Positions 1 through 64,000 of a stretch of DNA of 64,000 nt are shown one piece after another. The DNA is from an uncultured delta proteobacterium. GTDB taxonomy: Bacteria; Desulfobacterota; Binatia; DP-6. The position numbers were made by a program, and so were the translations under genes. The notes below the pieces were generated by a model that searched no databases, was not told where the DNA came from, and saw nothing but the letters and a program-made list of their open reading frames with translations. The first letter of the stretch is position 1; every line of letters starts with the position of its first letter. The stretch lies in the NCBI GenBank assembly GCA_963815115.1, contig CAWFFN010000005.1, forward strand, positions 1,664,001-1,728,000, written 5' to 3'.

Positions 1-212
1 TGCCCGGTCGTGCCCTGGAGGGTGCCGTTGAAGATCATGTCGACCGGCACGAACTTCGGCGAGCCCTTGGGCGGCTTCCCGGGGTAGCAGCGCCATCCCT
101 GCGGGGCGATCTGCGTGGACGCGGTGTCCGTCCAGAGCAGCGACAGAACCGTTGCCGCGACCACGACGGCGGCGCACACGGCCCACGCTGGCCGGCGGCG
201 GGTTCCTTCCAT
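1..212 (-). CDS. Secreted hypothetical protein (5' part only, runs off window)
   Basis: Read manually: ATG at 212, GGAG RBS at 221-224 (minus); MEGTRRRPAWAVCAAVVVAATVLSLLWTDTASTQ signal-like start; open to the window edge. Confidence 0.6.
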   Translation of the reverse strand, partial: MEGTRRRPAWAVCAAVVVAATVLSLLWTDTASTQIAPQGWRCYPGKPPKGSPKFVPVDMIFNGTLQGTTG

Positions 213-279
213 CGCTCGTCCTCCGTAGGCCGAGGTATCACGGCGCGGCTATTCGTGTCCAGGAGAATCCGGGGATGGA

Positions 280-2052
280 TCATCCCTCGGCGGCGGCCAG
301 GTGCCGGAAGGCAGCGTTGTCGCTCAGGAGGTCCTCGTAGCGGCCCTCGGCGGCGATGCGGCCATCGGCGAGCAGGACCAGGCGATCGCAGCAGCGGACG
401 CTGGTCAGGCGGTGCGCGACGACCACCAGCGTGAGGACCCCGCGCAGCGGCTCGATGGCGCGCAGCAGCTCTGCCTCCGTGTGGTTGTCCAGCGCCGCGG
501 TCGCCTCGTCGAACACCAGGACGTGGGGCCGGTGGTACAGCGCGCGCGCGATCCCGACTCGCTGGCGCTGCCCGCCCGAGAGACGGGCGCCTCGCTCGCC
601 GACGGTGGTGGCGAGCCCCTGGGGCAGGCCCGCGACGAACTCGTCGAGCTGCGCCATGCGCACGACCTCACCCACCCGCTCCTCGTCGACGGCATCGTCC
701 GCGACGCCGAGCGCGATGTTGCGGCGCAACGAGTCGTCCACGAGCGCGACGGTCTGCGGCACGTACCCGATCGCACGTCCCCAGGCGCGGCGGACCTCAC
801 GGAGATCGCGCCCGTCGATCGTGATGCGGCCGGCCGTCGGGGAGAGCAGTCCGCAGAGCAGGTCCACGAGCGTGCTCTTGCCCGCGCCGGTCGCACCGAC
901 GACGCCGACCGATTCGCCGCGCCGGATGGTGAGGTCGAGATCGGCCAGCGCGGGTCCCGGTGCGCCATCGTAGGCGAACGACGCGTTTGCCAGCACGATC
1001 GCGTTGCTGAAGGGAAGCGGTGCCCCGCCGGCGTCGCTGGCGAGCGCGGGAGCGGCGCCGGCCAGGTCCGCGTGCAGCGCGCGCACGGACGCCCCGCCGG
1101 CCCGGATCTCGTTCACCAGCATGAGGATGCGGTTGGCGGAGGGAATCACGCGAAAGCCCGCGTAGGCGTAGAGTCCGAGCAGCGGGACGACGTCCGGGCC
1201 GGGTCTGCCGAGGCGAACGAGTGCCACCACGACCGCCAGCGCCCCGAGCACGAAGACCGATTCGACCAGCACCCGGGGCAGGGCCGCGAGGGTGTCGGTC
1301 AGGTGCCGGACGCGCGCCAGTGCGTCCTGGCTGCGGGCGAACTGGCGGAAGAAGAAGCTCTCGCGGCCGAGGACCTTGATCTCCTTCACGGCGCCGAGGG
1401 TGGCCTGCACCCCTCCCAGCATGTCACGCTCCAGCGCGTACGTGCGCTCGCCCCAGCGGCGGGCGCGCGCCCGCGTCGCGTGCAGCAGGATCGCGCCCGT
1501 GGCGCCGAGCGCGAGCACGAGCCCGAGCGTCATGGCGGGTGACGTGAAACCGAGGACGGCCGTGATGGCGAGGACGACGAGCATCTCGGTGGCCACGGTG
1601 ACGGCGGGCGCGAGCACCCGGCGGCAGACGTCGTCGGCGCCGGTGGTGACGTTGTGGATGAGCTCGGCCGAGTTGCGGCGGAGGTGAAAAGGGTAGGGCG
1701 CTCCCAGATAGACGGCGAGCGCGCGGCGCGCGATCTCGGCGCGTCCCTCGGCCACGCGTGCGGTCTGCACCCACGCCTGCCAGACCTGGAAGGCGTTCTT
1801 CGCCAGGTAGAAGAACGCCAGCAGGACCGTGAAGATCACCACGGTTCCACGCCAGTCGCCTCCGGCGAGCGCCGCGACCACGGGCAGGCGGCCTGCCGCC
1901 GCCGGATCCCCCACGATGCGGATGAGCACGTAGAGGGCGGCCGCGCCGAGCGCCTCCGCTCCCGCGGCGGCGAGCGACAGCGGCACGAGCGCCGCCCACT
2001 GCCGTCGCATGGCGGGTGGCAGAAGCGCGAGGGCGTTCCGGATGGTGGTCAT
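280..2052 (-). CDS. ABC transporter fused TMD+ATPase, PglK/HetA-like lipid-linked oligosaccharide flippase
   Basis: TM segments, YPFHLRRNSAELI and RVIPSANRI (PglK-like), Walker A GATGAGKST, LSGGQRQR, DEATAALD; start MTTIRN overlaps the upstream stop. Confidence 0.85.
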   Translation of the reverse strand: MTTIRNALALLPPAMRRQWAALVPLSLAAAGAEALGAAALYVLIRIVGDPAAAGRLPVVAALAGGDWRGTVVIFTVLLAFFYLAKNAFQVWQAWVQTARVAEGRAEIARRALAVYLGAPYPFHLRRNSAELIHNVTTGADDVCRRVLAPAVTVATEMLVVLAITAVLGFTSPAMTLGLVLALGATGAILLHATRARARRWGERTYALERDMLGGVQATLGAVKEIKVLGRESFFFRQFARSQDALARVRHLTDTLAALPRVLVESVFVLGALAVVVALVRLGRPGPDVVPLLGLYAYAGFRVIPSANRILMLVNEIRAGGASVRALHADLAGAAPALASDAGGAPLPFSNAIVLANASFAYDGAPGPALADLDLTIRRGESVGVVGATGAGKSTLVDLLCGLLSPTAGRITIDGRDLREVRRAWGRAIGYVPQTVALVDDSLRRNIALGVADDAVDEERVGEVVRMAQLDEFVAGLPQGLATTVGERGARLSGGQRQRVGIARALYHRPHVLVFDEATAALDNHTEAELLRAIEPLRGVLTLVVVAHRLTSVRCCDRLVLLADGRIAAEGRYEDLLSDNAAFRHLAAAEG

Positions 2053-3316
2053 CACGCCAGGTCCGGAACGAGCACCGGGCGGGCCGCTGCCGTCCAGGCG
2101 TCCGCCCAGCGCTGATCCGTCTCGCGTGCCACGCCTGCCCGGAGGCGGTCGAGCAGCGCGGCCTGATCGGGGAACCCATCGAGAACGCGGCGCAGGCACT
2201 CCACCAGCTCCTCGGCGCTGCGGAAGAGGAGGGCGTTGTCTCCCTCGCGTGCGAGCTCGCCCAGACACGGTCCGTAGTCGAACGCCACGACGGGCACCCC
2301 CGCGCCGAACAGGTCGGCCACCTTCATCGGGAGGTCGAGTCCCGACGCCGAGCGGTGCAGGCAGAGCCCGAGATCGGCCGCGCCGAGGAATCGGCGATAC
2401 TCCGCGGAGGGCAGCCACAGGGTGCGCAGGTGAACCCGCTCGAGCCGGAGCGCCGCGAAGCGGCGCTCGTAGTCCGCCCTGAGCGGTCCCTGACCCGTGA
2501 CCACGATCGCGAGCCGCGCCCGCGTCGTCCCGACGCGCCGGTCCCACTTGAGGGCGGCGTCCACGAGCAGCTCGAAGTCCTCGTCGGCCGTCCAGCTGGT
2601 CGGACTGACGACGAGTGCCGGGCGTCCCTCGTCACCGTCGCCGGCGAGTCCGGGGAGGTCGAGGCGTAACGCCAGCTCGTCGAGCACTGCTCGCCGGTCG
2701 TCGGGAAGGAGCGGCTCGAAGCCCGCGCCGGGCCGGTCACGAAAGACCGTCGCACGACCGACCTTCCAGCGGACGAGCTCGGCGGCGAGCGCGCGCGAGA
2801 CGCAGAGATGCGCGTCCGCGCATCGTCCGAGGCCCCGTTCGAGACCGCGCGACGAGACCGACCAGGGGGTGTCGCGGGCCCAGGCGCAACGCCAGCATCG
2901 CCCAGCCGAGGTTGTGCCAGTCGACGACCAGGCGGGCGCTCCGGATGCGGCAGACGGCGAGCGCCACCACGAGCGCCGGGATCGTGGGCGGGTTCTGCAC
3001 CAGGATCACGCTGCGGGGCTCGACGGTGCCGGAGAGCGTCGCGAGGAGCGCGGCGGCTGCGCGGACGGCGTTCCAGAGGGCGACGGCCAGGAAGAGCGGG
3101 CGGGGCAGCCCGTGGCGTCGGGCGCCAGCCGGCGCCGCGAGGATGTGCACCACGACGCGGGGGTCGTTTGCGATCTCGGACGGGATACTCGGTCTCCTCG
3201 TAGCCCACGAGGTGCACGTCCGCGCCGCTGTCGGCCAGCGCACGTGCGTGGTACAGCATCCGCGGGCTGCGCCCCAGATCCCCCAGCACCACCACGGTCA
3301 CGCGGAAGCGAGGCAT
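2052..3316 (-). pseudogene. ALG1-like (GT33) chitobiosyl-PP-lipid beta-1,4-mannosyltransferase, split by two +1 frameshifts (~3190, ~2845); pseudogene or sequencing indels
   Basis: Three frames join into VVLGDLGRSPRMLYHA...LVQNPPTIP...VDWHNLGW...SPTSWTADEDF...TGQGP...ADLGLCLHRSASGLDLPMKVADLFG; 1265 bp = 421 codons + 2 extra nt. Confidence 0.85.
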
Positions 3317-4460
3317 GGAGACGGCCGGTGTCATAGCCCACCCGCCGCGGACGCTCCACGGGCGCCGCATCGCCATCGCGGGGGGTGGAACCGCGGGCCA
3401 CGTGCAGCCGGCGCTCGCCGTCGCCGAGGCGTACCGCGCCGCGGTGCCCGACGTCGAGGTCCTCTTCCTGGGGACGCCGACCGGAGCCGAGAGCCGGCTG
3501 GTGCCGGCGCACGGCCATCGGCTCGCGACGGTGACGGCGGCGCCGTTCTTCGGCGTCGGACCGGTCGGCCGGCTGCGCAGCGTCACGGCGCTGGCTGCCG
3601 GCGCCGCGCAGGCGCGCCGCGTGCTGCGCGCCGAGGGGATCGAGCTCATCCTCGGCCTCGGCAACTTCGCAGCCGCCGGCGCAGTCCTGGGCGCCCGGAC
3701 GCTCGGACTCCCCACCGTGATCCACGAGGCCAACGCCGTGGCGGGGGTGGCGAACCGGCTGCTCGGCCGGCTGGTCGATCGCGTGCTGCTCGGCTTCGCC
3801 GACGCCGCGCCGGCCTTTCCACGCGGCGCGACACTGCTCACCGGCACGCCGGTCCGGGCCGCGCTCGGCGGGCTGGCGACCTCGCGCGAGACGCGTGCCC
3901 CGGGAGCGATTCGACTCCTCGTCCTCGGCGGATCGCAGGGCTCGCCGTTCCTGAACGCGCGCGTGCCGGAGGCGGCGGGGCGCGTGGCGGGTCGCGGGCT
4001 CGCGGTGGAGGTCTGGCACCAGACCGGCCGTGGCGACACCGATCCGGTGCGCGCCGACTATCAGCGCAACGGCGTGCCCGCCCGCGTCGTGTCATCCCTC
4101 GACGACATGACGGACGCCTACCGCTGGGCAGACATCGCGATCGCGTGTGCCGGTGCAGTCACGCTGGCCGAGCTGGCCGTCGTCGCGCTCCCGGCGCTCC
4201 TGGTGCCGCTCGCGACGGCGGCGCTCGACCACCAGCGCGCGAACGCGAGCGCCTTCGCCGCTGCCGCCGGCGTATGGTGGACGGGCGAGAACGCCTGGGA
4301 TGCGACCGTCGTCGAGGAGCGGCTCGCCGCGCTGGTCGCCTCGCCGGATGAACGGCGCACTGCCAGGATACGGATCGCCGCCGCGGCCAGGCCGGAGGCG
4401 GCTGCCGACGTGGTGGCGGCCTGCGAGGCTCTCCTCCGGTCGGCCGGTGCGCGCAGGTGA
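3315..4460 (+). CDS. MurG-like GT28 beta-1,4-GlcNAc transferase (paralog outside the dcw cluster)
   Basis: GGGTAGHV, HEAN, TGTPVR, GGSQG, HQTG, DHQRANA motifs. Confidence 0.85.
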   Translation: METAGVIAHPPRTLHGRRIAIAGGGTAGHVQPALAVAEAYRAAVPDVEVLFLGTPTGAESRLVPAHGHRLATVTAAPFFGVGPVGRLRSVTALAAGAAQARRVLRAEGIELILGLGNFAAAGAVLGARTLGLPTVIHEANAVAGVANRLLGRLVDRVLLGFADAAPAFPRGATLLTGTPVRAALGGLATSRETRAPGAIRLLVLGGSQGSPFLNARVPEAAGRVAGRGLAVEVWHQTGRGDTDPVRADYQRNGVPARVVSSLDDMTDAYRWADIAIACAGAVTLAELAVVALPALLVPLATAALDHQRANASAFAAAAGVWWTGENAWDATVVEERLAALVASPDERRTARIRIAAAARPEAAADVVAACEALLRSAGARR

Positions 4461-4467
4461 CGAGGGC

Positions 4468-5517
4468 TCACCGGGAGCCGCGCGCGCGCAGCCATCGCGC
4501 CGTGACGGCGATGGCGAGCACGGCGCCGCCGACGGCGGCGATCGTTGCGGGGCGTCCGGCGACGACGGCGACGACGGCGACGGCGCCGAACGTGGCGCAA
4601 ACCCCGTAGAGGAGCAGCACGGCGCCGCGGTGGCTCATCCCGTCGCCGAGCAGGCGGTGATGGATGTGTCCCTGGTCCGCCCGCGCGATGCCCCCGACAC
4701 CGGCGGCGAGCACGCGCCGCAGCACGGCCAGCGCCGTGTCTGCGACGGGGAGCCCGAGGGCCAGCACCGGTGCGAGCACGACGACGGCGGTCGCGCTCTT
4801 GGCCAGCGACTCCAGCGCGAGAATCGCCATCGTGTAGCCGATGAGCAGGCTTCCCGTGTCTCCCAGGAAGATCGAGGCGGGCGGAAAGTTGTAGGCGAGG
4901 AACCCGGCCAGTCCACCGCCGAGGGCAGCCCACATGCCGGCGGCGTCGTACCGCCCCTCGGCCAGACAGACCAGGCACAGCGCCGTCGCGGCGATCGCAC
5001 CGGTGCCGGCGGCGAGACCGTCGAGGCCGTCGATCAGGTTGATGGCGTTGGTGATGGCGACGATCCAGGCGACGGTGAGCACGCCACCGGCGCCGCCGAG
5101 GTCGAGCCAGTGTCCGGTGAAGGGATTGGTGAGACCCTCGAGGGTGTAGCCGCCGGCGACGGCGAGCGTGGCGGCGAGCACCTGGAGGGCGAGCTTGGGG
5201 GCGACCGGGAGCCCGGCCAGGTCGTCAGCCACGCCGATTGCGACGATCACCGTGAAGCCCGCGATCAGCAGCCCCGGGGTGCGCCCTGGCGCAGCCAGCG
5301 CGTGGAGTGCGCTGCCCCCCGCGAGCCCGTCCAGGACGAGCGCGCCAGCGACGGCGACGAGGACCGCCAGTCCGCCGAGCCGCGGAGTGGGGCGGACGTG
5401 CACGCGGCGCGGACCTGGATCGTCGACGGCCCCGATGCGCCTGGCGGCGGCGCGCACCACGGGAGTGACCAGCAGAGCGAGCGCTGCCGCGGTCGCGGCG
5501 AGGATCAGGTATTCCAC
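4468..5517 (-). CDS. WecA/TagO/MraY-family undecaprenyl-phosphate GlcNAc-1-phosphate transferase
   Basis: PTPRLGG, GVADD, NAINLIDGLDGLA, YNFPPASIFLGDTGS, ADQGHIHHRL (WecA-type HIHH); many TM helices. Confidence 0.9.
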   Translation of the reverse strand: MEYLILAATAAALALLVTPVVRAAARRIGAVDDPGPRRVHVRPTPRLGGLAVLVAVAGALVLDGLAGGSALHALAAPGRTPGLLIAGFTVIVAIGVADDLAGLPVAPKLALQVLAATLAVAGGYTLEGLTNPFTGHWLDLGGAGGVLTVAWIVAITNAINLIDGLDGLAAGTGAIAATALCLVCLAEGRYDAAGMWAALGGGLAGFLAYNFPPASIFLGDTGSLLIGYTMAILALESLAKSATAVVVLAPVLALGLPVADTALAVLRRVLAAGVGGIARADQGHIHHRLLGDGMSHRGAVLLLYGVCATFGAVAVVAVVAGRPATIAAVGGAVLAIAVTARWLRARGSR

Positions 5518-5694
5518 CGTCGCTCACCCGCCCCAGACGAGGGTGCTACCACCGCCCCGCCGGCGCACGCCACCGCGGGTGAGGCGGCGCGTGCTGGTCT
5601 TGCCGGCGGTGCCGAGGTAAGCGGGCGAGTGCCGGCAAGAGACCGCGTGCCGCGCCTGCCGCGCTCCAGGATCGCGCTCCGCCACTACGCCCTC

Positions 5695-6528
5695 GTGAGC
5701 GCCCCTGCGTTCGTGGCATCGCGCGTGCTCGATCGGCTGGTGCGGCCGCGGGTCTATCTCGGCGACCATACCCTGATGACCCGGACGGTCTTCGGTCACG
5801 TCCTCTACCTGGACACACGCGACGACAGCCTGTTGCCGGCGCTCGCCCTGCGCGGGGTCTGGGAGCCGAACGTCACGCGTGTCTTCCTGCGCCTGCTGCG
5901 GCCCGGCATGCGAGTGGTCGAGATCGGAGCGAACGTGGGCTACTACACCGTTCTGGCGGGCTCGTGCGTCGGCCCGTCGGGCAGCGTGGTCGCCTTCGAG
6001 GCCAATCCGCGCGCCGCGGAGCGCCTGCGACGCGCCGTCATCGTGAACGGCTACCAGTGGTGGACGCGCGTGGTCGTGTCGGCCGTCGCGGACCGCCAGG
6101 GTCGGGCGACGCTCCACCTGCTCGAGCGCCAGCAGGGAAGCTCGAGTCTCTTCCCGCGAGGCGACGCGTACCTCGAGCACCACGCCGAACAGGCGAGCCC
6201 GCTCGAGGTGCCCGTGACCACGCTCGACGGGTTTCTCGGGCCAGACCCCGCGCCGATCGATCTGCTGAAGATCGACGCGGAGGGCACCGAGCCGTTGATC
6301 TTCGCGGGCATGAGCGAGCTGCTCGCGCGCAGCCCGCATCTGCGCGCGGTGATCGAATTCGCCCCGCCGCTCATGGCGAACGCCGGGCGCGACGCGGGAG
6401 CATTTCTCGACACGCTCGCGTCACTCGGCTTTCACATCGACGTGATCGACGCGCGCGGCGGCCTTTGCACCGCGACGACCGCGCAGCTCCTCGCCGCCGA
6501 ATCGAGCGAGCTGCTGCTCTCGCGCTGA
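5695..6528 (+). CDS. FkbM family SAM-dependent methyltransferase (start approximate)
   Basis: GVWEP, VEIGANVGYY, VAFEANP, VTTLD, LLKIDAEGTE. Confidence 0.85.
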   Translation: MSAPAFVASRVLDRLVRPRVYLGDHTLMTRTVFGHVLYLDTRDDSLLPALALRGVWEPNVTRVFLRLLRPGMRVVEIGANVGYYTVLAGSCVGPSGSVVAFEANPRAAERLRRAVIVNGYQWWTRVVVSAVADRQGRATLHLLERQQGSSSLFPRGDAYLEHHAEQASPLEVPVTTLDGFLGPDPAPIDLLKIDAEGTEPLIFAGMSELLARSPHLRAVIEFAPPLMANAGRDAGAFLDTLASLGFHIDVIDARGGLCTATTAQLLAAESSELLLSR

Positions 6529-6534
6529 GCGCGC

Positions 6535-8025
6535 TCAGAGATCGAACGCGGCGCTCAGGTCTCCCATCCCTCGCCGCACGCCCGGCAGCGGCTCGAGATC
6601 GAAGCGGCGCGTGATGAACTTCAGGATCGAGGTCGTGTCGTAGCGGGTGTGATCGACGAAGCCGCGCCGGGCGAAGGGCGAGATGACGATGGTGGGGATG
6701 CGGGTGGCCGGCCCCCAGCGGTCGCCCGCGGGCGGCGGGACGTGATCCCAGAAACCCCCGTTCTCGTCGTAGGTGACGATGATCGCCGTGCTCTGCCAGA
6801 GCGGGCTCGCCTGGATGCGCGCGACGATCTCGGCGATGTGCCGGTCGCCCGGCAGGATCGTGGTGTAGCCGGGATGCTCGTTCAGGCTGCCCTCGGGCTT
6901 GTAGAAGGCGACCTGGGGCAGGGCGCCCGAGTCGATGTCCGCCAGGAGCTGGTGGAGGTCCTTCAGATGATCGGTGCGGTCTGCCGTGCCGGGAGCGAAG
7001 CGCGCGAAGTAGTTGAACGGCTGGTGATGGGGCTGGAAGTTGACGGGGTTCTCGTAGATCACGCTGCGCTTGACGTCCGGGGGCTGCATCCCGTCTCTGG
7101 TAGCGGCTTCCCAGGCTCCCGCGTACCAGGCCCACGAGATTCCCCTCGCGGACAGCGTGTCGCCGATGGTCTTCTGACGCTGGGGCGGTAGCGGATGCTT
7201 CGACGGATCCGCGAGGCGCGGATCGCCGCCGGGCGCGGGAGGAATCTGGCTGGGCTGGAACGGCGGCTGCTCGGTGTTCACGGCGTATCCGTCGGGCGTC
7301 ACGCTGCCGTCGAAGAGAAACGGCGGCCCCGACATCGCGGAGGCCGGGGAGCCGGGTCTGGCGAGCAGCTCCCCGTTCTGGTCGAGCATCACGCGCACCG
7401 ACCACGGCGCGTCGGGATCCACGGGCGTGCACGCGCAGACGAGCCAGAAGTGGTTCAGGAACGACCCGCCGAATGCGCCCATGAAGAAGTTGTCGGCCAG
7501 CGTGTACTGGCGTGCCAGGGCCCACATCGGCAGCGTCGCGCCGTCGTAGTAGCCCATGGGCAGGGCGCCGCCGTCGGACATCGCGACGTACCGGTCGAGC
7601 TTGCCGCCGTCGATCTGCGCCCGGTTCTGGTAGTAGCGATGGACGAGATCCCGCGTCCGCTCCGCGATGGACCGGTTGATCGGCGCCGCGTCGATGCGGA
7701 ACGTCGCGTTCGGAAGGTTCGTCGGAAAGGTGGGATCGGGCACGTTGCCATTCCACACCGGTCCGGGAGCGCTGGGCTTCCATACCGGCGGGAGCACCGG
7801 CAGCGGCTTGCCGTCGCGATCGACCTGGATGGTTCGCCTGGCGTTGCCGATCCCGTTGGCGCCCGGGAACAGGCCGTAGAGGTGATCGAAGCTGCGGTTC
7901 TCGGCGTAGATGACGACGATGTGCTGGATCGCGTCGAGTCGCCTCGGCCCCTGGCCGGCTCGATACGGCGAGCACCCGGCGAGGGACAGGAGGGCCAGGA
8001 GGAGGAGACGGAAGACCAGGCGCAA
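6535..8025 (-). CDS. acpA: Acid phosphatase AcpA / phosphoesterase family lipoprotein
   Basis: Lipobox LAGC; VIYAENRSFDHLYG, LADNFF, GGSFLNH, NEHPGY, TYDENGGFWDHV. Confidence 0.85.
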   Translation of the reverse strand: MRLVFRLLLLALLSLAGCSPYRAGQGPRRLDAIQHIVVIYAENRSFDHLYGLFPGANGIGNARRTIQVDRDGKPLPVLPPVWKPSAPGPVWNGNVPDPTFPTNLPNATFRIDAAPINRSIAERTRDLVHRYYQNRAQIDGGKLDRYVAMSDGGALPMGYYDGATLPMWALARQYTLADNFFMGAFGGSFLNHFWLVCACTPVDPDAPWSVRVMLDQNGELLARPGSPASAMSGPPFLFDGSVTPDGYAVNTEQPPFQPSQIPPAPGGDPRLADPSKHPLPPQRQKTIGDTLSARGISWAWYAGAWEAATRDGMQPPDVKRSVIYENPVNFQPHHQPFNYFARFAPGTADRTDHLKDLHQLLADIDSGALPQVAFYKPEGSLNEHPGYTTILPGDRHIAEIVARIQASPLWQSTAIIVTYDENGGFWDHVPPPAGDRWGPATRIPTIVISPFARRGFVDHTRYDTTSILKFITRRFDLEPLPGVRRGMGDLSAAFDL

Positions 8026-8078
8026 CGCTCACCTTCCGCGACGGGGGCGTATCACCGATGGCGTGCGACGGCGAACGA

Positions 8079-8552
8079 CTACTTGACGGTGATCGTTCCT
8101 TGCCGGCCCAGCTTCTCGTCCATCGGCCGCGCCTGGTCCATCACCTTGACGGTGAAGGCGTAGTAGCCCGGCGCGAACGAGCAGACGCTTCCGAAGTCAC
8201 CTGGCGGCATGTCCGCGACGAGATGGCCATCCTCCCCGGTGCGGAACTCCGCCCACGGCGCCTCGCCACGTTCCAGCCGCTTCGGGTCTGCCAGGCGGCA
8301 CGTGACCTTTCCGGCCTGTACGCTGGGAGTCACGAACTCGACCCGCAGGGGCTGGTCCGCCGTGCTGGTGAACCCGACGGTCTCCGCCGTTCCGATCGTC
8401 AGATCCGGCGGATCGATGATGCTCCGGCCGATCAAGATCGTCTTGCGGGCCGGCGCCGCGCTGGAGGTGGGGGCGGGTCGGGTCTGCCCCGCACACCCGG
8501 CCAGCGCCGCCAGTCCAAGTCCTGCCCCGAGCACACGCGTCCATCGGGTCAT
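8079..8552 (-). CDS. Hypothetical lipoprotein, possible cupredoxin-like beta sandwich
   Basis: Lipobox LAALAGC; DPPDLTI..ETVGF and FAPGYYAFTV patterns. Confidence 0.6.
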   Translation of the reverse strand: MTRWTRVLGAGLGLAALAGCAGQTRPAPTSSAAPARKTILIGRSIIDPPDLTIGTAETVGFTSTADQPLRVEFVTPSVQAGKVTCRLADPKRLERGEAPWAEFRTGEDGHLVADMPPGDFGSVCSFAPGYYAFTVKVMDQARPMDEKLGRQGTITVK

Positions 8553-8685
8553 CGATGGGCTCCCCCTTTCGTCCGGTGATGAGGCTTCTGGCGTGACGCA
8601 CTCTTCCCTGTCAAGGAGCGCGTACTCCGACCTCGCGCCTCGCCCGACCCTTGACCGCTACACCGCGCGACGCGAGAAGGGGGAC

Positions 8686-9459
8686 ATGAGCGGCGTCGAC
8701 CTGCGCGGCCGCACGGCGATCGTCACCGGCGCCGGGCGAGGCATCGGGGCGGCCATCGCACGCGGGCTCGACGCCGCCGGCGCCCGGGTGGCGCTGGTTG
8801 CGCGCACGGAGACCGAGCTGCGCGAGGTGGCTGCAGGCCTTCGCAACGACCCCGTCGTCGTGACGGCCGATCTCGGCACGGCGGGGGGACCGGCCGCAGC
8901 CGCCGCCGCCGCGCTCGACGCATTGGGTGGACGGCTCGACGTGCTCGTGAACAACGCCGGTGCCGGCGTCCGCAAGGACAGCCACACCCTGACGGTCGAG
9001 GAGATGGATCGTCTGTGGCACGTCAACGTGCGCGCCGCGCTCCTGCTCGGCGCAGCCGTCCTGCCCGCGATGATCGCCCGCGGCTCGGGCTCGATCGTGA
9101 GCATCTCCTCGATCTCCGGGCGCCGCGGGGCGCCGCGGCGCGCGCTCTACGCGGCCACCAAGGCCGCCCTCGACGGCATGACGCGTGCGCTCGCCATGGA
9201 GTACGGCCCGCGCGGCATCCGGGCGAATGCGGTGGCGCCGGGCGTGGTGGAGACCGCGATGTGGCGCGAGCATCTCGCCGAGCCCGGCGTGGCCGACGCG
9301 GTGCTCGGCGTGATTCCGATGCGCAGGCTCTCGACGGCGGAGGAGGTCGCGGACGTGGTGGTCTTCCTGGCTTCCGACGCGGCGCGCGCGATCACCGGCG
9401 AGGTGATCTCGGCGGACGGCGGCATCCACTCGACGGTCAACCTCTGGCCGACGGTGTGA
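8686..9459 (+). CDS. SDR family oxidoreductase
   Basis: TGAGRGIG, NNAG, YAATK, NAVAPG; GGGGA RBS before ATG 8686. Confidence 0.9.
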   Translation: MSGVDLRGRTAIVTGAGRGIGAAIARGLDAAGARVALVARTETELREVAAGLRNDPVVVTADLGTAGGPAAAAAAALDALGGRLDVLVNNAGAGVRKDSHTLTVEEMDRLWHVNVRAALLLGAAVLPAMIARGSGSIVSISSISGRRGAPRRALYAATKAALDGMTRALAMEYGPRGIRANAVAPGVVETAMWREHLAEPGVADAVLGVIPMRRLSTAEEVADVVVFLASDAARAITGEVISADGGIHSTVNLWPTV

Positions 9460-9482
9460 CGGGTGACACGGCCGCTGCCGCC

Positions 9483-12400
9483 TCAGGGGAGGCCGGCGCC
9501 GTGCTTGCCCTTCGGCTGCAGGCTCAGCCGACCCGCCGCGCACTGGCTCCCGGTGTCGATCGTGATCTCCACCGGCGACAGCAGTGGACTCCCGGGCTTC
9601 ATCCGCCCGAGGATCACCGTCGCCTTCGCCGGTCCCGTCCTGGGCACCACCAGGCGAACGCATTTGATGGGCGGGCAGAGCGTCATCCGCTGGTCGAAGA
9701 ATCCGTACGTCTGGTGGAAGAGCTTCTGCCACTGCTGCGTTCCGATGGTGCAGCAGACCTGCTCGCCCGAATCGGCGCGGATCTGCACGCGCACGTCCTG
9801 GGCGCGCGGGTCGACCCCGGCGAACGCGCCGGGGGCCAGCGTGGCCGTGGCGCGCAGCGTGGACTTCCCCGGGCGGAAGCGTGCCTGCGTGAAGGTGAGG
9901 GACTGGGCCGTGCAGCACGCCGGGTCCTCGGCGTCGACGAGCCCGTTCTGGTCGTCGTCGATGCAGTTGCCGCAGTCCTCCGGCGTCAGGCCCGGGGTTG
10001 CGACGGTCGCGGTGTCGTCGGAGGGATTCGGATCGGGCTCCGTGGCCGTCACGGTGGCCGTGTTGCTGAACGCGTTGTCGTTCGCGCGCGTTCCGACGAT
10101 GGCCACGGTCGCGGTGGCACCCGACGCGAGGTCGCCGAGGACGCACGTGACGACCTGCACGGCGGTGGTGCAGGTGCCCTGGCTCGGCGTCAACGTACCC
10201 GGGGTCACGGCAGAGGGCAGGGGATCGACCACGGTGACGTTCGTCGCCTTCGCCGGACCCGCGTTGGTGACCGTGAGCGTATAGCTGAGCGCCTCGCCGT
10301 TCCTCGGCTGCGCCGGGCTGACGCTCTTCGTGAGGTGGAGGTCGGCCTGCGCCGGAACGGTCGTCTGTGCCGTGGCGCCGTTGTTCGTCGCGACCGGGTC
10401 GGGCTGATCGCTCCTGACCGTCGCGGTGTCGACCAGCGCGCCGGACGCACTCGGCAGGACGCGCACGACGATGGTGGCCGTCAGCGTACCGCCGCTCGCG
10501 AGGCTGGCGACCGTGCAAGTGATCGGGTTGCCGCCGGTGCAGGCTCCGGCGCTCGCGGTGGCGGACACGAGCTGGACGCCGGCCGGTAGCGTGTCGGTGA
10601 GGAGCACGTTGCTCGCCGAGGCCGGGCCGTGGTTCACGACCCGCAGGGTGTAGGTGACCTGGGTACCGGATGCTGCGCTCGTGGGCGTGCCGGTCTTGCT
10701 GACCTCGAGATCGGCGTCGGTCGGTGGTGGAGGCGACACGAGCCCGACCTCCGTGGTGACGCTGCCGGTGTCGTCGGACGCATCGGGATCTGGAGTCGAG
10801 CTTGCCACCGTGGCGCTGTTCACGACCTCGGTGGCCTCGGGCAGCACGGTGTAGGTCGCGACGATGGTGCGCGAGCCGCTCGGCGCGATCGTCCCCAGCG
10901 CGCACGGGAACGCGGTCATGCAATCGCCGCCGTTGGACACGAAGGCGAGACCCGGCGGCGTCGGGTCGGTCACCACCACATCGGTCGCGGTCGACGCCCC
11001 CGCGTTGCTCACCACGATGGTGTAGGACACGCGCTCTCCGGGGAACGCGCTCGCCGGGCCGGCCTTCGTCACGCCGAGGTTCGCCGAGGATGTGAGATCC
11101 GTCGAGTCGGTGGCGTCGTCGCTCGTCGGGTCGGGATCGACGGTCCCGGTGGGCGCCCGCACGCTCGCGGTGTTCGTCACCGCGCCCGTGGCATCGGGCG
11201 GCACCGTGGCGGTCGCGATGAACGTGGCGCCGCCGCCGGCCGGCAGATCGACGGTCGTCGCGATGGCCCCCGTACCGCCGGGGGTGCCGCAGCTTCCGCC
11301 AGGAGTCGCGCTGCACGACCAGCTCGCGCCCGTCAGCGGCCCCGGGAAGGTGTCGCCGACTGGCGCCCCGGCGACGTCGCTGGGTCCGGCGTTCTGGACG
11401 GTGATGGTGTAGGTCAGCGGGGCGCCGGGAAGAGCCAGCGTCTGGCCGTCGGTCTTGGTGATGGAGAGGTCGGCGACCAGCGCCGTCGTGCCCGGTACGC
11501 TGCTCGCGTCGTTCGCCGGGTTGGGGTCGATCTCGTTCCCGGCGGTGCGGCTGGCGGTGTTCGTGAAGGAGCCCAGCCTGGTGACCCGTGCCGTGATGGA
11601 GAGGATGGCCGAGCGGGTGGCCGGGAGGTTGCCGACCGTCCACGTGCCGGAGTCCTCGTCGTAGGTGCCCTGCGACGCCGGGGCCGACACGACGGCAAAC
11701 CCGGGCGGCAGCAGGTCGGTGACCACGACGCCGGTGGCTGGGCTCGGCCCGTGGTTGGTCGCGGTGACCGTGAAGCTGACCTGGCCTCCGACCGCCGGCG
11801 AGGCGGTGCTGATCGTCTTGCCGACGTCGATGTCGGCGGTGGCGGCGGCGTTGAGCGACAGGCTCGCCTGGTCGTTGAGCGGGTTGGGGTCGATCTCGGT
11901 CTGGCCGGTCTTCCGCGCCACGTTGACCAGCGTGCCCGTCGTGTTGACCGACGCGACGACGGTCAAGGTGGCCGACGTCGAGGCGGTGAGGTCCCCCACC
12001 GTCCAGATGCCGCTGGCCGCGTCGTAGGTGCCCTGCGACGGAGCGGCCGATGTCAGCGCGAGGCCTGCCGGCAGCGCGTCCTGCACCTCGACGCCGGTGG
12101 CGTCGCTCGGCCCGCGGTTGGTCGCGGTCACGGTGAAGGTGACGCTCTCGCCGACCGAGGGTGTCGTCTTGTCGGCCGTCTTCTGGACGGCCACGTCGGC
12201 CGCGGCGGCGACGTTGATGGTGGCGGCACCCGACTCGTTGCCCGGGTTGGGGTCGGGCTCGTTGCCGCCCGTGCGAATGGCGAGGTTGGTGATGTCGCCG
12301 GGCTGCGTCACCTGCGCCTGGATCGTCAGCTCGACCGACTGGCCGGCGGCGAGGGCGGAGATCACCCACTCGCCGCTCGAGTCCGTGTAGGCGCCCTGCG

Positions 12401-15400
12401 TGGGCGACGCCGACACGAAGGACAGGCCGGCCGGCAGGAGGTCCGTGACGACGACTCCCGTCGCAGCGTTGGGGCCGTTGTTGCGCGCCTGGATCGTGAA
12501 GCTGACGGAGTCGCCAACCAGGATTCCGGTCGCGGGAGCGACGGACTTGGTCACCTCCACGTCGGCATTGGCGTCGACCGGCGTCTGTACGCTGGCGGAG
12601 TCGTTCCCCGGGACGGGGTCGGGTGTCTGGCTCGACACGCTCGCCGTCTGCACGATCGGGTTCGGCGTCTGGTAGCCCGGCGGCACGAGCAGGGTGGTGG
12701 TGATGGTCCGAGACGCTCGCGGGGCGAGCGTGGCCAGCGTGCACGGGAACGGCGTCGTGCAGTCGCCGCTGTTGGAGACGAAGGTCAGACCGCTCGGTGT
12801 CGAGTCGTTCACCACGACGTTGGTCGCGGTGGACGGCCCCTCGTTCGTCACGACGATGGTGTAGACGGCGGCGTTGCCCGGAACCACGGTCGGCGGTCCG
12901 GACTTCGTCAGGGCCAGATCCGCCTGCGGCGTCAGCTCATCGGTGTCGGTGGCGACGCCGGAGCCAGGATTGGCGAAGCCCGCAGGAGGCATCGCTTCGG
13001 CGGTATTGGTCAGCGTCCCCGTGGCATCCGCCGGGACGGTGCCCGTCAGCACGAACGTCGCGGCAGTGTTCGCGGGCAAGTTGACGGTCGTGTCGATCGA
13101 GCCCGCCCCGGTCGGCGTCGTGCAGCTCCCGCCGCCCGTCGCGCTGCACGTCCACGTCGCGCCGCTCAGCACCGTCACCTGATCCTGCACGCTGACACCG
13201 CTGGCATCGCTCGGGCCGCTGTTGGTGACGGTGATGGTGTACGTGGTCGGATTGCCCGGTACCACGCTGGCCGTCCCGTCGTCCTTCGTCACCGTCAGCG
13301 TGGCCTGCCGGTCGCTCAGGCTCGCGCTCGCGCTACCGGCGTTGTTCGCCGGAACCGGATCGGGCGTGGCGCTCGACGCCGTGGCCGTGTTCTCGATCGG
13401 ATCGGGGCCGGCGTAGTTGCCCGGGATGTGGAAGAGCGAGGTGATGGTGGCGCTCGCCCCCGGCGCGAGGGTGCCGAGGGTGCAGGGGAACACGGTCGTG
13501 CAGGCGTCGCCGTTCGAGGTGAACGTCAGCCCCGTCGGGGTCGGGTCGTCGACCACGACGCCGACGGCCGTCGAGGGACCGATATTGGTGACGACGGTCG
13601 TGAAGGTGATGTCGTCGCCGGCCGTCACCGAGCCCGAGCTCGCCGTCTTGCTCACCTGCACGTCCGCGGAGGGGGTGATGGCCGTCGTGTCGGTCGCCGT
13701 GTCGTCTCCGGGTGTCGGATCGGTGGTGCCGGCGGGCGGCGTGACGCTGGCGCTGTTGGCGAGGGCTCCGATGGCGTCCGGTGTCACCGTGACCGTGGCG
13801 GTGAAGATCGCGGCCGCGCCCGCCGGCAGGTCGACCGTGGTCGCGATGGGACCGTCGCCGCTCGCCGTCCCGCAGGCGCCCCCGTCGGTGGCGCTGCACG
13901 TCCAGGTGACGCCCGTCAGCACCACCGGGAACGTGTCGCTCACCGATGCGCCGGTCACGGTGCTGGGTCCGGCGTTGGCGACCGTGATCGTGTAGATCTC
14001 CATCGCGCCGGCAACCACGGTGTCGAGTCCGTCCGTCTTCGTCACGGACAGATCGGCCACGCGACCCGCCGTCGCCGTGACGCTCCCCGAGTCGTTGCCG
14101 GGGTTCGGATCTTCCTCGCTGGCCGAGGTCTTGATGGCGGTGTTGGTGAACGGGCCGGGCTGCGCGACCAGCGCCGTGATCGAGAGCACGGCCGACTGGG
14201 ACGCCGCGATGCTCCCCGCGGTCCAGGCGCCGCTCGCCGGGTCGTAGGTGCCCTGCGAAGGCGTGGCCGACACGAACGTCAGTTCCGCAGGCAGCTGGTC
14301 CGTGATCAGCACGCCCGTGGCGGGGCTCGGGCCGAGGTTGGTCGCCGTCACGGTGAACGTCACCTGCTGGTCGACCGCGGGCGTCGGGTTGCTGATCGCC
14401 TTGGTGACCCGGATGTCGGCCGTGGTGCCGGCGTTGAGCGAGACGCTGGACTCGTCGTTGGCCGGATTGGGATCGGCCTCGGTCTGCGTCTTGTTCGCCG
14501 TGTTGACGATCATCCCGGGCGTGTTCACGGAGGCGAGCACGGTGAGGGTGGCCGAACCCGGGAACGGAATCGCGCCGACCGTCCACGCCCCGGTGGCCGC
14601 GTCATAGGTCCCCTGCGACGGCGTGGAGGCGACCAGCGCGAGACCCGCCGGCAGCGCGTCGGTGACCGTGATCCCGCTCGCGTTGCTCGGTCCGTTGTTG
14701 GTCGCGGTCACGACGAAGGTCACGATCTGACCGACCGATGGCGTCGGGTTGTCCACCGCCTTCTGGATGGCGACGTCGGCCGCGGCAGCGGCGTTCAGCG
14801 TGGCGACCGCGGAATCGTTGCTGGTGTCGGGATCGGGTTCGTTCGCCGACGTCTTGGTGGCGGTATTGGTGATCGTCCCCGCCTGGGTGAGCACCGCCGT
14901 CATGGTCAGCGTCGCGTTGGCGCCGTTCTGGAGGTCGCCCACCTGCCACTGTCCCGAGGACGGGACGTACGATCCCTGCTGCGGCGAGGCCGAGACGAAG
15001 GTCATGCCGGCGGGGAGCACGTCGGTGATGACGACCCCGCTCGCCTGGTTCGGGCCGTTGTTGAGGACGCTGACGAACAGCGTCACCGTGTCGCCGACGA
15101 GCGCCGAGGTCGGCGCGACGCTCTTCAGGACCGCGACGTCGGCGTTCAGGTCGACCGGGGTCTGCGCGCTCGTGCTCCGGTTGCCCGGGTTCGGGTCCGT
15201 CGTGGTGTCGAACACGCTGGCCGTGTTCACGATCGGATTGGGCGAGGTGTAGCCGAGCGGGACCTCGAAGGTGGCGGTGATGGTACGGGTCTCTCCGGGT
15301 AGCAGCGTCCCGAACTCGCACGGGAATGCCGTGTTGCAGTCACCGGAGGTCGACACGAAGTTCAGCCCGGCCGGCGTCGGGTCGTTCACGGAGGCATCGC

Positions 15401-18254
15401 GGGCGGTGGACGGCCCCGCGTTGCGGACGACCAGCGTGTAGACGACGTTGGTGCCGGGGACGGCGGCGGTCAGCGGGCCCGTCTTGACGACAGAGAGGTC
15501 GGCCAGCCCATTCACCTGGTCGGTGTCGGTGTCAGCGACCTGGGAGGTTCCGCCCACTCCCGGCGGGTTCGCGGCGGTCGCCGTGTTGCTCACCGCCTCG
15601 CGGGCGTCGGCCGCGATCGTCGCGGTCAGCAGGAAGGTCGCGCTGGTCCCCACCGGCAGGTTCACCGTCGTGTCCAGGGCGCCGGAGCCGCTGCCCGCGG
15701 CGCAGCTTGCGCCTCCGCTTCCGCTGCACGTCCAGATGAAGCCACTCAGCTCGGGTGTCACCGGATCGGTCACGCGGACGCCGGTCACGGCGCTCGGCCC
15801 CGTGTTGCCGACCGTGATGGTGTAGGTCGTGGTGTTCCCCGGGACGGCGCTCGACGTGCCGTCGGTCTTCGTGATCGTCAGGTTGGCAACCGGCGCCGCG
15901 ACACTCACCGACGCCTGCGCCGCGTTGTTGCCCGTCGCCGGGTCGGGCGTGTCGCTCGTCACGCTCGCCAGGTTCACGATCGGATCGGGAGTCGTGTAGG
16001 TGCCGGGTACGGAGAACGTCGTCGTGACGGTCCGGGTGGCACCCGGCGCCAGGGTCCCCAGGGCACACGGGAACGCGGTCGTGCAGGCGCCGCTGTTGGA
16101 GACGAAGCCGAGGCCGGGGGGCGTGGGATCGGCGAGGACCACGTTGGTCGCGACCGACGGTCCGTCGTTGGTCACGGTGATCGTGAAGGTGACGTTCGTT
16201 CCCGCCACGGCGCGGTCGGGGCCGTCCTTCGCGACGGTCACGTCGGCCATGGCCGCCACCGGGCTGATGACCGCGGCCGGGAACGGCTGGAGCGACCCCG
16301 GCCCGTCCGCGTCGATCGTCGCGGTGTTCGTGATCGGCATCGTCGCGCTCGGGTCGACGACGACCTGGAACACCAGGCTCGCGGAGCGGCTGGCGGCGAT
16401 GACGCCTGGCGGATCGCCGGAATCGTTGATCAGCGCGCCCAGGGCGAAGGGCATCATGCCGCCGACGTCGGGGATGGCGACGGCGTTCAGGGTCGTGCTG
16501 CCCGGGATGTACGTCGTCCCCGCGGGGATGGGGTCGGTCAGCGTCACCCCGGTCGCTGCGGCGGTGCCGGTGTTCTGGATCGCCACCGCGTACTCGAGCG
16601 GCGCACCGGGCACGGCCGGTGTCGGCGATGCGGTCTTGGCGGCCTCGATGCGCGGCACCAGGGTCGTCACGGTGTTGGTCGTGAAGGTGCCGTTCTGCGT
16701 GGGCTGCCCCGCACAGCTCACGTACTGATACGTGAAGCTCGCCGTGGCGTCGTACTGCGCCGGCGCCGGGCTGGCGGGGATCGAGTTCACCCTCACCTGG
16801 AACTGCACCGTTTTCGAGCCGCCGCCGGCAACGGTGCCGAGGTTGACGCCAGCACCCGGGTTGGCGCCGGGCTGGACGACGCCGTCCACCTTGAAGCTCC
16901 CCGCAATGAACGTCGTGCCCGGGGGGGGCGGATCGGTGAACACGACGTTGGTCGCGTCGACGATCCCGGTGTTCGACACCGTCGTCGTGTAGGTGAGCGT
17001 GTCGCCCACGAAGGTCGTCGCCTTGTCGACCGACTTGGCTTGCGGGAACACCGGCGCGCCGACGTCGATCTGGAGCCCGAGGGCGGAGATCACGTAGGTG
17101 TCGCCGCTCGTCGTGCCCTGCGCGAACGCCTGGGTCTGCCCGTTCCTCAGCTGCGCCGAGACGTCGACGTTGGTGATGTCCCAGCCCTGACGGCCGCCCG
17201 AGGTGAGGCTGCTCGTGAAGGCGTTGGCGTTGCGGGTGCCGAAGGTGCCGCCGGTGTCGAGCGTACCGTCGTCGCGGTTCACCTGGGAGGCGAAGAAGTT
17301 GGTCTGCGGATTGTTCGGCCCCTTCAGCTGGTTCGTCGTCCCCAGCGGCGTCGCCGGGCCGAACAGCATCGTGTCGTTGGTCTTGTTGGCGTCGCCCTCC
17401 ATCGCGCTGACGGCGAGTCGACCGGAGAGCTTCCCCGCCGGCGGCGTGCAGAAGCCGCTCGTCGACGCCGCCGGTGCGCCGGACAGCTCCGAGCCGACGA
17501 AGAGCGCCAGGTTACGCACCGGCTTGGAGAAGTCCTGATAGACGACCGCGAGCGTCCAGCCCGCAGAGTTGTTGGTGTTGTCCGATGCGCCGACCGTCGC
17601 CGGCACGCCGCCGACCGTGTAGGTTCCGGTTCCGCCCGCCTGGATCAGCGAGGTGACGTTCGCCGTCCGGACGTAGAAGCAGTTGCTGGTGCAGCCAGCG
17701 CCCGTGTTCGGGCTGCCGAGCTGGCGCTGGAACGCCGGGTCCGGGGTGACGGTCGACGTCCCTGCCGGGGTCGTCAGCGTGATCGGGTTGTTGCGAGACC
17801 CGCTCACGTCCTGCCCGCCGAGGCCATAGCTGCCGCCCCACGTGAGCTCGGCGTAGAGCACCGTGCTGTTCGCGGGCAGGTTCAACGTGGCGCTCGAGGA
17901 GTTCTGCGCGAAGGCCAGGGTCGTGCCCGGGGGAAACGTCCCGACCTGGAGCGCCGTGTTGGTGGTGGTGAAGGCGCCGATCGCGTCCTGGGTGCCCGGC
18001 TGGTTCAGGTTCGACGCCTTGCTCAGGCCGAGGGTGTTGCCGGTGAAGCTGACGGCGCCGTTCGTGATGGTGCTGAAGCGCGTGACGTACTGCGCGTGGG
18101 CGGCCGTCGCGCCGAGCAGCATCACGATGATGGCCGAGGCCTCCAGCCAACGTGGGCGACCGGGACGCGCGATCTTGCCTACGGTACCCTCGGCCCGCGG
18201 TCGCATCGGCATCCTGCTCGTGCTCCTGACGGCCACCTCGGCCGGCTTGTCCAC
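9483..18254 (-). CDS. Giant secreted surface protein with ~19 DUF11 (conserved repeat) Ig-like domains and a Cys-rich C-terminal domain (true start may be somewhat downstream)
   Basis: Signal-like IIVMLLGATAAHA|Q; repeated ADLxxxK...YTITVxNxGPS...D.LP.G...PDP..NN; EDCGNCIDDDQNGLVDAEDPACC near the C-terminus. Confidence 0.9.
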   Translation of the reverse strand: MDKPAEVAVRSTSRMPMRPRAEGTVGKIARPGRPRWLEASAIIVMLLGATAAHAQYVTRFSTITNGAVSFTGNTLGLSKASNLNQPGTQDAIGAFTTTNTALQVGTFPPGTTLAFAQNSSSATLNLPANSTVLYAELTWGGSYGLGGQDVSGSRNNPITLTTPAGTSTVTPDPAFQRQLGSPNTGAGCTSNCFYVRTANVTSLIQAGGTGTYTVGGVPATVGASDNTNNSAGWTLAVVYQDFSKPVRNLALFVGSELSGAPAASTSGFCTPPAGKLSGRLAVSAMEGDANKTNDTMLFGPATPLGTTNQLKGPNNPQTNFFASQVNRDDGTLDTGGTFGTRNANAFTSSLTSGGRQGWDITNVDVSAQLRNGQTQAFAQGTTSGDTYVISALGLQIDVGAPVFPQAKSVDKATTFVGDTLTYTTTVSNTGIVDATNVVFTDPPPPGTTFIAGSFKVDGVVQPGANPGAGVNLGTVAGGGSKTVQFQVRVNSIPASPAPAQYDATASFTYQYVSCAGQPTQNGTFTTNTVTTLVPRIEAAKTASPTPAVPGAPLEYAVAIQNTGTAAATGVTLTDPIPAGTTYIPGSTTLNAVAIPDVGGMMPFALGALINDSGDPPGVIAASRSASLVFQVVVDPSATMPITNTATIDADGPGSLQPFPAAVISPVAAMADVTVAKDGPDRAVAGTNVTFTITVTNDGPSVATNVVLADPTPPGLGFVSNSGACTTAFPCALGTLAPGATRTVTTTFSVPGTYTTPDPIVNLASVTSDTPDPATGNNAAQASVSVAAPVANLTITKTDGTSSAVPGNTTTYTITVGNTGPSAVTGVRVTDPVTPELSGFIWTCSGSGGASCAAGSGSGALDTTVNLPVGTSATFLLTATIAADAREAVSNTATAANPPGVGGTSQVADTDTDQVNGLADLSVVKTGPLTAAVPGTNVVYTLVVRNAGPSTARDASVNDPTPAGLNFVSTSGDCNTAFPCEFGTLLPGETRTITATFEVPLGYTSPNPIVNTASVFDTTTDPNPGNRSTSAQTPVDLNADVAVLKSVAPTSALVGDTVTLFVSVLNNGPNQASGVVITDVLPAGMTFVSASPQQGSYVPSSGQWQVGDLQNGANATLTMTAVLTQAGTITNTATKTSANEPDPDTSNDSAVATLNAAAAADVAIQKAVDNPTPSVGQIVTFVVTATNNGPSNASGITVTDALPAGLALVASTPSQGTYDAATGAWTVGAIPFPGSATLTVLASVNTPGMIVNTANKTQTEADPNPANDESSVSLNAGTTADIRVTKAISNPTPAVDQQVTFTVTATNLGPSPATGVLITDQLPAELTFVSATPSQGTYDPASGAWTAGSIAASQSAVLSITALVAQPGPFTNTAIKTSASEEDPNPGNDSGSVTATAGRVADLSVTKTDGLDTVVAGAMEIYTITVANAGPSTVTGASVSDTFPVVLTGVTWTCSATDGGACGTASGDGPIATTVDLPAGAAAIFTATVTVTPDAIGALANSASVTPPAGTTDPTPGDDTATDTTAITPSADVQVSKTASSGSVTAGDDITFTTVVTNIGPSTAVGVVVDDPTPTGLTFTSNGDACTTVFPCTLGTLAPGASATITSLFHIPGNYAGPDPIENTATASSATPDPVPANNAGSASASLSDRQATLTVTKDDGTASVVPGNPTTYTITVTNSGPSDASGVSVQDQVTVLSGATWTCSATGGGSCTTPTGAGSIDTTVNLPANTAATFVLTGTVPADATGTLTNTAEAMPPAGFANPGSGVATDTDELTPQADLALTKSGPPTVVPGNAAVYTIVVTNEGPSTATNVVVNDSTPSGLTFVSNSGDCTTPFPCTLATLAPRASRTITTTLLVPPGYQTPNPIVQTASVSSQTPDPVPGNDSASVQTPVDANADVEVTKSVAPATGILVGDSVSFTIQARNNGPNAATGVVVTDLLPAGLSFVSASPTQGAYTDSSGEWVISALAAGQSVELTIQAQVTQPGDITNLAIRTGGNEPDPNPGNESGAATINVAAAADVAVQKTADKTTPSVGESVTFTVTATNRGPSDATGVEVQDALPAGLALTSAAPSQGTYDAASGIWTVGDLTASTSATLTVVASVNTTGTLVNVARKTGQTEIDPNPLNDQASLSLNAAATADIDVGKTISTASPAVGGQVSFTVTATNHGPSPATGVVVTDLLPPGFAVVSAPASQGTYDEDSGTWTVGNLPATRSAILSITARVTRLGSFTNTASRTAGNEIDPNPANDASSVPGTTALVADLSITKTDGQTLALPGAPLTYTITVQNAGPSDVAGAPVGDTFPGPLTGASWSCSATPGGSCGTPGGTGAIATTVDLPAGGGATFIATATVPPDATGAVTNTASVRAPTGTVDPDPTSDDATDSTDLTSSANLGVTKAGPASAFPGERVSYTIVVSNAGASTATDVVVTDPTPPGLAFVSNGGDCMTAFPCALGTIAPSGSRTIVATYTVLPEATEVVNSATVASSTPDPDASDDTGSVTTEVGLVSPPPPTDADLEVSKTGTPTSAASGTQVTYTLRVVNHGPASASNVLLTDTLPAGVQLVSATASAGACTGGNPITCTVASLASGGTLTATIVVRVLPSASGALVDTATVRSDQPDPVATNNGATAQTTVPAQADLHLTKSVSPAQPRNGEALSYTLTVTNAGPAKATNVTVVDPLPSAVTPGTLTPSQGTCTTAVQVVTCVLGDLASGATATVAIVGTRANDNAFSNTATVTATEPDPNPSDDTATVATPGLTPEDCGNCIDDDQNGLVDAEDPACCTAQSLTFTQARFRPGKSTLRATATLAPGAFAGVDPRAQDVRVQIRADSGEQVCCTIGTQQWQKLFHQTYGFFDQRMTLCPPIKCVRLVVPRTGPAKATVILGRMKPGSPLLSPVEITIDTGSQCAAGRLSLQPKGKHGAGLP

Positions 18255-18432
18255 TGAATCGACCTGCGCGCTCGTCTGTGCGCGGGACTATCGCCAATCG
18301 GAACGGATCGTGTCCAGAGGGTAGCGCGCGGGGCTGGCAGTGGGGTGCTTGGAATCGTTCCCCGCGACCTTCCGGGCCGCGCGCCAGCCTGCTGGCCTCC
18401 AGGCGCCATGGAGCTCGACGGCATCCATCCAG

Positions 18433-18468
18433 TGTCGCAGCTGTCGCACGAGTGTCGCACGTGTCGCA
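18433..18468. repeat. Four direct copies of TGTCGCA in the intergenic region
   Basis: Copies start at 18433, 18442, 18453, 18462. Confidence 0.6.
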
Positions 18469-18665
18469 TCGACGAGGGCTGATGGTCGACGTTCGAGGCC
18501 CCTCGCCGCGACGCGCGGAGCAGCAACGTGATGACAATCGCGGCTGCGGCCGCCGTGGTCGACCCGGCCGCGTGATCTCGCCTGGCGGGTGCTCGGTCTG
18601 CGGTGAGGACAGCCGCGCCCCGCGATCTTCCCGGTCGGGCGGTGCCCTGCTAGGCTCCGTGCGCC

Positions 18666-19226
18666 ATGGAACGCGACGGCCTCCAGATGGTGGCGGAGCT
18701 GTCACACCGGGAACTCGTCCGCATCGCCACGGCAAGGGGAAGCCTCATTGACGAGAGCGACAAGGTCGGTGCCTTGCGCGCCGCTGGCCGGCTCCTCGAC
18801 GACTTGGGAGCGCGGTGGGCGCTGATCGGGGGGGTGGCCGTCGGTATCCGGTCCGGCGTCCCACGGGCCACTCTGGACACCGATCTCGCGGTGGCGAGCG
18901 AGGTCGAGCGGGACGCCGTCGTACGCGCGCTCACGGTTGCCGGATTCTCGCTGCGCGGCGAGTTCGCCCATAGCGTGAATTTCCGCCACGCCAGCGGCGA
19001 GCCCGTCCGGATCGTGTTCGATCCACGGTTCGATCCCATGATCGAGCGAGCCGAAGAGATCCGGTTCGGTGACATCACGGTGCGAGTCGTCACGACGGCG
19101 GATCTGATCGAGATGAAGGACCGCGCCGCCGCGGATCCGGCACGGCGTCGGAGCAAGGCGCTCCGTGACGCTGCGGACGCCGCCCTCCTCCGTGGCGACG
19201 TGCCCGATCCCGATGAAGGCTGGTAG
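18666..19226 (+). CDS. Pol-beta superfamily nucleotidyltransferase (AbiEii/DUF6036-like)
   Basis: ALIGGVAV...PRATLDTDLAV, DLIEMK...R.KxxxD. Confidence 0.7.
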   Translation: MERDGLQMVAELSHRELVRIATARGSLIDESDKVGALRAAGRLLDDLGARWALIGGVAVGIRSGVPRATLDTDLAVASEVERDAVVRALTVAGFSLRGEFAHSVNFRHASGEPVRIVFDPRFDPMIERAEEIRFGDITVRVVTTADLIEMKDRAAADPARRRSKALRDAADAALLRGDVPDPDEGW

Positions 19227-19243
19227 GCCAGTCGTCCCGCCGG

Positions 19244-20170
19244 ATGCACTTCGGGATCCAGACGCCCCAGGAAGGCTCCACGTTCGAGGCTCTCGCCGCG
19301 CACTGGCGCTGCGCCGACGACTTGGGCTTCGACTCGGTCTGGCTCGACGACCACTTCTACTCGGTGGTCCGGCCGCGCGCGGAGGCGCAGGCGGAGGCCT
19401 GGACGCTGCTCGCCGCGCTCGCCCGCGAGACCGCGCGCGTGCGCATCGGCATCCTCGTCACCTGCAACTCGTACCGCAACCCCGCGCTGCTCGCGAAGAT
19501 GGCGGCGACCGTGGACGTGCTGTCGAACGGCCGACTGATCCACGGCCTCGGCTCCGGCTGGTTCGAGGACGAGTATCAGGGCTACGGCTACGAGTTCCCC
19601 GACGTGAAGACGCGACTCGCGCAGCTCGACGAGTCGCTCCGGCTGCAGAAGCTTCTCTGGACCACGGACCGCCCGTCGTTCGACGGCCGCTTCTATCGCC
19701 TGCGCGACGCCTGGTGCGAGCCGCGCCCCGTGCAGAAGCCGTACCCTCCGATCCTCATCGGCGGTGGCGGTGAGAAGATACTCCTCCGCCTGGTCGCGCG
19801 CCACGCCGACATGTGGAACTGCTCCGGCACGCCCGAGGAGCTGGCGGGAAAGATCGAGGTCCTCCGCGCGCACTGCGCCGCCGAGAATCGCTCCCTCGAC
19901 GCCATCGAGCGGACCTGGTTCGGCAACGTCGTCATCGACGTCGATGCCGGGCGGGCACGCGCCCGGCTGGAGCGGCTGGCGGCGGCATGGGGCGTGTCAC
20001 CGGACCAGATGGCCGCCCGCGCGCTCGCCGGCACCCCGGACGAGGTGATCGACCGCATCCACGCCTATCGGGATGCGGGCATCACCGGGTTCATCGGGAT
20101 GTACGGGCGGGTCGAGGACCAGCGCAGCACGCGGCTGGTCGCGGAGCGCGTGATGCCGGCCTTTCGCTGA
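19244..20170 (+). CDS. LLM-class (F420-dependent-type) oxidoreductase
   Basis: GFDSVWLDDHF, EAWTLLAALA, YRNPALLAKMAATVDVLSNGR, PILIGGGGE. Confidence 0.9.
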   Translation: MHFGIQTPQEGSTFEALAAHWRCADDLGFDSVWLDDHFYSVVRPRAEAQAEAWTLLAALARETARVRIGILVTCNSYRNPALLAKMAATVDVLSNGRLIHGLGSGWFEDEYQGYGYEFPDVKTRLAQLDESLRLQKLLWTTDRPSFDGRFYRLRDAWCEPRPVQKPYPPILIGGGGEKILLRLVARHADMWNCSGTPEELAGKIEVLRAHCAAENRSLDAIERTWFGNVVIDVDAGRARARLERLAAAWGVSPDQMAARALAGTPDEVIDRIHAYRDAGITGFIGMYGRVEDQRSTRLVAERVMPAFR

Positions 20171-20184
20171 CCGGGCGGGCGCGC

Positions 20185-20454
20185 TCAGTCGTCCGGCGGA
20201 GGGTCGGGCCGGGGAGCGCGGCCACGCGTGATCGCCAGGCGCAGCAGCTTCTGGAGCGACTCGAACCCCGGGAAGCTCTGCGTCATGGTGAGGAACGAGC
20301 GCAGCAGCGAGAGCGGGTCGAACCCGTCGACGCCCGCGACCATGCGCTCGCGAATCGCGTCGACGACCTCCTTCTGGAGCTGCTCGACGTCGGGAAGGCC
20401 GAGCATCCGGCGGACCTCGGTGGCCGAGATGTCGAACTCCAGGCGAATCTTCAT
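20185..20454 (-). CDS. Small hypothetical protein, DUF6489-like
   Basis: MKIRLEFDISATEVRRMLGLPDV pattern. Confidence 0.7.
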   Translation of the reverse strand: MKIRLEFDISATEVRRMLGLPDVEQLQKEVVDAIRERMVAGVDGFDPLSLLRSFLTMTQSFPGFESLQKLLRLAITRGRAPRPDPPPDD

Positions 20455-20527
20455 GTCGCGTCCCCGCAACCCCCGGCTCCGGCGATGACGGAATCCGCCG
20501 GCGCCGGGCCGGGGTGGAGCGGTTCTA

Positions 20528-21139
20528 TCAGCCGGCGCTCGCGCGCTGGAAGGCCGGGCGCGCCGCGCACCGCCCGAGATAGGCGGTCGCGTTGGGAGAC
20601 TTGTCGCCCATCGAGCCCATCATCTGGCACCAGGCGAGCGTCGAGCCCACCATGACGTCGGCGGCGGTGAACTGGGAGCCGAGGATCCATTCGCGCCCCG
20701 CGAGCGCGCCGTCCACCACCGTGATCGCCGCGGCGAGCTGCTGCCGCGCTTCGTCGACGAGCTTCGGGATGCGCTCCGCCTCGGGCAGCCGCACGCTGTG
20801 CAGGAAGATCGTGACCGCCGGCGGCTCGATGCCGCACATCGCGTAGTGCACCCACTGGTAATACTTGCCGCGCTCGGGCGTCCCCACCGGCGGTGCGAGG
20901 CGCTTCTCGGGGAACTTGTCGGCCAGATACTGGCAGATGGCCGCCGACTCCCACAGGACGAGGTCCCCATCGACCAGCGTCGGGACGGCACCGTTCGGAT
21001 TGAGCTTCAGGTAGTCGGGCTTCTTCTGGTCACCGTCGGCGAGACTGATCGTCTTCACCTCGTATGGCACGGCGAGCTCTTCGAGCAGCCAGCGTGGACG
21101 GATCGAGCGACTCTGCGGGGAATGGTACAGCGTCAGCAT
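20528..21139 (-). CDS. Glutathione S-transferase
   Basis: LYHSPQSRS, LNPNGAVPTLVDG, ESAAI, FTAADV. Confidence 0.9.
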   Translation of the reverse strand: MLTLYHSPQSRSIRPRWLLEELAVPYEVKTISLADGDQKKPDYLKLNPNGAVPTLVDGDLVLWESAAICQYLADKFPEKRLAPPVGTPERGKYYQWVHYAMCGIEPPAVTIFLHSVRLPEAERIPKLVDEARQQLAAAITVVDGALAGREWILGSQFTAADVMVGSTLAWCQMMGSMGDKSPNATAYLGRCAARPAFQRASAG

Positions 21140-21258
21140 GGGCTTCCTCCCTCCGTCCGAACCATGCGCGGCCGCCGGTGCTGGAGCAAGTGCTCGCCCG
21201 GCGAACATGCGGCGTCCGGGGCGTTGACCGCGGAGCGGCTCCCCCGCTACACGGCGAC

Positions 21259-21714
21259 ATGGCCCGGCAGCCGACGTTCGCGCACTTCGACCAGAAGGTC
21301 GCCGACACGTTCAAGGCGATGAGCGAACAGGCGACCGGGCTGCCGGGTTACCTCGGCATCCGCTTCGTCGAGATGTCGCCCGGGCGCCTGGTGGCCACGA
21401 TGGCGGTGCGCGACGAGCTCCTGACGCCGTTCAAGACGCTCCATGGGGGCGTCATGGCGGGTCTGGTCGACCACGTGCTCGGCTGCGTCCTCTATCCGCT
21501 CATGCCTCGCGGACAGTGGGCCGCCACGACCGAGTTCAAGCTCAACTACCTGGCGCCGGTCTTCGCCGGTGCCGAGCTGCGCGCGGAATCGACCGTGGTG
21601 TCGCTCGGAAAGCGCACCGCCGTCGTACGGGTCGAGGTGACGAGCGGAGAGCAGGCCGTGTGCGTCGCCCAGGGGACGCTCCTCGTGAGCGACCCGGCGA
21701 AGCGAGACGGCTGA
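21259..21714 (+). CDS. PaaI family thioesterase
   Basis: LHGGVMAGLVD, TTEFKLNYLAP hotdog fold. Confidence 0.85.
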   Translation: MARQPTFAHFDQKVADTFKAMSEQATGLPGYLGIRFVEMSPGRLVATMAVRDELLTPFKTLHGGVMAGLVDHVLGCVLYPLMPRGQWAATTEFKLNYLAPVFAGAELRAESTVVSLGKRTAVVRVEVTSGEQAVCVAQGTLLVSDPAKRDG

Positions 21715-21856
21715 GCCAGCGGCTCCCACCGATCGCAGCCAAGGGCGATTCAGGTTGACACTCGTGCCGTGCGCCGATAGGTAGCTACGTCCTCGCAGTC
21801 CGGACAGGAGGTGGGGGATTCCAGCTCGGGTTCGCCGTGGACGTCGGGCTCTTCTG

Positions 21857-22390
21857 GTGGCCATTCCGGCCCTGGTCCTGCTTTCCATCTTCGCCGTCCG
21901 AAGCTTCGCCACGATCTTTTCCGGCGGCGGGCCGCTGCCCAACGGAAGCGCCCTCGGCAGCGACTGCTACGCCTACGCCGAGTTCAGGGGGACGCTGGCG
22001 GTCCGGCAGGAGAAGTTCGTCAACTGCGCCGACGGGGATCCGACCTGCGACCTGGATGGGGTGTGCAACGGCCGCTGCGAGTTCCAGGCTCGCATCTGTA
22101 CCGGTCAGCCCGATGCGGTGCAGTGCGCTCTGCCGCCATCGCTCGCCCGCCTGCACGTGAGCCGGCGGTGCCCGCTGCCGCCGCCGACGACGTTGACGGG
22201 GTCGGCGTGCGGGGCCTTCGTCGATTTCGCCGTGCCGCTCAAGCAGGGCGGCCGCCGGCGCGGTCGCGTGCGCTGCGCGGCACGGGCAACGGCTCCGCGG
22301 GACGTCAAGCCCCGCACGGATCAGGACGTCTTCGTCTTCGCGTGTCTGCCGTGTGGCGCGTCGCCCAGTGGTGCCTTCGTCTCCGAGTGA
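21857..22390 (+). CDS. Secreted cysteine-rich hypothetical protein
   Basis: Hydrophobic leader; CADGDPTCDLDGVCNGRCEFQARIC; ends CGASPSGAFVSE. Confidence 0.7.
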   Translation: MAIPALVLLSIFAVRSFATIFSGGGPLPNGSALGSDCYAYAEFRGTLAVRQEKFVNCADGDPTCDLDGVCNGRCEFQARICTGQPDAVQCALPPSLARLHVSRRCPLPPPTTLTGSACGAFVDFAVPLKQGGRRRGRVRCAARATAPRDVKPRTDQDVFVFACLPCGASPSGAFVSE

Positions 22391-22536
22391 GGCCCGCACC
22401 AGCGTGAAGAAGCGCTCGTCGTCGTCCTGGTAGGCGGGCTGCCCGGCCGCCGTGCGCGAAGCGGTCCGGCTCGGCGCAGGGTCCAGGGATTCTGCGGGTT
22501 TGTGCCCGAAGGGCGGCCTCGCGGAGGTTGATCTTC

Positions 22537-22962
22537 ATGCGTGTCCGCCGCCTCCTGCCGCTCGCCCTCCTCGTGCTCTCCTCGCCCGCTCTCGCCGTCC
22601 AGGTCGCCGCGGTCTTTGGCGGTCGCGTGCCGTGCGTCGAGCGCGACGGCGTCCAGTTCTGCCAGGGGAGCATGGGGGCGCGGGTCGAGAGCTTCGACGG
22701 CGTGCCGCTCGACGCCGACGTCACCCTGCCGCCGGCCGACCAGACAGGCCCCTTCCCGGTCATCTTCGATCTCCACGCGCGCGCCTATCTGGATCCTGCC
22801 GGTGGCTCCGATGGCGTGCGCGTCGTCCGCTTCGGCGGCCGAGGCGGGAGCCGGCTCAGCGTGAAGCTCAGCGCGAGGCTGGGCACGACGCCCGTCAGAC
22901 ACGCACGGGCGCAGCTCTTGAGCGGGCCCGGCGGCTGCCTCGAGACGGCGCGCCGCCGCTGA
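22537..22962 (+). pseudogene. Probable internally deleted secreted CocE/NonD-type (S15) hydrolase
   Basis: GGAGG RBS and signal peptide, then ESFDGVPLDADVTLP...GPFPVIFDLH, followed directly by a different-looking C-terminal segment; catalytic core absent. Confidence 0.55.
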
Positions 22963-22977
22963 CGCCGAGCGCGTCCC

Positions 22978-24246
22978 TCAGCGGAACAGCCATCCGGAGA
23001 AGATCAGGAGCCCGAAGCAGAAGAGGTTGACGGTGAGGACGATGCCGGCGACGTGACCCAGGCGGCCCTCCGGGAGCACGCGGCGGCGCTTGTTCCAGCG
23101 CTCGACGACGTCGTAAGCCACCAGCATCGCCCCCTGGTAGAGGCCGTACACGACGTACTGCGGCTGCAGCCCGTGCCAGCAGCCCATCAGGCCCATCGTC
23201 AGCATGAGGCCGACGTGATGGGCGCGCTGGCGGTTGCCGCCGAACCAGCGATGACGGGCGGCGGTCAGCATGAACCGCATGTAGACGTGGTCGCGCAGCC
23301 ACCAGGAGAGCGTGATGTGCCAGCGGTCCCACATCTCGCGGAAGTTGCGGCTCAGGAACGGGGCGTTGAAGTTCTCCGGCACACGGACGCCGAAGAAATG
23401 GCCGACGCCGATGGCGAACGCGCTGTACCCGGCGAAGTCGAAGAAGAGGTAGAGGCTGAAGGCGTACATGTAGCTGATGCTCGCCGCCAGCCCGGAGTGA
23501 TGCGCGGCGGGCGCCAGCCAGTGCTGGTACACGAGCGCCGCGACGATGAACTTGTAGAGGAAGCCCTGCGCGATGCGCTGGATGCCCGCCTCGACGTTGC
23601 GCAGGGCGCCGAACCCCCGGGGCGGGAGCGCATCGAGCTCGCTCGTGAAGTGATGGAAGCGGTCGATCGGCCCGGCGCTGACGGTCGGGGCGAAGAGCAG
23701 GTAGCTCGCCACGTCCGTCGCCCTGGGCATTCCCGTGACGACGCCGTCGCGGAGCACGACGATGGCGTCCACCACCCGGAGCGCCATGTACGAGATGCCG
23801 AGGAAGCCGAAGGCGTCGAAGAATCCGGTCGTGACGGCCGGAACGCCGGGCACCGCGGCGCCCTGCTTGACCGCGCCGCTCGCCGGTGCCGCGAGCAGCA
23901 ACCCGTGCAGCACGGGGTAGACCTTCAGCGCGACGAGCGGAGCGAGCGCGAGCGCGACGGCGGCGTAGAACGGCGCACCGCCGGCGTGCCGTCGCCGGAT
24001 GGCGGCATACGCCAGCACCAGCGCCACGCTTCCCGCGGCGTAGGCGGTGAGGAAGCCGAGCTGTCCGAACCCCGTGACCGGCGATCCTGCGAGACCCAGC
24101 GGGTCGCCGTACTGGAAGAGCAGGATCGCGATGCTGGCGAGCAGGACGACCGGGCGCCGGAGCAGGCCGAGCAGCGCCAGGACCACCAGCGCAGCCAGCG
24201 GGTAGAGGAGGAACAGGAAGTAGTGGAGATCGACGTACGGCGTCAC
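22978..24246 (-). CDS. dltB: D-alanyl transfer MBOAT protein DltB
   Basis: GFLGISY, PTVSAGPIDRF, YLFFDFAGYS, ENFNAPF, WDRWHITLSWWLRD, MGCWHG; GTG start overlaps the dltA stop. Confidence 0.9.
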   Translation of the reverse strand: MTPYVDLHYFLFLLYPLAALVVLALLGLLRRPVVLLASIAILLFQYGDPLGLAGSPVTGFGQLGFLTAYAAGSVALVLAYAAIRRRHAGGAPFYAAVALALAPLVALKVYPVLHGLLLAAPASGAVKQGAAVPGVPAVTTGFFDAFGFLGISYMALRVVDAIVVLRDGVVTGMPRATDVASYLLFAPTVSAGPIDRFHHFTSELDALPPRGFGALRNVEAGIQRIAQGFLYKFIVAALVYQHWLAPAAHHSGLAASISYMYAFSLYLFFDFAGYSAFAIGVGHFFGVRVPENFNAPFLSRNFREMWDRWHITLSWWLRDHVYMRFMLTAARHRWFGGNRQRAHHVGLMLTMGLMGCWHGLQPQYVVYGLYQGAMLVAYDVVERWNKRRRVLPEGRLGHVAGIVLTVNLFCFGLLIFSGWLFR

Positions 24247-25814
24247 CCCAGCGTCTCGCGGAGGGCGCGCCTGTCGACCTTGCCATTGCTGGTCAGCGGC
24301 AGCGCCGGCACGCGCCGCACGAGGCGCGGGAGGGCGTAGTCCGGGAGCGACTCGGCCAGGGCGGCACGCACGCGCTGGGTGAGCGGCCTGCCGCCGTCCG
24401 GCAGCGCCGACGGGTCGCCGGGCGTCCCGACGACCACCGCCACGAGATGGTCTGGCCGCCCGTCGCGATCGATGGCCAGCACGGCGCCGTCCGAGACGCC
24501 CGGGACCACCCGCAGGTGTGCCTCGATCTCCTCGAGCTCGAGGCGATAGCCGTGCAGCTTGATCTGGCCGTCCAGCCGCCCCGCGCACGCGATCGAGCCG
24601 TCGCCGGGGTCGATGGAGCCGAGGTCGCCCGTCCGGTAGGCGCGCCGGCCGTCCGGGAGCGTGAAGAACGGGCTCGGCGCCGCGTCTCCGGCATGCAGAT
24701 AGCCTGCCGCGACCTGCGGTCCCGCGATGACGATCTCGCCGCGCGTGCCGTCCGGAAGACGCCGCAGCGGATCGTCGGGGTCGGCGATCCAGAGGTCGAT
24801 GTCGGGTGCCGCCCGCCCGACCGGGAGCGGCCGGTCCGACGCGACCATCGCTGCGGTGATGCGGACGTCGGTGACGGCGACCGTCGTCTCGGTCGGACCG
24901 TACATGTTCCACACCTCGGCGCGGGGAAAGCGGGCGAGCAGCTGGCGTGCGACGCCGACCGGGAGCGTCTCGCCGCAGAAGAGGAAGCGGCGCAGCGCCG
25001 GCAGCATGTCCTGTGCGAAGCGCGGCTCCGCCAGGCAGAAGCGGGCGAAGGACGGCGTGGAGACCCACACCGTGAGGGGCGCGCCGTCGAGGCGGCGGAA
25101 GAGACGGCGGGGATCGACGAGCTCGTCGCGGCTGATCGCGAAGAAGGTGCTGCCGGTGAGGAGCGCGCCGTACAGGTCCATGACGGAGAGGTCGAAGCTC
25201 AGCGGCGCCTGGTTCAGGAAGACCTCGCCGCCCGGAACGAACCCGTGGGTCGCCAGCAACCAGTCGGCGAAGTGGCCGAGCGCCCGGTGCGGGATCGGGA
25301 CGCCCTTCGGAACGCCGGTGGTCCCCGAGGTGAAGACGATGTACGCGGGCGTTTCCGCATCGGCCGCCGCGGGCTCCGTGGCCGGGGCGGGACGCTCGGC
25401 CTCCGCGGCGAGGCCGGCAGCCAGCGGATCGAGCGTGAAGCGACGGATCCCGCGTGCCGCCAGCTCTCCGGCGAGCGCGGGCGGCGCCTCCTGCGCGAGC
25501 ACGGCGTCGGCGGGGGACGCCGCCGCCAGCATGCGCGAGATCCGCGCCGGGGGCGCGGAGGGATCGACGGGAACGTAGGGTCGGCCGAGCCGGAGCGCCG
25601 CCAGGATGCCGACGATCGCCGCAGGCTGCTTGTGCCCGTAGACCAGCACCGGAGCGGTGCCGGGGCCGACGCGGGCCGCCAGGCGACGCGCGCGATCCAG
25701 CAACTCGGCGTAGCTGAGCGCTCCCTCGGGGCCGACCACTGCCCGCCGCTCGAGGTCCGGCGCGGCGGCAATGCGGGCGAAGAGCGAGCCTATGGCACGC
25801 GCTGCGAACGGCAT
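24243..25814 (-). CDS. dltA: D-alanine--D-alanyl carrier protein ligase DltA
   Basis: FTSGTTGVPKG, NQAPLSFDLSVMD, WVSTPSF, YGPTETT, YRTGDLG, QIKLHGYRLELEEIE, NGKVDR. Confidence 0.9.
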   Translation of the reverse strand: MPFAARAIGSLFARIAAAPDLERRAVVGPEGALSYAELLDRARRLAARVGPGTAPVLVYGHKQPAAIVGILAALRLGRPYVPVDPSAPPARISRMLAAASPADAVLAQEAPPALAGELAARGIRRFTLDPLAAGLAAEAERPAPATEPAAADAETPAYIVFTSGTTGVPKGVPIPHRALGHFADWLLATHGFVPGGEVFLNQAPLSFDLSVMDLYGALLTGSTFFAISRDELVDPRRLFRRLDGAPLTVWVSTPSFARFCLAEPRFAQDMLPALRRFLFCGETLPVGVARQLLARFPRAEVWNMYGPTETTVAVTDVRITAAMVASDRPLPVGRAAPDIDLWIADPDDPLRRLPDGTRGEIVIAGPQVAAGYLHAGDAAPSPFFTLPDGRRAYRTGDLGSIDPGDGSIACAGRLDGQIKLHGYRLELEEIEAHLRVVPGVSDGAVLAIDRDGRPDHLVAVVVGTPGDPSALPDGGRPLTQRVRAALAESLPDYALPRLVRRVPALPLTSNGKVDRRALRETLG

Positions 25815-25836
25815 CTCTCGAGGCGCCGCCGCGGCG

Positions 25837-26007
25837 TCAGAACTCCTGGTAGATGAAGGGCGGTGGCTTGAACTGCCGCTCGCCGTGGATCGCCGCGACG
25901 CCGGCGATGATGCCGAGGTAGTAGAGCGTCAGCGCGATGAACCGCACCGCGTCCGACGCCCAGGCGCGTCGCACTCGCTGCTCGGCACGCTGGACGGCGC
26001 CCATCAT
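25837..26007 (-). CDS. dltX: DltX small membrane protein
   Basis: One TM helix (FIALTLYYLGII) and C-terminal FIYQEF, inside the dlt operon. Confidence 0.8.
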   Translation of the reverse strand: MMGAVQRAEQRVRRAWASDAVRFIALTLYYLGIIAGVAAIHGERQFKPPPFIYQEF

Positions 26008-26300
26008 CCGGCGCTTCCTTCGGAGCTTCCTTGCGACATCCGTCGCTCGATGTCGGCGACCAGCGCGCGCGGCGTCTCCCACGCTCCGCGGTCGAACTCC
26101 GCCGGCGAGATGGTCAGCCCGAAATTCTCCTCGAATGCGACGATGAGGCTGACGGTGGCGAGGGAATCGAGCAGGCCCGACGTGTAGAGCGGCAGGTCAG
26201 GGTCGGCGAGCACCCCCTCGTCGCCGGTCACCTGCTGCAGGATGGCGAGGGCGCGCTCGCCCACGTCCGAGCGGTCCCGGGCAGTACCGTTCGCCGTCAT
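26004..26300 (-). CDS. dltC: D-alanyl carrier protein DltC
   Basis: LYTSGLLDSLATVSLI phosphopantetheine site; AEFDRGAWETP. Confidence 0.9.
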   Translation of the reverse strand: MTANGTARDRSDVGERALAILQQVTGDEGVLADPDLPLYTSGLLDSLATVSLIVAFEENFGLTISPAEFDRGAWETPRALVADIERRMSQGSSEGSAG

Positions 26301-27718
26301 CGCGATCCGGAGCCTCGCACACGGGCGCGCCGCTCCCACGTGGTGGCCGTTCGGGGCGGCGGTACGTCCTGGGCCAGGGTGTCGAGCGCGGCACGGATCT
26401 CGTCGTTCGACTTTCCATGCCAGAACATGTCCAGCGCCCGGTCCGCGAAGGTCCAGCCGCGCGGGCTCAAGTGCGCTCCGGTATCGGTCATGAAGAAGAT
26501 ATCCTCGTCCGCGGATCGAAAGTCGAGCCAGGGTACTCGCAGCTTCGACAGCTCCCGTTCCCAGCGATCGTAGTACGCCCGTCGCGCGGTGGCAGAGATC
26601 GGCGTGTAGTCGTCGTAGACCCCCGGGAGCGGCATGGTCCAGACGAACGGCTGTGCGCCGAGCTCGCGCAGGACGGCCACGGCGAGGCCCAGATCCGACC
26701 ACTCGGTCGACCTGGACATGCTGTCCTGCCACGCGGCCGGTGGCGGATAGCTCTGGCCGTCGCGGTTGGTCGATCCGTTCCGGTAGAGCGCGAGCGCGCC
26801 CATGATGTCGCCCTTCTTGAGCAGGCGCGCGTAGGTCTCGTTCGGGAAGCCGAAAGGATTGGTCGAATCGCGGCGATCGGCGATCTTGGTACCGCGCGCC
26901 GCCAGGGTGGGCCAGTCGAAGCGTCTCCGCCGGACGAGCGACGGTGGCGCCGGGGAGCGCAGGCGGCGGACGAAGCGTCGCACCAGCCTGGCGCCGCGAA
27001 CCCGTTCGATCCAGGCTTCCAGACGGCCGACCGGCACGAGCGCCCGGTACGTCGCGAGGTGCAGCGGCGTCGGGTCGGCGAGCGCACGCACGGCCGCGCC
27101 CAGCACCGGGTCGTCGGCAAGCGTTTCGGGAAAGTCGAGCATGCGGCGGGCAATGGCCTCGCGCAGGGCCGGCGAGATAGGCGATTCGAAGATGAAGGTC
27201 CGGGCGACCTCGGGCGAGTAGTTGAGGGAATAGGAGCGCAGGTCGACCGCGCTCGCGTTGGAGAACCAGGGGGGCGAGTCGATGATCACCAGCTTCCTGC
27301 CCTCGAGCGCCCGTCCGAGGGCTGCGAACGTCTGGGCGAAGAGCAGGTTCCCGATGCCGTAGCGACCGAGCGCGAAGACGTCGAATCCCGTCGGCTGCGA
27401 TGCGAAGAGCTGCGTCGGGCGATAGGGGTCGCCGCAGCAGTACAGCTCCGAGCTGCCGTAGATCGGAAGCGTGTGGCCGGTCGCGAGCGCGGCGCGCTGG
27501 AAGGGAAGGGTGAGGAACTTGATCGGCGCACGCAGCCCGGCCACGGAACGCTGGTAGCGGCTCGCCTCGTGGAACGCCTGGACCTGCCAGCTCCACGACA
27601 CGGCGACGGCGATGGCGACGGCGAGCGCGGCTGCGAGGACGCCGACCGGACGGCGTACGGAGACGGTCGCCGGGCCGATCCCGGCCCGCACCCCTCCTGG
27701 AGTCCTCGTCGCGTTCAT
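26297..27718 (-). CDS. dltD: DltD
   Basis: N-terminal TM helix, LPIYGSSEL, SPPWF, FFMTDTGAHLSPRGW. Confidence 0.85.
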   Translation of the reverse strand: MNATRTPGGVRAGIGPATVSVRRPVGVLAAALAVAIAVAVSWSWQVQAFHEASRYQRSVAGLRAPIKFLTLPFQRAALATGHTLPIYGSSELYCCGDPYRPTQLFASQPTGFDVFALGRYGIGNLLFAQTFAALGRALEGRKLVIIDSPPWFSNASAVDLRSYSLNYSPEVARTFIFESPISPALREAIARRMLDFPETLADDPVLGAAVRALADPTPLHLATYRALVPVGRLEAWIERVRGARLVRRFVRRLRSPAPPSLVRRRRFDWPTLAARGTKIADRRDSTNPFGFPNETYARLLKKGDIMGALALYRNGSTNRDGQSYPPPAAWQDSMSRSTEWSDLGLAVAVLRELGAQPFVWTMPLPGVYDDYTPISATARRAYYDRWERELSKLRVPWLDFRSADEDIFFMTDTGAHLSPRGWTFADRALDMFWHGKSNDEIRAALDTLAQDVPPPRTATTWERRARVRGSGSR

Positions 27719-27822
27719 CCCCCGCTGTGCCTCCCGCGCGACCACCCGGCCGACTGCACCTCGCCTCGACGGAGTCCGGGACATTCCCGGCTCATCGCCG
27801 GCACGTCTCCTGTCCGTCGAAA

Positions 27823-27838
27823 AGCAACGAGCATGCCA
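27823..27838 (-). promoter_or_regulatory. Sigma-54 (-24/-12) promoter of the dlt operon
   Basis: Minus strand TGGCATGCTCGTTGCT vs consensus TGGCAC-N5-TTGCW; ~105 bp upstream of dltD. Confidence 0.75.
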
Positions 27839-27959
27839 GGATACCGGCGGCGACCTCGCCCCTCATCCAGGGGTTTTCGGGGCAGAGCCGGGGCGTTGCG
27901 ACGCTCTCGGCGTGGCACTTTGCCCCGTGCCTAGGGGGCGGCTCGAGCAAGATATGCAC

Positions 27960-28940
27960 TCACCAGCGGTGATGGACGTGCGCGCGGACGTACCGGTCGT
28001 AGATCTCGCGGCAGGCGTCCATGGTGTCGGCGTCCAGGGGCGGGAGCGCGGCGGCGGCAAAGTTGTCCGCCGCCTGGGCGGGACCCCTGCACCCGGGAAT
28101 GGCGATGGTGACGGCGTCATGCATCAGGATCCAGCGAAGGGCGAGCTGCGCAAGCGTGGCGCCGGACGGAACGAGGGGGCGAAGCGCATCGACGGCCCGG
28201 GCGGCGGCATCGAGCGGGACGCCCGAGAAGGTTTCGCCGACGTCGAACGCTTCGCCGCGGCGGTTGAACGTCCGGTGGTCGTCGGCGGGGAAGGTCGTGT
28301 CGGGCGTGATGCGGCCCGAGAGCAGCCCGCTGGCGAGCGGGACGCGGGCGATGATCGCGACCCCGCGCTCGCTGGCGGCGGGAAAGAGCTCCTCCGCGGG
28401 GCGCTGGCGGAACAGGTTGAAGATGATCTGGATCGACTGGACGCCCGGATATCGCAGGGCGAGGAGGGCCTCGTCGATGCGCTCGACGGAGACGCCGTAG
28501 TGGCGGATGCGGCCATCGCGGACGAGGTCGTCCAGGAGCCGGAACACGCGATCGTCGCGATAGAGGTCGGTGGGAGGGCAGTGGAGCTGGAGGAGATCGA
28601 GCGCCTCGACGCCGAGCCGGCGGCGGCTGCGATCCACCCAGGAAGCGAGGTTGTCGCGCGAGTAGCCGCCGACGGTCTGCTCCGGCAAGCGGCGGCCCGC
28701 CTTCGTGGCGACGAGGACCTCGGGCCGCCGCGCGCGACCCACCAGGGTTTCGCTGTGCCCGTCGCCGTAGACGTCGGCGGTGTCGATGAAGGTCACCCCG
28801 AGGTCCATCGCCCGTTCGAGGGCGGCGAGCGAGGTGGCGTCGTCGGTGGCGCCCCACGATCCGCCGATGGCCCAGGCCCCGAAGCCGAGCCTGGAAACGT
28901 GGCGGCCGGTGCGACCGAAGGGGACGGTCGGTATCGCCAT
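27960..28940 (-). CDS. Aldo/keto reductase
   Basis: LGFGAWAIGG, FIDTADVYGDGHSE, LLQLH, GVS, ARVPLASGLL. Confidence 0.9.
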   Translation of the reverse strand: MAIPTVPFGRTGRHVSRLGFGAWAIGGSWGATDDATSLAALERAMDLGVTFIDTADVYGDGHSETLVGRARRPEVLVATKAGRRLPEQTVGGYSRDNLASWVDRSRRRLGVEALDLLQLHCPPTDLYRDDRVFRLLDDLVRDGRIRHYGVSVERIDEALLALRYPGVQSIQIIFNLFRQRPAEELFPAASERGVAIIARVPLASGLLSGRITPDTTFPADDHRTFNRRGEAFDVGETFSGVPLDAAARAVDALRPLVPSGATLAQLALRWILMHDAVTIAIPGCRGPAQAADNFAAAALPPLDADTMDACREIYDRYVRAHVHHRW

Positions 28941-28951
28941 CGTGGCGTGAC

Positions 28952-29671
28952 TCAGCGTCGCCGGCCGAGCGTCGAGCGCACGCGCTCCTTCGTCTCGGGC
29001 GCGCACCACGCCGGGACCAGCTGCTCGCGGAAGTACCGGCGCTCGTCGTCGGACAGGGCGAGCGTTCCGCTCCGCAGGGTCCGCTTCGTCGCCGCATACA
29101 CGGCGGGCGGATGTGCCGAGAGGCGCTCCAGGCAAGCACGAGCGCTCGTGGTGACGTCGTCGGCGAGCTCGTCCACCAGCCCGAGGCCCAGCGCCGTCCG
29201 CGGGTCGTACAGACCGCCTTCGAGCACGACGCGCTGGATCGCGTGCGCGGGGATTCGCTGCCGGGCCAGCGCCATGATCTTGGGTGGGAACTCGAGGCCG
29301 AGCGCCACCTCGTTCAGGCCGATGCGGATGCGCGGATCGTTCGCCGCGATGCGCATGTCGCAGCACAGCGCGACGACGCATCCACCCGCGATCGCGTGCC
29401 CGTTGACGGCGGCTACCATGACGCCCGGATAGCCGTACAGGGCGTCGATGAGGTCATCGAGCAGGAGGAGGTATCGCTCCATGCCCGGTCGATCGAGCGC
29501 GGCGACCTCCTTCAGGTTCAGCCCGGCCGAGAAGGCGTCGCCGGCGCCGGTCACCAGCAGCGGCCGGCCGGCGGCCGCCCGGATCTCCGCCACGACGCTC
29601 TCCATCAGCGGGGTGGTGAGCGAATTCTTCCCCGGCCCGCTCAGCGTGAGCTCGTACGCGTCCATTGGCAT
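28952..29671 (-). CDS. Enoyl-CoA hydratase/isomerase family protein
   Basis: AFSAGLNL, AAVNGHAIAGG, IGLNEVALG. Confidence 0.85.
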   Translation of the reverse strand: MPMDAYELTLSGPGKNSLTTPLMESVVAEIRAAAGRPLLVTGAGDAFSAGLNLKEVAALDRPGMERYLLLLDDLIDALYGYPGVMVAAVNGHAIAGGCVVALCCDMRIAANDPRIRIGLNEVALGLEFPPKIMALARQRIPAHAIQRVVLEGGLYDPRTALGLGLVDELADDVTTSARACLERLSAHPPAVYAATKRTLRSGTLALSDDERRYFREQLVPAWCAPETKERVRSTLGRRR

Positions 29672-29760
29672 GCGGCGTTTCTAGCGCGGGCGAAGATCTA
29701 GTTCCACGGCGGATGACTCGCCCGTGGCACGGGAGCCTCGGCGGTCTTCCCGCGACCTAT

Positions 29761-30483
29761 TCAGCCGCGTCGCGGGCGGAGGGGGCCGACCGTCACCACC
29801 CGGTTCCGGCCCGCCGCGACGTCGATGCGCTGTTCGTACTCCTCGTAGCCGTCGGCACGGACCGCGATGGTGTGGAAGCCCGCGGGCAGCGCGAGCCAGC
29901 GACCGCTCAGGTTGCGCCCGTCGAGCCAGCGACGCCCATCGAGGTCGACCGTCGCGCTCTCGGGAACGCCACGCAGCTGAATCAGGCCGTAGCTCGAGTC
30001 GTCATCCGCGGCGGCGTCGGCCTCAGCGGCGAGGCCGGGCTGGTCGGAGGGAAGCTGCGCGGCCGCTGGAGGGATGCTCGATTGATCGGGCGCCGGAGCC
30101 TGGGTCCCGGGGGGCGGGTAGTCCGGGGCGCCCGCGTCGTACGGCGGCGGATAGCCGTAGCCGTAGCCTCCATAGGGGTATGGATAGGGGTAGGGGTACG
30201 CGCCGTATGGGTAGCCCCAGTAGTAGGGCCAGCCGAAGAAGGGCGAGCCGTACAGGAAACCGCCGCCCACGACGAAGCGCGGTCCGAAGAACCCGCGATG
30301 GCCGTACCAACCGGAGTGGCCCCATCCCCCATGCCCGCCACCCCATCCGCCGTGGCCACCGCCCCACCCGCCGTGGCCGCCACCCATCCCGCCTCCGCCG
30401 CGCGCGTCTCCAGCCGGCGGGGCGAGCAGCAGGACAGCCGCTGCGAGCAGCGCCGTCGCAATTCGGCGCCAGCGGGCGGTCAT
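29761..30483 (-). CDS. Secreted Gly/His/Trp- and Tyr/Pro-rich protein with C-terminal PEGA-like domain
   Basis: Signal peptide; (GGGHGGW)x3; YPYPYPY; VPESATVDLDG...LPAGFHTIAVRADGY. Confidence 0.75.
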   Translation of the reverse strand: MTARWRRIATALLAAAVLLLAPPAGDARGGGGMGGGHGGWGGGHGGWGGGHGGWGHSGWYGHRGFFGPRFVVGGGFLYGSPFFGWPYYWGYPYGAYPYPYPYPYGGYGYGYPPPYDAGAPDYPPPGTQAPAPDQSSIPPAAAQLPSDQPGLAAEADAAADDDSSYGLIQLRGVPESATVDLDGRRWLDGRNLSGRWLALPAGFHTIAVRADGYEEYEQRIDVAAGRNRVVTVGPLRPRRG

Positions 30484-30854
30484 GAGCCTTCTCCCGGCGG
30501 GGGTGCCGGAGGAGGAGCCGGGGGCGGCGGCGGAGGCCGGTGCTCGACGCCGCCCTCGACGCCGTAGGTCATCGCGCGGGTGAGCACCTCGACCGGCGCC
30601 ACCAGTGCGTAATAGAGGCCGTAGCGCAGAACGAGCCCCGTGACATAGAAGGGTGCATAGATGGCCCGCATCATCGGTGACAGCGGGGGAGGATTGGGGT
30701 CGATGACGCGTGGTGGCGGATACGCGGCCTGTGGCGGTGGCGCGGACTGCGGGTACGGGGGGTAGGGTGGATACGGGCCGGCCGCGCCCGCTGGTGCCGC
30801 GAGGATGGCGGCGGCCAGCACGATGGCCGCGGTGCGACGATCGAGCATGGTCAT
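30480..30854 (-). CDS. Secreted Pro/Tyr-rich hypothetical protein
   Basis: Signal peptide; PYPPYPPYP; ATGA overlaps with both neighbours. Confidence 0.65.
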   Translation of the reverse strand: MTMLDRRTAAIVLAAAILAAPAGAAGPYPPYPPYPQSAPPPQAAYPPPRVIDPNPPPLSPMMRAIYAPFYVTGLVLRYGLYYALVAPVEVLTRAMTYGVEGGVEHRPPPPPPAPPPAPPPGEGS

Positions 30855-31144
30855 TGGAGATGAGGCGGCATCCAGACCCGGACCGACTGCCCTGATGGAT
30901 TCTGGCGCCACTCCCAGTGTCCGGCAACCCAGCCAGGCGGAGGAACGCTCGACGGGCCATAGTAGGGATACGGGTAGGGATACGGATACGGGTAGGGATA
31001 GTACGGGTAGCCGAACGGATATCCCGGCACACCGAAGGCTCCGCCGACGACGACCCGCGGGCCTGCGAGCGCCGGGCCGGTCGCGAGCACCAGAATGATC
31101 GCGCCGATGCCGAGCGCGAGCCGCACGGGCCGGCTGCCTTTCAT
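30851..31144 (-). CDS. Small secreted Tyr/Pro-rich protein with WXXGXW repeat
   Basis: Signal ending ALA; (YP)n tract; WVAGHW...WMPPH. Confidence 0.75.
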   Translation of the reverse strand: MKGSRPVRLALGIGAIILVLATGPALAGPRVVVGGAFGVPGYPFGYPYYPYPYPYPYPYPYYGPSSVPPPGWVAGHWEWRQNPSGQSVRVWMPPHLQ

Positions 31145-31158
31145 GGTCTCGACAACCT

Positions 31159-31183
31159 AACACGTCGTTGCCGACAACGTTAC
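31159..31183 (-). promoter_or_regulatory. Candidate ECF sigma promoter
   Basis: Minus strand GTAAC-N17-GTT, 15 bp upstream of ATG 31144. Confidence 0.35.
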
Positions 31184-31227
31184 ACCGGTCGCGCTCGCGT
31201 TCCGGGACGCCTCCGCTCGCAAGGTGG

Positions 31228-32820
31228 TCACCGAGTCGCGGGCGGGTGCGAGGCGAAGAGGAGATGCCGACCCGCTCCCAGCTCGGAGAACGGACCAGCC
31301 TCCAGCACCTCCGGAACATGCGGGGCGTCGGTCACCACGAAGACCAGGCGTCGCCGGCGGAGCACGTGGCGGAGCTGGTCGATCCGGTCCAGCCGCCTGA
31401 CGGGACCGTCGTGATAGAAGCCCAGGGACGGGGCCTGGACCGCGTAGGCGATCACCGGAACCTGCCCGTCCGGAGCCGCCGCCGCGATCTGCCGGGCGAT
31501 CTCCCGGTCGCTCGCAATGCGGCCCAGGAGCGGCGCCGTCCGTCCATAGAAGGTGAGCGCCGCCACGATCCCGACGAGCGCGACGGCGGGAGCTGCGAGG
31601 TCGGCTCGCCGCGCCGCGACCGGGCCGAGCAGCAACGCGGCGATCAGCATGGCCGCGATCGGCGGGAGGGCCGCGGGTGCGAGCACCGGCGACCAGCGAT
31701 CGGCGCCGGAGCGAATCGCTGCGAGCGCCAGCAGCGCCGCGACTCCCCCGACCGCGAGGCCGCCGAGCACCAGGCGGCGCTCGGAGGATCGAGCCGACGC
31801 GGGCGGATCATGCGCCGTCACGAAGCGGCCGGTCAGCAGCGCGAGCGCCGGCATCGCGGGCAGCACGTAGGTCCCGAGGCCTCCTCGCGACAGGCTGAAG
31901 AAGCCGACGACGCCGAGCGCCCAGCAGACGCAGAACCACGATGCGTCGTCGTCGCGCCGCATGGCCAGCCGACGCCCCACCGCCGGCAGCATGAGCGTCC
32001 AGGGAAGGAAGCCCACGAGAGCGAACAGCGCCGTCATGCCGAAGGGCTGCGGCCGCAGATGAGGCGTCGGGGCGAAGAAGCGCTCGAGGTGCTGCTCCAG
32101 TACGAAATCGCGCAGGTAGCCCGGATCGAGAGCGCCGGCAGCGAGGTACCATGGTCCCGTCACGGCGAGGTAGAGCAGCGCGGCACGGCCCAGGCGCGCA
32201 CCACGCAGAAGAGCGAGCCGGCCGATGGTGGCGAGGTAGAGTGCTCCGATCACCACGAGCAGGATGGGCGTCACGAGCCCCTTGGTCAGCGTGCCCAGCG
32301 CGGCCGCCACCGCGACCGGCCGGAGCGTCGCGCCCTCGCTGCTGCGGGTCGCCCAGCGATGCAGTCCGAGCAGCGCGAGGGTCGTCCACAGCGTGAGGAG
32401 CATGTCGAGGTTGATGATGCGCCCCAGGCCGAGGAACCCGCCCGTGGTGCAAAGCACGGTCGTGCACGCGGCGGCGGCCGCGCGGCCCCAGCGGGCACGC
32501 GCCCAGAGGAAGACGGCGAGCGCCGTCAGGAGCGCCGCCGTGGCGGAGACCGCGCGGGCCGCGAACGCCGTCGGGCCGGCGATCCGGTAGGCCTGGGCCA
32601 CGACCCAGTACAGCAGGATCGGCTTGTCGTGGTACGGACGCCCGTAGATGGACGGCACGATCCACCCGCGCGCGTCGATCGACGTCCAGACGTTGCGCGC
32701 GATCAGCGCGGGGCGCGCCTCGTCCGGATCCCACAGGGCGTGGCCGCCGAGGTTCCAGAAGAGAAGGGTGCCCGCGAGGAGCGCGACGAGCGCGACGTCG
32801 CCCAGGAGACGCAACCGCAT
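31228..32820 (-). CDS. ArnT-like GT-C (PMT_2) glycosyltransferase
   Basis: LWDPDEAR, DKPILLYW, LDMLLT, LTKG, PWY, FLPW, YVLP; many TM helices. Confidence 0.85.
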   Translation of the reverse strand: MRLRLLGDVALVALLAGTLLFWNLGGHALWDPDEARPALIARNVWTSIDARGWIVPSIYGRPYHDKPILLYWVVAQAYRIAGPTAFAARAVSATAALLTALAVFLWARARWGRAAAAACTTVLCTTGGFLGLGRIINLDMLLTLWTTLALLGLHRWATRSSEGATLRPVAVAAALGTLTKGLVTPILLVVIGALYLATIGRLALLRGARLGRAALLYLAVTGPWYLAAGALDPGYLRDFVLEQHLERFFAPTPHLRPQPFGMTALFALVGFLPWTLMLPAVGRRLAMRRDDDASWFCVCWALGVVGFFSLSRGGLGTYVLPAMPALALLTGRFVTAHDPPASARSSERRLVLGGLAVGGVAALLALAAIRSGADRWSPVLAPAALPPIAAMLIAALLLGPVAARRADLAAPAVALVGIVAALTFYGRTAPLLGRIASDREIARQIAAAAPDGQVPVIAYAVQAPSLGFYHDGPVRRLDRIDQLRHVLRRRRLVFVVTDAPHVPEVLEAGPFSELGAGRHLLFASHPPATR

Positions 32821-33027
32821 CCGGTGTCACGTGGCGGAGCCGCCGGTCCTCACGAGCTCGCCATGCCCGACCCTGTCCGCGGCACGCTTCGCCACCCTGG
32901 ACGTCTCGATGGGTAGCAGGGGCAGGGTGCGGGTGACAACTCCTGCGCAGCGAGACGTGGCGCCTCGCGCGCGGACGGTGGACACGACGGGACGACTCGC
33001 GTAGGGGCCGATCCGAAGGAAGAGAGC

Positions 33028-33726
33028 GTGAGTATGAGGATCCTGGCGATCGACGTCGGAGGAACACACGTGAAGCTGCTCGCCACGGGGCGGCGCGTGC
33101 CGATCAAGGTCCCGTCCGGTCCGCGCATGACGCCGCGGCGCATGGTGACCGCCGTGAAGCGGCTCACCGACGGCTGGCGGTACGACGCGGTGTCGATCGG
33201 CTATCCCGGACCCGTGCTGAACGGACGGGCGGTCGCCGAGCCCCACAACCTGGGCCCGGGCTGGGTGGGCTTCGACTTCAAGCGCGCCCTCGGCCGGCCG
33301 GTGCGAATGGTCAACGACGCCGCCATGCAGGCCCTCGGCAGCTACCGCGGCGGGCGCATGCTCTTCCTCGGCCTGGGCACGGGCCTGGGCTCGGCCCTCA
33401 TCGTGGACGGCGCGCTCGAGCCGATGGAGCTGGCGCACCTGCCGTACAAGAAGGGCCGCACCTACGAGGACTACGTCGGCCTTCGGGGCCTGGAGCGGCT
33501 CGGCAAGAAGAAGTGGCGGCGGGCCGTGGAGGACGTCGTGATGCGACTCAAGGCGGCACTCGACGCCGAGGAGATCGTGCTCGGCGGCGGCAACGCGAAG
33601 CTGCTGAAGACGCTCCCGCCCGACGCGCGCCTGGTGACCAACACGAACGCGTTCCTGGGCGGCTTCCGGCTCTGGCATCGGAAGGCGGCACCCCGGCCGA
33701 AGCGGACGCGGCGCAAGGCGGGCTGA
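33028..33726 (+). CDS. ROK family kinase (polyphosphate glucokinase-like)
   Basis: IDVGGTHVK, VNDAAMQA, GLGTGLGSA, ELAH, GGGN. Confidence 0.85.
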   Translation: MSMRILAIDVGGTHVKLLATGRRVPIKVPSGPRMTPRRMVTAVKRLTDGWRYDAVSIGYPGPVLNGRAVAEPHNLGPGWVGFDFKRALGRPVRMVNDAAMQALGSYRGGRMLFLGLGTGLGSALIVDGALEPMELAHLPYKKGRTYEDYVGLRGLERLGKKKWRRAVEDVVMRLKAALDAEEIVLGGGNAKLLKTLPPDARLVTNTNAFLGGFRLWHRKAAPRPKRTRRKAG

Positions 33727-33761
33727 GGCGGGCCGCTAGGCGGCGCGGGGGTCGGGCGGTG

Positions 33762-35099
33762 ATGATCGCCGAGACGAGTCTCCTCCTCACCGACCTCTAC
33801 CAGCTCACCATGCTGGACTCGTACTTTCGACGCGGCATGGAGGACACGGCCGTGTTCGAGTTCTTCGTGCGCTCGCTGCCACCGGGCCGCAGCTTCCTGG
33901 TCGCGGCAGGCCTGGAGCAGGTGGTCGAGTACCTGGAGGCGCTGCGTGCCACACCCGAGGAGCTGGCCTGGGTCGCCGCGTCGGGCCGATTCGACGACGC
34001 CTTCGTCGAGCGCCTCGCCGCGCTGCGGTTCACCGGCGACGTCGATGCCGTGCCCGAGGGGACGGTGTGCTTCCCGGACGAGCCCCTGTTCCGCGTGATC
34101 GCGCCACTGCCCGAAGCACAGCTCGTGGAGACGCGGGTCGTCAACCTGTTGCACTTCGAGACCCTCGTGGCCTCGAAGGCCTCCCGCTGCGTGCTCGCGG
34201 CGCCGGGAAAGCTGCTCGTCGACTTCGGCCTGCGGCGGGCGCACGGTGCGGAGGCCGGGCTGCTTGCGGCGCGTGCGGCGTACGTCGGCGGGTTCGACGG
34301 CACGGCGACCGTGCTTGCCGGCGCCCGCTTCGGGATCCCGCTCCACGGCACGATGGCGCACTCGTACGTCCTCGCCCACGACAGCGAGGCACAGGCGTTC
34401 GCGGACTTCGCGCGCGACCGCCCCGGCGACGTCGTGCTGCTGCTCGACACCTTCGATTCGGAGAAGGCGGCCGCCAAGGCCGTGGAGCTGGCACGCCAGC
34501 TGGCGGCGGAGGGCATCCGCTTGCGCGGCGTACGACTCGACAGCGGCGATCTCGGCGAGCACGCGCGCCGGGTACGCCGGGTGCTCGACCGGGGCGGGCT
34601 GCCGGAGGCGACGATCTTCGCGAGCGGCAACCTCGACGAGCACGCGCTGGCGACGCTGGTGTCGTCCGGGGCGCCCATCGACGGGTTCGGCGTCGGCACG
34701 CGACTCGACACCTCCGCCGACGTTCCCCATCTCGACTGCGCCTACAAGCTGCAGGAGTACGCCGGCGTGCCACGGCGCAAGCGCTCGGAGGGCAAGGCCA
34801 CGTGGCCGGGACGCCGACAGGTGTATCGCCGCCATGCGGCCGACGGCACGATCGCCGCGGACGTGGTCACGCTCGTGGGCGATCCCCAGCCCGGGGAGCC
34901 GCTGCTCCAGCCCGCGATGCGTGCCGGGCGCCGCCTGGACACGCTGCCGGCGGCGGCGGCGGCGCGCGCACGGGCGCGCTCCCAGCTCGAGCGGCTGCCG
35001 CCCGCACTTCGCCCTCTCGATCGGCCGGGGCTCGCTCCCGTCGAGATCGCCCCGGCCATCCGTGCGCTGGCCGACGAGATCGATGCCCGGGGCCTCTGA
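33762..35099 (+). CDS. pncB: Nicotinate phosphoribosyltransferase
   Basis: LLTDLYQLTM, DFGLRRAHG, GTMAHS, LLDTFD, GVRLDSGDL, FGVGT. Confidence 0.92.
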   Translation: MIAETSLLLTDLYQLTMLDSYFRRGMEDTAVFEFFVRSLPPGRSFLVAAGLEQVVEYLEALRATPEELAWVAASGRFDDAFVERLAALRFTGDVDAVPEGTVCFPDEPLFRVIAPLPEAQLVETRVVNLLHFETLVASKASRCVLAAPGKLLVDFGLRRAHGAEAGLLAARAAYVGGFDGTATVLAGARFGIPLHGTMAHSYVLAHDSEAQAFADFARDRPGDVVLLLDTFDSEKAAAKAVELARQLAAEGIRLRGVRLDSGDLGEHARRVRRVLDRGGLPEATIFASGNLDEHALATLVSSGAPIDGFGVGTRLDTSADVPHLDCAYKLQEYAGVPRRKRSEGKATWPGRRQVYRRHAADGTIAADVVTLVGDPQPGEPLLQPAMRAGRRLDTLPAAAAARARARSQLERLPPALRPLDRPGLAPVEIAPAIRALADEIDARGL

Positions 35100-35108
35100 G
35101 CGGCTCGC

Positions 35109-35645
35109 TCAGGCCGGCGCCGGCGGCCTTCGCCGCGCGGCCAGCCACTGGTGCAGCGCGAACAGCGCGACCGCCAGGGGCGGGATCGCCAGGTACGGCC
35201 AGATCCTGGCGGGCTCCGCGGCTGCCGGAGCGACGGGCAGCTCGCACGACACCTCCGCCGCCTCGTCGCCATGGGACACGGCGACCCGTACCGTCCAGCT
35301 CCCGGGAGTGGGCATCGCGACGGTGGCCGCATAGAGCAGCTTGTTGGTCGCCGCCGCGTGCGTTGCCTCGACGGCGACGGGCAGTGCGCGGGTGGCCTGC
35401 GGCGGGACCGCGGTGACGGAGACGCGGGCATCGAGGAGCGCGGCGCTGCTCGCTCTCGACTGGACGAGCACGCTCACGTCGGCCAGCCCGACGCCGAGCA
35501 CGGCCGGCGTGGTGAAGAGGGTGATCGTGAAGGGGCCCGCGGCCTGCATCAGCCGGACCGTGCCACCGTCTGCCATGATGGGCGAGGACGGCAGCAGGAC
35601 CGCGACTGCACAGGCGAGGAGCGCGGCTCCGGCTCGGGCGAACAC
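35109..35645 (-). CDS. Exported hypothetical protein with C-terminal TM helix (YtkA/FixH-like Ig fold possible)
   Basis: Signal peptide, GPFTITLFTTP, PGSWTVRVAV, C-terminal hydrophobic helix. Confidence 0.6.
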   Translation of the reverse strand: MFARAGAALLACAVAVLLPSSPIMADGGTVRLMQAAGPFTITLFTTPAVLGVGLADVSVLVQSRASSAALLDARVSVTAVPPQATRALPVAVEATHAAATNKLLYAATVAMPTPGSWTVRVAVSHGDEAAEVSCELPVAPAAAEPARIWPYLAIPPLAVALFALHQWLAARRRPPAPA

Positions 35646-35709
35646 GCGTATGGAAGACTACTCCTCGGGACGGTGGCCGGCGACCCGCGCCACGAATGCG
35701 GAGGGCGCG

Positions 35710-36984
35710 CTACTGATCGGGCTGCGGCGGTGCTGCCGGCCGCCGCCGGGGGCGGCGGCCGCGAGCGTGGGTGTCTGGCGTCGGCCAGCCCTGCGCGAGG
35801 CAGTCCCCGGGCCGGGCGCGCAAGCGCCGGAAATGGTCCAGGGTGTGTCCCTCCGGTGTCACGGCACGCACGTCGATCCAGGCGGGCGTGACGCGCACCC
35901 GCAGGAAGTGCGCCGCCGCGAAGGCCCGGGGAAAATTCGGATGGGGACGAACGGTATCGAGCTGGACGTCGCCGCCCCCACCGCTGGTGACGTGCACGAC
36001 GCGCGCCGTCGGGACGTATTCGCAGCTCGGCTGCGAGCGTTCGTAGAAGTGCTGGTGTCCGGCGAGCACGAGATCGACGCCGCCGGCTTCCAGGATGGGC
36101 GCGAGCGCGACGCGCAGGTTGCGGACCTCGCGCTTGTTGCCGGCTGTGTAGAGCGGCTCGTGCAGGAACACGATCCGCCACGGCATCGTGCGGACCCCGG
36201 CGAGCTCTGCGGCGAGACCGGGTGCGCCCGCGGCGCCGTCGGGGCTGCTGAGGGAGACGAAATGCGCCGGCCCCCAGTCGAATGAGTAGCGCAGCCGGAC
36301 CGCGTTCGGACCCCCGGCCAGTGGCGCGAACACCGCGCGGTAGCCGCTGCGGGCGTTGAGGTCGTGGTTGCCCGGGGTGGGAAAGAGGGGCACCCGCCGG
36401 AGCGTCTCTCGGTAGGGCGGAAAGAAGGTGGCCGCCAGCTCGCCCACGGTGCCGTCGGGGTAGGCGAGGTCGCCCACGTGAATCAGGAATGCCGGGTGCG
36501 CGGCCCGGATGCGGCGCGCGATCGCTCTCGCGGCGATGCCGCCGTGCCCCGAGTCCCCGACGACCGTGAAGAGAAACGAGCCGTCGGCCTCCGGGGCGGT
36601 GCGAAAGCGGACCCAGGTGACGAACCGGCCGTCGGGCGCCAGGATCCGACACGCGTACAGCGTATCGGGGTGCAGGTCTTTCAGGCGTGCCGCGAGGAGG
36701 CCGTGGGTATCGGGGGTTGCCGAGGCGGAGACGGCGTGGCCGTCGCGGCTGCGGCACACGCTCCGGCCGCCGCTCGTGCCCGTCCAGACCACGGTCGCGC
36801 CCGTGCGGTCGACGGCCGTCACGTAGAACCACCCGGGAGGGAACGACCCGACGCACCCCACCGTCCCGCCGAGCGCGACCAGGCACGCCAGCCAGCCGCC
36901 TCCGAACCGTATCCGCCTCGGCGTCGCGCGGGTATCCGTCAAGACGGCGCGAGGATAGAGGGACGGGCCGGATCGGGAAAGCAA
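35710..36984 (-). CDS. Purple-acid-phosphatase-like metallophosphoesterase with FN3-like N-domain (start uncertain)
   Basis: GDSG, HVGDLAY, PGNHD, FLHEP, LAGHQHFYER. Confidence 0.85.
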   Translation of the reverse strand: MLSRSGPSLYPRAVLTDTRATPRRIRFGGGWLACLVALGGTVGCVGSFPPGWFYVTAVDRTGATVVWTGTSGGRSVCRSRDGHAVSASATPDTHGLLAARLKDLHPDTLYACRILAPDGRFVTWVRFRTAPEADGSFLFTVVGDSGHGGIAARAIARRIRAAHPAFLIHVGDLAYPDGTVGELAATFFPPYRETLRRVPLFPTPGNHDLNARSGYRAVFAPLAGGPNAVRLRYSFDWGPAHFVSLSSPDGAAGAPGLAAELAGVRTMPWRIVFLHEPLYTAGNKREVRNLRVALAPILEAGGVDLVLAGHQHFYERSQPSCEYVPTARVVHVTSGGGGDVQLDTVRPHPNFPRAFAAAHFLRVRVTPAWIDVRAVTPEGHTLDHFRRLRARPGDCLAQGWPTPDTHARGRRPRRRPAAPPQPDQ

Positions 36985-37040
36985 GCGTCCGGATCACGAT
37001 CGCATCTCGCCGGTTGCCATCGTCCATGCTAGGGTGATGG

Positions 37041-38357
37041 GTGGTAGCGGACGTCACGGAGAAGACCACGATGGGCCTCGCCCGGCATCCGGAGCCGCGC
37101 ACGACCTCGCTGCGCGAGCTGCCATCCGATGCGACCCGAGGGGCTCCCGCGCGTGCGGCCCCGCGTCAGACGTGGTCGGGAGCCCCCGCGCGGGCCATGG
37201 CGCAGGCCCTGCTCGCTGCCCTTCCCGGCGGGCCGATCGCGATCGTCCTGCCCAACGGCGAGGAGGTCGCCAGCGGAATTCGCCCGATCGCGCGGGTGCA
37301 CGTCGCCGACATGCGAACCCTGCTCGGGCTCCTCGGCCCGGCGGGCGACCTCTGCTTCGGGGATGCGTACGCGGACGGACGGATCGTGGTCGAGGGCGAC
37401 CTGCTGGGCCTGCTGGGAGTCGCCTTCGCCGCGCCCGGAGACGGCTGGCTGGCACGGCTGGGCTCGCGGTGGCGCCGCCTCGCGAGGCACGGCAACTCGA
37501 TCCGCCGCTCGCGCGCCAACGTGCAGCACCACTACGACCTCGGCAACGACTTCTACGCGCTCTGGCTCGACCGCGAGATGGTCTACACCTGTGCCTACTT
37601 TCCGACCCCTGCCGCGTCCCTCGAGCAGGCGCAGGTGGCGAAGATGGAGCACGTCGCGCGCAAGCTCCGCCTGCGCGCCGGCGAGACCGTGATCGAGGCC
37701 GGCTGTGGGTGGGGCGCCCTCGCCCTCCATCTGGCGCGCCAGCACGGCGTACGGGTCCGCGCCTTCAACGTCTCCGGCGAGCAGCTCTCCTGGGCCCGCG
37801 AGCGCGCCCGCCGCGAGGGGCTCGCGGATCGGGTCGAGTTCATCGACGACGACTACCGCAACGTGCGCGGGACCTACGATGCGTTCGTCTCGGTCGGCAT
37901 GCTCGAGCACGTGGGGCCCGAGCACTACGGCGAGCTCGCCCGGGTCATCGACCGGACGCTCGCGCCACACGGTCGCGGCCTGCTGCACTCGATCGGCCGC
38001 AACCGGCCGCTCGAGTTCAGCCCGTTCGTCCAGCGCCGCATCTTCCCCGGCGCGTATCCCCCGACCCTGCGCGAGATGGTGGCGCTGCTCGAGCCGATCG
38101 ACTGCTCCGTGCTCGACGTCGAGAACCTCCGGCTGCACTACGCGCGTACGCTCGAGCACTGGCTCTCTCGCTTCGAGGGCAACGGCGACGAGGTGGCGCG
38201 GCGATTCGGCGAGCCGTTCGTGCGCGTCTGGCGCCTCTATCTGGCGGGATCCATCGCCGCCTTCCGCGCCGGCTCGCTCCAGCTCTTCCAGGTCGTGTTC
38301 GCACGCGGGCGCTCCAACGCCGTGCCGTGGACGCGCGCGGACCTCTACCGGTCGTGA
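37041..38357 (+). CDS. cfa: Cyclopropane-fatty-acyl-phospholipid synthase family methyltransferase
   Basis: HHYDLGNDFY, YTCAYF, GCGWG, SVGMLEHVG, IFPG, HYARTL. Confidence 0.88.
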   Translation: MVADVTEKTTMGLARHPEPRTTSLRELPSDATRGAPARAAPRQTWSGAPARAMAQALLAALPGGPIAIVLPNGEEVASGIRPIARVHVADMRTLLGLLGPAGDLCFGDAYADGRIVVEGDLLGLLGVAFAAPGDGWLARLGSRWRRLARHGNSIRRSRANVQHHYDLGNDFYALWLDREMVYTCAYFPTPAASLEQAQVAKMEHVARKLRLRAGETVIEAGCGWGALALHLARQHGVRVRAFNVSGEQLSWARERARREGLADRVEFIDDDYRNVRGTYDAFVSVGMLEHVGPEHYGELARVIDRTLAPHGRGLLHSIGRNRPLEFSPFVQRRIFPGAYPPTLREMVALLEPIDCSVLDVENLRLHYARTLEHWLSRFEGNGDEVARRFGEPFVRVWRLYLAGSIAAFRAGSLQLFQVVFARGRSNAVPWTRADLYRS

Positions 38358-38911
38358 GCGGACGGCGCCGGCTCATCGTCGGCGTGATGGGCTCCGGGGT
38401 GGAGCGTCACGATGATCTCGCGGGGCCGCTCGGCCGATGGATCGCACGCGGAAACTACCACCTCCTCACCGGAGGTGGCGGCGGGGTGATGGCGGCGGTG
38501 AGCGAGGCGTTCGCGGCGGTGACGGACCGCCAGGGCCTCGTGATCGGGGTGCTCAAGGGGTTTCCCGGCGCGGGCGGCCGTGTCGTCTCCGCGAAGCCCA
38601 ACCCCTGGGTCGAGGTGCCGATCCGCACCCACCTGGCGCTGTCCGGCTCCCAGGGCGCGGACACGCTCAGCCGCAACCACGTCAACGTGCTCACCGCCGA
38701 CGTCGTCGTGGCACTCCCCGGCGGCGAGGGAACACGCAGCGAGGTCGAGCTCGCCGTCCGCTACGCGAAGCCGGTCGTCGCCTTCCCCGGACCCGGCGGA
38801 CTGCCGGAGAACTGGCCGCCGATCCCGGTCGCGGCGACGTTCGGCGACCTGGAGGCATTCCTCGTCTCGGTGCTCGGCCGCATCGCGTCGCTGCGCGCGC
38901 GCGACCCCTGA
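38354..38911 (+). CDS. SLOG / molybdenum cofactor carrier-like protein
   Basis: VGVMGSG, LLTGGGGGVM, SRNHVN, LPGGEGTRSE. Confidence 0.8.
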   Translation: MSGRRRLIVGVMGSGVERHDDLAGPLGRWIARGNYHLLTGGGGGVMAAVSEAFAAVTDRQGLVIGVLKGFPGAGGRVVSAKPNPWVEVPIRTHLALSGSQGADTLSRNHVNVLTADVVVALPGGEGTRSEVELAVRYAKPVVAFPGPGGLPENWPPIPVAATFGDLEAFLVSVLGRIASLRARDP

Positions 38912-38919
38912 GAGGCATC

Positions 38920-41460
38920 TCAGGCGAGCAGGACCGAGCGCAACGCGTGGCGCGGCACGTCGAACCGGACCACGCCGCCGACGAGTGTCACGGCATCCGG
39001 CGCGGGCTCCTCGTCGAGCCGCACGGCGCTGGCCGATCGGACCGGAAAGCCCGGTCGTAGCACCGCGGTCTGCGCAGCGTCGGTCGGGTTCAGCAGCCGG
39101 ACGACGATGCCGTCGCCGTCCTCGGCGGGCTTGAGCGCGGACAGCACGAGAGAGGAGGGCTCCACCGCCAGGAGCGACTGGCCCGCGGGAAGCAGCGGCT
39201 CCGGACCGGCGAGCAATCCCCACAAGCCCAGCTCCGCGTCGCGGGCGGCGACCGGATCGGCGCCTCCGAGCAGCGACAGCCGGGCTTCGAGCGGACCGAG
39301 CACCTGTGCGCCCGGGATGGGCATGACCGGACCGGCGGGCACCGGCCGGCTCCGCAGATCGAAGCGCGCGAGCCATCCGATGGCACGGAGCAGGGTGATG
39401 GCGATGGTGCCGTCGGCGGTCACTTCCGCCTCCGGGAGCCCGGGGGCCACGACCGTCAGCCCGTTGGCGCTCACCCAGCCGTGGTGGGCGAAGGTATCGG
39501 GCGCGGCGTGCATCCAGCCGGCGTCGTCGGGTCGCGCCGTCGTGCGCGCCGCGACGTCGAACGTCGTGGCGGCATGGAACGCGGTCACCGGCCGGCCGGT
39601 CGGGAAGAGCAGCCGCAGCCGATGATCGCCCGCCGGATTGTCGACGCGCACGGTGAGGTCGACGCGCGGCACGCCGGGCGCGACGCGGGCCTCGCACCAC
39701 AGCGTGAGCAGGGCGCGCTCGGTGCGGCGCCGGGTGCGGCTCTGATCGAGCCCGCGGGGCAGCATGAAGGTGCGCGCGATCTCGATCCCGGCGAGCCCGG
39801 CGGGATGGCGCCATCGCCGCCGGGACGCCGAGACGAGATGGATGCCCTGATCGCGATCGACGGGATCGAAATCGTAGCTGTCGCCCCGGTCGCCCCGGTC
39901 CTCGACCGCGAGGAGGCCGCGGTACTCGGCGTCGCCCAGGCGCACGTCGAGGCTGCCGTCGTCGGCGACGTGCACGTGGACGCCCCGGCAGTCGATCTCG
40001 CGCCCCTCGTCGATGTGATGCGCCGCCGGCTGCGCCGACGTCAGGTGCAGGCGGCGGCAGCCGAAGGCCGGGATGTCCGCGACCACCAGCTCGAGGTCGA
40101 GCGGCTCCCGATCGGGGAGCCAGCGCGGCCGAGCCGGATCGTTCGATTGCACCACGCGCGCCGGCCGGCCGTCGATCTCGAAGCCCATGCCCTCCGCGGC
40201 GGCCACGGCGAGCGGCGGGAACTCCGGCAGCCCGAGCGGCAGCAGGAGCGCGGGGTAGGGGTCGAGCGGCACGCGCACCACGTCGGTGCGCCGGTGCGGC
40301 GACGGGTTGAAGACCGCGATCTCCTGCTCGACCGTCCACGGCGTGCGGCGCTCGACGCCGAGCCCGGCGAGCCGGCCGAGGAGCCGCGCCACGGTCTCGT
40401 GGGCCAGTCCTTCCACCTCCGCGAGCCTGGTGGTGACGTCGCCGGCGACGGCGTCGAGGGAGCAGCCACAGAGCGAGTCGTGAGCCTGGCTCTCCAGCAG
40501 CCGCCGCCAGGCGCGTCGCAGAGCGGGACGCTCGTCGGGAGCCGCGAGGTGACGCGCGAGCGCGGCCCACGGCTCCGCCCAGCCCTCCAGCAGGGTCTCG
40601 CAGCGCCGGTTGCCCAGCTTGATCGGCATGCGCGTCGACCACACCCCCGGCAGGAGATTCGCCAGGCGCGCGCCGCCGAGCTCGCCTCGCACCTCCGGGA
40701 GGTCTTCTCGCGGCGGTGCCACCCCGTCGTCGAGCAGGCCTCGATCCACCGGGATCCCCGTGAGACGCGCGAGCGCCTCGGCGACCGCTCCCGCGTGCCC
40801 GTCGGGGAGCATGTGGTCGAAGCCGTTCAGGAGGAGCACCGGCGCGTCGCCGTCCTCGCGTCGAGCCACGACCTCCGCCAGCCGCCGCGCCGCCTCCTCC
40901 ACGTCCCGCGGCAGGCAGGCGGCGTCGAAGTACCCGTCGCGGAGCACCGTCGCGGTGACGGCGCTGCCGTCGGGCGCGACCCAGCGATACGCGGTCCCGA
41001 TGCGGTCGATCTCGTTGCCGCTGCCGCGCCAGTGGACGAAGGCGGTGATGCCGAAGCCGGCGAAGAGCTGTGGCAGCTGCGCGGGGTGCCCGAAGGAATC
41101 GGGCACGTAGCCGATGCGCGACACCGGGCCGAAGGACGCCGCGGCGCGTCGGCCGTGGAGCAGATTGCGGACGTGCGCCTCGCCCGAGGGCAGCAGCGAG
41201 TCGGGCTGCACGTACCACGGCCCGACCGCCAGGCGTCCCTCGGCGATGCCGCGCACCAGCTCGTCGCGCCGCGCGGGACGAACAGCGAGATAGTCTTCCA
41301 GCAGCACGCTCTGGCCGTCGAGCAGGAAGTGGAACCCCGGATCCAGGGCGAGCAGGTCGAGGACCCGGTCGACCGCGTCGACGAGTCGTGCGCGGTAGGA
41401 CTCGAAGGTGCGGTACCACTCGCGGTCCCAGTGGAAGTGTGAGACGAGCACGCACCGCAC
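38920..41460 (-). CDS. GH38 alpha-mannosidase family (MngB-like)
   Basis: HFHWDREWY, LLDGQ, GPWYVQPD, PDSFGH, NGFDH, QAHDSLCGCS. Confidence 0.9.
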   Translation of the reverse strand: MRCVLVSHFHWDREWYRTFESYRARLVDAVDRVLDLLALDPGFHFLLDGQSVLLEDYLAVRPARRDELVRGIAEGRLAVGPWYVQPDSLLPSGEAHVRNLLHGRRAAASFGPVSRIGYVPDSFGHPAQLPQLFAGFGITAFVHWRGSGNEIDRIGTAYRWVAPDGSAVTATVLRDGYFDAACLPRDVEEAARRLAEVVARREDGDAPVLLLNGFDHMLPDGHAGAVAEALARLTGIPVDRGLLDDGVAPPREDLPEVRGELGGARLANLLPGVWSTRMPIKLGNRRCETLLEGWAEPWAALARHLAAPDERPALRRAWRRLLESQAHDSLCGCSLDAVAGDVTTRLAEVEGLAHETVARLLGRLAGLGVERRTPWTVEQEIAVFNPSPHRRTDVVRVPLDPYPALLLPLGLPEFPPLAVAAAEGMGFEIDGRPARVVQSNDPARPRWLPDREPLDLELVVADIPAFGCRRLHLTSAQPAAHHIDEGREIDCRGVHVHVADDGSLDVRLGDAEYRGLLAVEDRGDRGDSYDFDPVDRDQGIHLVSASRRRWRHPAGLAGIEIARTFMLPRGLDQSRTRRRTERALLTLWCEARVAPGVPRVDLTVRVDNPAGDHRLRLLFPTGRPVTAFHAATTFDVAARTTARPDDAGWMHAAPDTFAHHGWVSANGLTVVAPGLPEAEVTADGTIAITLLRAIGWLARFDLRSRPVPAGPVMPIPGAQVLGPLEARLSLLGGADPVAARDAELGLWGLLAGPEPLLPAGQSLLAVEPSSLVLSALKPAEDGDGIVVRLLNPTDAAQTAVLRPGFPVRSASAVRLDEEPAPDAVTLVGGVVRFDVPRHALRSVLLA

Positions 41461-41602
41461 ACCCTGACCTTCCCCGGGCCGCTTCCCGTGGTCAAGCCAG
41501 GTCGGCGATCATGCGAAGTGCTCCGTCACCCGCCGGGATGCCCGGCCGGCGCCCGGTGCCGGGGTTGGGCGGCCAGCCCAACATACGGTAAATACGATAC
41601 CG

Positions 41603-43048
41603 ATGAAGCTCGCAGCCAAGCTGTTGCTCAGCCTCGCGGGGCTCGCGCTGGTGGCCATCGCGATTACGGGGTGGGTCGAGCACCGGCGGCGCGCCGAGCT
41701 CCTCGCCCTCGACATCGATCAGGACCAGCGGATCGGCCACGTCCTGCAGGAGAGCATCTCCGCCCTGTGCGCGGACGCCGGCGTCGACGTCTGCCGGGGG
41801 TTCGTCGAATCCCTCAACGAGGCCGCGCCGCTACGGGACGTCCAGTGGCTCTGGCTGCGTGACATTTCCGACCCGGAGCTGCGGCACGACATCGAAGCCG
41901 TGGATCCGCACGACCCCGACCTCGGCCGGCGGGTGGTGTGGCGCATCCGGACCGAGGAGCCCGGGAAGGAGGTCCGCTACCTCTACGCCCCGCTGAGGCT
42001 CGCGGGAGCGTCCCCGGCGGTCATCGAGATCTCGGAATCGCTCGCGCCGCACTACGCGTTCATCCGGCGCACCGACATGCACACCGCTGCCCTCGGAGCA
42101 ACGGTTCTGTTCCTGAGCAGCGCCCTGGCCGTGATCCTCGGCGCCTGGCTCATCGGCCGGCCGGTGCACTTGCTCACCGACACGGTGCGCGCACTCGGGA
42201 ACGGCGGGCCCGTGCCGCACGTGGTCCTCAGCGGCCGCGACGAGCTCGCCGATCTGGCGACCGAGCTGAACGCCGTCGGTGTGCGCCTCGCCGCACGGGA
42301 GCGATTGCAGCACGCCGACCGGCTGCGGACGATCGGGCATCTCGCCTCTGGCGTGGCCCACGAGCTCGGGACGCCGCTCAGCGTGATCGGCGTGCGCGCC
42401 CGGTTGATCGCCACCGGCGAGGCGGCCGGCGCCGAGGCGGAGGAGAACGCGAAGGTCATCCTGGACCAGTCCTCGCGCATGACGACGCTCGTTCGCCAGC
42501 TGCTGGATTACTCCCGCCGGCAGGGGGCGCAGATGGGTCTCGTCGACCTCCGCCAGGTGGTGACCGGCGCCCTCGGTATCCTCGAGCCGCTGGCCGACCA
42601 GCACGACGTGCGCCTCGAGGCCGACCTGCCCGAGCACGCGCTCTTCGTGCGCGCGGACCAGACGCAGCTTCAGCAGGTCGTGACCAACGTCGCGATGAAC
42701 GGCATCCAGGCGATGCCACGCGGGGGACGGCTGAGGGTCGAGCTCGGGCGGGGCCCCGGGGAGAACCCGGCGTCGCACGGCGGGCGGCCGGCCGAGTCGT
42801 ACTGGGTCCGGGTGACCGACGAGGGGCCGGGCATCGCGCCCGAGCACCTGGCGCACGTCTTCGATCCGTTCTTCACGACCAAGCCGGTGGGCGAGGGAAC
42901 GGGCCTCGGCCTCGCCGTGGTGACCGCCATCCTGCAGGAGCACGGCGGCTGGGTGACGGTGGCGAACGAGCCGGGACGAGGGGCGTCGTTCACCGTCTTT
43001 CTTCCGCCGGGGCGTGAAGAGGCCTTGCTCGAGAGGCTCGCGTCGTGA
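41603..43048 (+). CDS. Sensor histidine kinase (HAMP-HisKA-HATPase)
   Basis: Two TM helices, AHELGTPL, N box, DEGPG, FDPFFTTK, GTGLGL. Confidence 0.92.
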   Translation: MKLAAKLLLSLAGLALVAIAITGWVEHRRRAELLALDIDQDQRIGHVLQESISALCADAGVDVCRGFVESLNEAAPLRDVQWLWLRDISDPELRHDIEAVDPHDPDLGRRVVWRIRTEEPGKEVRYLYAPLRLAGASPAVIEISESLAPHYAFIRRTDMHTAALGATVLFLSSALAVILGAWLIGRPVHLLTDTVRALGNGGPVPHVVLSGRDELADLATELNAVGVRLAARERLQHADRLRTIGHLASGVAHELGTPLSVIGVRARLIATGEAAGAEAEENAKVILDQSSRMTTLVRQLLDYSRRQGAQMGLVDLRQVVTGALGILEPLADQHDVRLEADLPEHALFVRADQTQLQQVVTNVAMNGIQAMPRGGRLRVELGRGPGENPASHGGRPAESYWVRVTDEGPGIAPEHLAHVFDPFFTTKPVGEGTGLGLAVVTAILQEHGGWVTVANEPGRGASFTVFLPPGREEALLERLAS

Positions 43049-44418
43049 CCGGCCGCGTGCTGCTCGTCGACGACGACCGCAGCATGTGCGAGACGCTGGA
43101 CACGGCGCTCGGCAAGCGAGGCTTCTCGGTCACCTGGCGCACCGCCGCCGCGGAGGCGCTGCACGTCCTGCGCGACGACGACGTCGACGTGGTGGTCACC
43201 GATCTGCGCCTGGGGGGGATGAACGGCCTCGAGCTGTGCGAGCAGATCGTCGGCAGCCGCCCCGATGTGCCTGCCATCGTGATCACGGCCTTCGGCACGC
43301 TCGAGACGGCGATTGCCGCCATCCGCGCGGGGGCCTACGACTTCATCACCAAGCCGATCGAGATCGACGCCCTCGTCGTCGCGCTCGAGCGCGCCGTCCA
43401 GCACCGCCGGCTGCGCGAGGAGGTGCAGCAGCTCCGCCGCGTCGTCGAGGAGTCGACCCGCTTCGGGAACCTGATCGGCACGAGCGCGGCGATGTCGGCC
43501 ATCTACGACCTGCTCGGACGCATCGCCGACTCGAGCGCCACGGTGCTCATCACCGGAGAGAGCGGCACCGGCAAAGAGGTCGCCGCCCGCGCCCTGCACG
43601 AGCGCGGTCCGCGCAAGGGCAAGCCGTTCGTGGCGCTCAACTGCTCGGCGGTCCCCGAGGCGCTGCTGGAGAGCGAGCTCTTCGGCCATGCCCGCGGCGC
43701 CTTCACCGATGCCCGCGCCTCGCGCGCAGGACTTCTCCTGCAGGCGCACGGCGGCACGATGCTGCTCGACGAGATCGGCGACATGCCCCTCGCGCTCCAA
43801 CCCAAGCTCCTGCGCGCGCTCCAGGAGCGCACGCTGCGTCCGGTGGGCGGCGACGAGGAGCAGTCCTTCGACGTGCGCGTGATCGCCACCACCAACCGCG
43901 ATCTGCGCTCGCTCGTCGAGGAGAACCGCTTCCGTGAGGATCTCTACTTCCGCATCAACGTGATCCACGTCGAGCTGCCGCCGCTGCGCGCCCGAGGCGG
44001 TGACGTGTTGCCGCTGGCCCAGCACTTCCTGGACGTGCACGCGGCGCGGGCGCGCAAGCGGGTGACCGGCCTCGCCCCCGCTGCGGCCGAAAAGCTCCTC
44101 GCCTACAGCTGGCCGGGCAACGTGCGCGAGCTCCAGAACTGCATCGAGCGCGCCATCGCGCTCACCCAGCACGCCCAGATCACGGTGGCGGACCTGCCGG
44201 ACACGGTCCGGGCGTACAAGCGCTCGCACCTGCTGATCGCCACCGACGATCCCTCGGAGCTGGTCCCGCTCGCCGAGATCGAGCGGCGCTACGTGCTGCG
44301 GGTCCTGGAGTCCGTCGGCGGCAACAAGACGCTGGCGGCGCACACGCTCGGCGTCACCCGCAAGACCCTCTATCGCAAGCTCGAGGAGTACGGCGCCTCC
44401 GAGGCGAAGGAGACGTAG
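43045..44418 (+). CDS. Sigma-54-dependent response regulator (NtrC/AtoC family)
   Basis: REC domain, GESGTGKE, ESELFGH, GAFTDA, WPGNVREL, Fis-type HTH. Confidence 0.93.
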   Translation: MTGRVLLVDDDRSMCETLDTALGKRGFSVTWRTAAAEALHVLRDDDVDVVVTDLRLGGMNGLELCEQIVGSRPDVPAIVITAFGTLETAIAAIRAGAYDFITKPIEIDALVVALERAVQHRRLREEVQQLRRVVEESTRFGNLIGTSAAMSAIYDLLGRIADSSATVLITGESGTGKEVAARALHERGPRKGKPFVALNCSAVPEALLESELFGHARGAFTDARASRAGLLLQAHGGTMLLDEIGDMPLALQPKLLRALQERTLRPVGGDEEQSFDVRVIATTNRDLRSLVEENRFREDLYFRINVIHVELPPLRARGGDVLPLAQHFLDVHAARARKRVTGLAPAAAEKLLAYSWPGNVRELQNCIERAIALTQHAQITVADLPDTVRAYKRSHLLIATDDPSELVPLAEIERRYVLRVLESVGGNKTLAAHTLGVTRKTLYRKLEEYGASEAKET

Positions 44419-44430
44419 CCCTCCGAGGAC

Positions 44431-45081
44431 TCAGCCGGCCGAGCCGATCGTCGCGGCCAGCGGGTGCAGGCTGCCCGCCGCACTCGGCCGCGCGCCGACA
44501 CGGTCGAACCAGGCGGACACGTTCGAGAGCTCGGCGGCGAGCGGCTGGCCGACCCCGCGGCCGAAGTCGACGGCGCAGTACAGGATGATGTCGGCGATCG
44601 TGAAGCGCGAGCCCGCGATCCAGGGCTTGCCGGCCATCTGCGGCTCGAGCCAGGCGAGGTTGTCCTGCACGGTCGCCTTGAGGCCCGCGGCTGCCTCGGG
44701 CAGGACGCGGAGGCGCGGGCGGAAGAGCTCGATCCCCTCGGCGAAGCGGAAGCCGTTGTAGAGGTGCTCCGTGATGCGGAGCTCGACCCGCCGCTGCCAG
44801 CAGCGCGTGTCGGCGCGCTCCTCGGGCGTGGAGCCGACGAGCGGCGGCTTCGGGAACCGCTCCTCGAGATACTCGAAGATGGCGACCGTCTCCCCGATGA
44901 CGCGGCCGTCGTCCAGCTCGAGGGCCGGCAGCTGTCCGCCCGGGTTGCGATCGGTGTAGGGCGGTCGGCGGTTCTCCATCCCCAGCAGGTCGATCTCCAG
45001 CCTGGGAAGCTCGACGTCCTTCTCGAGGAGAAACATCCGGAGCGCCCGGGGGTTCGGGCCGAAGGAGTCGTAGATCTTCAT
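44431..45081 (-). CDS. Glutathione S-transferase
   Basis: GPNPR, NPGGQLPALELDDG, ETVAI, FTIADI. Confidence 0.88.
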   Translation of the reverse strand: MKIYDSFGPNPRALRMFLLEKDVELPRLEIDLLGMENRRPPYTDRNPGGQLPALELDDGRVIGETVAIFEYLEERFPKPPLVGSTPEERADTRCWQRRVELRITEHLYNGFRFAEGIELFRPRLRVLPEAAAGLKATVQDNLAWLEPQMAGKPWIAGSRFTIADIILYCAVDFGRGVGQPLAAELSNVSAWFDRVGARPSAAGSLHPLAATIGSAG

Positions 45082-45337
45082 CGCCGGGCGTAGGTATACC
45101 CTGGGACACGGGTAGGGAAGCGGCTCCGGCCCGTGGCTGCGGGGGGAGTGCGGGAAGTGCACGCGGGGCTGCGGAGGTGGGGACCAACCGGGGGCGGGTA
45201 ACGTTTCTACCTCCGTTTCCTTGCTACCCGTGTTTCCTTGCGATACGGCGCCTCAAGTATCCGGTTCTCCAAGGCTTTTGCCGGGATCCCCGGTGCTGAT
45301 CCGCCCCCTCCGGAACGCCCCGAGAGCCGGACGAGCG

Positions 45338-45374
45338 CGAAAAGTCGACACTTTTCGTCGGCATGCGGCGTGCA
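45338..45374 (+). promoter_or_regulatory. Candidate sigma-54 promoter with adjacent palindrome
   Basis: CGGCATGCGGCGTGCA (GG-N10-GC at 45360-45373), preceded by CGAAAAGT-cgac-ACTTTTCG. Confidence 0.5.
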
Positions 45375-45543
45375 GCAGTGAGGTCGTGCAGCGAGCGTCG
45401 GTGGCGACTCCACGGCAAGCCACCTCGCGGTTCACGGCCCGCATCCCACCCCACCATCGGTCGTCGCTTCCCCAGCGCGACCGGGCCGGGAGCGCCGCCG
45501 ACCTCGCCGCAAGCCACTCGCACATAGCTGTTTTGGAGGGAGA

Positions 45544-45735
45544 ATGACCGAGATGAACGAAGCCTGGGTCCAGCTTGCCACGCGCATCCCGCGGCGGCTG
45601 CACCGGGAGATGAAGCTGCACTGCGTCGCGCGCGAGGTCTCGTTGATGGCCTTCGTCGTCGACGCGCTGCGCGAGAAGCTGCAGTCCGCGGGCGAGGGAG
45701 CCACCGGCACCCGTCGCGGCCGCCACGCTTCCTAG
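45544..45735 (+). CDS. Small ribbon-helix-helix DNA-binding protein
   Basis: GGAGG RBS; [18 protein letters not shown]...[14 protein letters not shown]. Confidence 0.75.
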
Positions 45736-45842
45736 GGGAACACGGAACGGGGAGGCGGGCCCATGTGGGCCCGCCATCGGCGGCGCTTCGGGAGCCCGGT
45801 AGCCACCGAGAGAGACAACGAGGCTCCCGCGGGGGATCTGTC

Positions 45843-47270
45843 GTGTATCTTGGCAACGATGTGCTCGGGCCGCGCCGCGTCGCCGCGGCCCGGTCAGCGG
45901 TCGCGCAGACCAGCGTGGAGGCGGGCGAGAATCGGCGTTCTGCCGCGAAGCCGGATGCGGAACGTTTCTACCTGCGGCAGATCGCTCGCTCGACGCTGCT
46001 CACGCGCGAGGGTGAGGTGGCGCTGGGCACGCAGATCGAGGAGGGCGAGCGGGAGATCGCTGCCTCCGTCCTCGCGTCCGCACTCGGGGTCCGCCACGTT
46101 CTCGAGTTCGACGCCCGCCTGCAGGCCGGGGACCTGCGGGCGCGCGACCTCGTGCGGCCCGGGGCCGACGAGCGTGACGAAGAGGAGACCGTTCGTCGTC
46201 GCCTGCTCGCCGCACTCACCCGCGTGCGAGCGCTGGCGGGAGCGCGGGGCCGGAGCGTCCGCGACGATTCGCGCTTGCACGCCGCGCTGCTCGCGCTCGA
46301 CCTGGGACCACGACCGATCGAGGAGATCGTGCGCCAGCTGGCCGCGCTCGTCGCGCGCCAGCAGGAGCTCCGCGCCCGGCTCACGGGGCTGCGCGGCGCC
46401 TCCGATTCCGATTCCGTTCGTGCCGTGCGCGACGCTCGCCGGGAGCTCGTTCTGCTCCAGCGCGAGGCCGGGATGCCCCCGGTCGCCTGCGAGCGGGCCC
46501 TGCGCGCCGTTCGTGAGGCACGGCAGCGTGTCGAGACGGCCAAGCGCGTCCTGATCGAGTCCAACCTGCGGCTGGTCGCCGCCATCGCCCGCCGCTATCG
46601 CAACCGCGGGCTCGAGCTTGCGGACCTGATCCAGGAGGGCAACCTGGGCCTGATGCGCGCGGTGGAGCGCTTCGACTACCGGCGCGGGTATCGCTTCTCG
46701 ACCTGCGCGAAGTGGTGGATCCGCAAGGCCATCACGTACGCCATCGCCGACCGCGCGCGCACCATCCGCATCCCGGTCGACGTGGTCGCGGCGCTCGACA
46801 AGACGAAGCTGACCGCGCGGCGCCTGACCCATCAGCTCGGCCGCGAACCCACGGCCGAGGAGCTCGCGGAGCGCCTGCGCATCCCGCCCGAGCGGGTCGA
46901 GCGCCTGCTGCGCCTGGGGGCCGCCGTGGCGCGCGACCCCATCTCGTTCGAGACCGCCGCGGGCGACGACGACGACCGCACGCTCGGCGAGACGATCGAG
47001 GACCTCGCGGCCGAGGATCCGGCCGACGTGGTCGTCGCCCGCCGGATGCGTCACGAGGCGCGCGTCGCCCTGGCCCAGCTCGAGCCGCGCGAGCTGCGCG
47101 TCCTCCGGATGCGCTTCGGCATCGGCGAGCGCTGGGATCACACCCTGGAGGAGATCGGGGGCAGCCTCTCCGTCACGCGGGAGCGCGTGCGCCAGATCGA
47201 GGCCAGGGCCCTCGCGAAGCTGCGTCAGTCTCCCGCCGTCGACACGCTCCGCTCCTGCTACGACGCTTGA
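45843..47270 (+). CDS. RpoD/RpoS-family sigma-70 factor lacking region 1.1 (start approximate)
   Basis: [48 protein letters not shown]...[10 protein letters not shown]. Confidence 0.88.
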
Positions 47271-47283
47271 GCCGCGCGACCCG

Positions 47284-48702
47284 TCACGACATCGGCTCGC
47301 CCAGCAGTCCCGAGCTGAAGGTCCAGTCGATGTCGTAGGTGACCTGGAAGGCGAACAGGTCGGCGGCCGATTGGAAGTTGCCGATCAGCTTGGCGCCCGT
47401 GATCGGGTCCGGGTTCCTGGTGGAGACTTGCGGCGAGAAGATGTGGGCATACGAGGCGTCGATGCGCAGCCGCGTCGTCGGCCGGTAGCCGACCCCGAAG
47501 GCGAGCCAGATACGATCGCCGTCGGGGATGCGCGCCGTGCGGTGCTCGCGGTCCGGGACCCCGGTGAAGTCGTACGCCGTCCCGAACCGCCCGGTCCACA
47601 CCTTGCTGGGAGTCCACACCACGCCGAGACCGTAGCGCTCGCTGTTGTTCCAGTCCTCGGGCTCGGTCACCGACGGCTGCTTCGGGTTCGCGAAGTTGAA
47701 CTCGAGTTGCTTGAACAGCGACCAGTGCGTCCAGGTGAAGTCGGCGAGGAACGCCCAGTCGTCGAAGACCTGTTGGTAGAGCGAGATCGACGCCCGATCG
47801 GGCAAGGTGGCGGTCACCGAGAGCGGCGTGTTGACGAGTGCGCCCGAGAGCTTCTGGAGAGACTGGGCCTTCTTCGGGATGCGGAAGTCCGCGTCGCCCT
47901 CGACGGTGTGCTCCATCCGCGACCGGTAGGTGAGGCCGATGCGCGTGCTCGACGTCGGCCGCAAGAGGGCGCCGAAGTTGTATCCCGCCGCCCAGCTGTT
48001 GCCCTTCAAGCTGACGTAGCCGTCGACCTTCTGGGGCTGGAGGCCGAGGAGCGAGGTGCACGCGGAAGGCGGCAGGCCCGCCTGGCCGCCGAGAATCTGG
48101 CAGATGGAGCCCATGTCGAGGTTGTTGGTCAGCGTCGCGTTGAGATACTCGGCGTTGGCGCCGCCCCCGAGGGAGAGCCAGTCGGTCACGCGCACGGCGA
48201 GCGAGGGGTTGAAGTTGAACGTCTGGAGCTGTGAGAAACGGGCGTGATAGCGGCCGACCCACCCGCGCGGCCAGCCCGTCTGCAGGCCGAACGGCGTGCT
48301 GATGCCGAGGCCGAGACCGACCCGGTCGGTGAGGCGGTGGGAGATGAAGAAGCTGGAAAGGGGCTGCGCGTTGCCGGCGTCGCCGCCGTTGCCCCCGGTC
48401 AGCGGCGCGCCGCCGACGGCTTCACTCAGGTGCGAGCCGCGGTTCTCGAAGGACGACCGCGTCCATACGAGGAATCCGGAGGTGGCGATCTGCGTACCCT
48501 CGAGGAGGGTGAGGCCGGCCGGGTTGTAGAAGATGGTGCTGGCGTCGGCGGCGATGGCTCCCTCTCCGGCGTAGGCACTTCCCAGGGCGCGGCCGCTCTG
48601 CTCCAGGAGCAGGAAGCCGGAGGCATGGGCCCCGGGCGGCGCGGCCAGGCCGACGAGCAGCACGGCGAGCGACCAGGCGACTGCGGCGAGCATCCGAGCC
48701 AT
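47284..48702 (-). CDS. FadL/OmpP1 outer-membrane long-chain fatty acid transporter
   Basis: Signal AHA|[28 protein letters not shown]. Confidence 0.88.
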
Positions 48703-48743
48703 CGTGATCCTCCTCCCCCCCGGGGCGCGGTCGCCCCGCGGCG

Positions 48744-49133
48744 TCAACGCAGCGCGAGACTGTAGGTCAGCACGAGCAGCACGAAAGCGGTGAACCCGGT
48801 GTACTTCCAGTCGTGTTCCACGAAGGCGAAGAAGAGCATCGAGGCGAGCACGCGCAGGTACGGCGTGAGCAGCAGCGCGACGATCCCCAGGCTGACGAGG
48901 AGCCGCGGGCGGATGGCGCCCCGCGCGAAGGCCCGCAGATCGGCCCCGAGTAGCTGGACGACGTCGTGGCCCGCGAGGGTCTGGTCGAGCATCGTGGTCC
49001 CCGTGGCCAGCCGGTGCCATATCAGCCCGGTGATGATCAAGCCGAGGCTCGTCAGCACGCCGCCCAGGAGAAGCGCGCCGACGAGGGCGTCCATCTGATC
49101 GGCTGCCGCGGCCGTCGCACGCGTGCCGGTCAT
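48744..49133 (-). CDS. DUF1634 membrane protein
   Basis: LGIVALLLTPYLRV...DWKY; typical partner of the upstream TauE gene. Confidence 0.75.
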   Translation of the reverse strand: MTGTRATAAAADQMDALVGALLLGGVLTSLGLIITGLIWHRLATGTTMLDQTLAGHDVVQLLGADLRAFARGAIRPRLLVSLGIVALLLTPYLRVLASMLFFAFVEHDWKYTGFTAFVLLVLTYSLALR

Positions 49134-49960
49134 CCCTGGGCCCGCAGGCCCCGCACGATCATCTCCGCGCCGAGCACGAGGAGGACCACGCGGAAGACGC
49201 GGTGGACGGTCTCGTTGCTGACGCGCAGCAGGATGCGCGTGCCGGCGAAGGCCCCGAGGGTCACCCCCACGATCACCGGCGCCGCGAGGTTGACGTCGAT
49301 CATGCCGGCGGCCAGGTAGACGCTGGTGCCCGCCAGGGCGGTGACGCCGATGATCAGGTTGCTGGTGGTGGTCGAGACCTTGGGCGGCAGACCCATGACG
49401 AGGTCGTGGATCAGGACCTTGAGCGCCCCCGCCCCGATGCCGAGCAAGCCCGCGACCAGCCCGGCGACGAACATCAGCGGTCCCCCGATTCCGGCGCGCG
49501 TGGCGCGATAGGCGATCGTGCGGCGGCTCGCCCGGTCGTCGTACTGCCCCTCGAGCTCGAGCCAGCGCGAGAAACGGTCCTGCGAGGCGGGCGGCTGCCA
49601 CGGCCTGCCGCGCTGCATCCAGAGCGCCAGCCACGACGCGAGCAGCACCAGTCCGAAGAGGAAGAAGAGGGGCCGCGCGCTCGACGCCACGGTGAGCGAG
49701 GCGCCGACGATGGCCCCGACGATGGTGAACATCTCGAGGAACATGCCCACGCGCAGGTTGGTGACGTGATCGCGCACGTAGGCCGAGGCGGCGCCGGTGG
49801 AGGTGGCGATCACCGAGATCGTGCTCACCGCGATGGCCCGCTTGATGTCCTCGCCCGCGAGGGTGAGCGCCGGGATGAGGACGATCCCGCCGCCCATACC
49901 GGCGAGCGCGCCGACCAGGCCGGCGACGAACGATAGCAGCAGGAGCGGGCCCAGGGTCAC
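49130..49960 (-). CDS. Sulfite exporter TauE/SafE family protein
   Basis: GALAGMGGG, SVIATS, GLLGIGAG, KVSTTTSN. Confidence 0.85.
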   Translation of the reverse strand: MTLGPLLLLSFVAGLVGALAGMGGGIVLIPALTLAGEDIKRAIAVSTISVIATSTGAASAYVRDHVTNLRVGMFLEMFTIVGAIVGASLTVASSARPLFFLFGLVLLASWLALWMQRGRPWQPPASQDRFSRWLELEGQYDDRASRRTIAYRATRAGIGGPLMFVAGLVAGLLGIGAGALKVLIHDLVMGLPPKVSTTTSNLIIGVTALAGTSVYLAAGMIDVNLAAPVIVGVTLGAFAGTRILLRVSNETVHRVFRVVLLVLGAEMIVRGLRAQG

Positions 49961-50037
49961 GCGCAACGACTCCGGCGAATCGACGCCGCGGAGCGTAGCC
50001 GCAAGCGAGGCGGGAAGGAAGTGCCCCTGAAAAAAAG

Positions 50038-51366
50038 GGCTCTTCCGGGGTTCGTGTGGGTAGCATGACCGGCTGAGCGTGGTTTTGGTATCGTCCCGGG
50101 GCCAGCCGGGGGAGGAGGCGGGGACGATGCGGGACCACGAACTGTACGCGACGATCTTGGGGCTCACGGCGCCGTGGACGGTGGAGCGGGTTGAGGTCGA
50201 CGTCCCGGGTGGCGCTGTGCACGTGTGGTTGGCCCGCACGGGGGACGCGGCGGCGCAGTGTCCGGAGTGCCAGACCGCCTGCCCCATCTACGACCATCGC
50301 GAGCGGGAATGGCGGCATCTCGACACCTGCCAGCTGCAGACCCGGCTCCATGCCCGCGTCCCCCGCCTGGCCTGTCCAACCCACGGTGTGGTGCAGAGCG
50401 CCGTCCCGTGGGCGACCCCGGGCTCGAAGTTCACGCTGCTCTTCGAGCGGCTGGCGATCGACTGGCTCCGCGAGGCGGCGGTCGCCGCGGTCGCGCGCCA
50501 GCTCAAGCTGGGGTGGGACGCGGTCTGGGGCATCGAGCGCCGGGCGGTGGCGCGGGGGCTGGCGCGGCGCGGCACACTCGAGCTGCGGTACGTCGGCGTG
50601 GACGAGAAGGCCTTCCAACGCCGGTACGAGTTCGTGACGGTCGTGAGCGACCTCGAGGGCGCCCGCGTCCTGTACGTCGCCGACGACCGCAAGCAGGAGA
50701 GCCTCGAAGCGTTCTGGGCCCTGGGGCTCACCGAGGCCCAGCGGGGCGCCATCGCGGCGATCGCGATGGACATGTGGGCGCCGTACGTGCAGGCGACCCG
50801 CGCCCGCATCCCCGATGCCGACCGGAAGATCGTCTTCGATCGCTTTCACTGCGCGAAGCATCTCAACGAGGGGGTCGATCGCGTCCGACGCGCCGAGCAG
50901 CGCGAGCTCCGCGCGCAGGGAGACACTCGGCTCACCGGCACGAAGTACACGTGGCTGCGGCATCCCGATCGCTTCAGTCGAGAGGCGTGGCGCGCGTTCA
51001 GGGCGTTACGCACCAGCACCCTCAAGGTGGCGCGCGCCTGGGCGCTGAAGGAGGCCGCGGCCGACCTGTGGGAGTATCGGTACGTCGGCGCGGCCCGTAC
51101 CTTCTTCCGCCGGTGGTACTTCTGGGCGACGCACTCGCGCCTCGCACCGATGATCGAGAAAGCGCGGATGCTCAAGACCCACCTGCAGAACATCCTCACC
51201 TACCTGAAGCACCGCATCACGAATGCCACGGCCGAGGGCCTGAACTCCAAGATCCAGTGGCTCCGGTACACGGCCCGCGGCTACCGCAACCGCGAGCACT
51301 TCAAGACGGCGATCTACTTCCACTGCGGCGGCCTCGACCTCTACCCACACTGAAGCCGGAAGAACC
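50038..51366 (+). mobile_element. ISL3-family insertion sequence
   Basis: IRL GGCTCTTCCGGGGTTCGTGTGGGTAG vs IRR (reverse complement) GGTTCTTCCGGCTTCAGTGTGGGTAG, 21/26 match; 8-bp TSD AAAAAAAG at 50030-50037 and 51367-51374. Confidence 0.92.
50127..51353 (+). CDS. ISL3 family transposase
   Basis: CPEC zinc finger, WRHLD, GVDE, AMDM, FDRFH, TNATAEGLNSKIQ, ARGYRN. Confidence 0.95.
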   Translation: MRDHELYATILGLTAPWTVERVEVDVPGGAVHVWLARTGDAAAQCPECQTACPIYDHREREWRHLDTCQLQTRLHARVPRLACPTHGVVQSAVPWATPGSKFTLLFERLAIDWLREAAVAAVARQLKLGWDAVWGIERRAVARGLARRGTLELRYVGVDEKAFQRRYEFVTVVSDLEGARVLYVADDRKQESLEAFWALGLTEAQRGAIAAIAMDMWAPYVQATRARIPDADRKIVFDRFHCAKHLNEGVDRVRRAEQRELRAQGDTRLTGTKYTWLRHPDRFSREAWRAFRALRTSTLKVARAWALKEAAADLWEYRYVGAARTFFRRWYFWATHSRLAPMIEKARMLKTHLQNILTYLKHRITNATAEGLNSKIQWLRYTARGYRNREHFKTAIYFHCGGLDLYPH

Positions 51367-51406
51367 AAAAAAAGAAAGCGGGGGTGGCCGCGTGGACCAC
51401 CCCCGC
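51367..51406 (-). terminator. Rho-independent terminator of the htrA gene
   Basis: 10-bp stem GCGGGGGTGG/CCACCCCCGC (51378-51406) followed on the minus strand by TTTCTTTTTTT. Confidence 0.8.
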
Positions 51407-51441
51407 AGCACGGGCCAAGGGAGGATGAGGCCCGGCTCGAC

Positions 51442-52941
51442 TCAGCGCGCCGACAGGGCCGCGAAGCGGTCGCCGCCCTCGGCGGGGCGGACGAGCAAGA
51501 GGAGCGGCTTGTCGGCGGCCGTCTTCCCGACCTCGGCCCGCAGGGCGGCCACCGAGCCGACCGACCTGCGGTTGACCTGCAGGACGACGTCCCCCGCTTT
51601 CACCGCGGCCTCGGCGGCCGGGCTGTCGGGGGCGACGGCCGTCACCAGGACGCCGGCGCCGGCTTCGAGGCCGCGCTGGCCGCGCTCCTCCGGCGTCAGG
51701 TCGCGTAGCGCGAGGCCCCATTTGCCGCGGCGCGTGGCCGCGTCGTCGGACGCCGTCTCGTCGTCGGCGAGCTTGGCGACCGTCACTTCGAGGTCGTGGG
51801 CCTTGCCGTCCCGGCGAACCTCGACCGGCACGGTCTTGCCGACGGGAGTGCCGGCGACCAGCATGGAGAGCGTCCCCGGCTCGTCGATCGGCTTGCCGTC
51901 CCAGCGACGGACGACGTCGCCGGGCTGCAGGCCCGCCTTGGCCGCCGGGCTGTCCGGGGTCACGCCGGCGACCAGCGCACCCTGCGACCCGTCGGTCGCC
52001 ATCGACTCCGCCAGCTCGGGCGTCAGCTTCTGGATCGACACCCCGAGCCAGCCGCGGGTCACGTGGCCCTTCTCCTCGAGCTCGGGCACCAGCTCCTTGG
52101 CGAGGTTGATCGGGATGGCGAAGCCGATGCCGACGCTGCCGCCGCTCTGGCTGAAGATCGCGGTGTTGATGCCGACGACGTTGCCGCGCTCGTCGAACAG
52201 CGGCCCGCCCGAGTTGCCCGGATTGATCGACGCGTCGGTCTGGATGAAGTGATCGTACGGCCCCTGGCCGATGGCGCGACCCTTCGCGCTGACGATTCCC
52301 GCCGTGACCGTGTTGTCGAGGCCGAAGGGATTGCCGATCGCGACCACCCAGTCGCCGACGGCCAGCCCGTCCGAGTCGCCCAGCTGCACCACCGGCAGCG
52401 GCTCCTTGCTGTCGATCTTCAGCACCGCGAGGTCGGTCTTGGGGTCGCGCCCGAGCACCTTGGCGGGGAGCTTGCGGCCGTCGCTCAGCGCGACGGTGAT
52501 CTCCTTCGCATGCTCGACGACGTGGTTGTTGGTGAGCACGACGCCGTCCTTGCGGATCACGAACCCGGAGCCGGCGCCGCGCCGTGCCTCGCCGCCGCCC
52601 CAGCGCGGGCCGTGCGGCATCCGGAAGCCGCGGAACGGACCGCCGGGACCCGACGGGCCGTCATCGTCGTCGGAATCGCCTTCGTCGGCGGCATTGGCGA
52701 CCGAGACCGTCCCGACGTGAACCACGGCCGGTGCGGCCGACTCGACGATGCCGGCGAACGAGGGCAGGCCGCGCGCCTTGGTGGGGGCACGGGGCTCCTC
52801 GGGGGCCGCCGCGGGCGCGGACTGGGCAGCGTGAGCCGGTTCCTCGTGCAGCAGCCGGCCGGCGGCGAAGCCGAAGCCGCCGCCGCCCAGGCAGATGGCG
52901 AGCCCTCCCGCCAGCATGCGATTCCTCGTGTTCGGATCCAT
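51442..52941 (-). CDS. HtrA/DegP (Do) serine protease with two PDZ domains
   Basis: [37 protein letters not shown]. Confidence 0.93.
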
Positions 52942-52984
52942 ATGCGTCCTCCTCCTCTTCGGGGGTGTCTCGGAGATTGGACGC

Positions 52985-53030
52985 GTGAGATGGCGCCGTC
53001 GCGTGAGAATCCCGTGAGGCGCGCATTAGA
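52985..53030 (-). promoter_or_regulatory. Tandem hexamer boxes (OmpR-family-like) upstream of htrA
   Basis: Minus strand TCTAAT-N5-CCTCAC-N5-TCTCAC plus a further TCTCAC. Confidence 0.45.
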
Positions 53031-53036
53031 AGTTTC

Positions 53037-54439
53037 TCACGAAGGTGCGAGCGGCAGGGAGACCCGGAAGCACGCCCCGGCACCCGGGCTGCTCGTCACG
53101 CTGACGTCGCCGCCGTGGAGCTGGACGATCGCGCGCGTGAGCGGCAGGCCGAGGCCCGATCCGCCGCGCTCGCGAGCGGGGTCGCCGCGGTAGAAGCGGT
53201 CGAAGATGCGCTCCCGATCCTCGCTCGTGATGCCCGGGCCGTCGTCGCGGACCTCGAGCAGCGCGTGGCCGTCGCGGGCGTGCGTCGACACCGTCACGTG
53301 GGCGCCAGCGCCTGCGTGCTTGACGGCGTTCTCGGCCAGGTTGAACACCACGCGGAAGAGCAGGGGGCCGCTGCCCTGGACGGCGAGCGGGGGGACGGCT
53401 CGACCCGGAACGCGACCCCGGCCCTGGCGGCGAGCACCTCGAGCGCCGGAGCGGCGTCGCTCACCACGCCCGCGAGGTCGACGCGCTCGCGCGCCGGGGC
53501 GAGCGCGCCCGCGTCCGAGCGCGCCAGGAAGAGCAGGTCCTCGACCAGGCTCGCCAGCCGGTCGACCTCTTCGAGACAGCTCTCCAGCGTGCGACGGTGC
53601 GGCGCGCCCGGCGGGGTCGTCCCGAGGGCGACCTCCAGCTCGCCTTTCAGGATCGTGAGCGGCGTGCGCAGCTCGTGCGCGGCGTCGGCGCTGAACTGGC
53701 GTGCGGCGTCGAAGGAGCGCTCGAGACGGGCGAGCATGTCGTTCAGGACGGCGGCGAGGCGGCCCAGCTCGTCGTCCGCCGTCTCCGTCGTGATCCGTCG
53801 CGCCAGATCGGCCCCTCCGATGCGGCGCGCCGTCTCGACCATGGCATCGACCGGGCTGAGCGCGCGGCCGGCGAGGAACCAGCCGCCCGCCGCGGCGGCC
53901 GCGAGCGCCACGGGCAGCAGGCCGGCGAGCACGAGCAGGAAGCGCGCGCGTGCCGCCTCGACGACCTCCAGCGACATGGCGACCTGGACGAGCTGGACCA
54001 GGCGCCCCCCCTCCATCACCGGCGCGGTCAGCACGCGCACCGGCGCCTGCGCGCCGGGCAGCCGGACGGTCTCGAACGTCTCCTGCCCGTGCTCCGCGTT
54101 GCGCAGCGTGGCGGCGCCGAGCGGCAGATCGAGCCGCTGCCGCGGGGCGAGTCTCGGATCGGGTCGTCCGAGCGGATCGAGGAGCTGATAGAAGCGCTCC
54201 GCGAGCGCGGGTCCCACGAGCGCGGCGAGGGCGTCGGCCAGGTCGCCGCGTCGGGCCGGCTCGCGGCTCGACGCGGCGACGGTGCGTGCGAGGGAATCGA
54301 GGGACGTGTCCACGGTGTGCTGCAGCCCGCGATCGAGCAGCACCAGCGCGACCGTGCCGAGCAGGAGGAGGAGGCCGCCGAGCGCCACCGTGTACCAGAG
54401 CGTGAGCCGGGCGCGCAGGCTCCGCGGCCGCAGCGCCAC
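53037..54439 (-). CDS. Sensor histidine kinase (CusS/MprB-like); one-base frameshift in a C run at ~53392
   Basis: HAMP, AHELRTPL; HATPase (NLAENAVKH, DDGPG, FYRGD, GSGLGL) continues in another frame after TCCCCCCG. Confidence 0.85.
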
Positions 54440-54442
54440 GGG

Positions 54443-55117
54443 CTAGCCCTCCGGCGCGCGCAGCACGTAGCCCGCGCCGCGCACCGTGTGGATCAGCTTG
54501 GGCTCGAAGTCGGCGTCGATCTTGCGGCGGAGGTAGTTCACGTAGACGTCGATGACGTTGGTGAAGGTGTCGAAGCTGACTCCCCAGACGTGCTGGGCGA
54601 TCATCGCGCGGCTCAGCACCCGGCCGGGATTGCGCAGGAAGTACTCGAGGAGCGCATGCTCGCGGGCGGTCAGCTCGATCGCGCGACCGGCCCGGGTCAC
54701 CTGCCGCGTGGCGGGGTCGAGCCGGAGGTCCGCCAGCGCGAGCGTGGCCGGAACGACGGCGCCGCGGCGGAGCAGTGCCCGGATGCGGGCGAGCAGCTCG
54801 GCCACCTCGAAGGGCTTGGTGAGATAGTCGTCGGCGCCCCCGTCGAGACCGGCCACCTTGTCGGCGACTCCCGCGCGCGCGGTCAGCAGGAGCACGGGGA
54901 CCGCGCGCCGGCGCGCGCGCAGCTCGCGCAGGACGGAGAGCCCGTCGCGCCGCGGCAGCATGACGTCGAGGACGACCAGGTCGTAGTCCTCGTCCAGGGC
55001 GCGGGTGAGGCCGGCGTCGCCGTCGTGCGCGACGTCGACGCGGTGGTGCTCCGCCTCCAGCCCGCGCTGGATGAAGCTCGCCACCTTCTGCTCGTCCTCG
55101 ACGACCAGGATGCGCAT
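54443..55117 (-). CDS. OmpR-family response regulator
   Basis: MRILVVEDE, LDVMLP, GADDYLTKPF, LTARE, VIDVYVNYLRRK, TVRGAGY. Confidence 0.93.
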   Translation of the reverse strand: MRILVVEDEQKVASFIQRGLEAEHHRVDVAHDGDAGLTRALDEDYDLVVLDVMLPRRDGLSVLRELRARRRAVPVLLLTARAGVADKVAGLDGGADDYLTKPFEVAELLARIRALLRRGAVVPATLALADLRLDPATRQVTRAGRAIELTAREHALLEYFLRNPGRVLSRAMIAQHVWGVSFDTFTNVIDVYVNYLRRKIDADFEPKLIHTVRGAGYVLRAPEG

Positions 55118-55180
55118 CGACGGCGACGTGTCCGAGGAGCGCGCATCCCGCGCGGGGACGCGCACTCCTCGGAGAAGCGA

Positions 55181-55819
<639 letters not shown>

Positions 55820-55874
55820 CGCGAGCTCCTTTCCTTGGTGATCCCCGCTGGCGTAGCGCGGGCTCCGAGGAGGG

Positions 55875-56864
55875 TCAATGGCCCGGCACCAGCACCGCCG
55901 CACCGGTGAAACGACCGTGCCGGAGGTCGTCCAGCGCGTCGCCGGCGCGCGCCAGCGGATAGCGGTGCGCCTCGGCACGCAAGCCGGCGTCGGCCGCCAG
56001 GCGCAGGAACTCGACGCCGTCCCCCCGCGTGAGATTCGCCACCGAGCGCAGGACGCGCTCGCCCCACAGGGTCTCGTAGGGGAAGGACGGGATCGGGCTC
56101 ATGTGGATGCCGCCGCACACGACCACGCCGCCGGGCTCGACGGCGCGCAAGGCGAGCGGCACGAGCGCGCCGTCGGGCGCGAAGATGAGCGCGGCGTCGA
56201 GCGGCTCGGGGGCGCGGGCGGTCGAATCGCCGGCCCAGGCGCAGCCGAGGCCGCGGGCAAACTCCTGCGCCGCGGCGTCGCCCGGCCGCGTGAAGGCGAA
56301 CGCGCGTCGGCCCTGGTGACGCAGGACCTGGGCCACCAGATGGGCGGCGGCGCCGAAGCCGTACAGCCCGACGCGTTCCGCGTCACCGGCCAGGCGCAGG
56401 GTGCGGTAGCCGATCAGTCCGGCGCACAGCAGCGGCGCGCCCTCGACGTCCGGCAGCTCCGGCGGGAGCGGCAGGACGAAGCGGGCGTCGGCGGTGGTGT
56501 ACTCGGCGTATCCCCCGTCCCGCGTGTAGCCGGTGAAGCGGGCCCGGGGGCAGAGGTTCTCCGCGCCGCGGAGGCAGAAGCGACAGCGGCCACAGGCCCA
56601 GGCGAGCCAGGGAACCCCGACGCGATCGCCCGGGTGCAGGTGCGTGACGTCGGCCCCGACGCGCTCGATCGTGGCGATGATCTCGTGGCCGAGCACGAGG
56701 GGCAGCGCGGGATCGGGCAGCTCGCCGTCGCACACGTGGAGGTCGGTCCGGCACACGCCGCAGGCGCGTACGCGCAGCAAGATCTCACCCCCGCCGATGC
56801 TCGGCAGCGGCTGCTCCACGGCGCGCAGCGGGCGGCCCGGTGCCTCGAGCACCATCGCGCGCAT
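55875..56864 (-). CDS. Zinc-dependent alcohol dehydrogenase family protein
   Basis: CGVCRTDLH, GHE, CGRCRFC...ENLC, LCAGLIG, YGFGAAAH. Confidence 0.92.
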   Translation of the reverse strand: MRAMVLEAPGRPLRAVEQPLPSIGGGEILLRVRACGVCRTDLHVCDGELPDPALPLVLGHEIIATIERVGADVTHLHPGDRVGVPWLAWACGRCRFCLRGAENLCPRARFTGYTRDGGYAEYTTADARFVLPLPPELPDVEGAPLLCAGLIGYRTLRLAGDAERVGLYGFGAAAHLVAQVLRHQGRRAFAFTRPGDAAAQEFARGLGCAWAGDSTARAPEPLDAALIFAPDGALVPLALRAVEPGGVVVCGGIHMSPIPSFPYETLWGERVLRSVANLTRGDGVEFLRLAADAGLRAEAHRYPLARAGDALDDLRHGRFTGAAVLVPGH

Positions 56865-56952
56865 GCTGAGCTCGACATAAGCCGCGGCGGTGGGCCTCGC
56901 AACCGGTCTGGCGCGCGCACCGGGGCGGGTATATCCCGGACGACGGGAGGCG

Positions 56953-57546
56953 ATGAGGAACGGTCCGGAATCGGTGGGCCGGGGCGACGCGCTCCTGCTC
57001 GTCGACGTGCAGAACGATTTCCTGCCCGGCGGCGCGCTCGCGGTGCGCGACGGGCATGCGGTGGTTCCGCGGCTGAACGAGTACGTCGCGCTCTTCCACG
57101 ATCGTGGCTTGCCCGTCCTCGCGTCGCGCGACTGGCATCCCGCCGACCACTGCTCCTTCCACGCTCGCGGTGGTCCCTGGCCCGCCCACTGCGTGGCGGG
57201 GACGGCAGGCGCCGGATTCGCCCCGGCCCTCGCGCTGCCGCCGGGAGTCGAGGTCGTCTCCAAGGCGACCGACGCCGAGCGTGACGCCTACTCGGCCTTC
57301 GACGGGACCGGCCTTCACGAGCGGCTGCAGCGAGCCGGCGTGCGGCGCCTCTTCGTCGGTGGTCTGGCCACCGACTACTGCGTGCGCTGGACGGTGTACG
57401 ATGCGCTCGAGCGCGGCTACCGGGTCGTCGTGCTGGAGGACGCGGTGCGGCCGGTCGACGTGCGGCCCGGAGACGGCCGCCGCGCCCTGCGCACGGTGCG
57501 CCGCCACGGCGCGCGCACGCTCCGGGGTCGCACGCAGGTCGCCTGA
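56953..57546 (+). CDS. pncA: Nicotinamidase / pyrazinamidase
   Basis: VDVQNDFLPGG, RDWH, WPAHCV, K...YSAF, GLATDYCV. Confidence 0.9.
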   Translation: MRNGPESVGRGDALLLVDVQNDFLPGGALAVRDGHAVVPRLNEYVALFHDRGLPVLASRDWHPADHCSFHARGGPWPAHCVAGTAGAGFAPALALPPGVEVVSKATDAERDAYSAFDGTGLHERLQRAGVRRLFVGGLATDYCVRWTVYDALERGYRVVVLEDAVRPVDVRPGDGRRALRTVRRHGARTLRGRTQVA

Positions 57547-57547
57547 G

Positions 57548-58639
57548 TCAGATCCTGCCGACCAGATAGAGGACGATCTCGAGCACGATCAGCACGATGA
57601 TGATCACCTCGAGCGCCTCGGAGCGCGCACTGGTGACGCGCTCGCTGAGCAGGTTGTGGATCTGCTGGAGCACGTCGAGCTTGCGCCCGACGCTCTCCTC
57701 CCAGGCGCGCAGGGCCAGACGATCGGCCGTGCGGGCGTAGAGCTTGGCGAGGTAGAGGTCGCCGGCGAGCTTGAGGGCGTTGTGCAGCCGCTCGACGATG
57801 CCGGCGACGTCGAGGCGGATGGCAGCCAGCTCGGTCACGGCGCGCCGGAACGGACGGTGGAGGAAGGGCCAGCCCCGGGCCGGGGCAGTGGCGAGCGCGA
57901 AGGTCTCGGCCATGTAGCGGTCCAGCACGTCGTCGTAGAAGCGGAGCTCGAGGAGCTGCACGTTCAGGTGCTCGAGCACGTTCACCGTGTCGGCATAGTC
58001 GGTGTCGTCGATCACCAGCGCGACGTTCCATTCGGTGACGACGAGGTCGTCGGGATAGTAGGAGAGCTCCGTGCGGAACACCTCGTCGGTCTCGGCGTCC
58101 GACAGCAGGCTCGCCTCGCAGCGCAGCGCAGCCGCGAGGATGGCCCTGCCGTACCCCAGCAGATCCGGAATGCTGGTCGGGGGCTCGAGCCGATCGACCT
58201 GGATGATGTAGTAGTCCTCGACGAACGGATTCAGGCCGGGCTTCGTGACCGCTGGCCGGATGCGCTCGTGCAGTCGCTCGAGCAGCTCGCGCGCCGCGTC
58301 CTCGAGCGGCCCGGCGCCGGTGAGGGTGCTGGTGAGCGCGGGGAGCGCATCGAGCGCGCAATCGAGGGGAGACTGCAGCAGGATGGTCACGGCGCCGAAC
58401 TCGTGGATGCGCGCGCTCGCGGTGGCGGTCACGAGGGTCGCGCCGACGCGCACCTCGCACGTGCCGAGCGGGGCGCGGACCGGCGGCGCCGCGTAGGCCA
58501 GGTGCGCCGGCGCCGCCCGGCGCCGCGGCGCCGCGGTCTCGCGCTCTCCCTCGCTGACCAGCGCCTGGGCGCGGGCCAGGTCGATCTCGTAGCCGACGTC
58601 GAAGGTGAAGAGCCCGATGAGCTGCCCGACGAGGCGCAC
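57548..58639 (-). CDS. Conserved hypothetical protein with C-terminal TM helix (RMD1/DUF155-like)
   Basis: FDVGYEIDL, QLLELRFYD, GDLYLAKLY, LEVIIIVLI. Confidence 0.7.
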   Translation of the reverse strand: MRLVGQLIGLFTFDVGYEIDLARAQALVSEGERETAAPRRRAAPAHLAYAAPPVRAPLGTCEVRVGATLVTATASARIHEFGAVTILLQSPLDCALDALPALTSTLTGAGPLEDAARELLERLHERIRPAVTKPGLNPFVEDYYIIQVDRLEPPTSIPDLLGYGRAILAAALRCEASLLSDAETDEVFRTELSYYPDDLVVTEWNVALVIDDTDYADTVNVLEHLNVQLLELRFYDDVLDRYMAETFALATAPARGWPFLHRPFRRAVTELAAIRLDVAGIVERLHNALKLAGDLYLAKLYARTADRLALRAWEESVGRKLDVLQQIHNLLSERVTSARSEALEVIIIVLIVLEIVLYLVGRI

Positions 58640-58674
58640 GTCCGCCGGCGCGCGCTACGGCCGTCCCATCGGCG

Positions 58675-59154
58675 CTACGATCCCTTCTTCGCCCGCGCCG
58701 GCTTGTCGGGGACGCGGATGGTGAGCACGGGGACGTGCGCGTGGCGCACCACCTTCTCGGCCACGCTGCCGATGAGCAGATGGCTGAGGCCGCTGCGGCC
58801 GGCGGTGCTCATGACGATCGAATCGGCGCGGCGCGCGGCATCGAGGATGCACTGCGAGGCATCCCCCACATCCACCCGGCAGGTGTAGGGCGGAGCATCC
58901 CCGCGCAACGCCCGCTCGACGAGGGTCTCGAGCCGCTTGCGCTGCTCGGGCACGAACGTCGTGGGCGCCGGGAAGGTGTCCGCGGCGAGGCCGAACGGCA
59001 CGTCCGCCGGCACGTAGAACGGCACGATGACGTGCAGCACGGTGAGCCGGCCATCGTGCTCCCGTGCCAGCCGGGCCGCGGCCTTGAGTGCCGCGGTGGC
59101 CTGGGGCGAGAAGTCGTGCGGGACGAGAATCCGGCGGAAGAACGGGACGGGCAT
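58675..59154 (-). CDS. Universal stress protein
   Basis: ILVPHDFS, IVM..GRSG...IGSVAEKVVR. Confidence 0.9.
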   Translation of the reverse strand: MPVPFFRRILVPHDFSPQATAALKAAARLAREHDGRLTVLHVIVPFYVPADVPFGLAADTFPAPTTFVPEQRKRLETLVERALRGDAPPYTCRVDVGDASQCILDAARRADSIVMSTAGRSGLSHLLIGSVAEKVVRHAHVPVLTIRVPDKPARAKKGS

Positions 59155-59271
59155 CGAAACCTCCCTCACTGCGCTCCGCGCATCGCGCGTCGGTCGTGCG
59201 CCCATTGTCGCTCGCGCCGCGCCATGGGCAAGCCTTGACGTGGCCGTGGCCGGGGCCGTATCCGGCGTTCC

Positions 59272-59610
59272 ATGCGGTTCGTGCTCAACTGGGTCATCAG
59301 CGCGCTCGGCCTGCTCGTCGTGGCGCGGGTGATCCCGGGATTCCAGGTGGACGGCTTCGGCACCGCGCTCATCGCCGCTCTGGTCCTCGGCCTCGTGAAC
59401 GCGACCCTGGGCGTGGTGCTGCTCGTCCTCACGTTTCCCCTGACGCTCATCACCTTCGGGCTGTTCCACTTCGTGGTGATGGCGTTCCTCATCTGGATCG
59501 CCACCGGCATCGTGCCCGGCTTCCACGTGAGCGGCTTCCTCCCGGCGTTCTTCGGGGCCATCGTGCTGGCGCTGGTCAGCATGGTCCTGCGCGCGCTGGT
59601 GTCTGCCTGA
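59272..59610 (+). CDS. YvlD-like 4-TM 'phage holin superfamily IV' membrane protein
   Basis: ALIAALVLGLVN...LTFPLTLITFGLF. Confidence 0.85.
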   Translation: MRFVLNWVISALGLLVVARVIPGFQVDGFGTALIAALVLGLVNATLGVVLLVLTFPLTLITFGLFHFVVMAFLIWIATGIVPGFHVSGFLPAFFGAIVLALVSMVLRALVSA

Positions 59611-59611
59611 G

Positions 59612-61252
59612 TCACGGGGGCGGGACGACGACGTTCGCCTCGCGGTAGAAGACGAGCACGAGCGCCACCAGCAGCATGGCCACGTAGGATGCCGTGCCCG
59701 CGGATCGACCGGCGGGCGCGAGGCGGAGCTCGAGAAGACGCCCGCACGCGATCAGCACCGCGAGCAGCCCCATCGCCGTGTGCGTCACCTGCACGAGGTA
59801 GCTGCTCTTGGCTTCGAAAGCGACGTGCGAGTGCACGAGGAGCAGCAGGCCGCCGACCGCGGCGAGCATGGGGAACACATAGGGAAGGCGAGCGCCCGGG
59901 CGTGCGGAGAGCCGGGCGCGCCACTCGAGCAGGCCGAGGGAGATCGCGAGGAGCCCGGCCAGCCGGTGCTGGAACGCCTCCGCGCTCGCGAGCGTCGTCG
60001 CCCAGAACGCGTTCGGGCCGAAGGGACGCACGCCGTCGACGGCCATCGAGCGCAGGAACACGAACCCCCCGAGGAGCGCGAGCCCGAACGGCCAGTGGCG
60101 CGTCCAGCGCCACCCCGATCGCCCGCCGGCGAGCGCGAGAACGGCCATCGCGAGCAGCGCGAGGCCGGCGACGTTGTGGCTGAAGTTCGACCACGAGTAG
60201 GCGGCCGCCGTGCGCTCGCCGCCGGCCACGGCGTAAGGATCGGACGCGTCGCCCATCATGGTATGGACCGAGGGCGTCCGGAGCGCCGGCCACTTCGGGC
60301 GGAAGACCTCGACGACCTCAGCCGCGCTGGCGCGCTCGCTGCCGACGTCGCGCGCCGGTGGCTGCGACGACAGGCTGGCGGCGGTGAAGAGGAGGACCAT
60401 GGCGAGGATGGTCTCGGCTTCCAGCAGGATCGGGACCCGGCGGCGGACCGTCGCCGTTCCGCCGTCACGGCGGAAGCCCCGGACCGCGCCGAGGTTGCCG
60501 GCGGCCAGCACGAGGGCCGCGGCGAGCAGGACGACCTTGGTGAGCACCAGCGCGCCGTAGCCCGTCCCGACGAGGCCCGCGATGGAGCCGACGTAGGTGC
60601 TGGCGAGCGGGATCGCCAGCAGGCAGAGCGCGGCGACGCTCGCGAGGGCGAGGCGCGAGAAGCGCGCCACCACGCGGGGCCAGAGCGCGTTCACCGCTGC
60701 GTCACGTCGCGCGAGCCGCCAGGTGGCGCCGAGATGCACCAGGCCGCCGGCCCACAGCGCCGCCGCCACCTGGTGGAGCACGGTGAGCGTCATGAGCAGC
60801 GCGCGATGCTCGATGCGTCCGGCGGCGTGTACCAGCCACGCGCCGCTCCCCGCCACCAGCGTCGCCAGCAGGCCGACGAGCGCCTGGGGCCCCCGGGCAT
60901 CGGGACGGCGGCGGAGCGCCGCCGCGGCGACGGCCAGGGTGGCGGAGAGCACCGCGCGCGCCACGCCGGCCCGGGCGGGGAGGGTGTCGGAGAAGCGCGC
61001 CAGGGCGTCGGGACCGACCCACCCCGCGAGCAGGTGGACCTTCAGGCCGAGGGCGGCGAGCTGGCAGAAGGCCAGCGCCGCGGCGCTCAGAGCGACGAGT
61101 CCGGCGCACCGTGCGCGGACGGCGCGCCCCGGGGCACCGGTGTCGCCGGGTACGACGAGCCAGGCGAAGGCCACCCCGCCGAGAGCCACCGAGAGCGCAA
61201 CCAGGAGCGCCCCGCCGAGGATGCCGTCGGCGAAGTCCGCGAAACCCTGCAC
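59612..61252 (-). CDS. CopD family copper resistance membrane protein (long form)
   Basis: HAAG, LHQVAAALWAGGL, YGALVLTK, WSNFSHN; adjacent to copC. Confidence 0.8.
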   Translation of the reverse strand: MQGFADFADGILGGALLVALSVALGGVAFAWLVVPGDTGAPGRAVRARCAGLVALSAAALAFCQLAALGLKVHLLAGWVGPDALARFSDTLPARAGVARAVLSATLAVAAAALRRRPDARGPQALVGLLATLVAGSGAWLVHAAGRIEHRALLMTLTVLHQVAAALWAGGLVHLGATWRLARRDAAVNALWPRVVARFSRLALASVAALCLLAIPLASTYVGSIAGLVGTGYGALVLTKVVLLAAALVLAAGNLGAVRGFRRDGGTATVRRRVPILLEAETILAMVLLFTAASLSSQPPARDVGSERASAAEVVEVFRPKWPALRTPSVHTMMGDASDPYAVAGGERTAAAYSWSNFSHNVAGLALLAMAVLALAGGRSGWRWTRHWPFGLALLGGFVFLRSMAVDGVRPFGPNAFWATTLASAEAFQHRLAGLLAISLGLLEWRARLSARPGARLPYVFPMLAAVGGLLLLVHSHVAFEAKSSYLVQVTHTAMGLLAVLIACGRLLELRLAPAGRSAGTASYVAMLLVALVLVFYREANVVVPPP

Positions 61253-61255
61253 GCC

Positions 61256-61645
61256 TCACTCCCGGGGCATCACGCGGAAGCGCAGCACGCTCTCGGTGAC
61301 GTGCCCGTCGGCGGCCAGCACCTTGTAGTGCAGCGCGTAAAAGCCAGGAACGAGCGGCGGGAGGTCGAGCGCGAGCTGGCTGGGCTGCTTTCCCCCGGTG
61401 ACGGGCAGGGGCCTCTCCGGGCCGGTCTCGCCGCGCAGCGTGACCTGGCTCAGCGACGCCTCCACGCCCGTGTTGAAGGTGAGGGTGACGGAAGCAGCGG
61501 TGTCTGCCTTGGGTGGGGCGTCACGCAACGGGTTCCTGGTGAGAACGGCATGGGCCGACACACGCGTCGCGCTCGCCACGAGCACGAGGCAGAGGCAGCA
61601 GAGAAGCGCCCGCAAGCGAAAAACACGTATGCTGGCGTCCGGCAC
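61256..61645 (-). CDS. copC: CopC copper-binding protein
   Basis: Signal ending SA|HAVL; YKVLAADGH. Confidence 0.85.
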   Translation of the reverse strand: MPDASIRVFRLRALLCCLCLVLVASATRVSAHAVLTRNPLRDAPPKADTAASVTLTFNTGVEASLSQVTLRGETGPERPLPVTGGKQPSQLALDLPPLVPGFYALHYKVLAADGHVTESVLRFRVMPRE

Positions 61646-61759
61646 AGGTCAAGCGGCGCGCACTATCTCTCTGGACTTTCGGGGGATGATCCGCTAGCGA
61701 GATTGACTGACGGCACGCCGCGCCTGCCGACGATCGGCTCGACGCACCGACGGAACCCG

Positions 61760-62443
61760 ATGGCGACGAAGCCCTGGGACAGCCGCCTGGCTCACGCGCT
61801 GATACTGCCCCTGCAGCACACGCGGGTGCACCCGAATCACATCACCACGCTCGCCCTTCTCGTCGGGCTCGGCGCGGCGGGCCTCTACGCCACGGCGACG
61901 CCCGTCGGCGCCGATCTCGGGGCGGTGTGCTGGATCGTCGCCTGCGTCCTGGATCATGCCGACGGCGAGCTGGCGCGGCTGACGGGCAAGGTGTCCGTGT
62001 TCGGCCACCGCTACGATCGCGTCTCCGACCTGGTCGTCAAGCTGGCGTTGTTCGCCGGCATGGGAGCCAGCTTGCGCCACGGCCCCTTGCGCGGCTGGGG
62101 CCTGCCGCTCGGAGTCCTGGGCGGCGCCTCGCTGGTGGCGATCTTCGTGTCGCGCAGCGCGCTGGCGCTCCGCCGCGGGCCGCAGGCATTCGAGCAGCCG
62201 CACGCCGGGGGCTTCGAGATCGAGGACATTCTCTACGTGACCGCGCCGCTCACGTGGCTCGGGTGGCTCGGGCCATTCCTGGTCGCGGTGGCGATGGGCA
62301 CCCCGTTGTTCGCGTCCTGGCTCATCTGGCGCAACTGGAGGCTCGCTGGACTTGATTACCCCGTGTCGGCACGCATAAGAGCGATGCCGGTCGGGGGAGA
62401 TACGGGCGGGTCGGTCCGAAACCGCCCCGGCCGTCCAGGGTAA
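61760..62443 (+). CDS. CDP-alcohol phosphatidyltransferase family protein
   Basis: HPNHIT, DHADGELARLTGKVSVFGHRYDRVSD. Confidence 0.88.
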   Translation: MATKPWDSRLAHALILPLQHTRVHPNHITTLALLVGLGAAGLYATATPVGADLGAVCWIVACVLDHADGELARLTGKVSVFGHRYDRVSDLVVKLALFAGMGASLRHGPLRGWGLPLGVLGGASLVAIFVSRSALALRRGPQAFEQPHAGGFEIEDILYVTAPLTWLGWLGPFLVAVAMGTPLFASWLIWRNWRLAGLDYPVSARIRAMPVGGDTGGSVRNRPGRPG

Positions 62444-62450
62444 GGAGCGG

Positions 62451-63485
62451 GTGAGGAGCAAGAAAGCACAGGAGAATGCGTCCGGCGGTGACGGGCTGCC
62501 GGTCCCACGGGTCGCGTACCCCGGGCTCATCGTCGGGCTCGCGCTCTTCACCGCTCTGCTGGTGGCGCACGGCGCGAGCGACGTCGCGGCGGCGCTCCGG
62601 ACGGCCGGCTTCGGCCTGGTCGCGGTGGCGGCCTACCACCTGCTGCCGATGCTCGTCGATTCGCTGGGCTGGCGCCGTCTGCTGCCCGCGGAGCTGCGGC
62701 CGCCCGTGCGGACCGTGCTCTGGGCGCGCTGGATCGGCGAGTCGGTGAACGGCCTGCTGCCGGTGCTCCAGGTCGGCGGCAACATCGTCAAGGCCGGGCT
62801 TCTCGCTCGCGCCGGCGTCGGCGGTCCGGTGGCGGGAGCCAGCGTCGTGGTCGACGTCACCCTGGTGATGCTCACCCAGGTGATCTTCACGCTGCTCGGG
62901 CTGGCGCTGCTCCTGCTCCATCTCGGCGGCCATCCCCTCGCGCTGCCCGTCGCCGTCGGTGTCGTCGTCATGGGGAGCATCGTGGCGGCGTTCTATGCCG
63001 CCCAGCGCCAGGGCGTCTTCGGCGCGCTCGCGCAGATACTCGCGAAGCTCGGGCGTGGCCGCTGGGTGTCCCTGGTCGCCGGCGGGGATGCCATCGACGC
63101 GTCGGTTGCGCTGCTCTATCGCCAGCATCGGACCATCGCGAGCGCCAGCGCATTGCATCTGATGAGCTGGATCGTGGGGGTCGGCGAGGTGTGGCTGGCA
63201 CTCTACTTCCTGGGGCACCCGGTGAGCCTGCCGTCCGCCGTCATGCTGGAGAGCCTGGGACAGGCCGTCCGCGCCGGGGCGTTCGCCGTGCCCGGTGCGC
63301 TCGGGGTGCAGGAGGGAGGATACGTGATGCTCGGCCGCGTGCTGGGGCTCGGCCCGGAGACCGCGCTCGCGCTGTCGCTCGCCAAGCGCGTGCGCGAGAT
63401 CCTCCTCGGCGTGCCCGGCCTGATTGCCTGGCAGCTCGACGTCGCCGCCAGGGAAGACGGGCGCCGGCAGGCGAGAAGCGCATGA
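62451..63485 (+). CDS. HpnL-like / LPG_synthase_TM (flippase-like) membrane protein
   Basis: WIGESVNGLLPVLQVGG, ESLGQA, VPGALGVQEGG, SLAKRVRE. Confidence 0.82.
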   Translation: MRSKKAQENASGGDGLPVPRVAYPGLIVGLALFTALLVAHGASDVAAALRTAGFGLVAVAAYHLLPMLVDSLGWRRLLPAELRPPVRTVLWARWIGESVNGLLPVLQVGGNIVKAGLLARAGVGGPVAGASVVVDVTLVMLTQVIFTLLGLALLLLHLGGHPLALPVAVGVVVMGSIVAAFYAAQRQGVFGALAQILAKLGRGRWVSLVAGGDAIDASVALLYRQHRTIASASALHLMSWIVGVGEVWLALYFLGHPVSLPSAVMLESLGQAVRAGAFAVPGALGVQEGGYVMLGRVLGLGPETALALSLAKRVREILLGVPGLIAWQLDVAAREDGRRQARSA

Positions 63486-64000
63486 GCGCGCCCGGCAGCG
63501 CGCTGGCGCGCGCCCTCAAGAGCGGCGGCCGGGTCATCCAGCGTGCGGGCCTCCCGCTCGTGCGCCTCGACGAGGAGCTCTTCCTCGATGAGGCACGCCA
63601 GCGGACCGGCCTCGACGACTTCGGCGATCCCAGATTCCACGAGCCATTGCGGCGCTTGATCGCGGACTACGACACCGAGGCGGAGCTCAGCCTCCTCGGA
63701 CGCATCGCCGCGCGTCAGGACACGATCCGGTTGCTGACCAACCGCCTTCGCATGGAGTGGGATCGCCGCCGGTACCCGGAGATCCGCGCGCAGCCGGTGC
63801 GTGGGCCGCTCTTCATCACGGGGCTGCCGCGCACCGGAACCACGTTGCTGCACGGGTTGCTGGCGCAGGATCCGGGGCACCGCGCGCCGCTCAACTGGGA
63901 GATGATGTTCCCCTCGCCGCCGCCCGATCGGTTGCACCACCACCACGACCCGCGCATCGCCGCGTCCGAGCGCCAGCTCCGCTGGTTCTACCGCCTCAAT
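63482..64000 (+). CDS. Sulfotransferase family protein (3' end beyond window)
   Basis: Read manually from ATG 63482, overlapping the upstream stop: TGLDDFG, PLFITGLPRTGTTLLH.LLAQDP..R (PAPS-binding motif). Confidence 0.85.
   Translation, partial: MSAPGSALARALKSGGRVIQRAGLPLVRLDEELFLDEARQRTGLDDFGDPRFHEPLRRLIADYDTEAELSLLGRIAARQDTIRLLTNRLRMEWDRRRYPEIRAQPVRGPLFITGLPRTGTTLLHGLLAQDPGHRAPLNWEMMFPSPPPDRLHHHHDPRIAASERQLRWFYRLN

Follow-up and report, generated by a model that had tools for sequence, protein, structure and literature searches.

Early N-glycan assembly in eukaryotes relies on ALG7/DPAGT1, ALG13/ALG14, ALG1, ALG2/ALG11 and STT3. The same order of superfamilies, namely PNPT, GT28, GT33, GT4 and an STT3-family oligosaccharyltransferase (OST), is represented in the gene cluster analysed here, whose host is described as a soil bacterium. 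The likeness extends to the WWDYG motif of STT3 and to ALG1, which is homologous. However, the GT28 enzyme of the cluster is a single-chain bacterial MurG paralog and not a split Alg13/Alg14, and several eukaryotic ALG1 sequences have an N-terminal membrane anchor that is missing from the bacterial ones (alignment A3). An ABC exporter is the candidate flippase, the OST consists of one subunit, and the lipid is presumably undecaprenyl instead of dolichyl. Only one further GT4 gene is present, plus one for an FkbM methyltransferase.

In bacteria, the Campylobacter jejuni pgl system comprises PglC/A/J/H/I, PglK and PglB. Like the present locus, it is a bacterial cluster for cytoplasmic assembly on a polyprenyl diphosphate, with an ABC flippase (PglK is the best NCBIfam model for the exporter here, though below its cut-off) and a single-subunit OST carrying WWDYG. 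It differs in its initiating enzyme, which is PglC-type there and a polytopic WecA/MraY-type PNPT here, and in its reducing end, which is bacillosamine there and predicted to be GlcNAc-GlcNAc here. Moreover, the pgl system is without GT28 and GT33 enzymes, while aminotransferase, acetyltransferase and sugar dehydratase families were absent among the neighbor genes scanned in the present case.

Other prokaryotic systems share elements with the cluster. The crenarchaeal AglH/Agl24/AglB pathway, in the part of its description used here (Meyer et al., 2022, eLife, PMC8993221), has a lipid-linked GlcNAc-GlcNAc core, a fused GT28-fold enzyme and an STT3-family OST, but Agl24 belongs to the Alg13/14-like branch and the enzyme here to the bacterial MurG branch. 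Outside Campylobacterota, Desulfovibrio PglB is an OST that forms a GlcNAc-asparagine linkage, and the relevant passages of PMC12229607 (citing Santos-Silva 2007) report no ALG1 or MurG-paralog module in these systems. Bacterial ALG1 homologs were found in a BLAST survey whose available text reports no reliable archaeal homolog (Xu et al., October 2025, bioRxiv 10.1101/2025.10.15.682550). Five homologs, labeled Gammaproteobacteria, Polyangia, Binatia, Deltaproteobacteria and Methylomirabilota, were tested, and according to that text three of them (Gammaproteobacterial, Polyangia and Binatia) made beta-1,4-Man-GlcNAc2-PP-phytanyl in vitro and complemented yeast alg1, while two were inactive. 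This overtakes the remark of an earlier note on this DNA that it knew of no such characterised bacterial system. In the available text the enzymes are treated singly and gene context is not discussed; the terms operon, gene cluster, neighbo- and synten- are absent, and MurG and WecA occur only in the introduction and references.

Gene content of the cluster

The window, meaning the whole stretch of 64,000 nucleotides that was analysed, holds the right-hand two thirds of an accessory cluster of about 10.5 kb (G000:C5:1660061-1670528). The five genes that the earlier note had described between 280 and 6528 are all present according to Pfam and NCBIfam (Table 1). Their strands, in the order - - + - +, alternate, and they therefore form divergent and convergent units and not a single operon. 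The proposed translational coupling of the ABC exporter to ALG1 does hold: in TGATG, the stop codon of ALG1 (2054-2052) overlaps the ATG of the exporter gene (2052-2050). At its other end, ALG1 starts with an ATG at 3334 or 3316, and a start at 3316-3314 overlaps the MurG-like ATG (3315-3317) within CATG. The six cluster genes other than ALG1 are intact.

Table 1. Features of the cluster inside the window.
Feature	Position	Strand	Remarks
Small ORF, 5' part	1..212	-	About 144 aa in all, start 212, exits window leftward
ABC exporter half-transporter, 590 aa	280..2052	-	Pfam ABC_tran and ABC_membrane
C-terminal piece of the ALG1/GT33 homolog (third of three frames, includes the stop codon)	2052..2849	-	tblastn, Pfam
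Middle piece of the ALG1/GT33 homolog (second of three frames)	2851..3189	-	85% identity to P0001
N-terminal piece of the ALG1/GT33 homolog (first of three frames)	3182..3334	-	90% identity to P0001
MurG paralog, GT28, 381 aa	3315..4460	+	Both GT28 domains, TIGR01133
Polyprenyl-phosphate HexNAc-1-phosphate transferase (WecA/MraY/ALG7 superfamily), 349 aa	4468..5517	-	PF00953
FkbM-family methyltransferase	5629..6528	+	PF05050, TIGR01444; start GTG 5629 or 5647

Directly downstream of the ABC gene, the small ORF encodes a hydrophobic N-terminal segment and three N-x-S/T sites. With tblastn (E<=1e-6) it found no match in any of the 80 related loci and is thus not a conserved cluster member; whether it belongs to the glycosylation system is uncertain. 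An ISL3 transposase is encoded inside the window. A large DUF11 surface protein near the cluster has 22 sequons where 32.9 are expected, showing no enrichment, which counts against a role of the cluster in N-glycosylation.

The WecA/MraY-superfamily transferase is proposed as the candidate initiating enzyme. It matches PF00953 (Glycos_transf_4) with 130.6 bits, scores 118.7 bits with the WecA NCBIfam model, far below the cut-off of 326, and is the only gene of this Pfam family in the genome besides mraY. The exporter joins a membrane domain to an ATPase (ABC_membrane 27.7 bits, ABC_tran 112.2 bits), and among NCBIfam models it scores best with PglK (263.5 bits) and MsbA (253.3 bits), in each case far below the equivalog cut-off (1000 for PglK). 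Homologs of at least 130 bits occur in 28 of the 80 related loci, and we regard the exporter as a candidate flippase for a lipid-linked oligosaccharide. The FkbM protein matches PF05050 (57.6 bits) and TIGR01444 (82.4 bits, above the cut-off of 37.7) and is a possible glycan O-methyltransferase. It is conserved only in the closest clusters (56% identity in L001, 52% in L121), and just one of the 80 loci has a homolog that reaches 130 bits.

The MurG paralog, whose gene is transcribed divergently from ALG1, scores 242.8-243.1 bits with TIGR01133 (cut-off 250.25), compared with 295.9 bits for the housekeeping murG, which lies beside mraY on another contig. That it is a paralog, as had been suggested, is borne out by phylogeny, with 33 of 34 cluster copies in a clade of their own as against nine housekeeping copies (SH-aLRT 100). 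Two MurG-type genes per cluster genome were found in four of five genomes in one check and in five of five in another. Homologs of at least 130 bits are present in 34 of the 80 loci; the cluster of G037 is without a MurG-like gene. We propose the paralog as candidate transferase of the second GlcNAc, which would make GlcNAc-beta1,4-GlcNAc-PP-lipid. It is a near-equivalog of true MurG (243 versus 250 bits), and so its sequence gives no sign of a preference for GlcNAc-PP-lipid over lipid I.

Falling 7 bits short of the equivalog cut-off, and keeping a glycine-rich loop with a conserved histidine that the part of Meyer et al. (2022) used here gives as a MurG feature, the paralog might instead work on a muramyl-type lipid and produce a modified or alternative precursor of peptidoglycan. 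In that case the substrate mannosylated by the ALG1-like enzyme would be something other than chitobiosyl-PP-lipid, and the resemblance to ALG7/13/14/1 only a superficial one. This we consider highly improbable. A complete housekeeping murG-mraY pair is found elsewhere in the genome, the cluster holds no Mur ligase genes, and across several phyla members of the paralog clade go with ALG1 and not with cell-wall genes. Furthermore, GlcNAc2-PP-lipid serves bacterial ALG1 homologs as an acceptor in vitro (available text of bioRxiv 10.1101/2025.10.15.682550), so that cells possessing them need a source of chitobiosyl-lipid.

The ALG1 homolog and its interrupted reading frame

Judged by its sequence, the ALG1 of this locus, a GT-B enzyme, is a true homolog of eukaryotic ALG1. 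The C-terminal piece contains Glyco_trans_1 family domains (Pfam) and matches a plant 'Chitobiosyldiphosphodolichol beta-mannosyltransferase ALG1-like' protein with 38% identity over 98% of the length (E 1.5e-48), as well as a fungal 'glycosyltransferase family 33 protein'. On P0001, an intact ALG1 homolog of 426 aa, the N-terminal piece with its GDLGRSPRM motif corresponds to residues 1-51 (90% identity), the middle piece to residues 49-161 (85%) and the C-terminal piece to residues 162-426 (tblastn, 85%). Six bacterial relatives of full length, P0001 among them, reach 36-43% identity with named eukaryotic ALG1s and have invariant motifs in common with them. In alignment A3, which joins these six to six named eukaryotic ALG1s, the five motifs singled out by the earlier note are indeed invariant or nearly so. 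A quick tree separates the eukaryotic from the bacterial proteins by one short branch, and the non-bacterial Atlas clusters nearest to P0001 are eukaryotic ALG1 (cosine 0.98-0.99, TM 0.88-0.92). With the plant and fungal matches, these results favor GT33 over an ordinary GT4 enzyme. Metagenomic proteins also fuse PNPT with ALG1 (P0268, P0287) and ALG1 with GT4 (P0275, P0282).

Two +1 insertions, one in a C run near 3186-3189 and the other near 2850, spread the gene over three frames. We lean toward assembly errors as their cause, with a recent pseudogene as the less favored but still substantial alternative. If both frameshifts are real, the cluster would be what it seems but dead or truncated in this strain, or decaying after horizontal acquisition, a pair of readings to which we jointly give a considerable, if minority, weight. 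Two independent insertions in one gene of 1.26 kb, which leave the frame unrestored, exceed a uniform error rate (about 0.1 expected per gene from an uncalibrated count), and the other cluster genes have stayed whole. The patchy occurrence of ALG1, in none of four other species of the genus and in 2 of 24 genomes of the family, is as expected for an easily lost accessory cluster, and the ISL3 transposase also speaks for this reading. However, the three pieces remain 85-90% identical to the intact homolog in frames of their own without internal stops, and they show a strong third-position GC signal. Other genes are split alike: an amidohydrolase and a histidine kinase nearby and, on contig C7, a GDP-mannose gene. 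An uncalibrated detector gave 654 candidate frame breaks across 6.89 Mb, the small number of contigs (12, the longest of 1.9 Mb) suggests a long-read assembly, and one of the two insertions sits in a C run. Were ALG1 truly broken, the pathway would stop at GlcNAc2-PP-lipid and at most chitobiose would be transferred.

The adjoining STT3 homolog and recurrence in relatives

The earlier remark that no oligosaccharyltransferase lies in the window is literally true, but just 210 bases to the left of window base 1 lies the end of a gene whose 858-aa product is an STT3/PglB/AglB homolog carrying WWDYG. This gene is preceded by one for a GT4 glycosyltransferase, likewise outside the window. The homolog passes the cut-offs of PF02516 (60 bits) and of PF21436 (32.6 bits), and 13 of its 13 PDB matches are OSTs. 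The genome-wide search for an OST that had been suggested returned exactly this one protein; in a control of 14 genomes the STT3 model matched in the four archaea only.

As had been anticipated, the genes recur together. Among 80 ALG1-bearing loci, 40 have at least one strong partner and 25 at least three; STT3 occurs in 21, accompanied by a MurG-like gene in 20. The labels Binatia, Deltaproteobacteria and Methylomirabilia/Rokubacteria dominate the partner-bearing loci. ALG1 was found in 7 of 60 relatives, and STT3 exceeds its cut-off in six of these seven (G027 has ALG1 and no STT3 match), compared with 2 of the 53 ALG1-negative ones. In five of the seven, STT3 lies 1-6 kb from ALG1 on the same contig. 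The other 40 of the 80 loci are without a nearby partner gene, and STT3 passes its cut-off in none of five acidobacterial genomes with a stand-alone ALG1. Since ALG1 also occurs without any OST, ALG1 alone does not imply N-glycosylation.

These partnerless and STT3-free cases would also fit a glycan made for a non-protein product (capsule, O-antigen-like polymer, glycolipid or cell-wall glycopolymer) and exported by the ABC transporter, with STT3 serving another purpose or glycan. For bacterial surface polysaccharides, initiation by WecA and export by an ABC transporter make up the standard route, and the genome has five Wzy_C (ligase/polymerase family) genes elsewhere. We judge this unlikely, given the linkage of STT3 to ALG1 and its rarity in ALG1-negative relatives, and given that STT3 here bears two hallmarks of asparagine-linking OSTs, WWDYG and the STT3-PglB core domain. 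None of the Wzy_C genes lies within 180 kb of the cluster, and the neighbors scanned yielded neither polymerase nor chain-length genes.

A proposed route to N-linked glycans

As far as the computational tests it had proposed are concerned, the interpretation of the earlier note is supported; that the MurG paralog forms chitobiose, that the glycan is methylated and which acceptor finally receives it are parts that we infer. The reading we hold probable is that the locus encodes a pathway for N-linked glycosylation of proteins in which the lipid-linked glycan begins as it does in eukaryotes, with a Man-GlcNAc2 core. The WecA/ALG7-superfamily transferase would first place GlcNAc-1-P on polyprenyl phosphate, and the dedicated MurG paralog, in the role of ALG13/14, would add the second GlcNAc. 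The ALG1/GT33 homolog would then add a beta-1,4-mannose from GDP-mannose, an activity shown for homologs elsewhere, and genes for GDP-mannose synthesis are found in the genome to supply the substrate. The GT4 enzyme left of the window would contribute at least one further sugar, probably alpha-linked, and the FkbM methyltransferase may methylate the glycan. The translationally coupled ABC exporter would flip the glycolipid, and finally the adjacent single-subunit STT3/PglB/AglB homolog would move the glycan onto asparagine of exported proteins.

Gene content of the cluster and of its left edge

With a G+C content of 69-75%, open reading frames alone are uninformative in the window, and genes were therefore called from third-position G+C combined with translations and profile searches. 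These confirmed the five genes that the earlier note had placed at 280-6528 (see the table). The whole set spans about 10.5 kb in the order GT4, STT3, small ORF, ABC, ALG1, MurG-like, WecA-like and FkbM. As the strands alternate, the five window genes are not one operon. The stop codon of ALG1 overlaps the ABC start codon in TGATG, and the divergent start codons of ALG1 (-) and the MurG-like gene (+) overlap back to back in a CATG palindrome (window 3314-3317), which means that the promoter of each must sit inside the other gene. Gaps between ALG1 and the MurG-like gene that are very short turn up again in related loci. The small ORF next to ABC, predicted to be secreted, was dropped as a conserved member of the cluster, with matches in 0 of 80 related loci, and by tblastn the acid phosphatase that follows FkbM is conserved with the cluster in 0 of the same 80.

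Features of the cluster, its surroundings and the related loci discussed. Plain numbers are window positions; G000 is the organism's own genome, with contigs C5, C7 and C9, and L087 is the C5 stretch overlapping the left flank of the window
Feature	Position	Strand	Basis or remark
CHAT-AAA-TPR protein, 1251 aa	L087:4434-8186	-	upstream of cluster
Amidohydro_3 gene	L087:10603-12370	+	in two frames
GT4 + STT3	G000:C5:1660061-1663790 = L087:16061-19790 (3939 to 210 bases left of window base 1)	+	converge on ABC-ALG1 unit
STT3/PglB/AglB homolog, 858 aa	G000:C5:1661217-1663790	+	ends 210 bases before window
ABC exporter	283-2052	-	translation, profile search
ALG1-like GT-B glycosyltransferase	2055-3334	-	translation, profile search
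ALG1 N-terminal piece	3334-3182	-	P0001 residues 1-51, tblastn
ALG1 middle piece	3189-2851	-	P0001 residues 49-161, tblastn
ALG1 C-terminal piece	2849-2055	-	P0001 residues 162-426, tblastn
GT28 MurG-type enzyme	3315-4457	+	translation, profile search
Glycos_transf_4 (WecA/MraY superfamily) enzyme	4471-5517	-	profile search
FkbM methyltransferase	about 5629-6525	+	profile search; start GTG at 5629 or 5647
Acid phosphatase	6538-8025	-	next after FkbM
DUF11 protein, 2934-aa open frame	9486-18287	-	19 DUF11 repeats, DUF7507 and CARDB-like domains
Second GT-C enzyme	31231-32826	-	PMT/PMT_2 family (protein O-mannosyltransferase/ArnT-like), 45.9 bits
GH38 alpha-mannosidase	38923-41508	-	N-terminal, middle and C-terminal domains; 32 kb from cluster
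ISL3-family transposase	50064-51350	+	
Histidine kinase	53040-54442	-	ATPase tail in another frame
GMP_PMI gene	G000:C7:64211-65618	+	matched as positions 1-46 and 47-467
Housekeeping murG	C9:1293979		2.8 kb from mraY at C9:1290676
WecA-like, STT3, ALG1, GT4 in L122 (part of related genome G037)	G037:C3:2250001-2270000, about 6645-12467		compact, same strand
Second GT4 and sulfotransferase-family gene in L027	L027:11262-12491, L027:15616-16620		

The WecA-like enzyme scores 130.6 bits against PF00953 (cut-off 27) and 118.7 bits against the WecA model TIGR02380 (below its cut-off of 326). It belongs firmly to the PNPT (WecA/MraY) superfamily, with a predicted sugar specificity. The ABC gene had been described as a PglK-like exporter. 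It scores 263.5 bits against the PglK model NF050066, below the equivalog cut-off of 1000, and nearly the same against MsbA (253.3 bits). We refer to it as an ABC exporter of the PglK/MsbA general type, with a putative flippase role suggested by its context.

The earlier note had also reported no oligosaccharyltransferase (OST) in the window. This is literally correct, but an STT3 homolog ends just to the left of the window. The search for STT3/PglB proposed at the time gave a single match in the whole genome, adjoining the cluster (G000:C5:1661496-1662704), and in 14 control genomes the STT3 model found matches in four archaea only. The homolog carries WWDYG, scores 60.1 bits against PF02516 (cut-off 24.5) and 32.6 bits against PF21436 (cut-off 23), and has close relatives named Stt3 by JGI. 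All 13 of its PDB matches are OSTs (E 6e-4 to 7e-3), namely AglB of archaea, STT3 of yeast and human, and PglB of Campylobacter. A 384-aa GT4 glycosyltransferase ends 5 bases upstream of the STT3 ATG. An assignment of this enzyme to ALG2/ALG11 was dropped, and it is not called an ALG2 homolog here because the clusters nearest to it in the Atlas are unnamed GT4 clusters of bacteria and archaea rather than ALG2/ALG11. In bacterial pgl-type N-glycosylation loci, the initiating transferase, glycosyltransferases, flippase and OST are found together; here the same classes lie within 10.5 kb, and the set recurs. The genome also holds genes for GDP-mannose synthesis and five Wzy_C genes, none of the latter near the cluster.

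An ALG1 homolog in three frames

Searches with the C-terminal ALG1 piece returned more than 1000 relatives, many of them named beta-1,4-mannosyltransferase by JGI, and when limited to longer proteins they brought up named eukaryotic ALG1s. An ALG1-like protein of Trema orientale is 38% identical to this piece at 98% coverage (E 1.5e-48). Of seven further eukaryotic matches, four are named chitobiosyldiphosphodolichol beta-mannosyltransferase, ALG1-related or family 33; the eukaryotic matches include Vitrella, two chytrids and three basidiomycetes, and one of the basidiomycete proteins carries the label glycosyltransferase family 33. In an alignment of six bacterial and six eukaryotic ALG1s (A3), the bacterial full-length relatives are 36-43% identical to the eukaryotic proteins, and the motifs GD.GRSPR, QNPP, DWHN, TSW..DED and H.S.SG.DLPMK are invariant or at least 90% conserved. 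All five are present in the window's three pieces taken together. For P0001, an intact homolog of 426 aa, eukaryotic ALG1 clusters are the nearest non-bacterial Atlas clusters. Full-length homology and motifs thus bear out the earlier view of this gene as an ALG1 homolog with GT33 signatures rather than a generic GT4 enzyme. Against solved structures, the C-terminal piece gave chance matches only (P450, Utp16; E 0.09-0.79) and the middle piece and the profile of alignment A2 gave none, so these searches brought up no related solved structure.

A quick tree built from 41 ALG1 sequences puts all eight eukaryotes on the same side of a short branch (SH-aLRT 93), and the stand-alone genes of acidobacterial genomes come out as a nested clade. 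The tree is unrooted, and the donor is therefore not inferable from it. Both this tree and that of the MurG-like proteins carry SH-aLRT support only, and in both the organism groups with records labelled Candidatus Binatia.

The gene itself does not form one uninterrupted frame. Alignment to intact homologs of 421-426 aa (P0001 and P0002, 85% and 83% identical) placed two breaks, near 3186-3189 and near 2850. Both read as single-base (+1) insertions, with a run of C around one of them and GCGCG around the other. Such breaks could be real and mark a recent pseudogene, and a uniform error rate predicts fewer than two in a gene of 1.26 kb whose six neighbours are intact. Against this, the three pieces are each 85-90% identical to P0001 and stop-free in their own frames, and the same kind of split affects an amidohydrolase, a histidine kinase and a GDP-mannose gene on C7, which suggests many indels in the assembly (12 contigs, the largest of 1.9 Mb). 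Over 6.89 Mb, a home-made, uncalibrated detector flagged 654 candidate breaks of frame, the two in ALG1 among them. As it was run without a control genome and also flags false positives, such as the normal overlap of two genes at 43000, this figure is a rough sign of many indels only. Among 11 public sequencing runs, the best of which held 0.14 of the sampled words, the contigs of X1-X4 span only parts of 1900-2810 and 3034-3141 and reach neither break site. We consider assembly errors the probable cause, and a recent pseudogene a possibility to be taken seriously.

Prokaryotic relatives of Alg1 were not found in an earlier survey, according to its accessible text (Lombard, 2016; PMC4973528). 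As far as its accessible part goes, a preprint of October 2025 lists 204 bacterial ALG1 homologs, of which three of the five tested were active: the homologs of Gammaproteobacteria, Polyangia and Binatia could complement yeast alg1 and formed Man-GlcNAc2-PP-phytanyl in vitro, while those from Deltaproteobacteria and Methylomirabilota were inactive (bioRxiv 10.1101/2025.10.15.682550). In its text, the terms operon, gene cluster, neighbo- and synten- are absent and a bacterial role of ALG1 is not stated. These assays mean that bacterial ALG1 activity is already known, and to this extent the earlier claim that no such bacterial system had been characterised falls. For the pathway context it appears to stand, as no description of the ALG1 gene context was found in the literature searched (which takes in few subscription journals and has supplements outside it). 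One key enzyme has thus been characterised elsewhere. By analogy, the window's protein is predicted to act as a beta-1,4-mannosyltransferase on GlcNAc2-PP-polyprenol, using GDP-Man.

A second MurG-type gene beside ALG1

The MurG copy of the window scores 242.8-243.1 bits against TIGR01133, just under the equivalog cut-off of 250.25, and the housekeeping murG on C9 scores 295.9 bits. The former is sited between ALG1 and the WecA-like gene and not beside mraY. Both GT28 domains are present (PF03033, 94.3 bits; PF04101, 98.8 bits), and its translation has a G-G-G-T-A-G-H loop at the N-terminus, conserved histidine included; the significance of the glycine-rich loop and histidine in the GT28 fold family is discussed in the accessible part of PMC8993221. 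ALG13/ALG14 are marked by a split two-gene architecture and by membership of the Alg13/14-EpsE/F branch. In contrast, the window's copy is one protein of 381 aa, and the model that it matches best is that of bacterial murG. It fills the ALG13/14 position in the proposed pathway without belonging to the ALG13/14 family.

Two MurG-type genes are found in four of five cluster-bearing genomes by one count and in five of five by another. A quick tree was built after 13 identical duplicates had been removed along with eight other rows, which were second HSPs on a gene already represented, repeated copies from the organism's own genome and a fragment of 261 residues. In it, a branch with SH-aLRT 100 separates nine housekeeping copies from a clade that takes in 33 of the 34 cluster-linked copies and leaves out a long-branched one from Myxococcales. 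The window's copy is thus a distinct, old paralog tied to ALG1, and the earlier identification of a MurG paralog holds. It is a candidate for the chitobiose-forming enzyme, with an acceptor predicted from its context.

Distribution and significance of the gene set

The search for related loci gave 236 ALG1-encoding stretches, of which 80 were kept for counts; their titles are mostly Binatia, 'delta proteobacterium', Rokubacteria/Methylomirabilia and Vicinamibacterales/Acidobacteriota, with single Latescibacterota, Verrucomicrobiia and Myxococcales. In these 80 loci, tblastn with the window's proteins (at least 130 bits) found the MurG-like partner in 34, ABC in 28, STT3 in 21, GT4 in 19, the WecA-like partner in 16 and FkbM in one. 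The set does recur in relatives, as the earlier note had proposed to check: at least one partner is present in 40 loci, at least three in 25 and all five in two, and the 40 loci without a partner are mostly acidobacterial, with contig ends cutting many loci short. ALG1 was found in seven of the 60 nearest genomes (same genus, 0/4; same family, 2/24), which are kin and not independent, the positive ones being spread over five families. STT3 exceeds the cut-off in six of these seven, on the same contig within 1-6 kb in five, and in two of the 53 ALG1-negative relatives.

In L121, the closest cluster that is intact, these seven genes are all present but differently ordered. L122 lacks a MurG-like gene at E<=1e-5, and at E<=1e-20 a single MurG-type gene is found in its genome; the second sugar may be added there by another enzyme, or the glycan may be different. 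Predicted fusions were also seen in metagenomic proteins, namely of a WecA-like PNPT to ALG1 (P0268 and P0287; 763 and 799 aa), of ALG1 to a second GT4 (P0275 and P0282; 750 and 773 aa) and of an ALG1-like N-terminus to an AglB_core-like domain (P0271, 897 aa), all of which could be gene-calling artefacts. In the Binataceae-type clusters L027 and L024, a second GT4 lies between ALG1 and ABC and a sulfotransferase-family gene is nearby, and the glycan there may therefore be longer and sulfated. This second GT4 has no clear ortholog in the organism's own genome, where the closest matches, on C7, are partial and at 32-36%.

Not every ALG1 gene keeps such company. In L010, L011, L015, L023, L065 and about 35 more loci labelled Acidobacteriota, it stands alone among unrelated genes (NDH2, molybdopterin oxidoreductase, Omp85), and STT3 exceeds the cut-off in none of five acidobacterial genomes with a stand-alone ALG1. 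Given the nested clade formed by these genes, a different use of the enzyme is likely. An STT3 match is likewise absent from the ALG1-positive relative G027, so the ALG1 family serves other pathways too.

Two further proteins of the window touch on possible glycans. The DUF11 protein, probably a surface protein, was rejected as a preferred substrate, its sequons not being enriched (22 observed vs 32.9 +/- 5.0 expected from shuffles). The GH38 alpha-mannosidase could act on mannose-containing glycans.

Taken together, the overall reading of the earlier note is supported and extended: the likeliest reading of the cluster, known here from its genes, is a bacterial system for N-glycosylation whose core would be a eukaryote-like Man-GlcNAc2. 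It provides bacterial ALG1 with a context, since in several phyla the gene is accompanied by an initiating enzyme of the WecA type, a dedicated MurG paralog, a GT4, a flippase and STT3. This makes for a concrete, testable pathway to a natural bacterial Man-GlcNAc2 N-glycan, in which the MurG-derived enzyme would be a second solution to the chitobiose step. Glycoengineers have reportedly built a Man-GlcNAc2-type pathway in E. coli from yeast Alg genes and PglB, and the locus offers a natural, all-bacterial parts list for what was engineered there artificially.

The origin of eukaryotic N-glycosylation is an open question. As a speculation that we hold to be rather unlikely as a whole, Binatia-type soil bacteria, Rokubacteria/Methylomirabilota, some Vicinamibacteria and others would put a Man-beta1,4-GlcNAc-beta1,4-GlcNAc-Asn core on exported proteins through an anciently co-inherited module (PNPT, MurG paralog, ALG1, GT4, ABC flippase, STT3), and eukaryotes would have obtained ALG1, and perhaps ALG2, from this bacterial module or from the part of it that transfers mannose. 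If true, living bacterial pathways would offer a test of how the cytosolic half of N-glycan assembly in eukaryotes arose.
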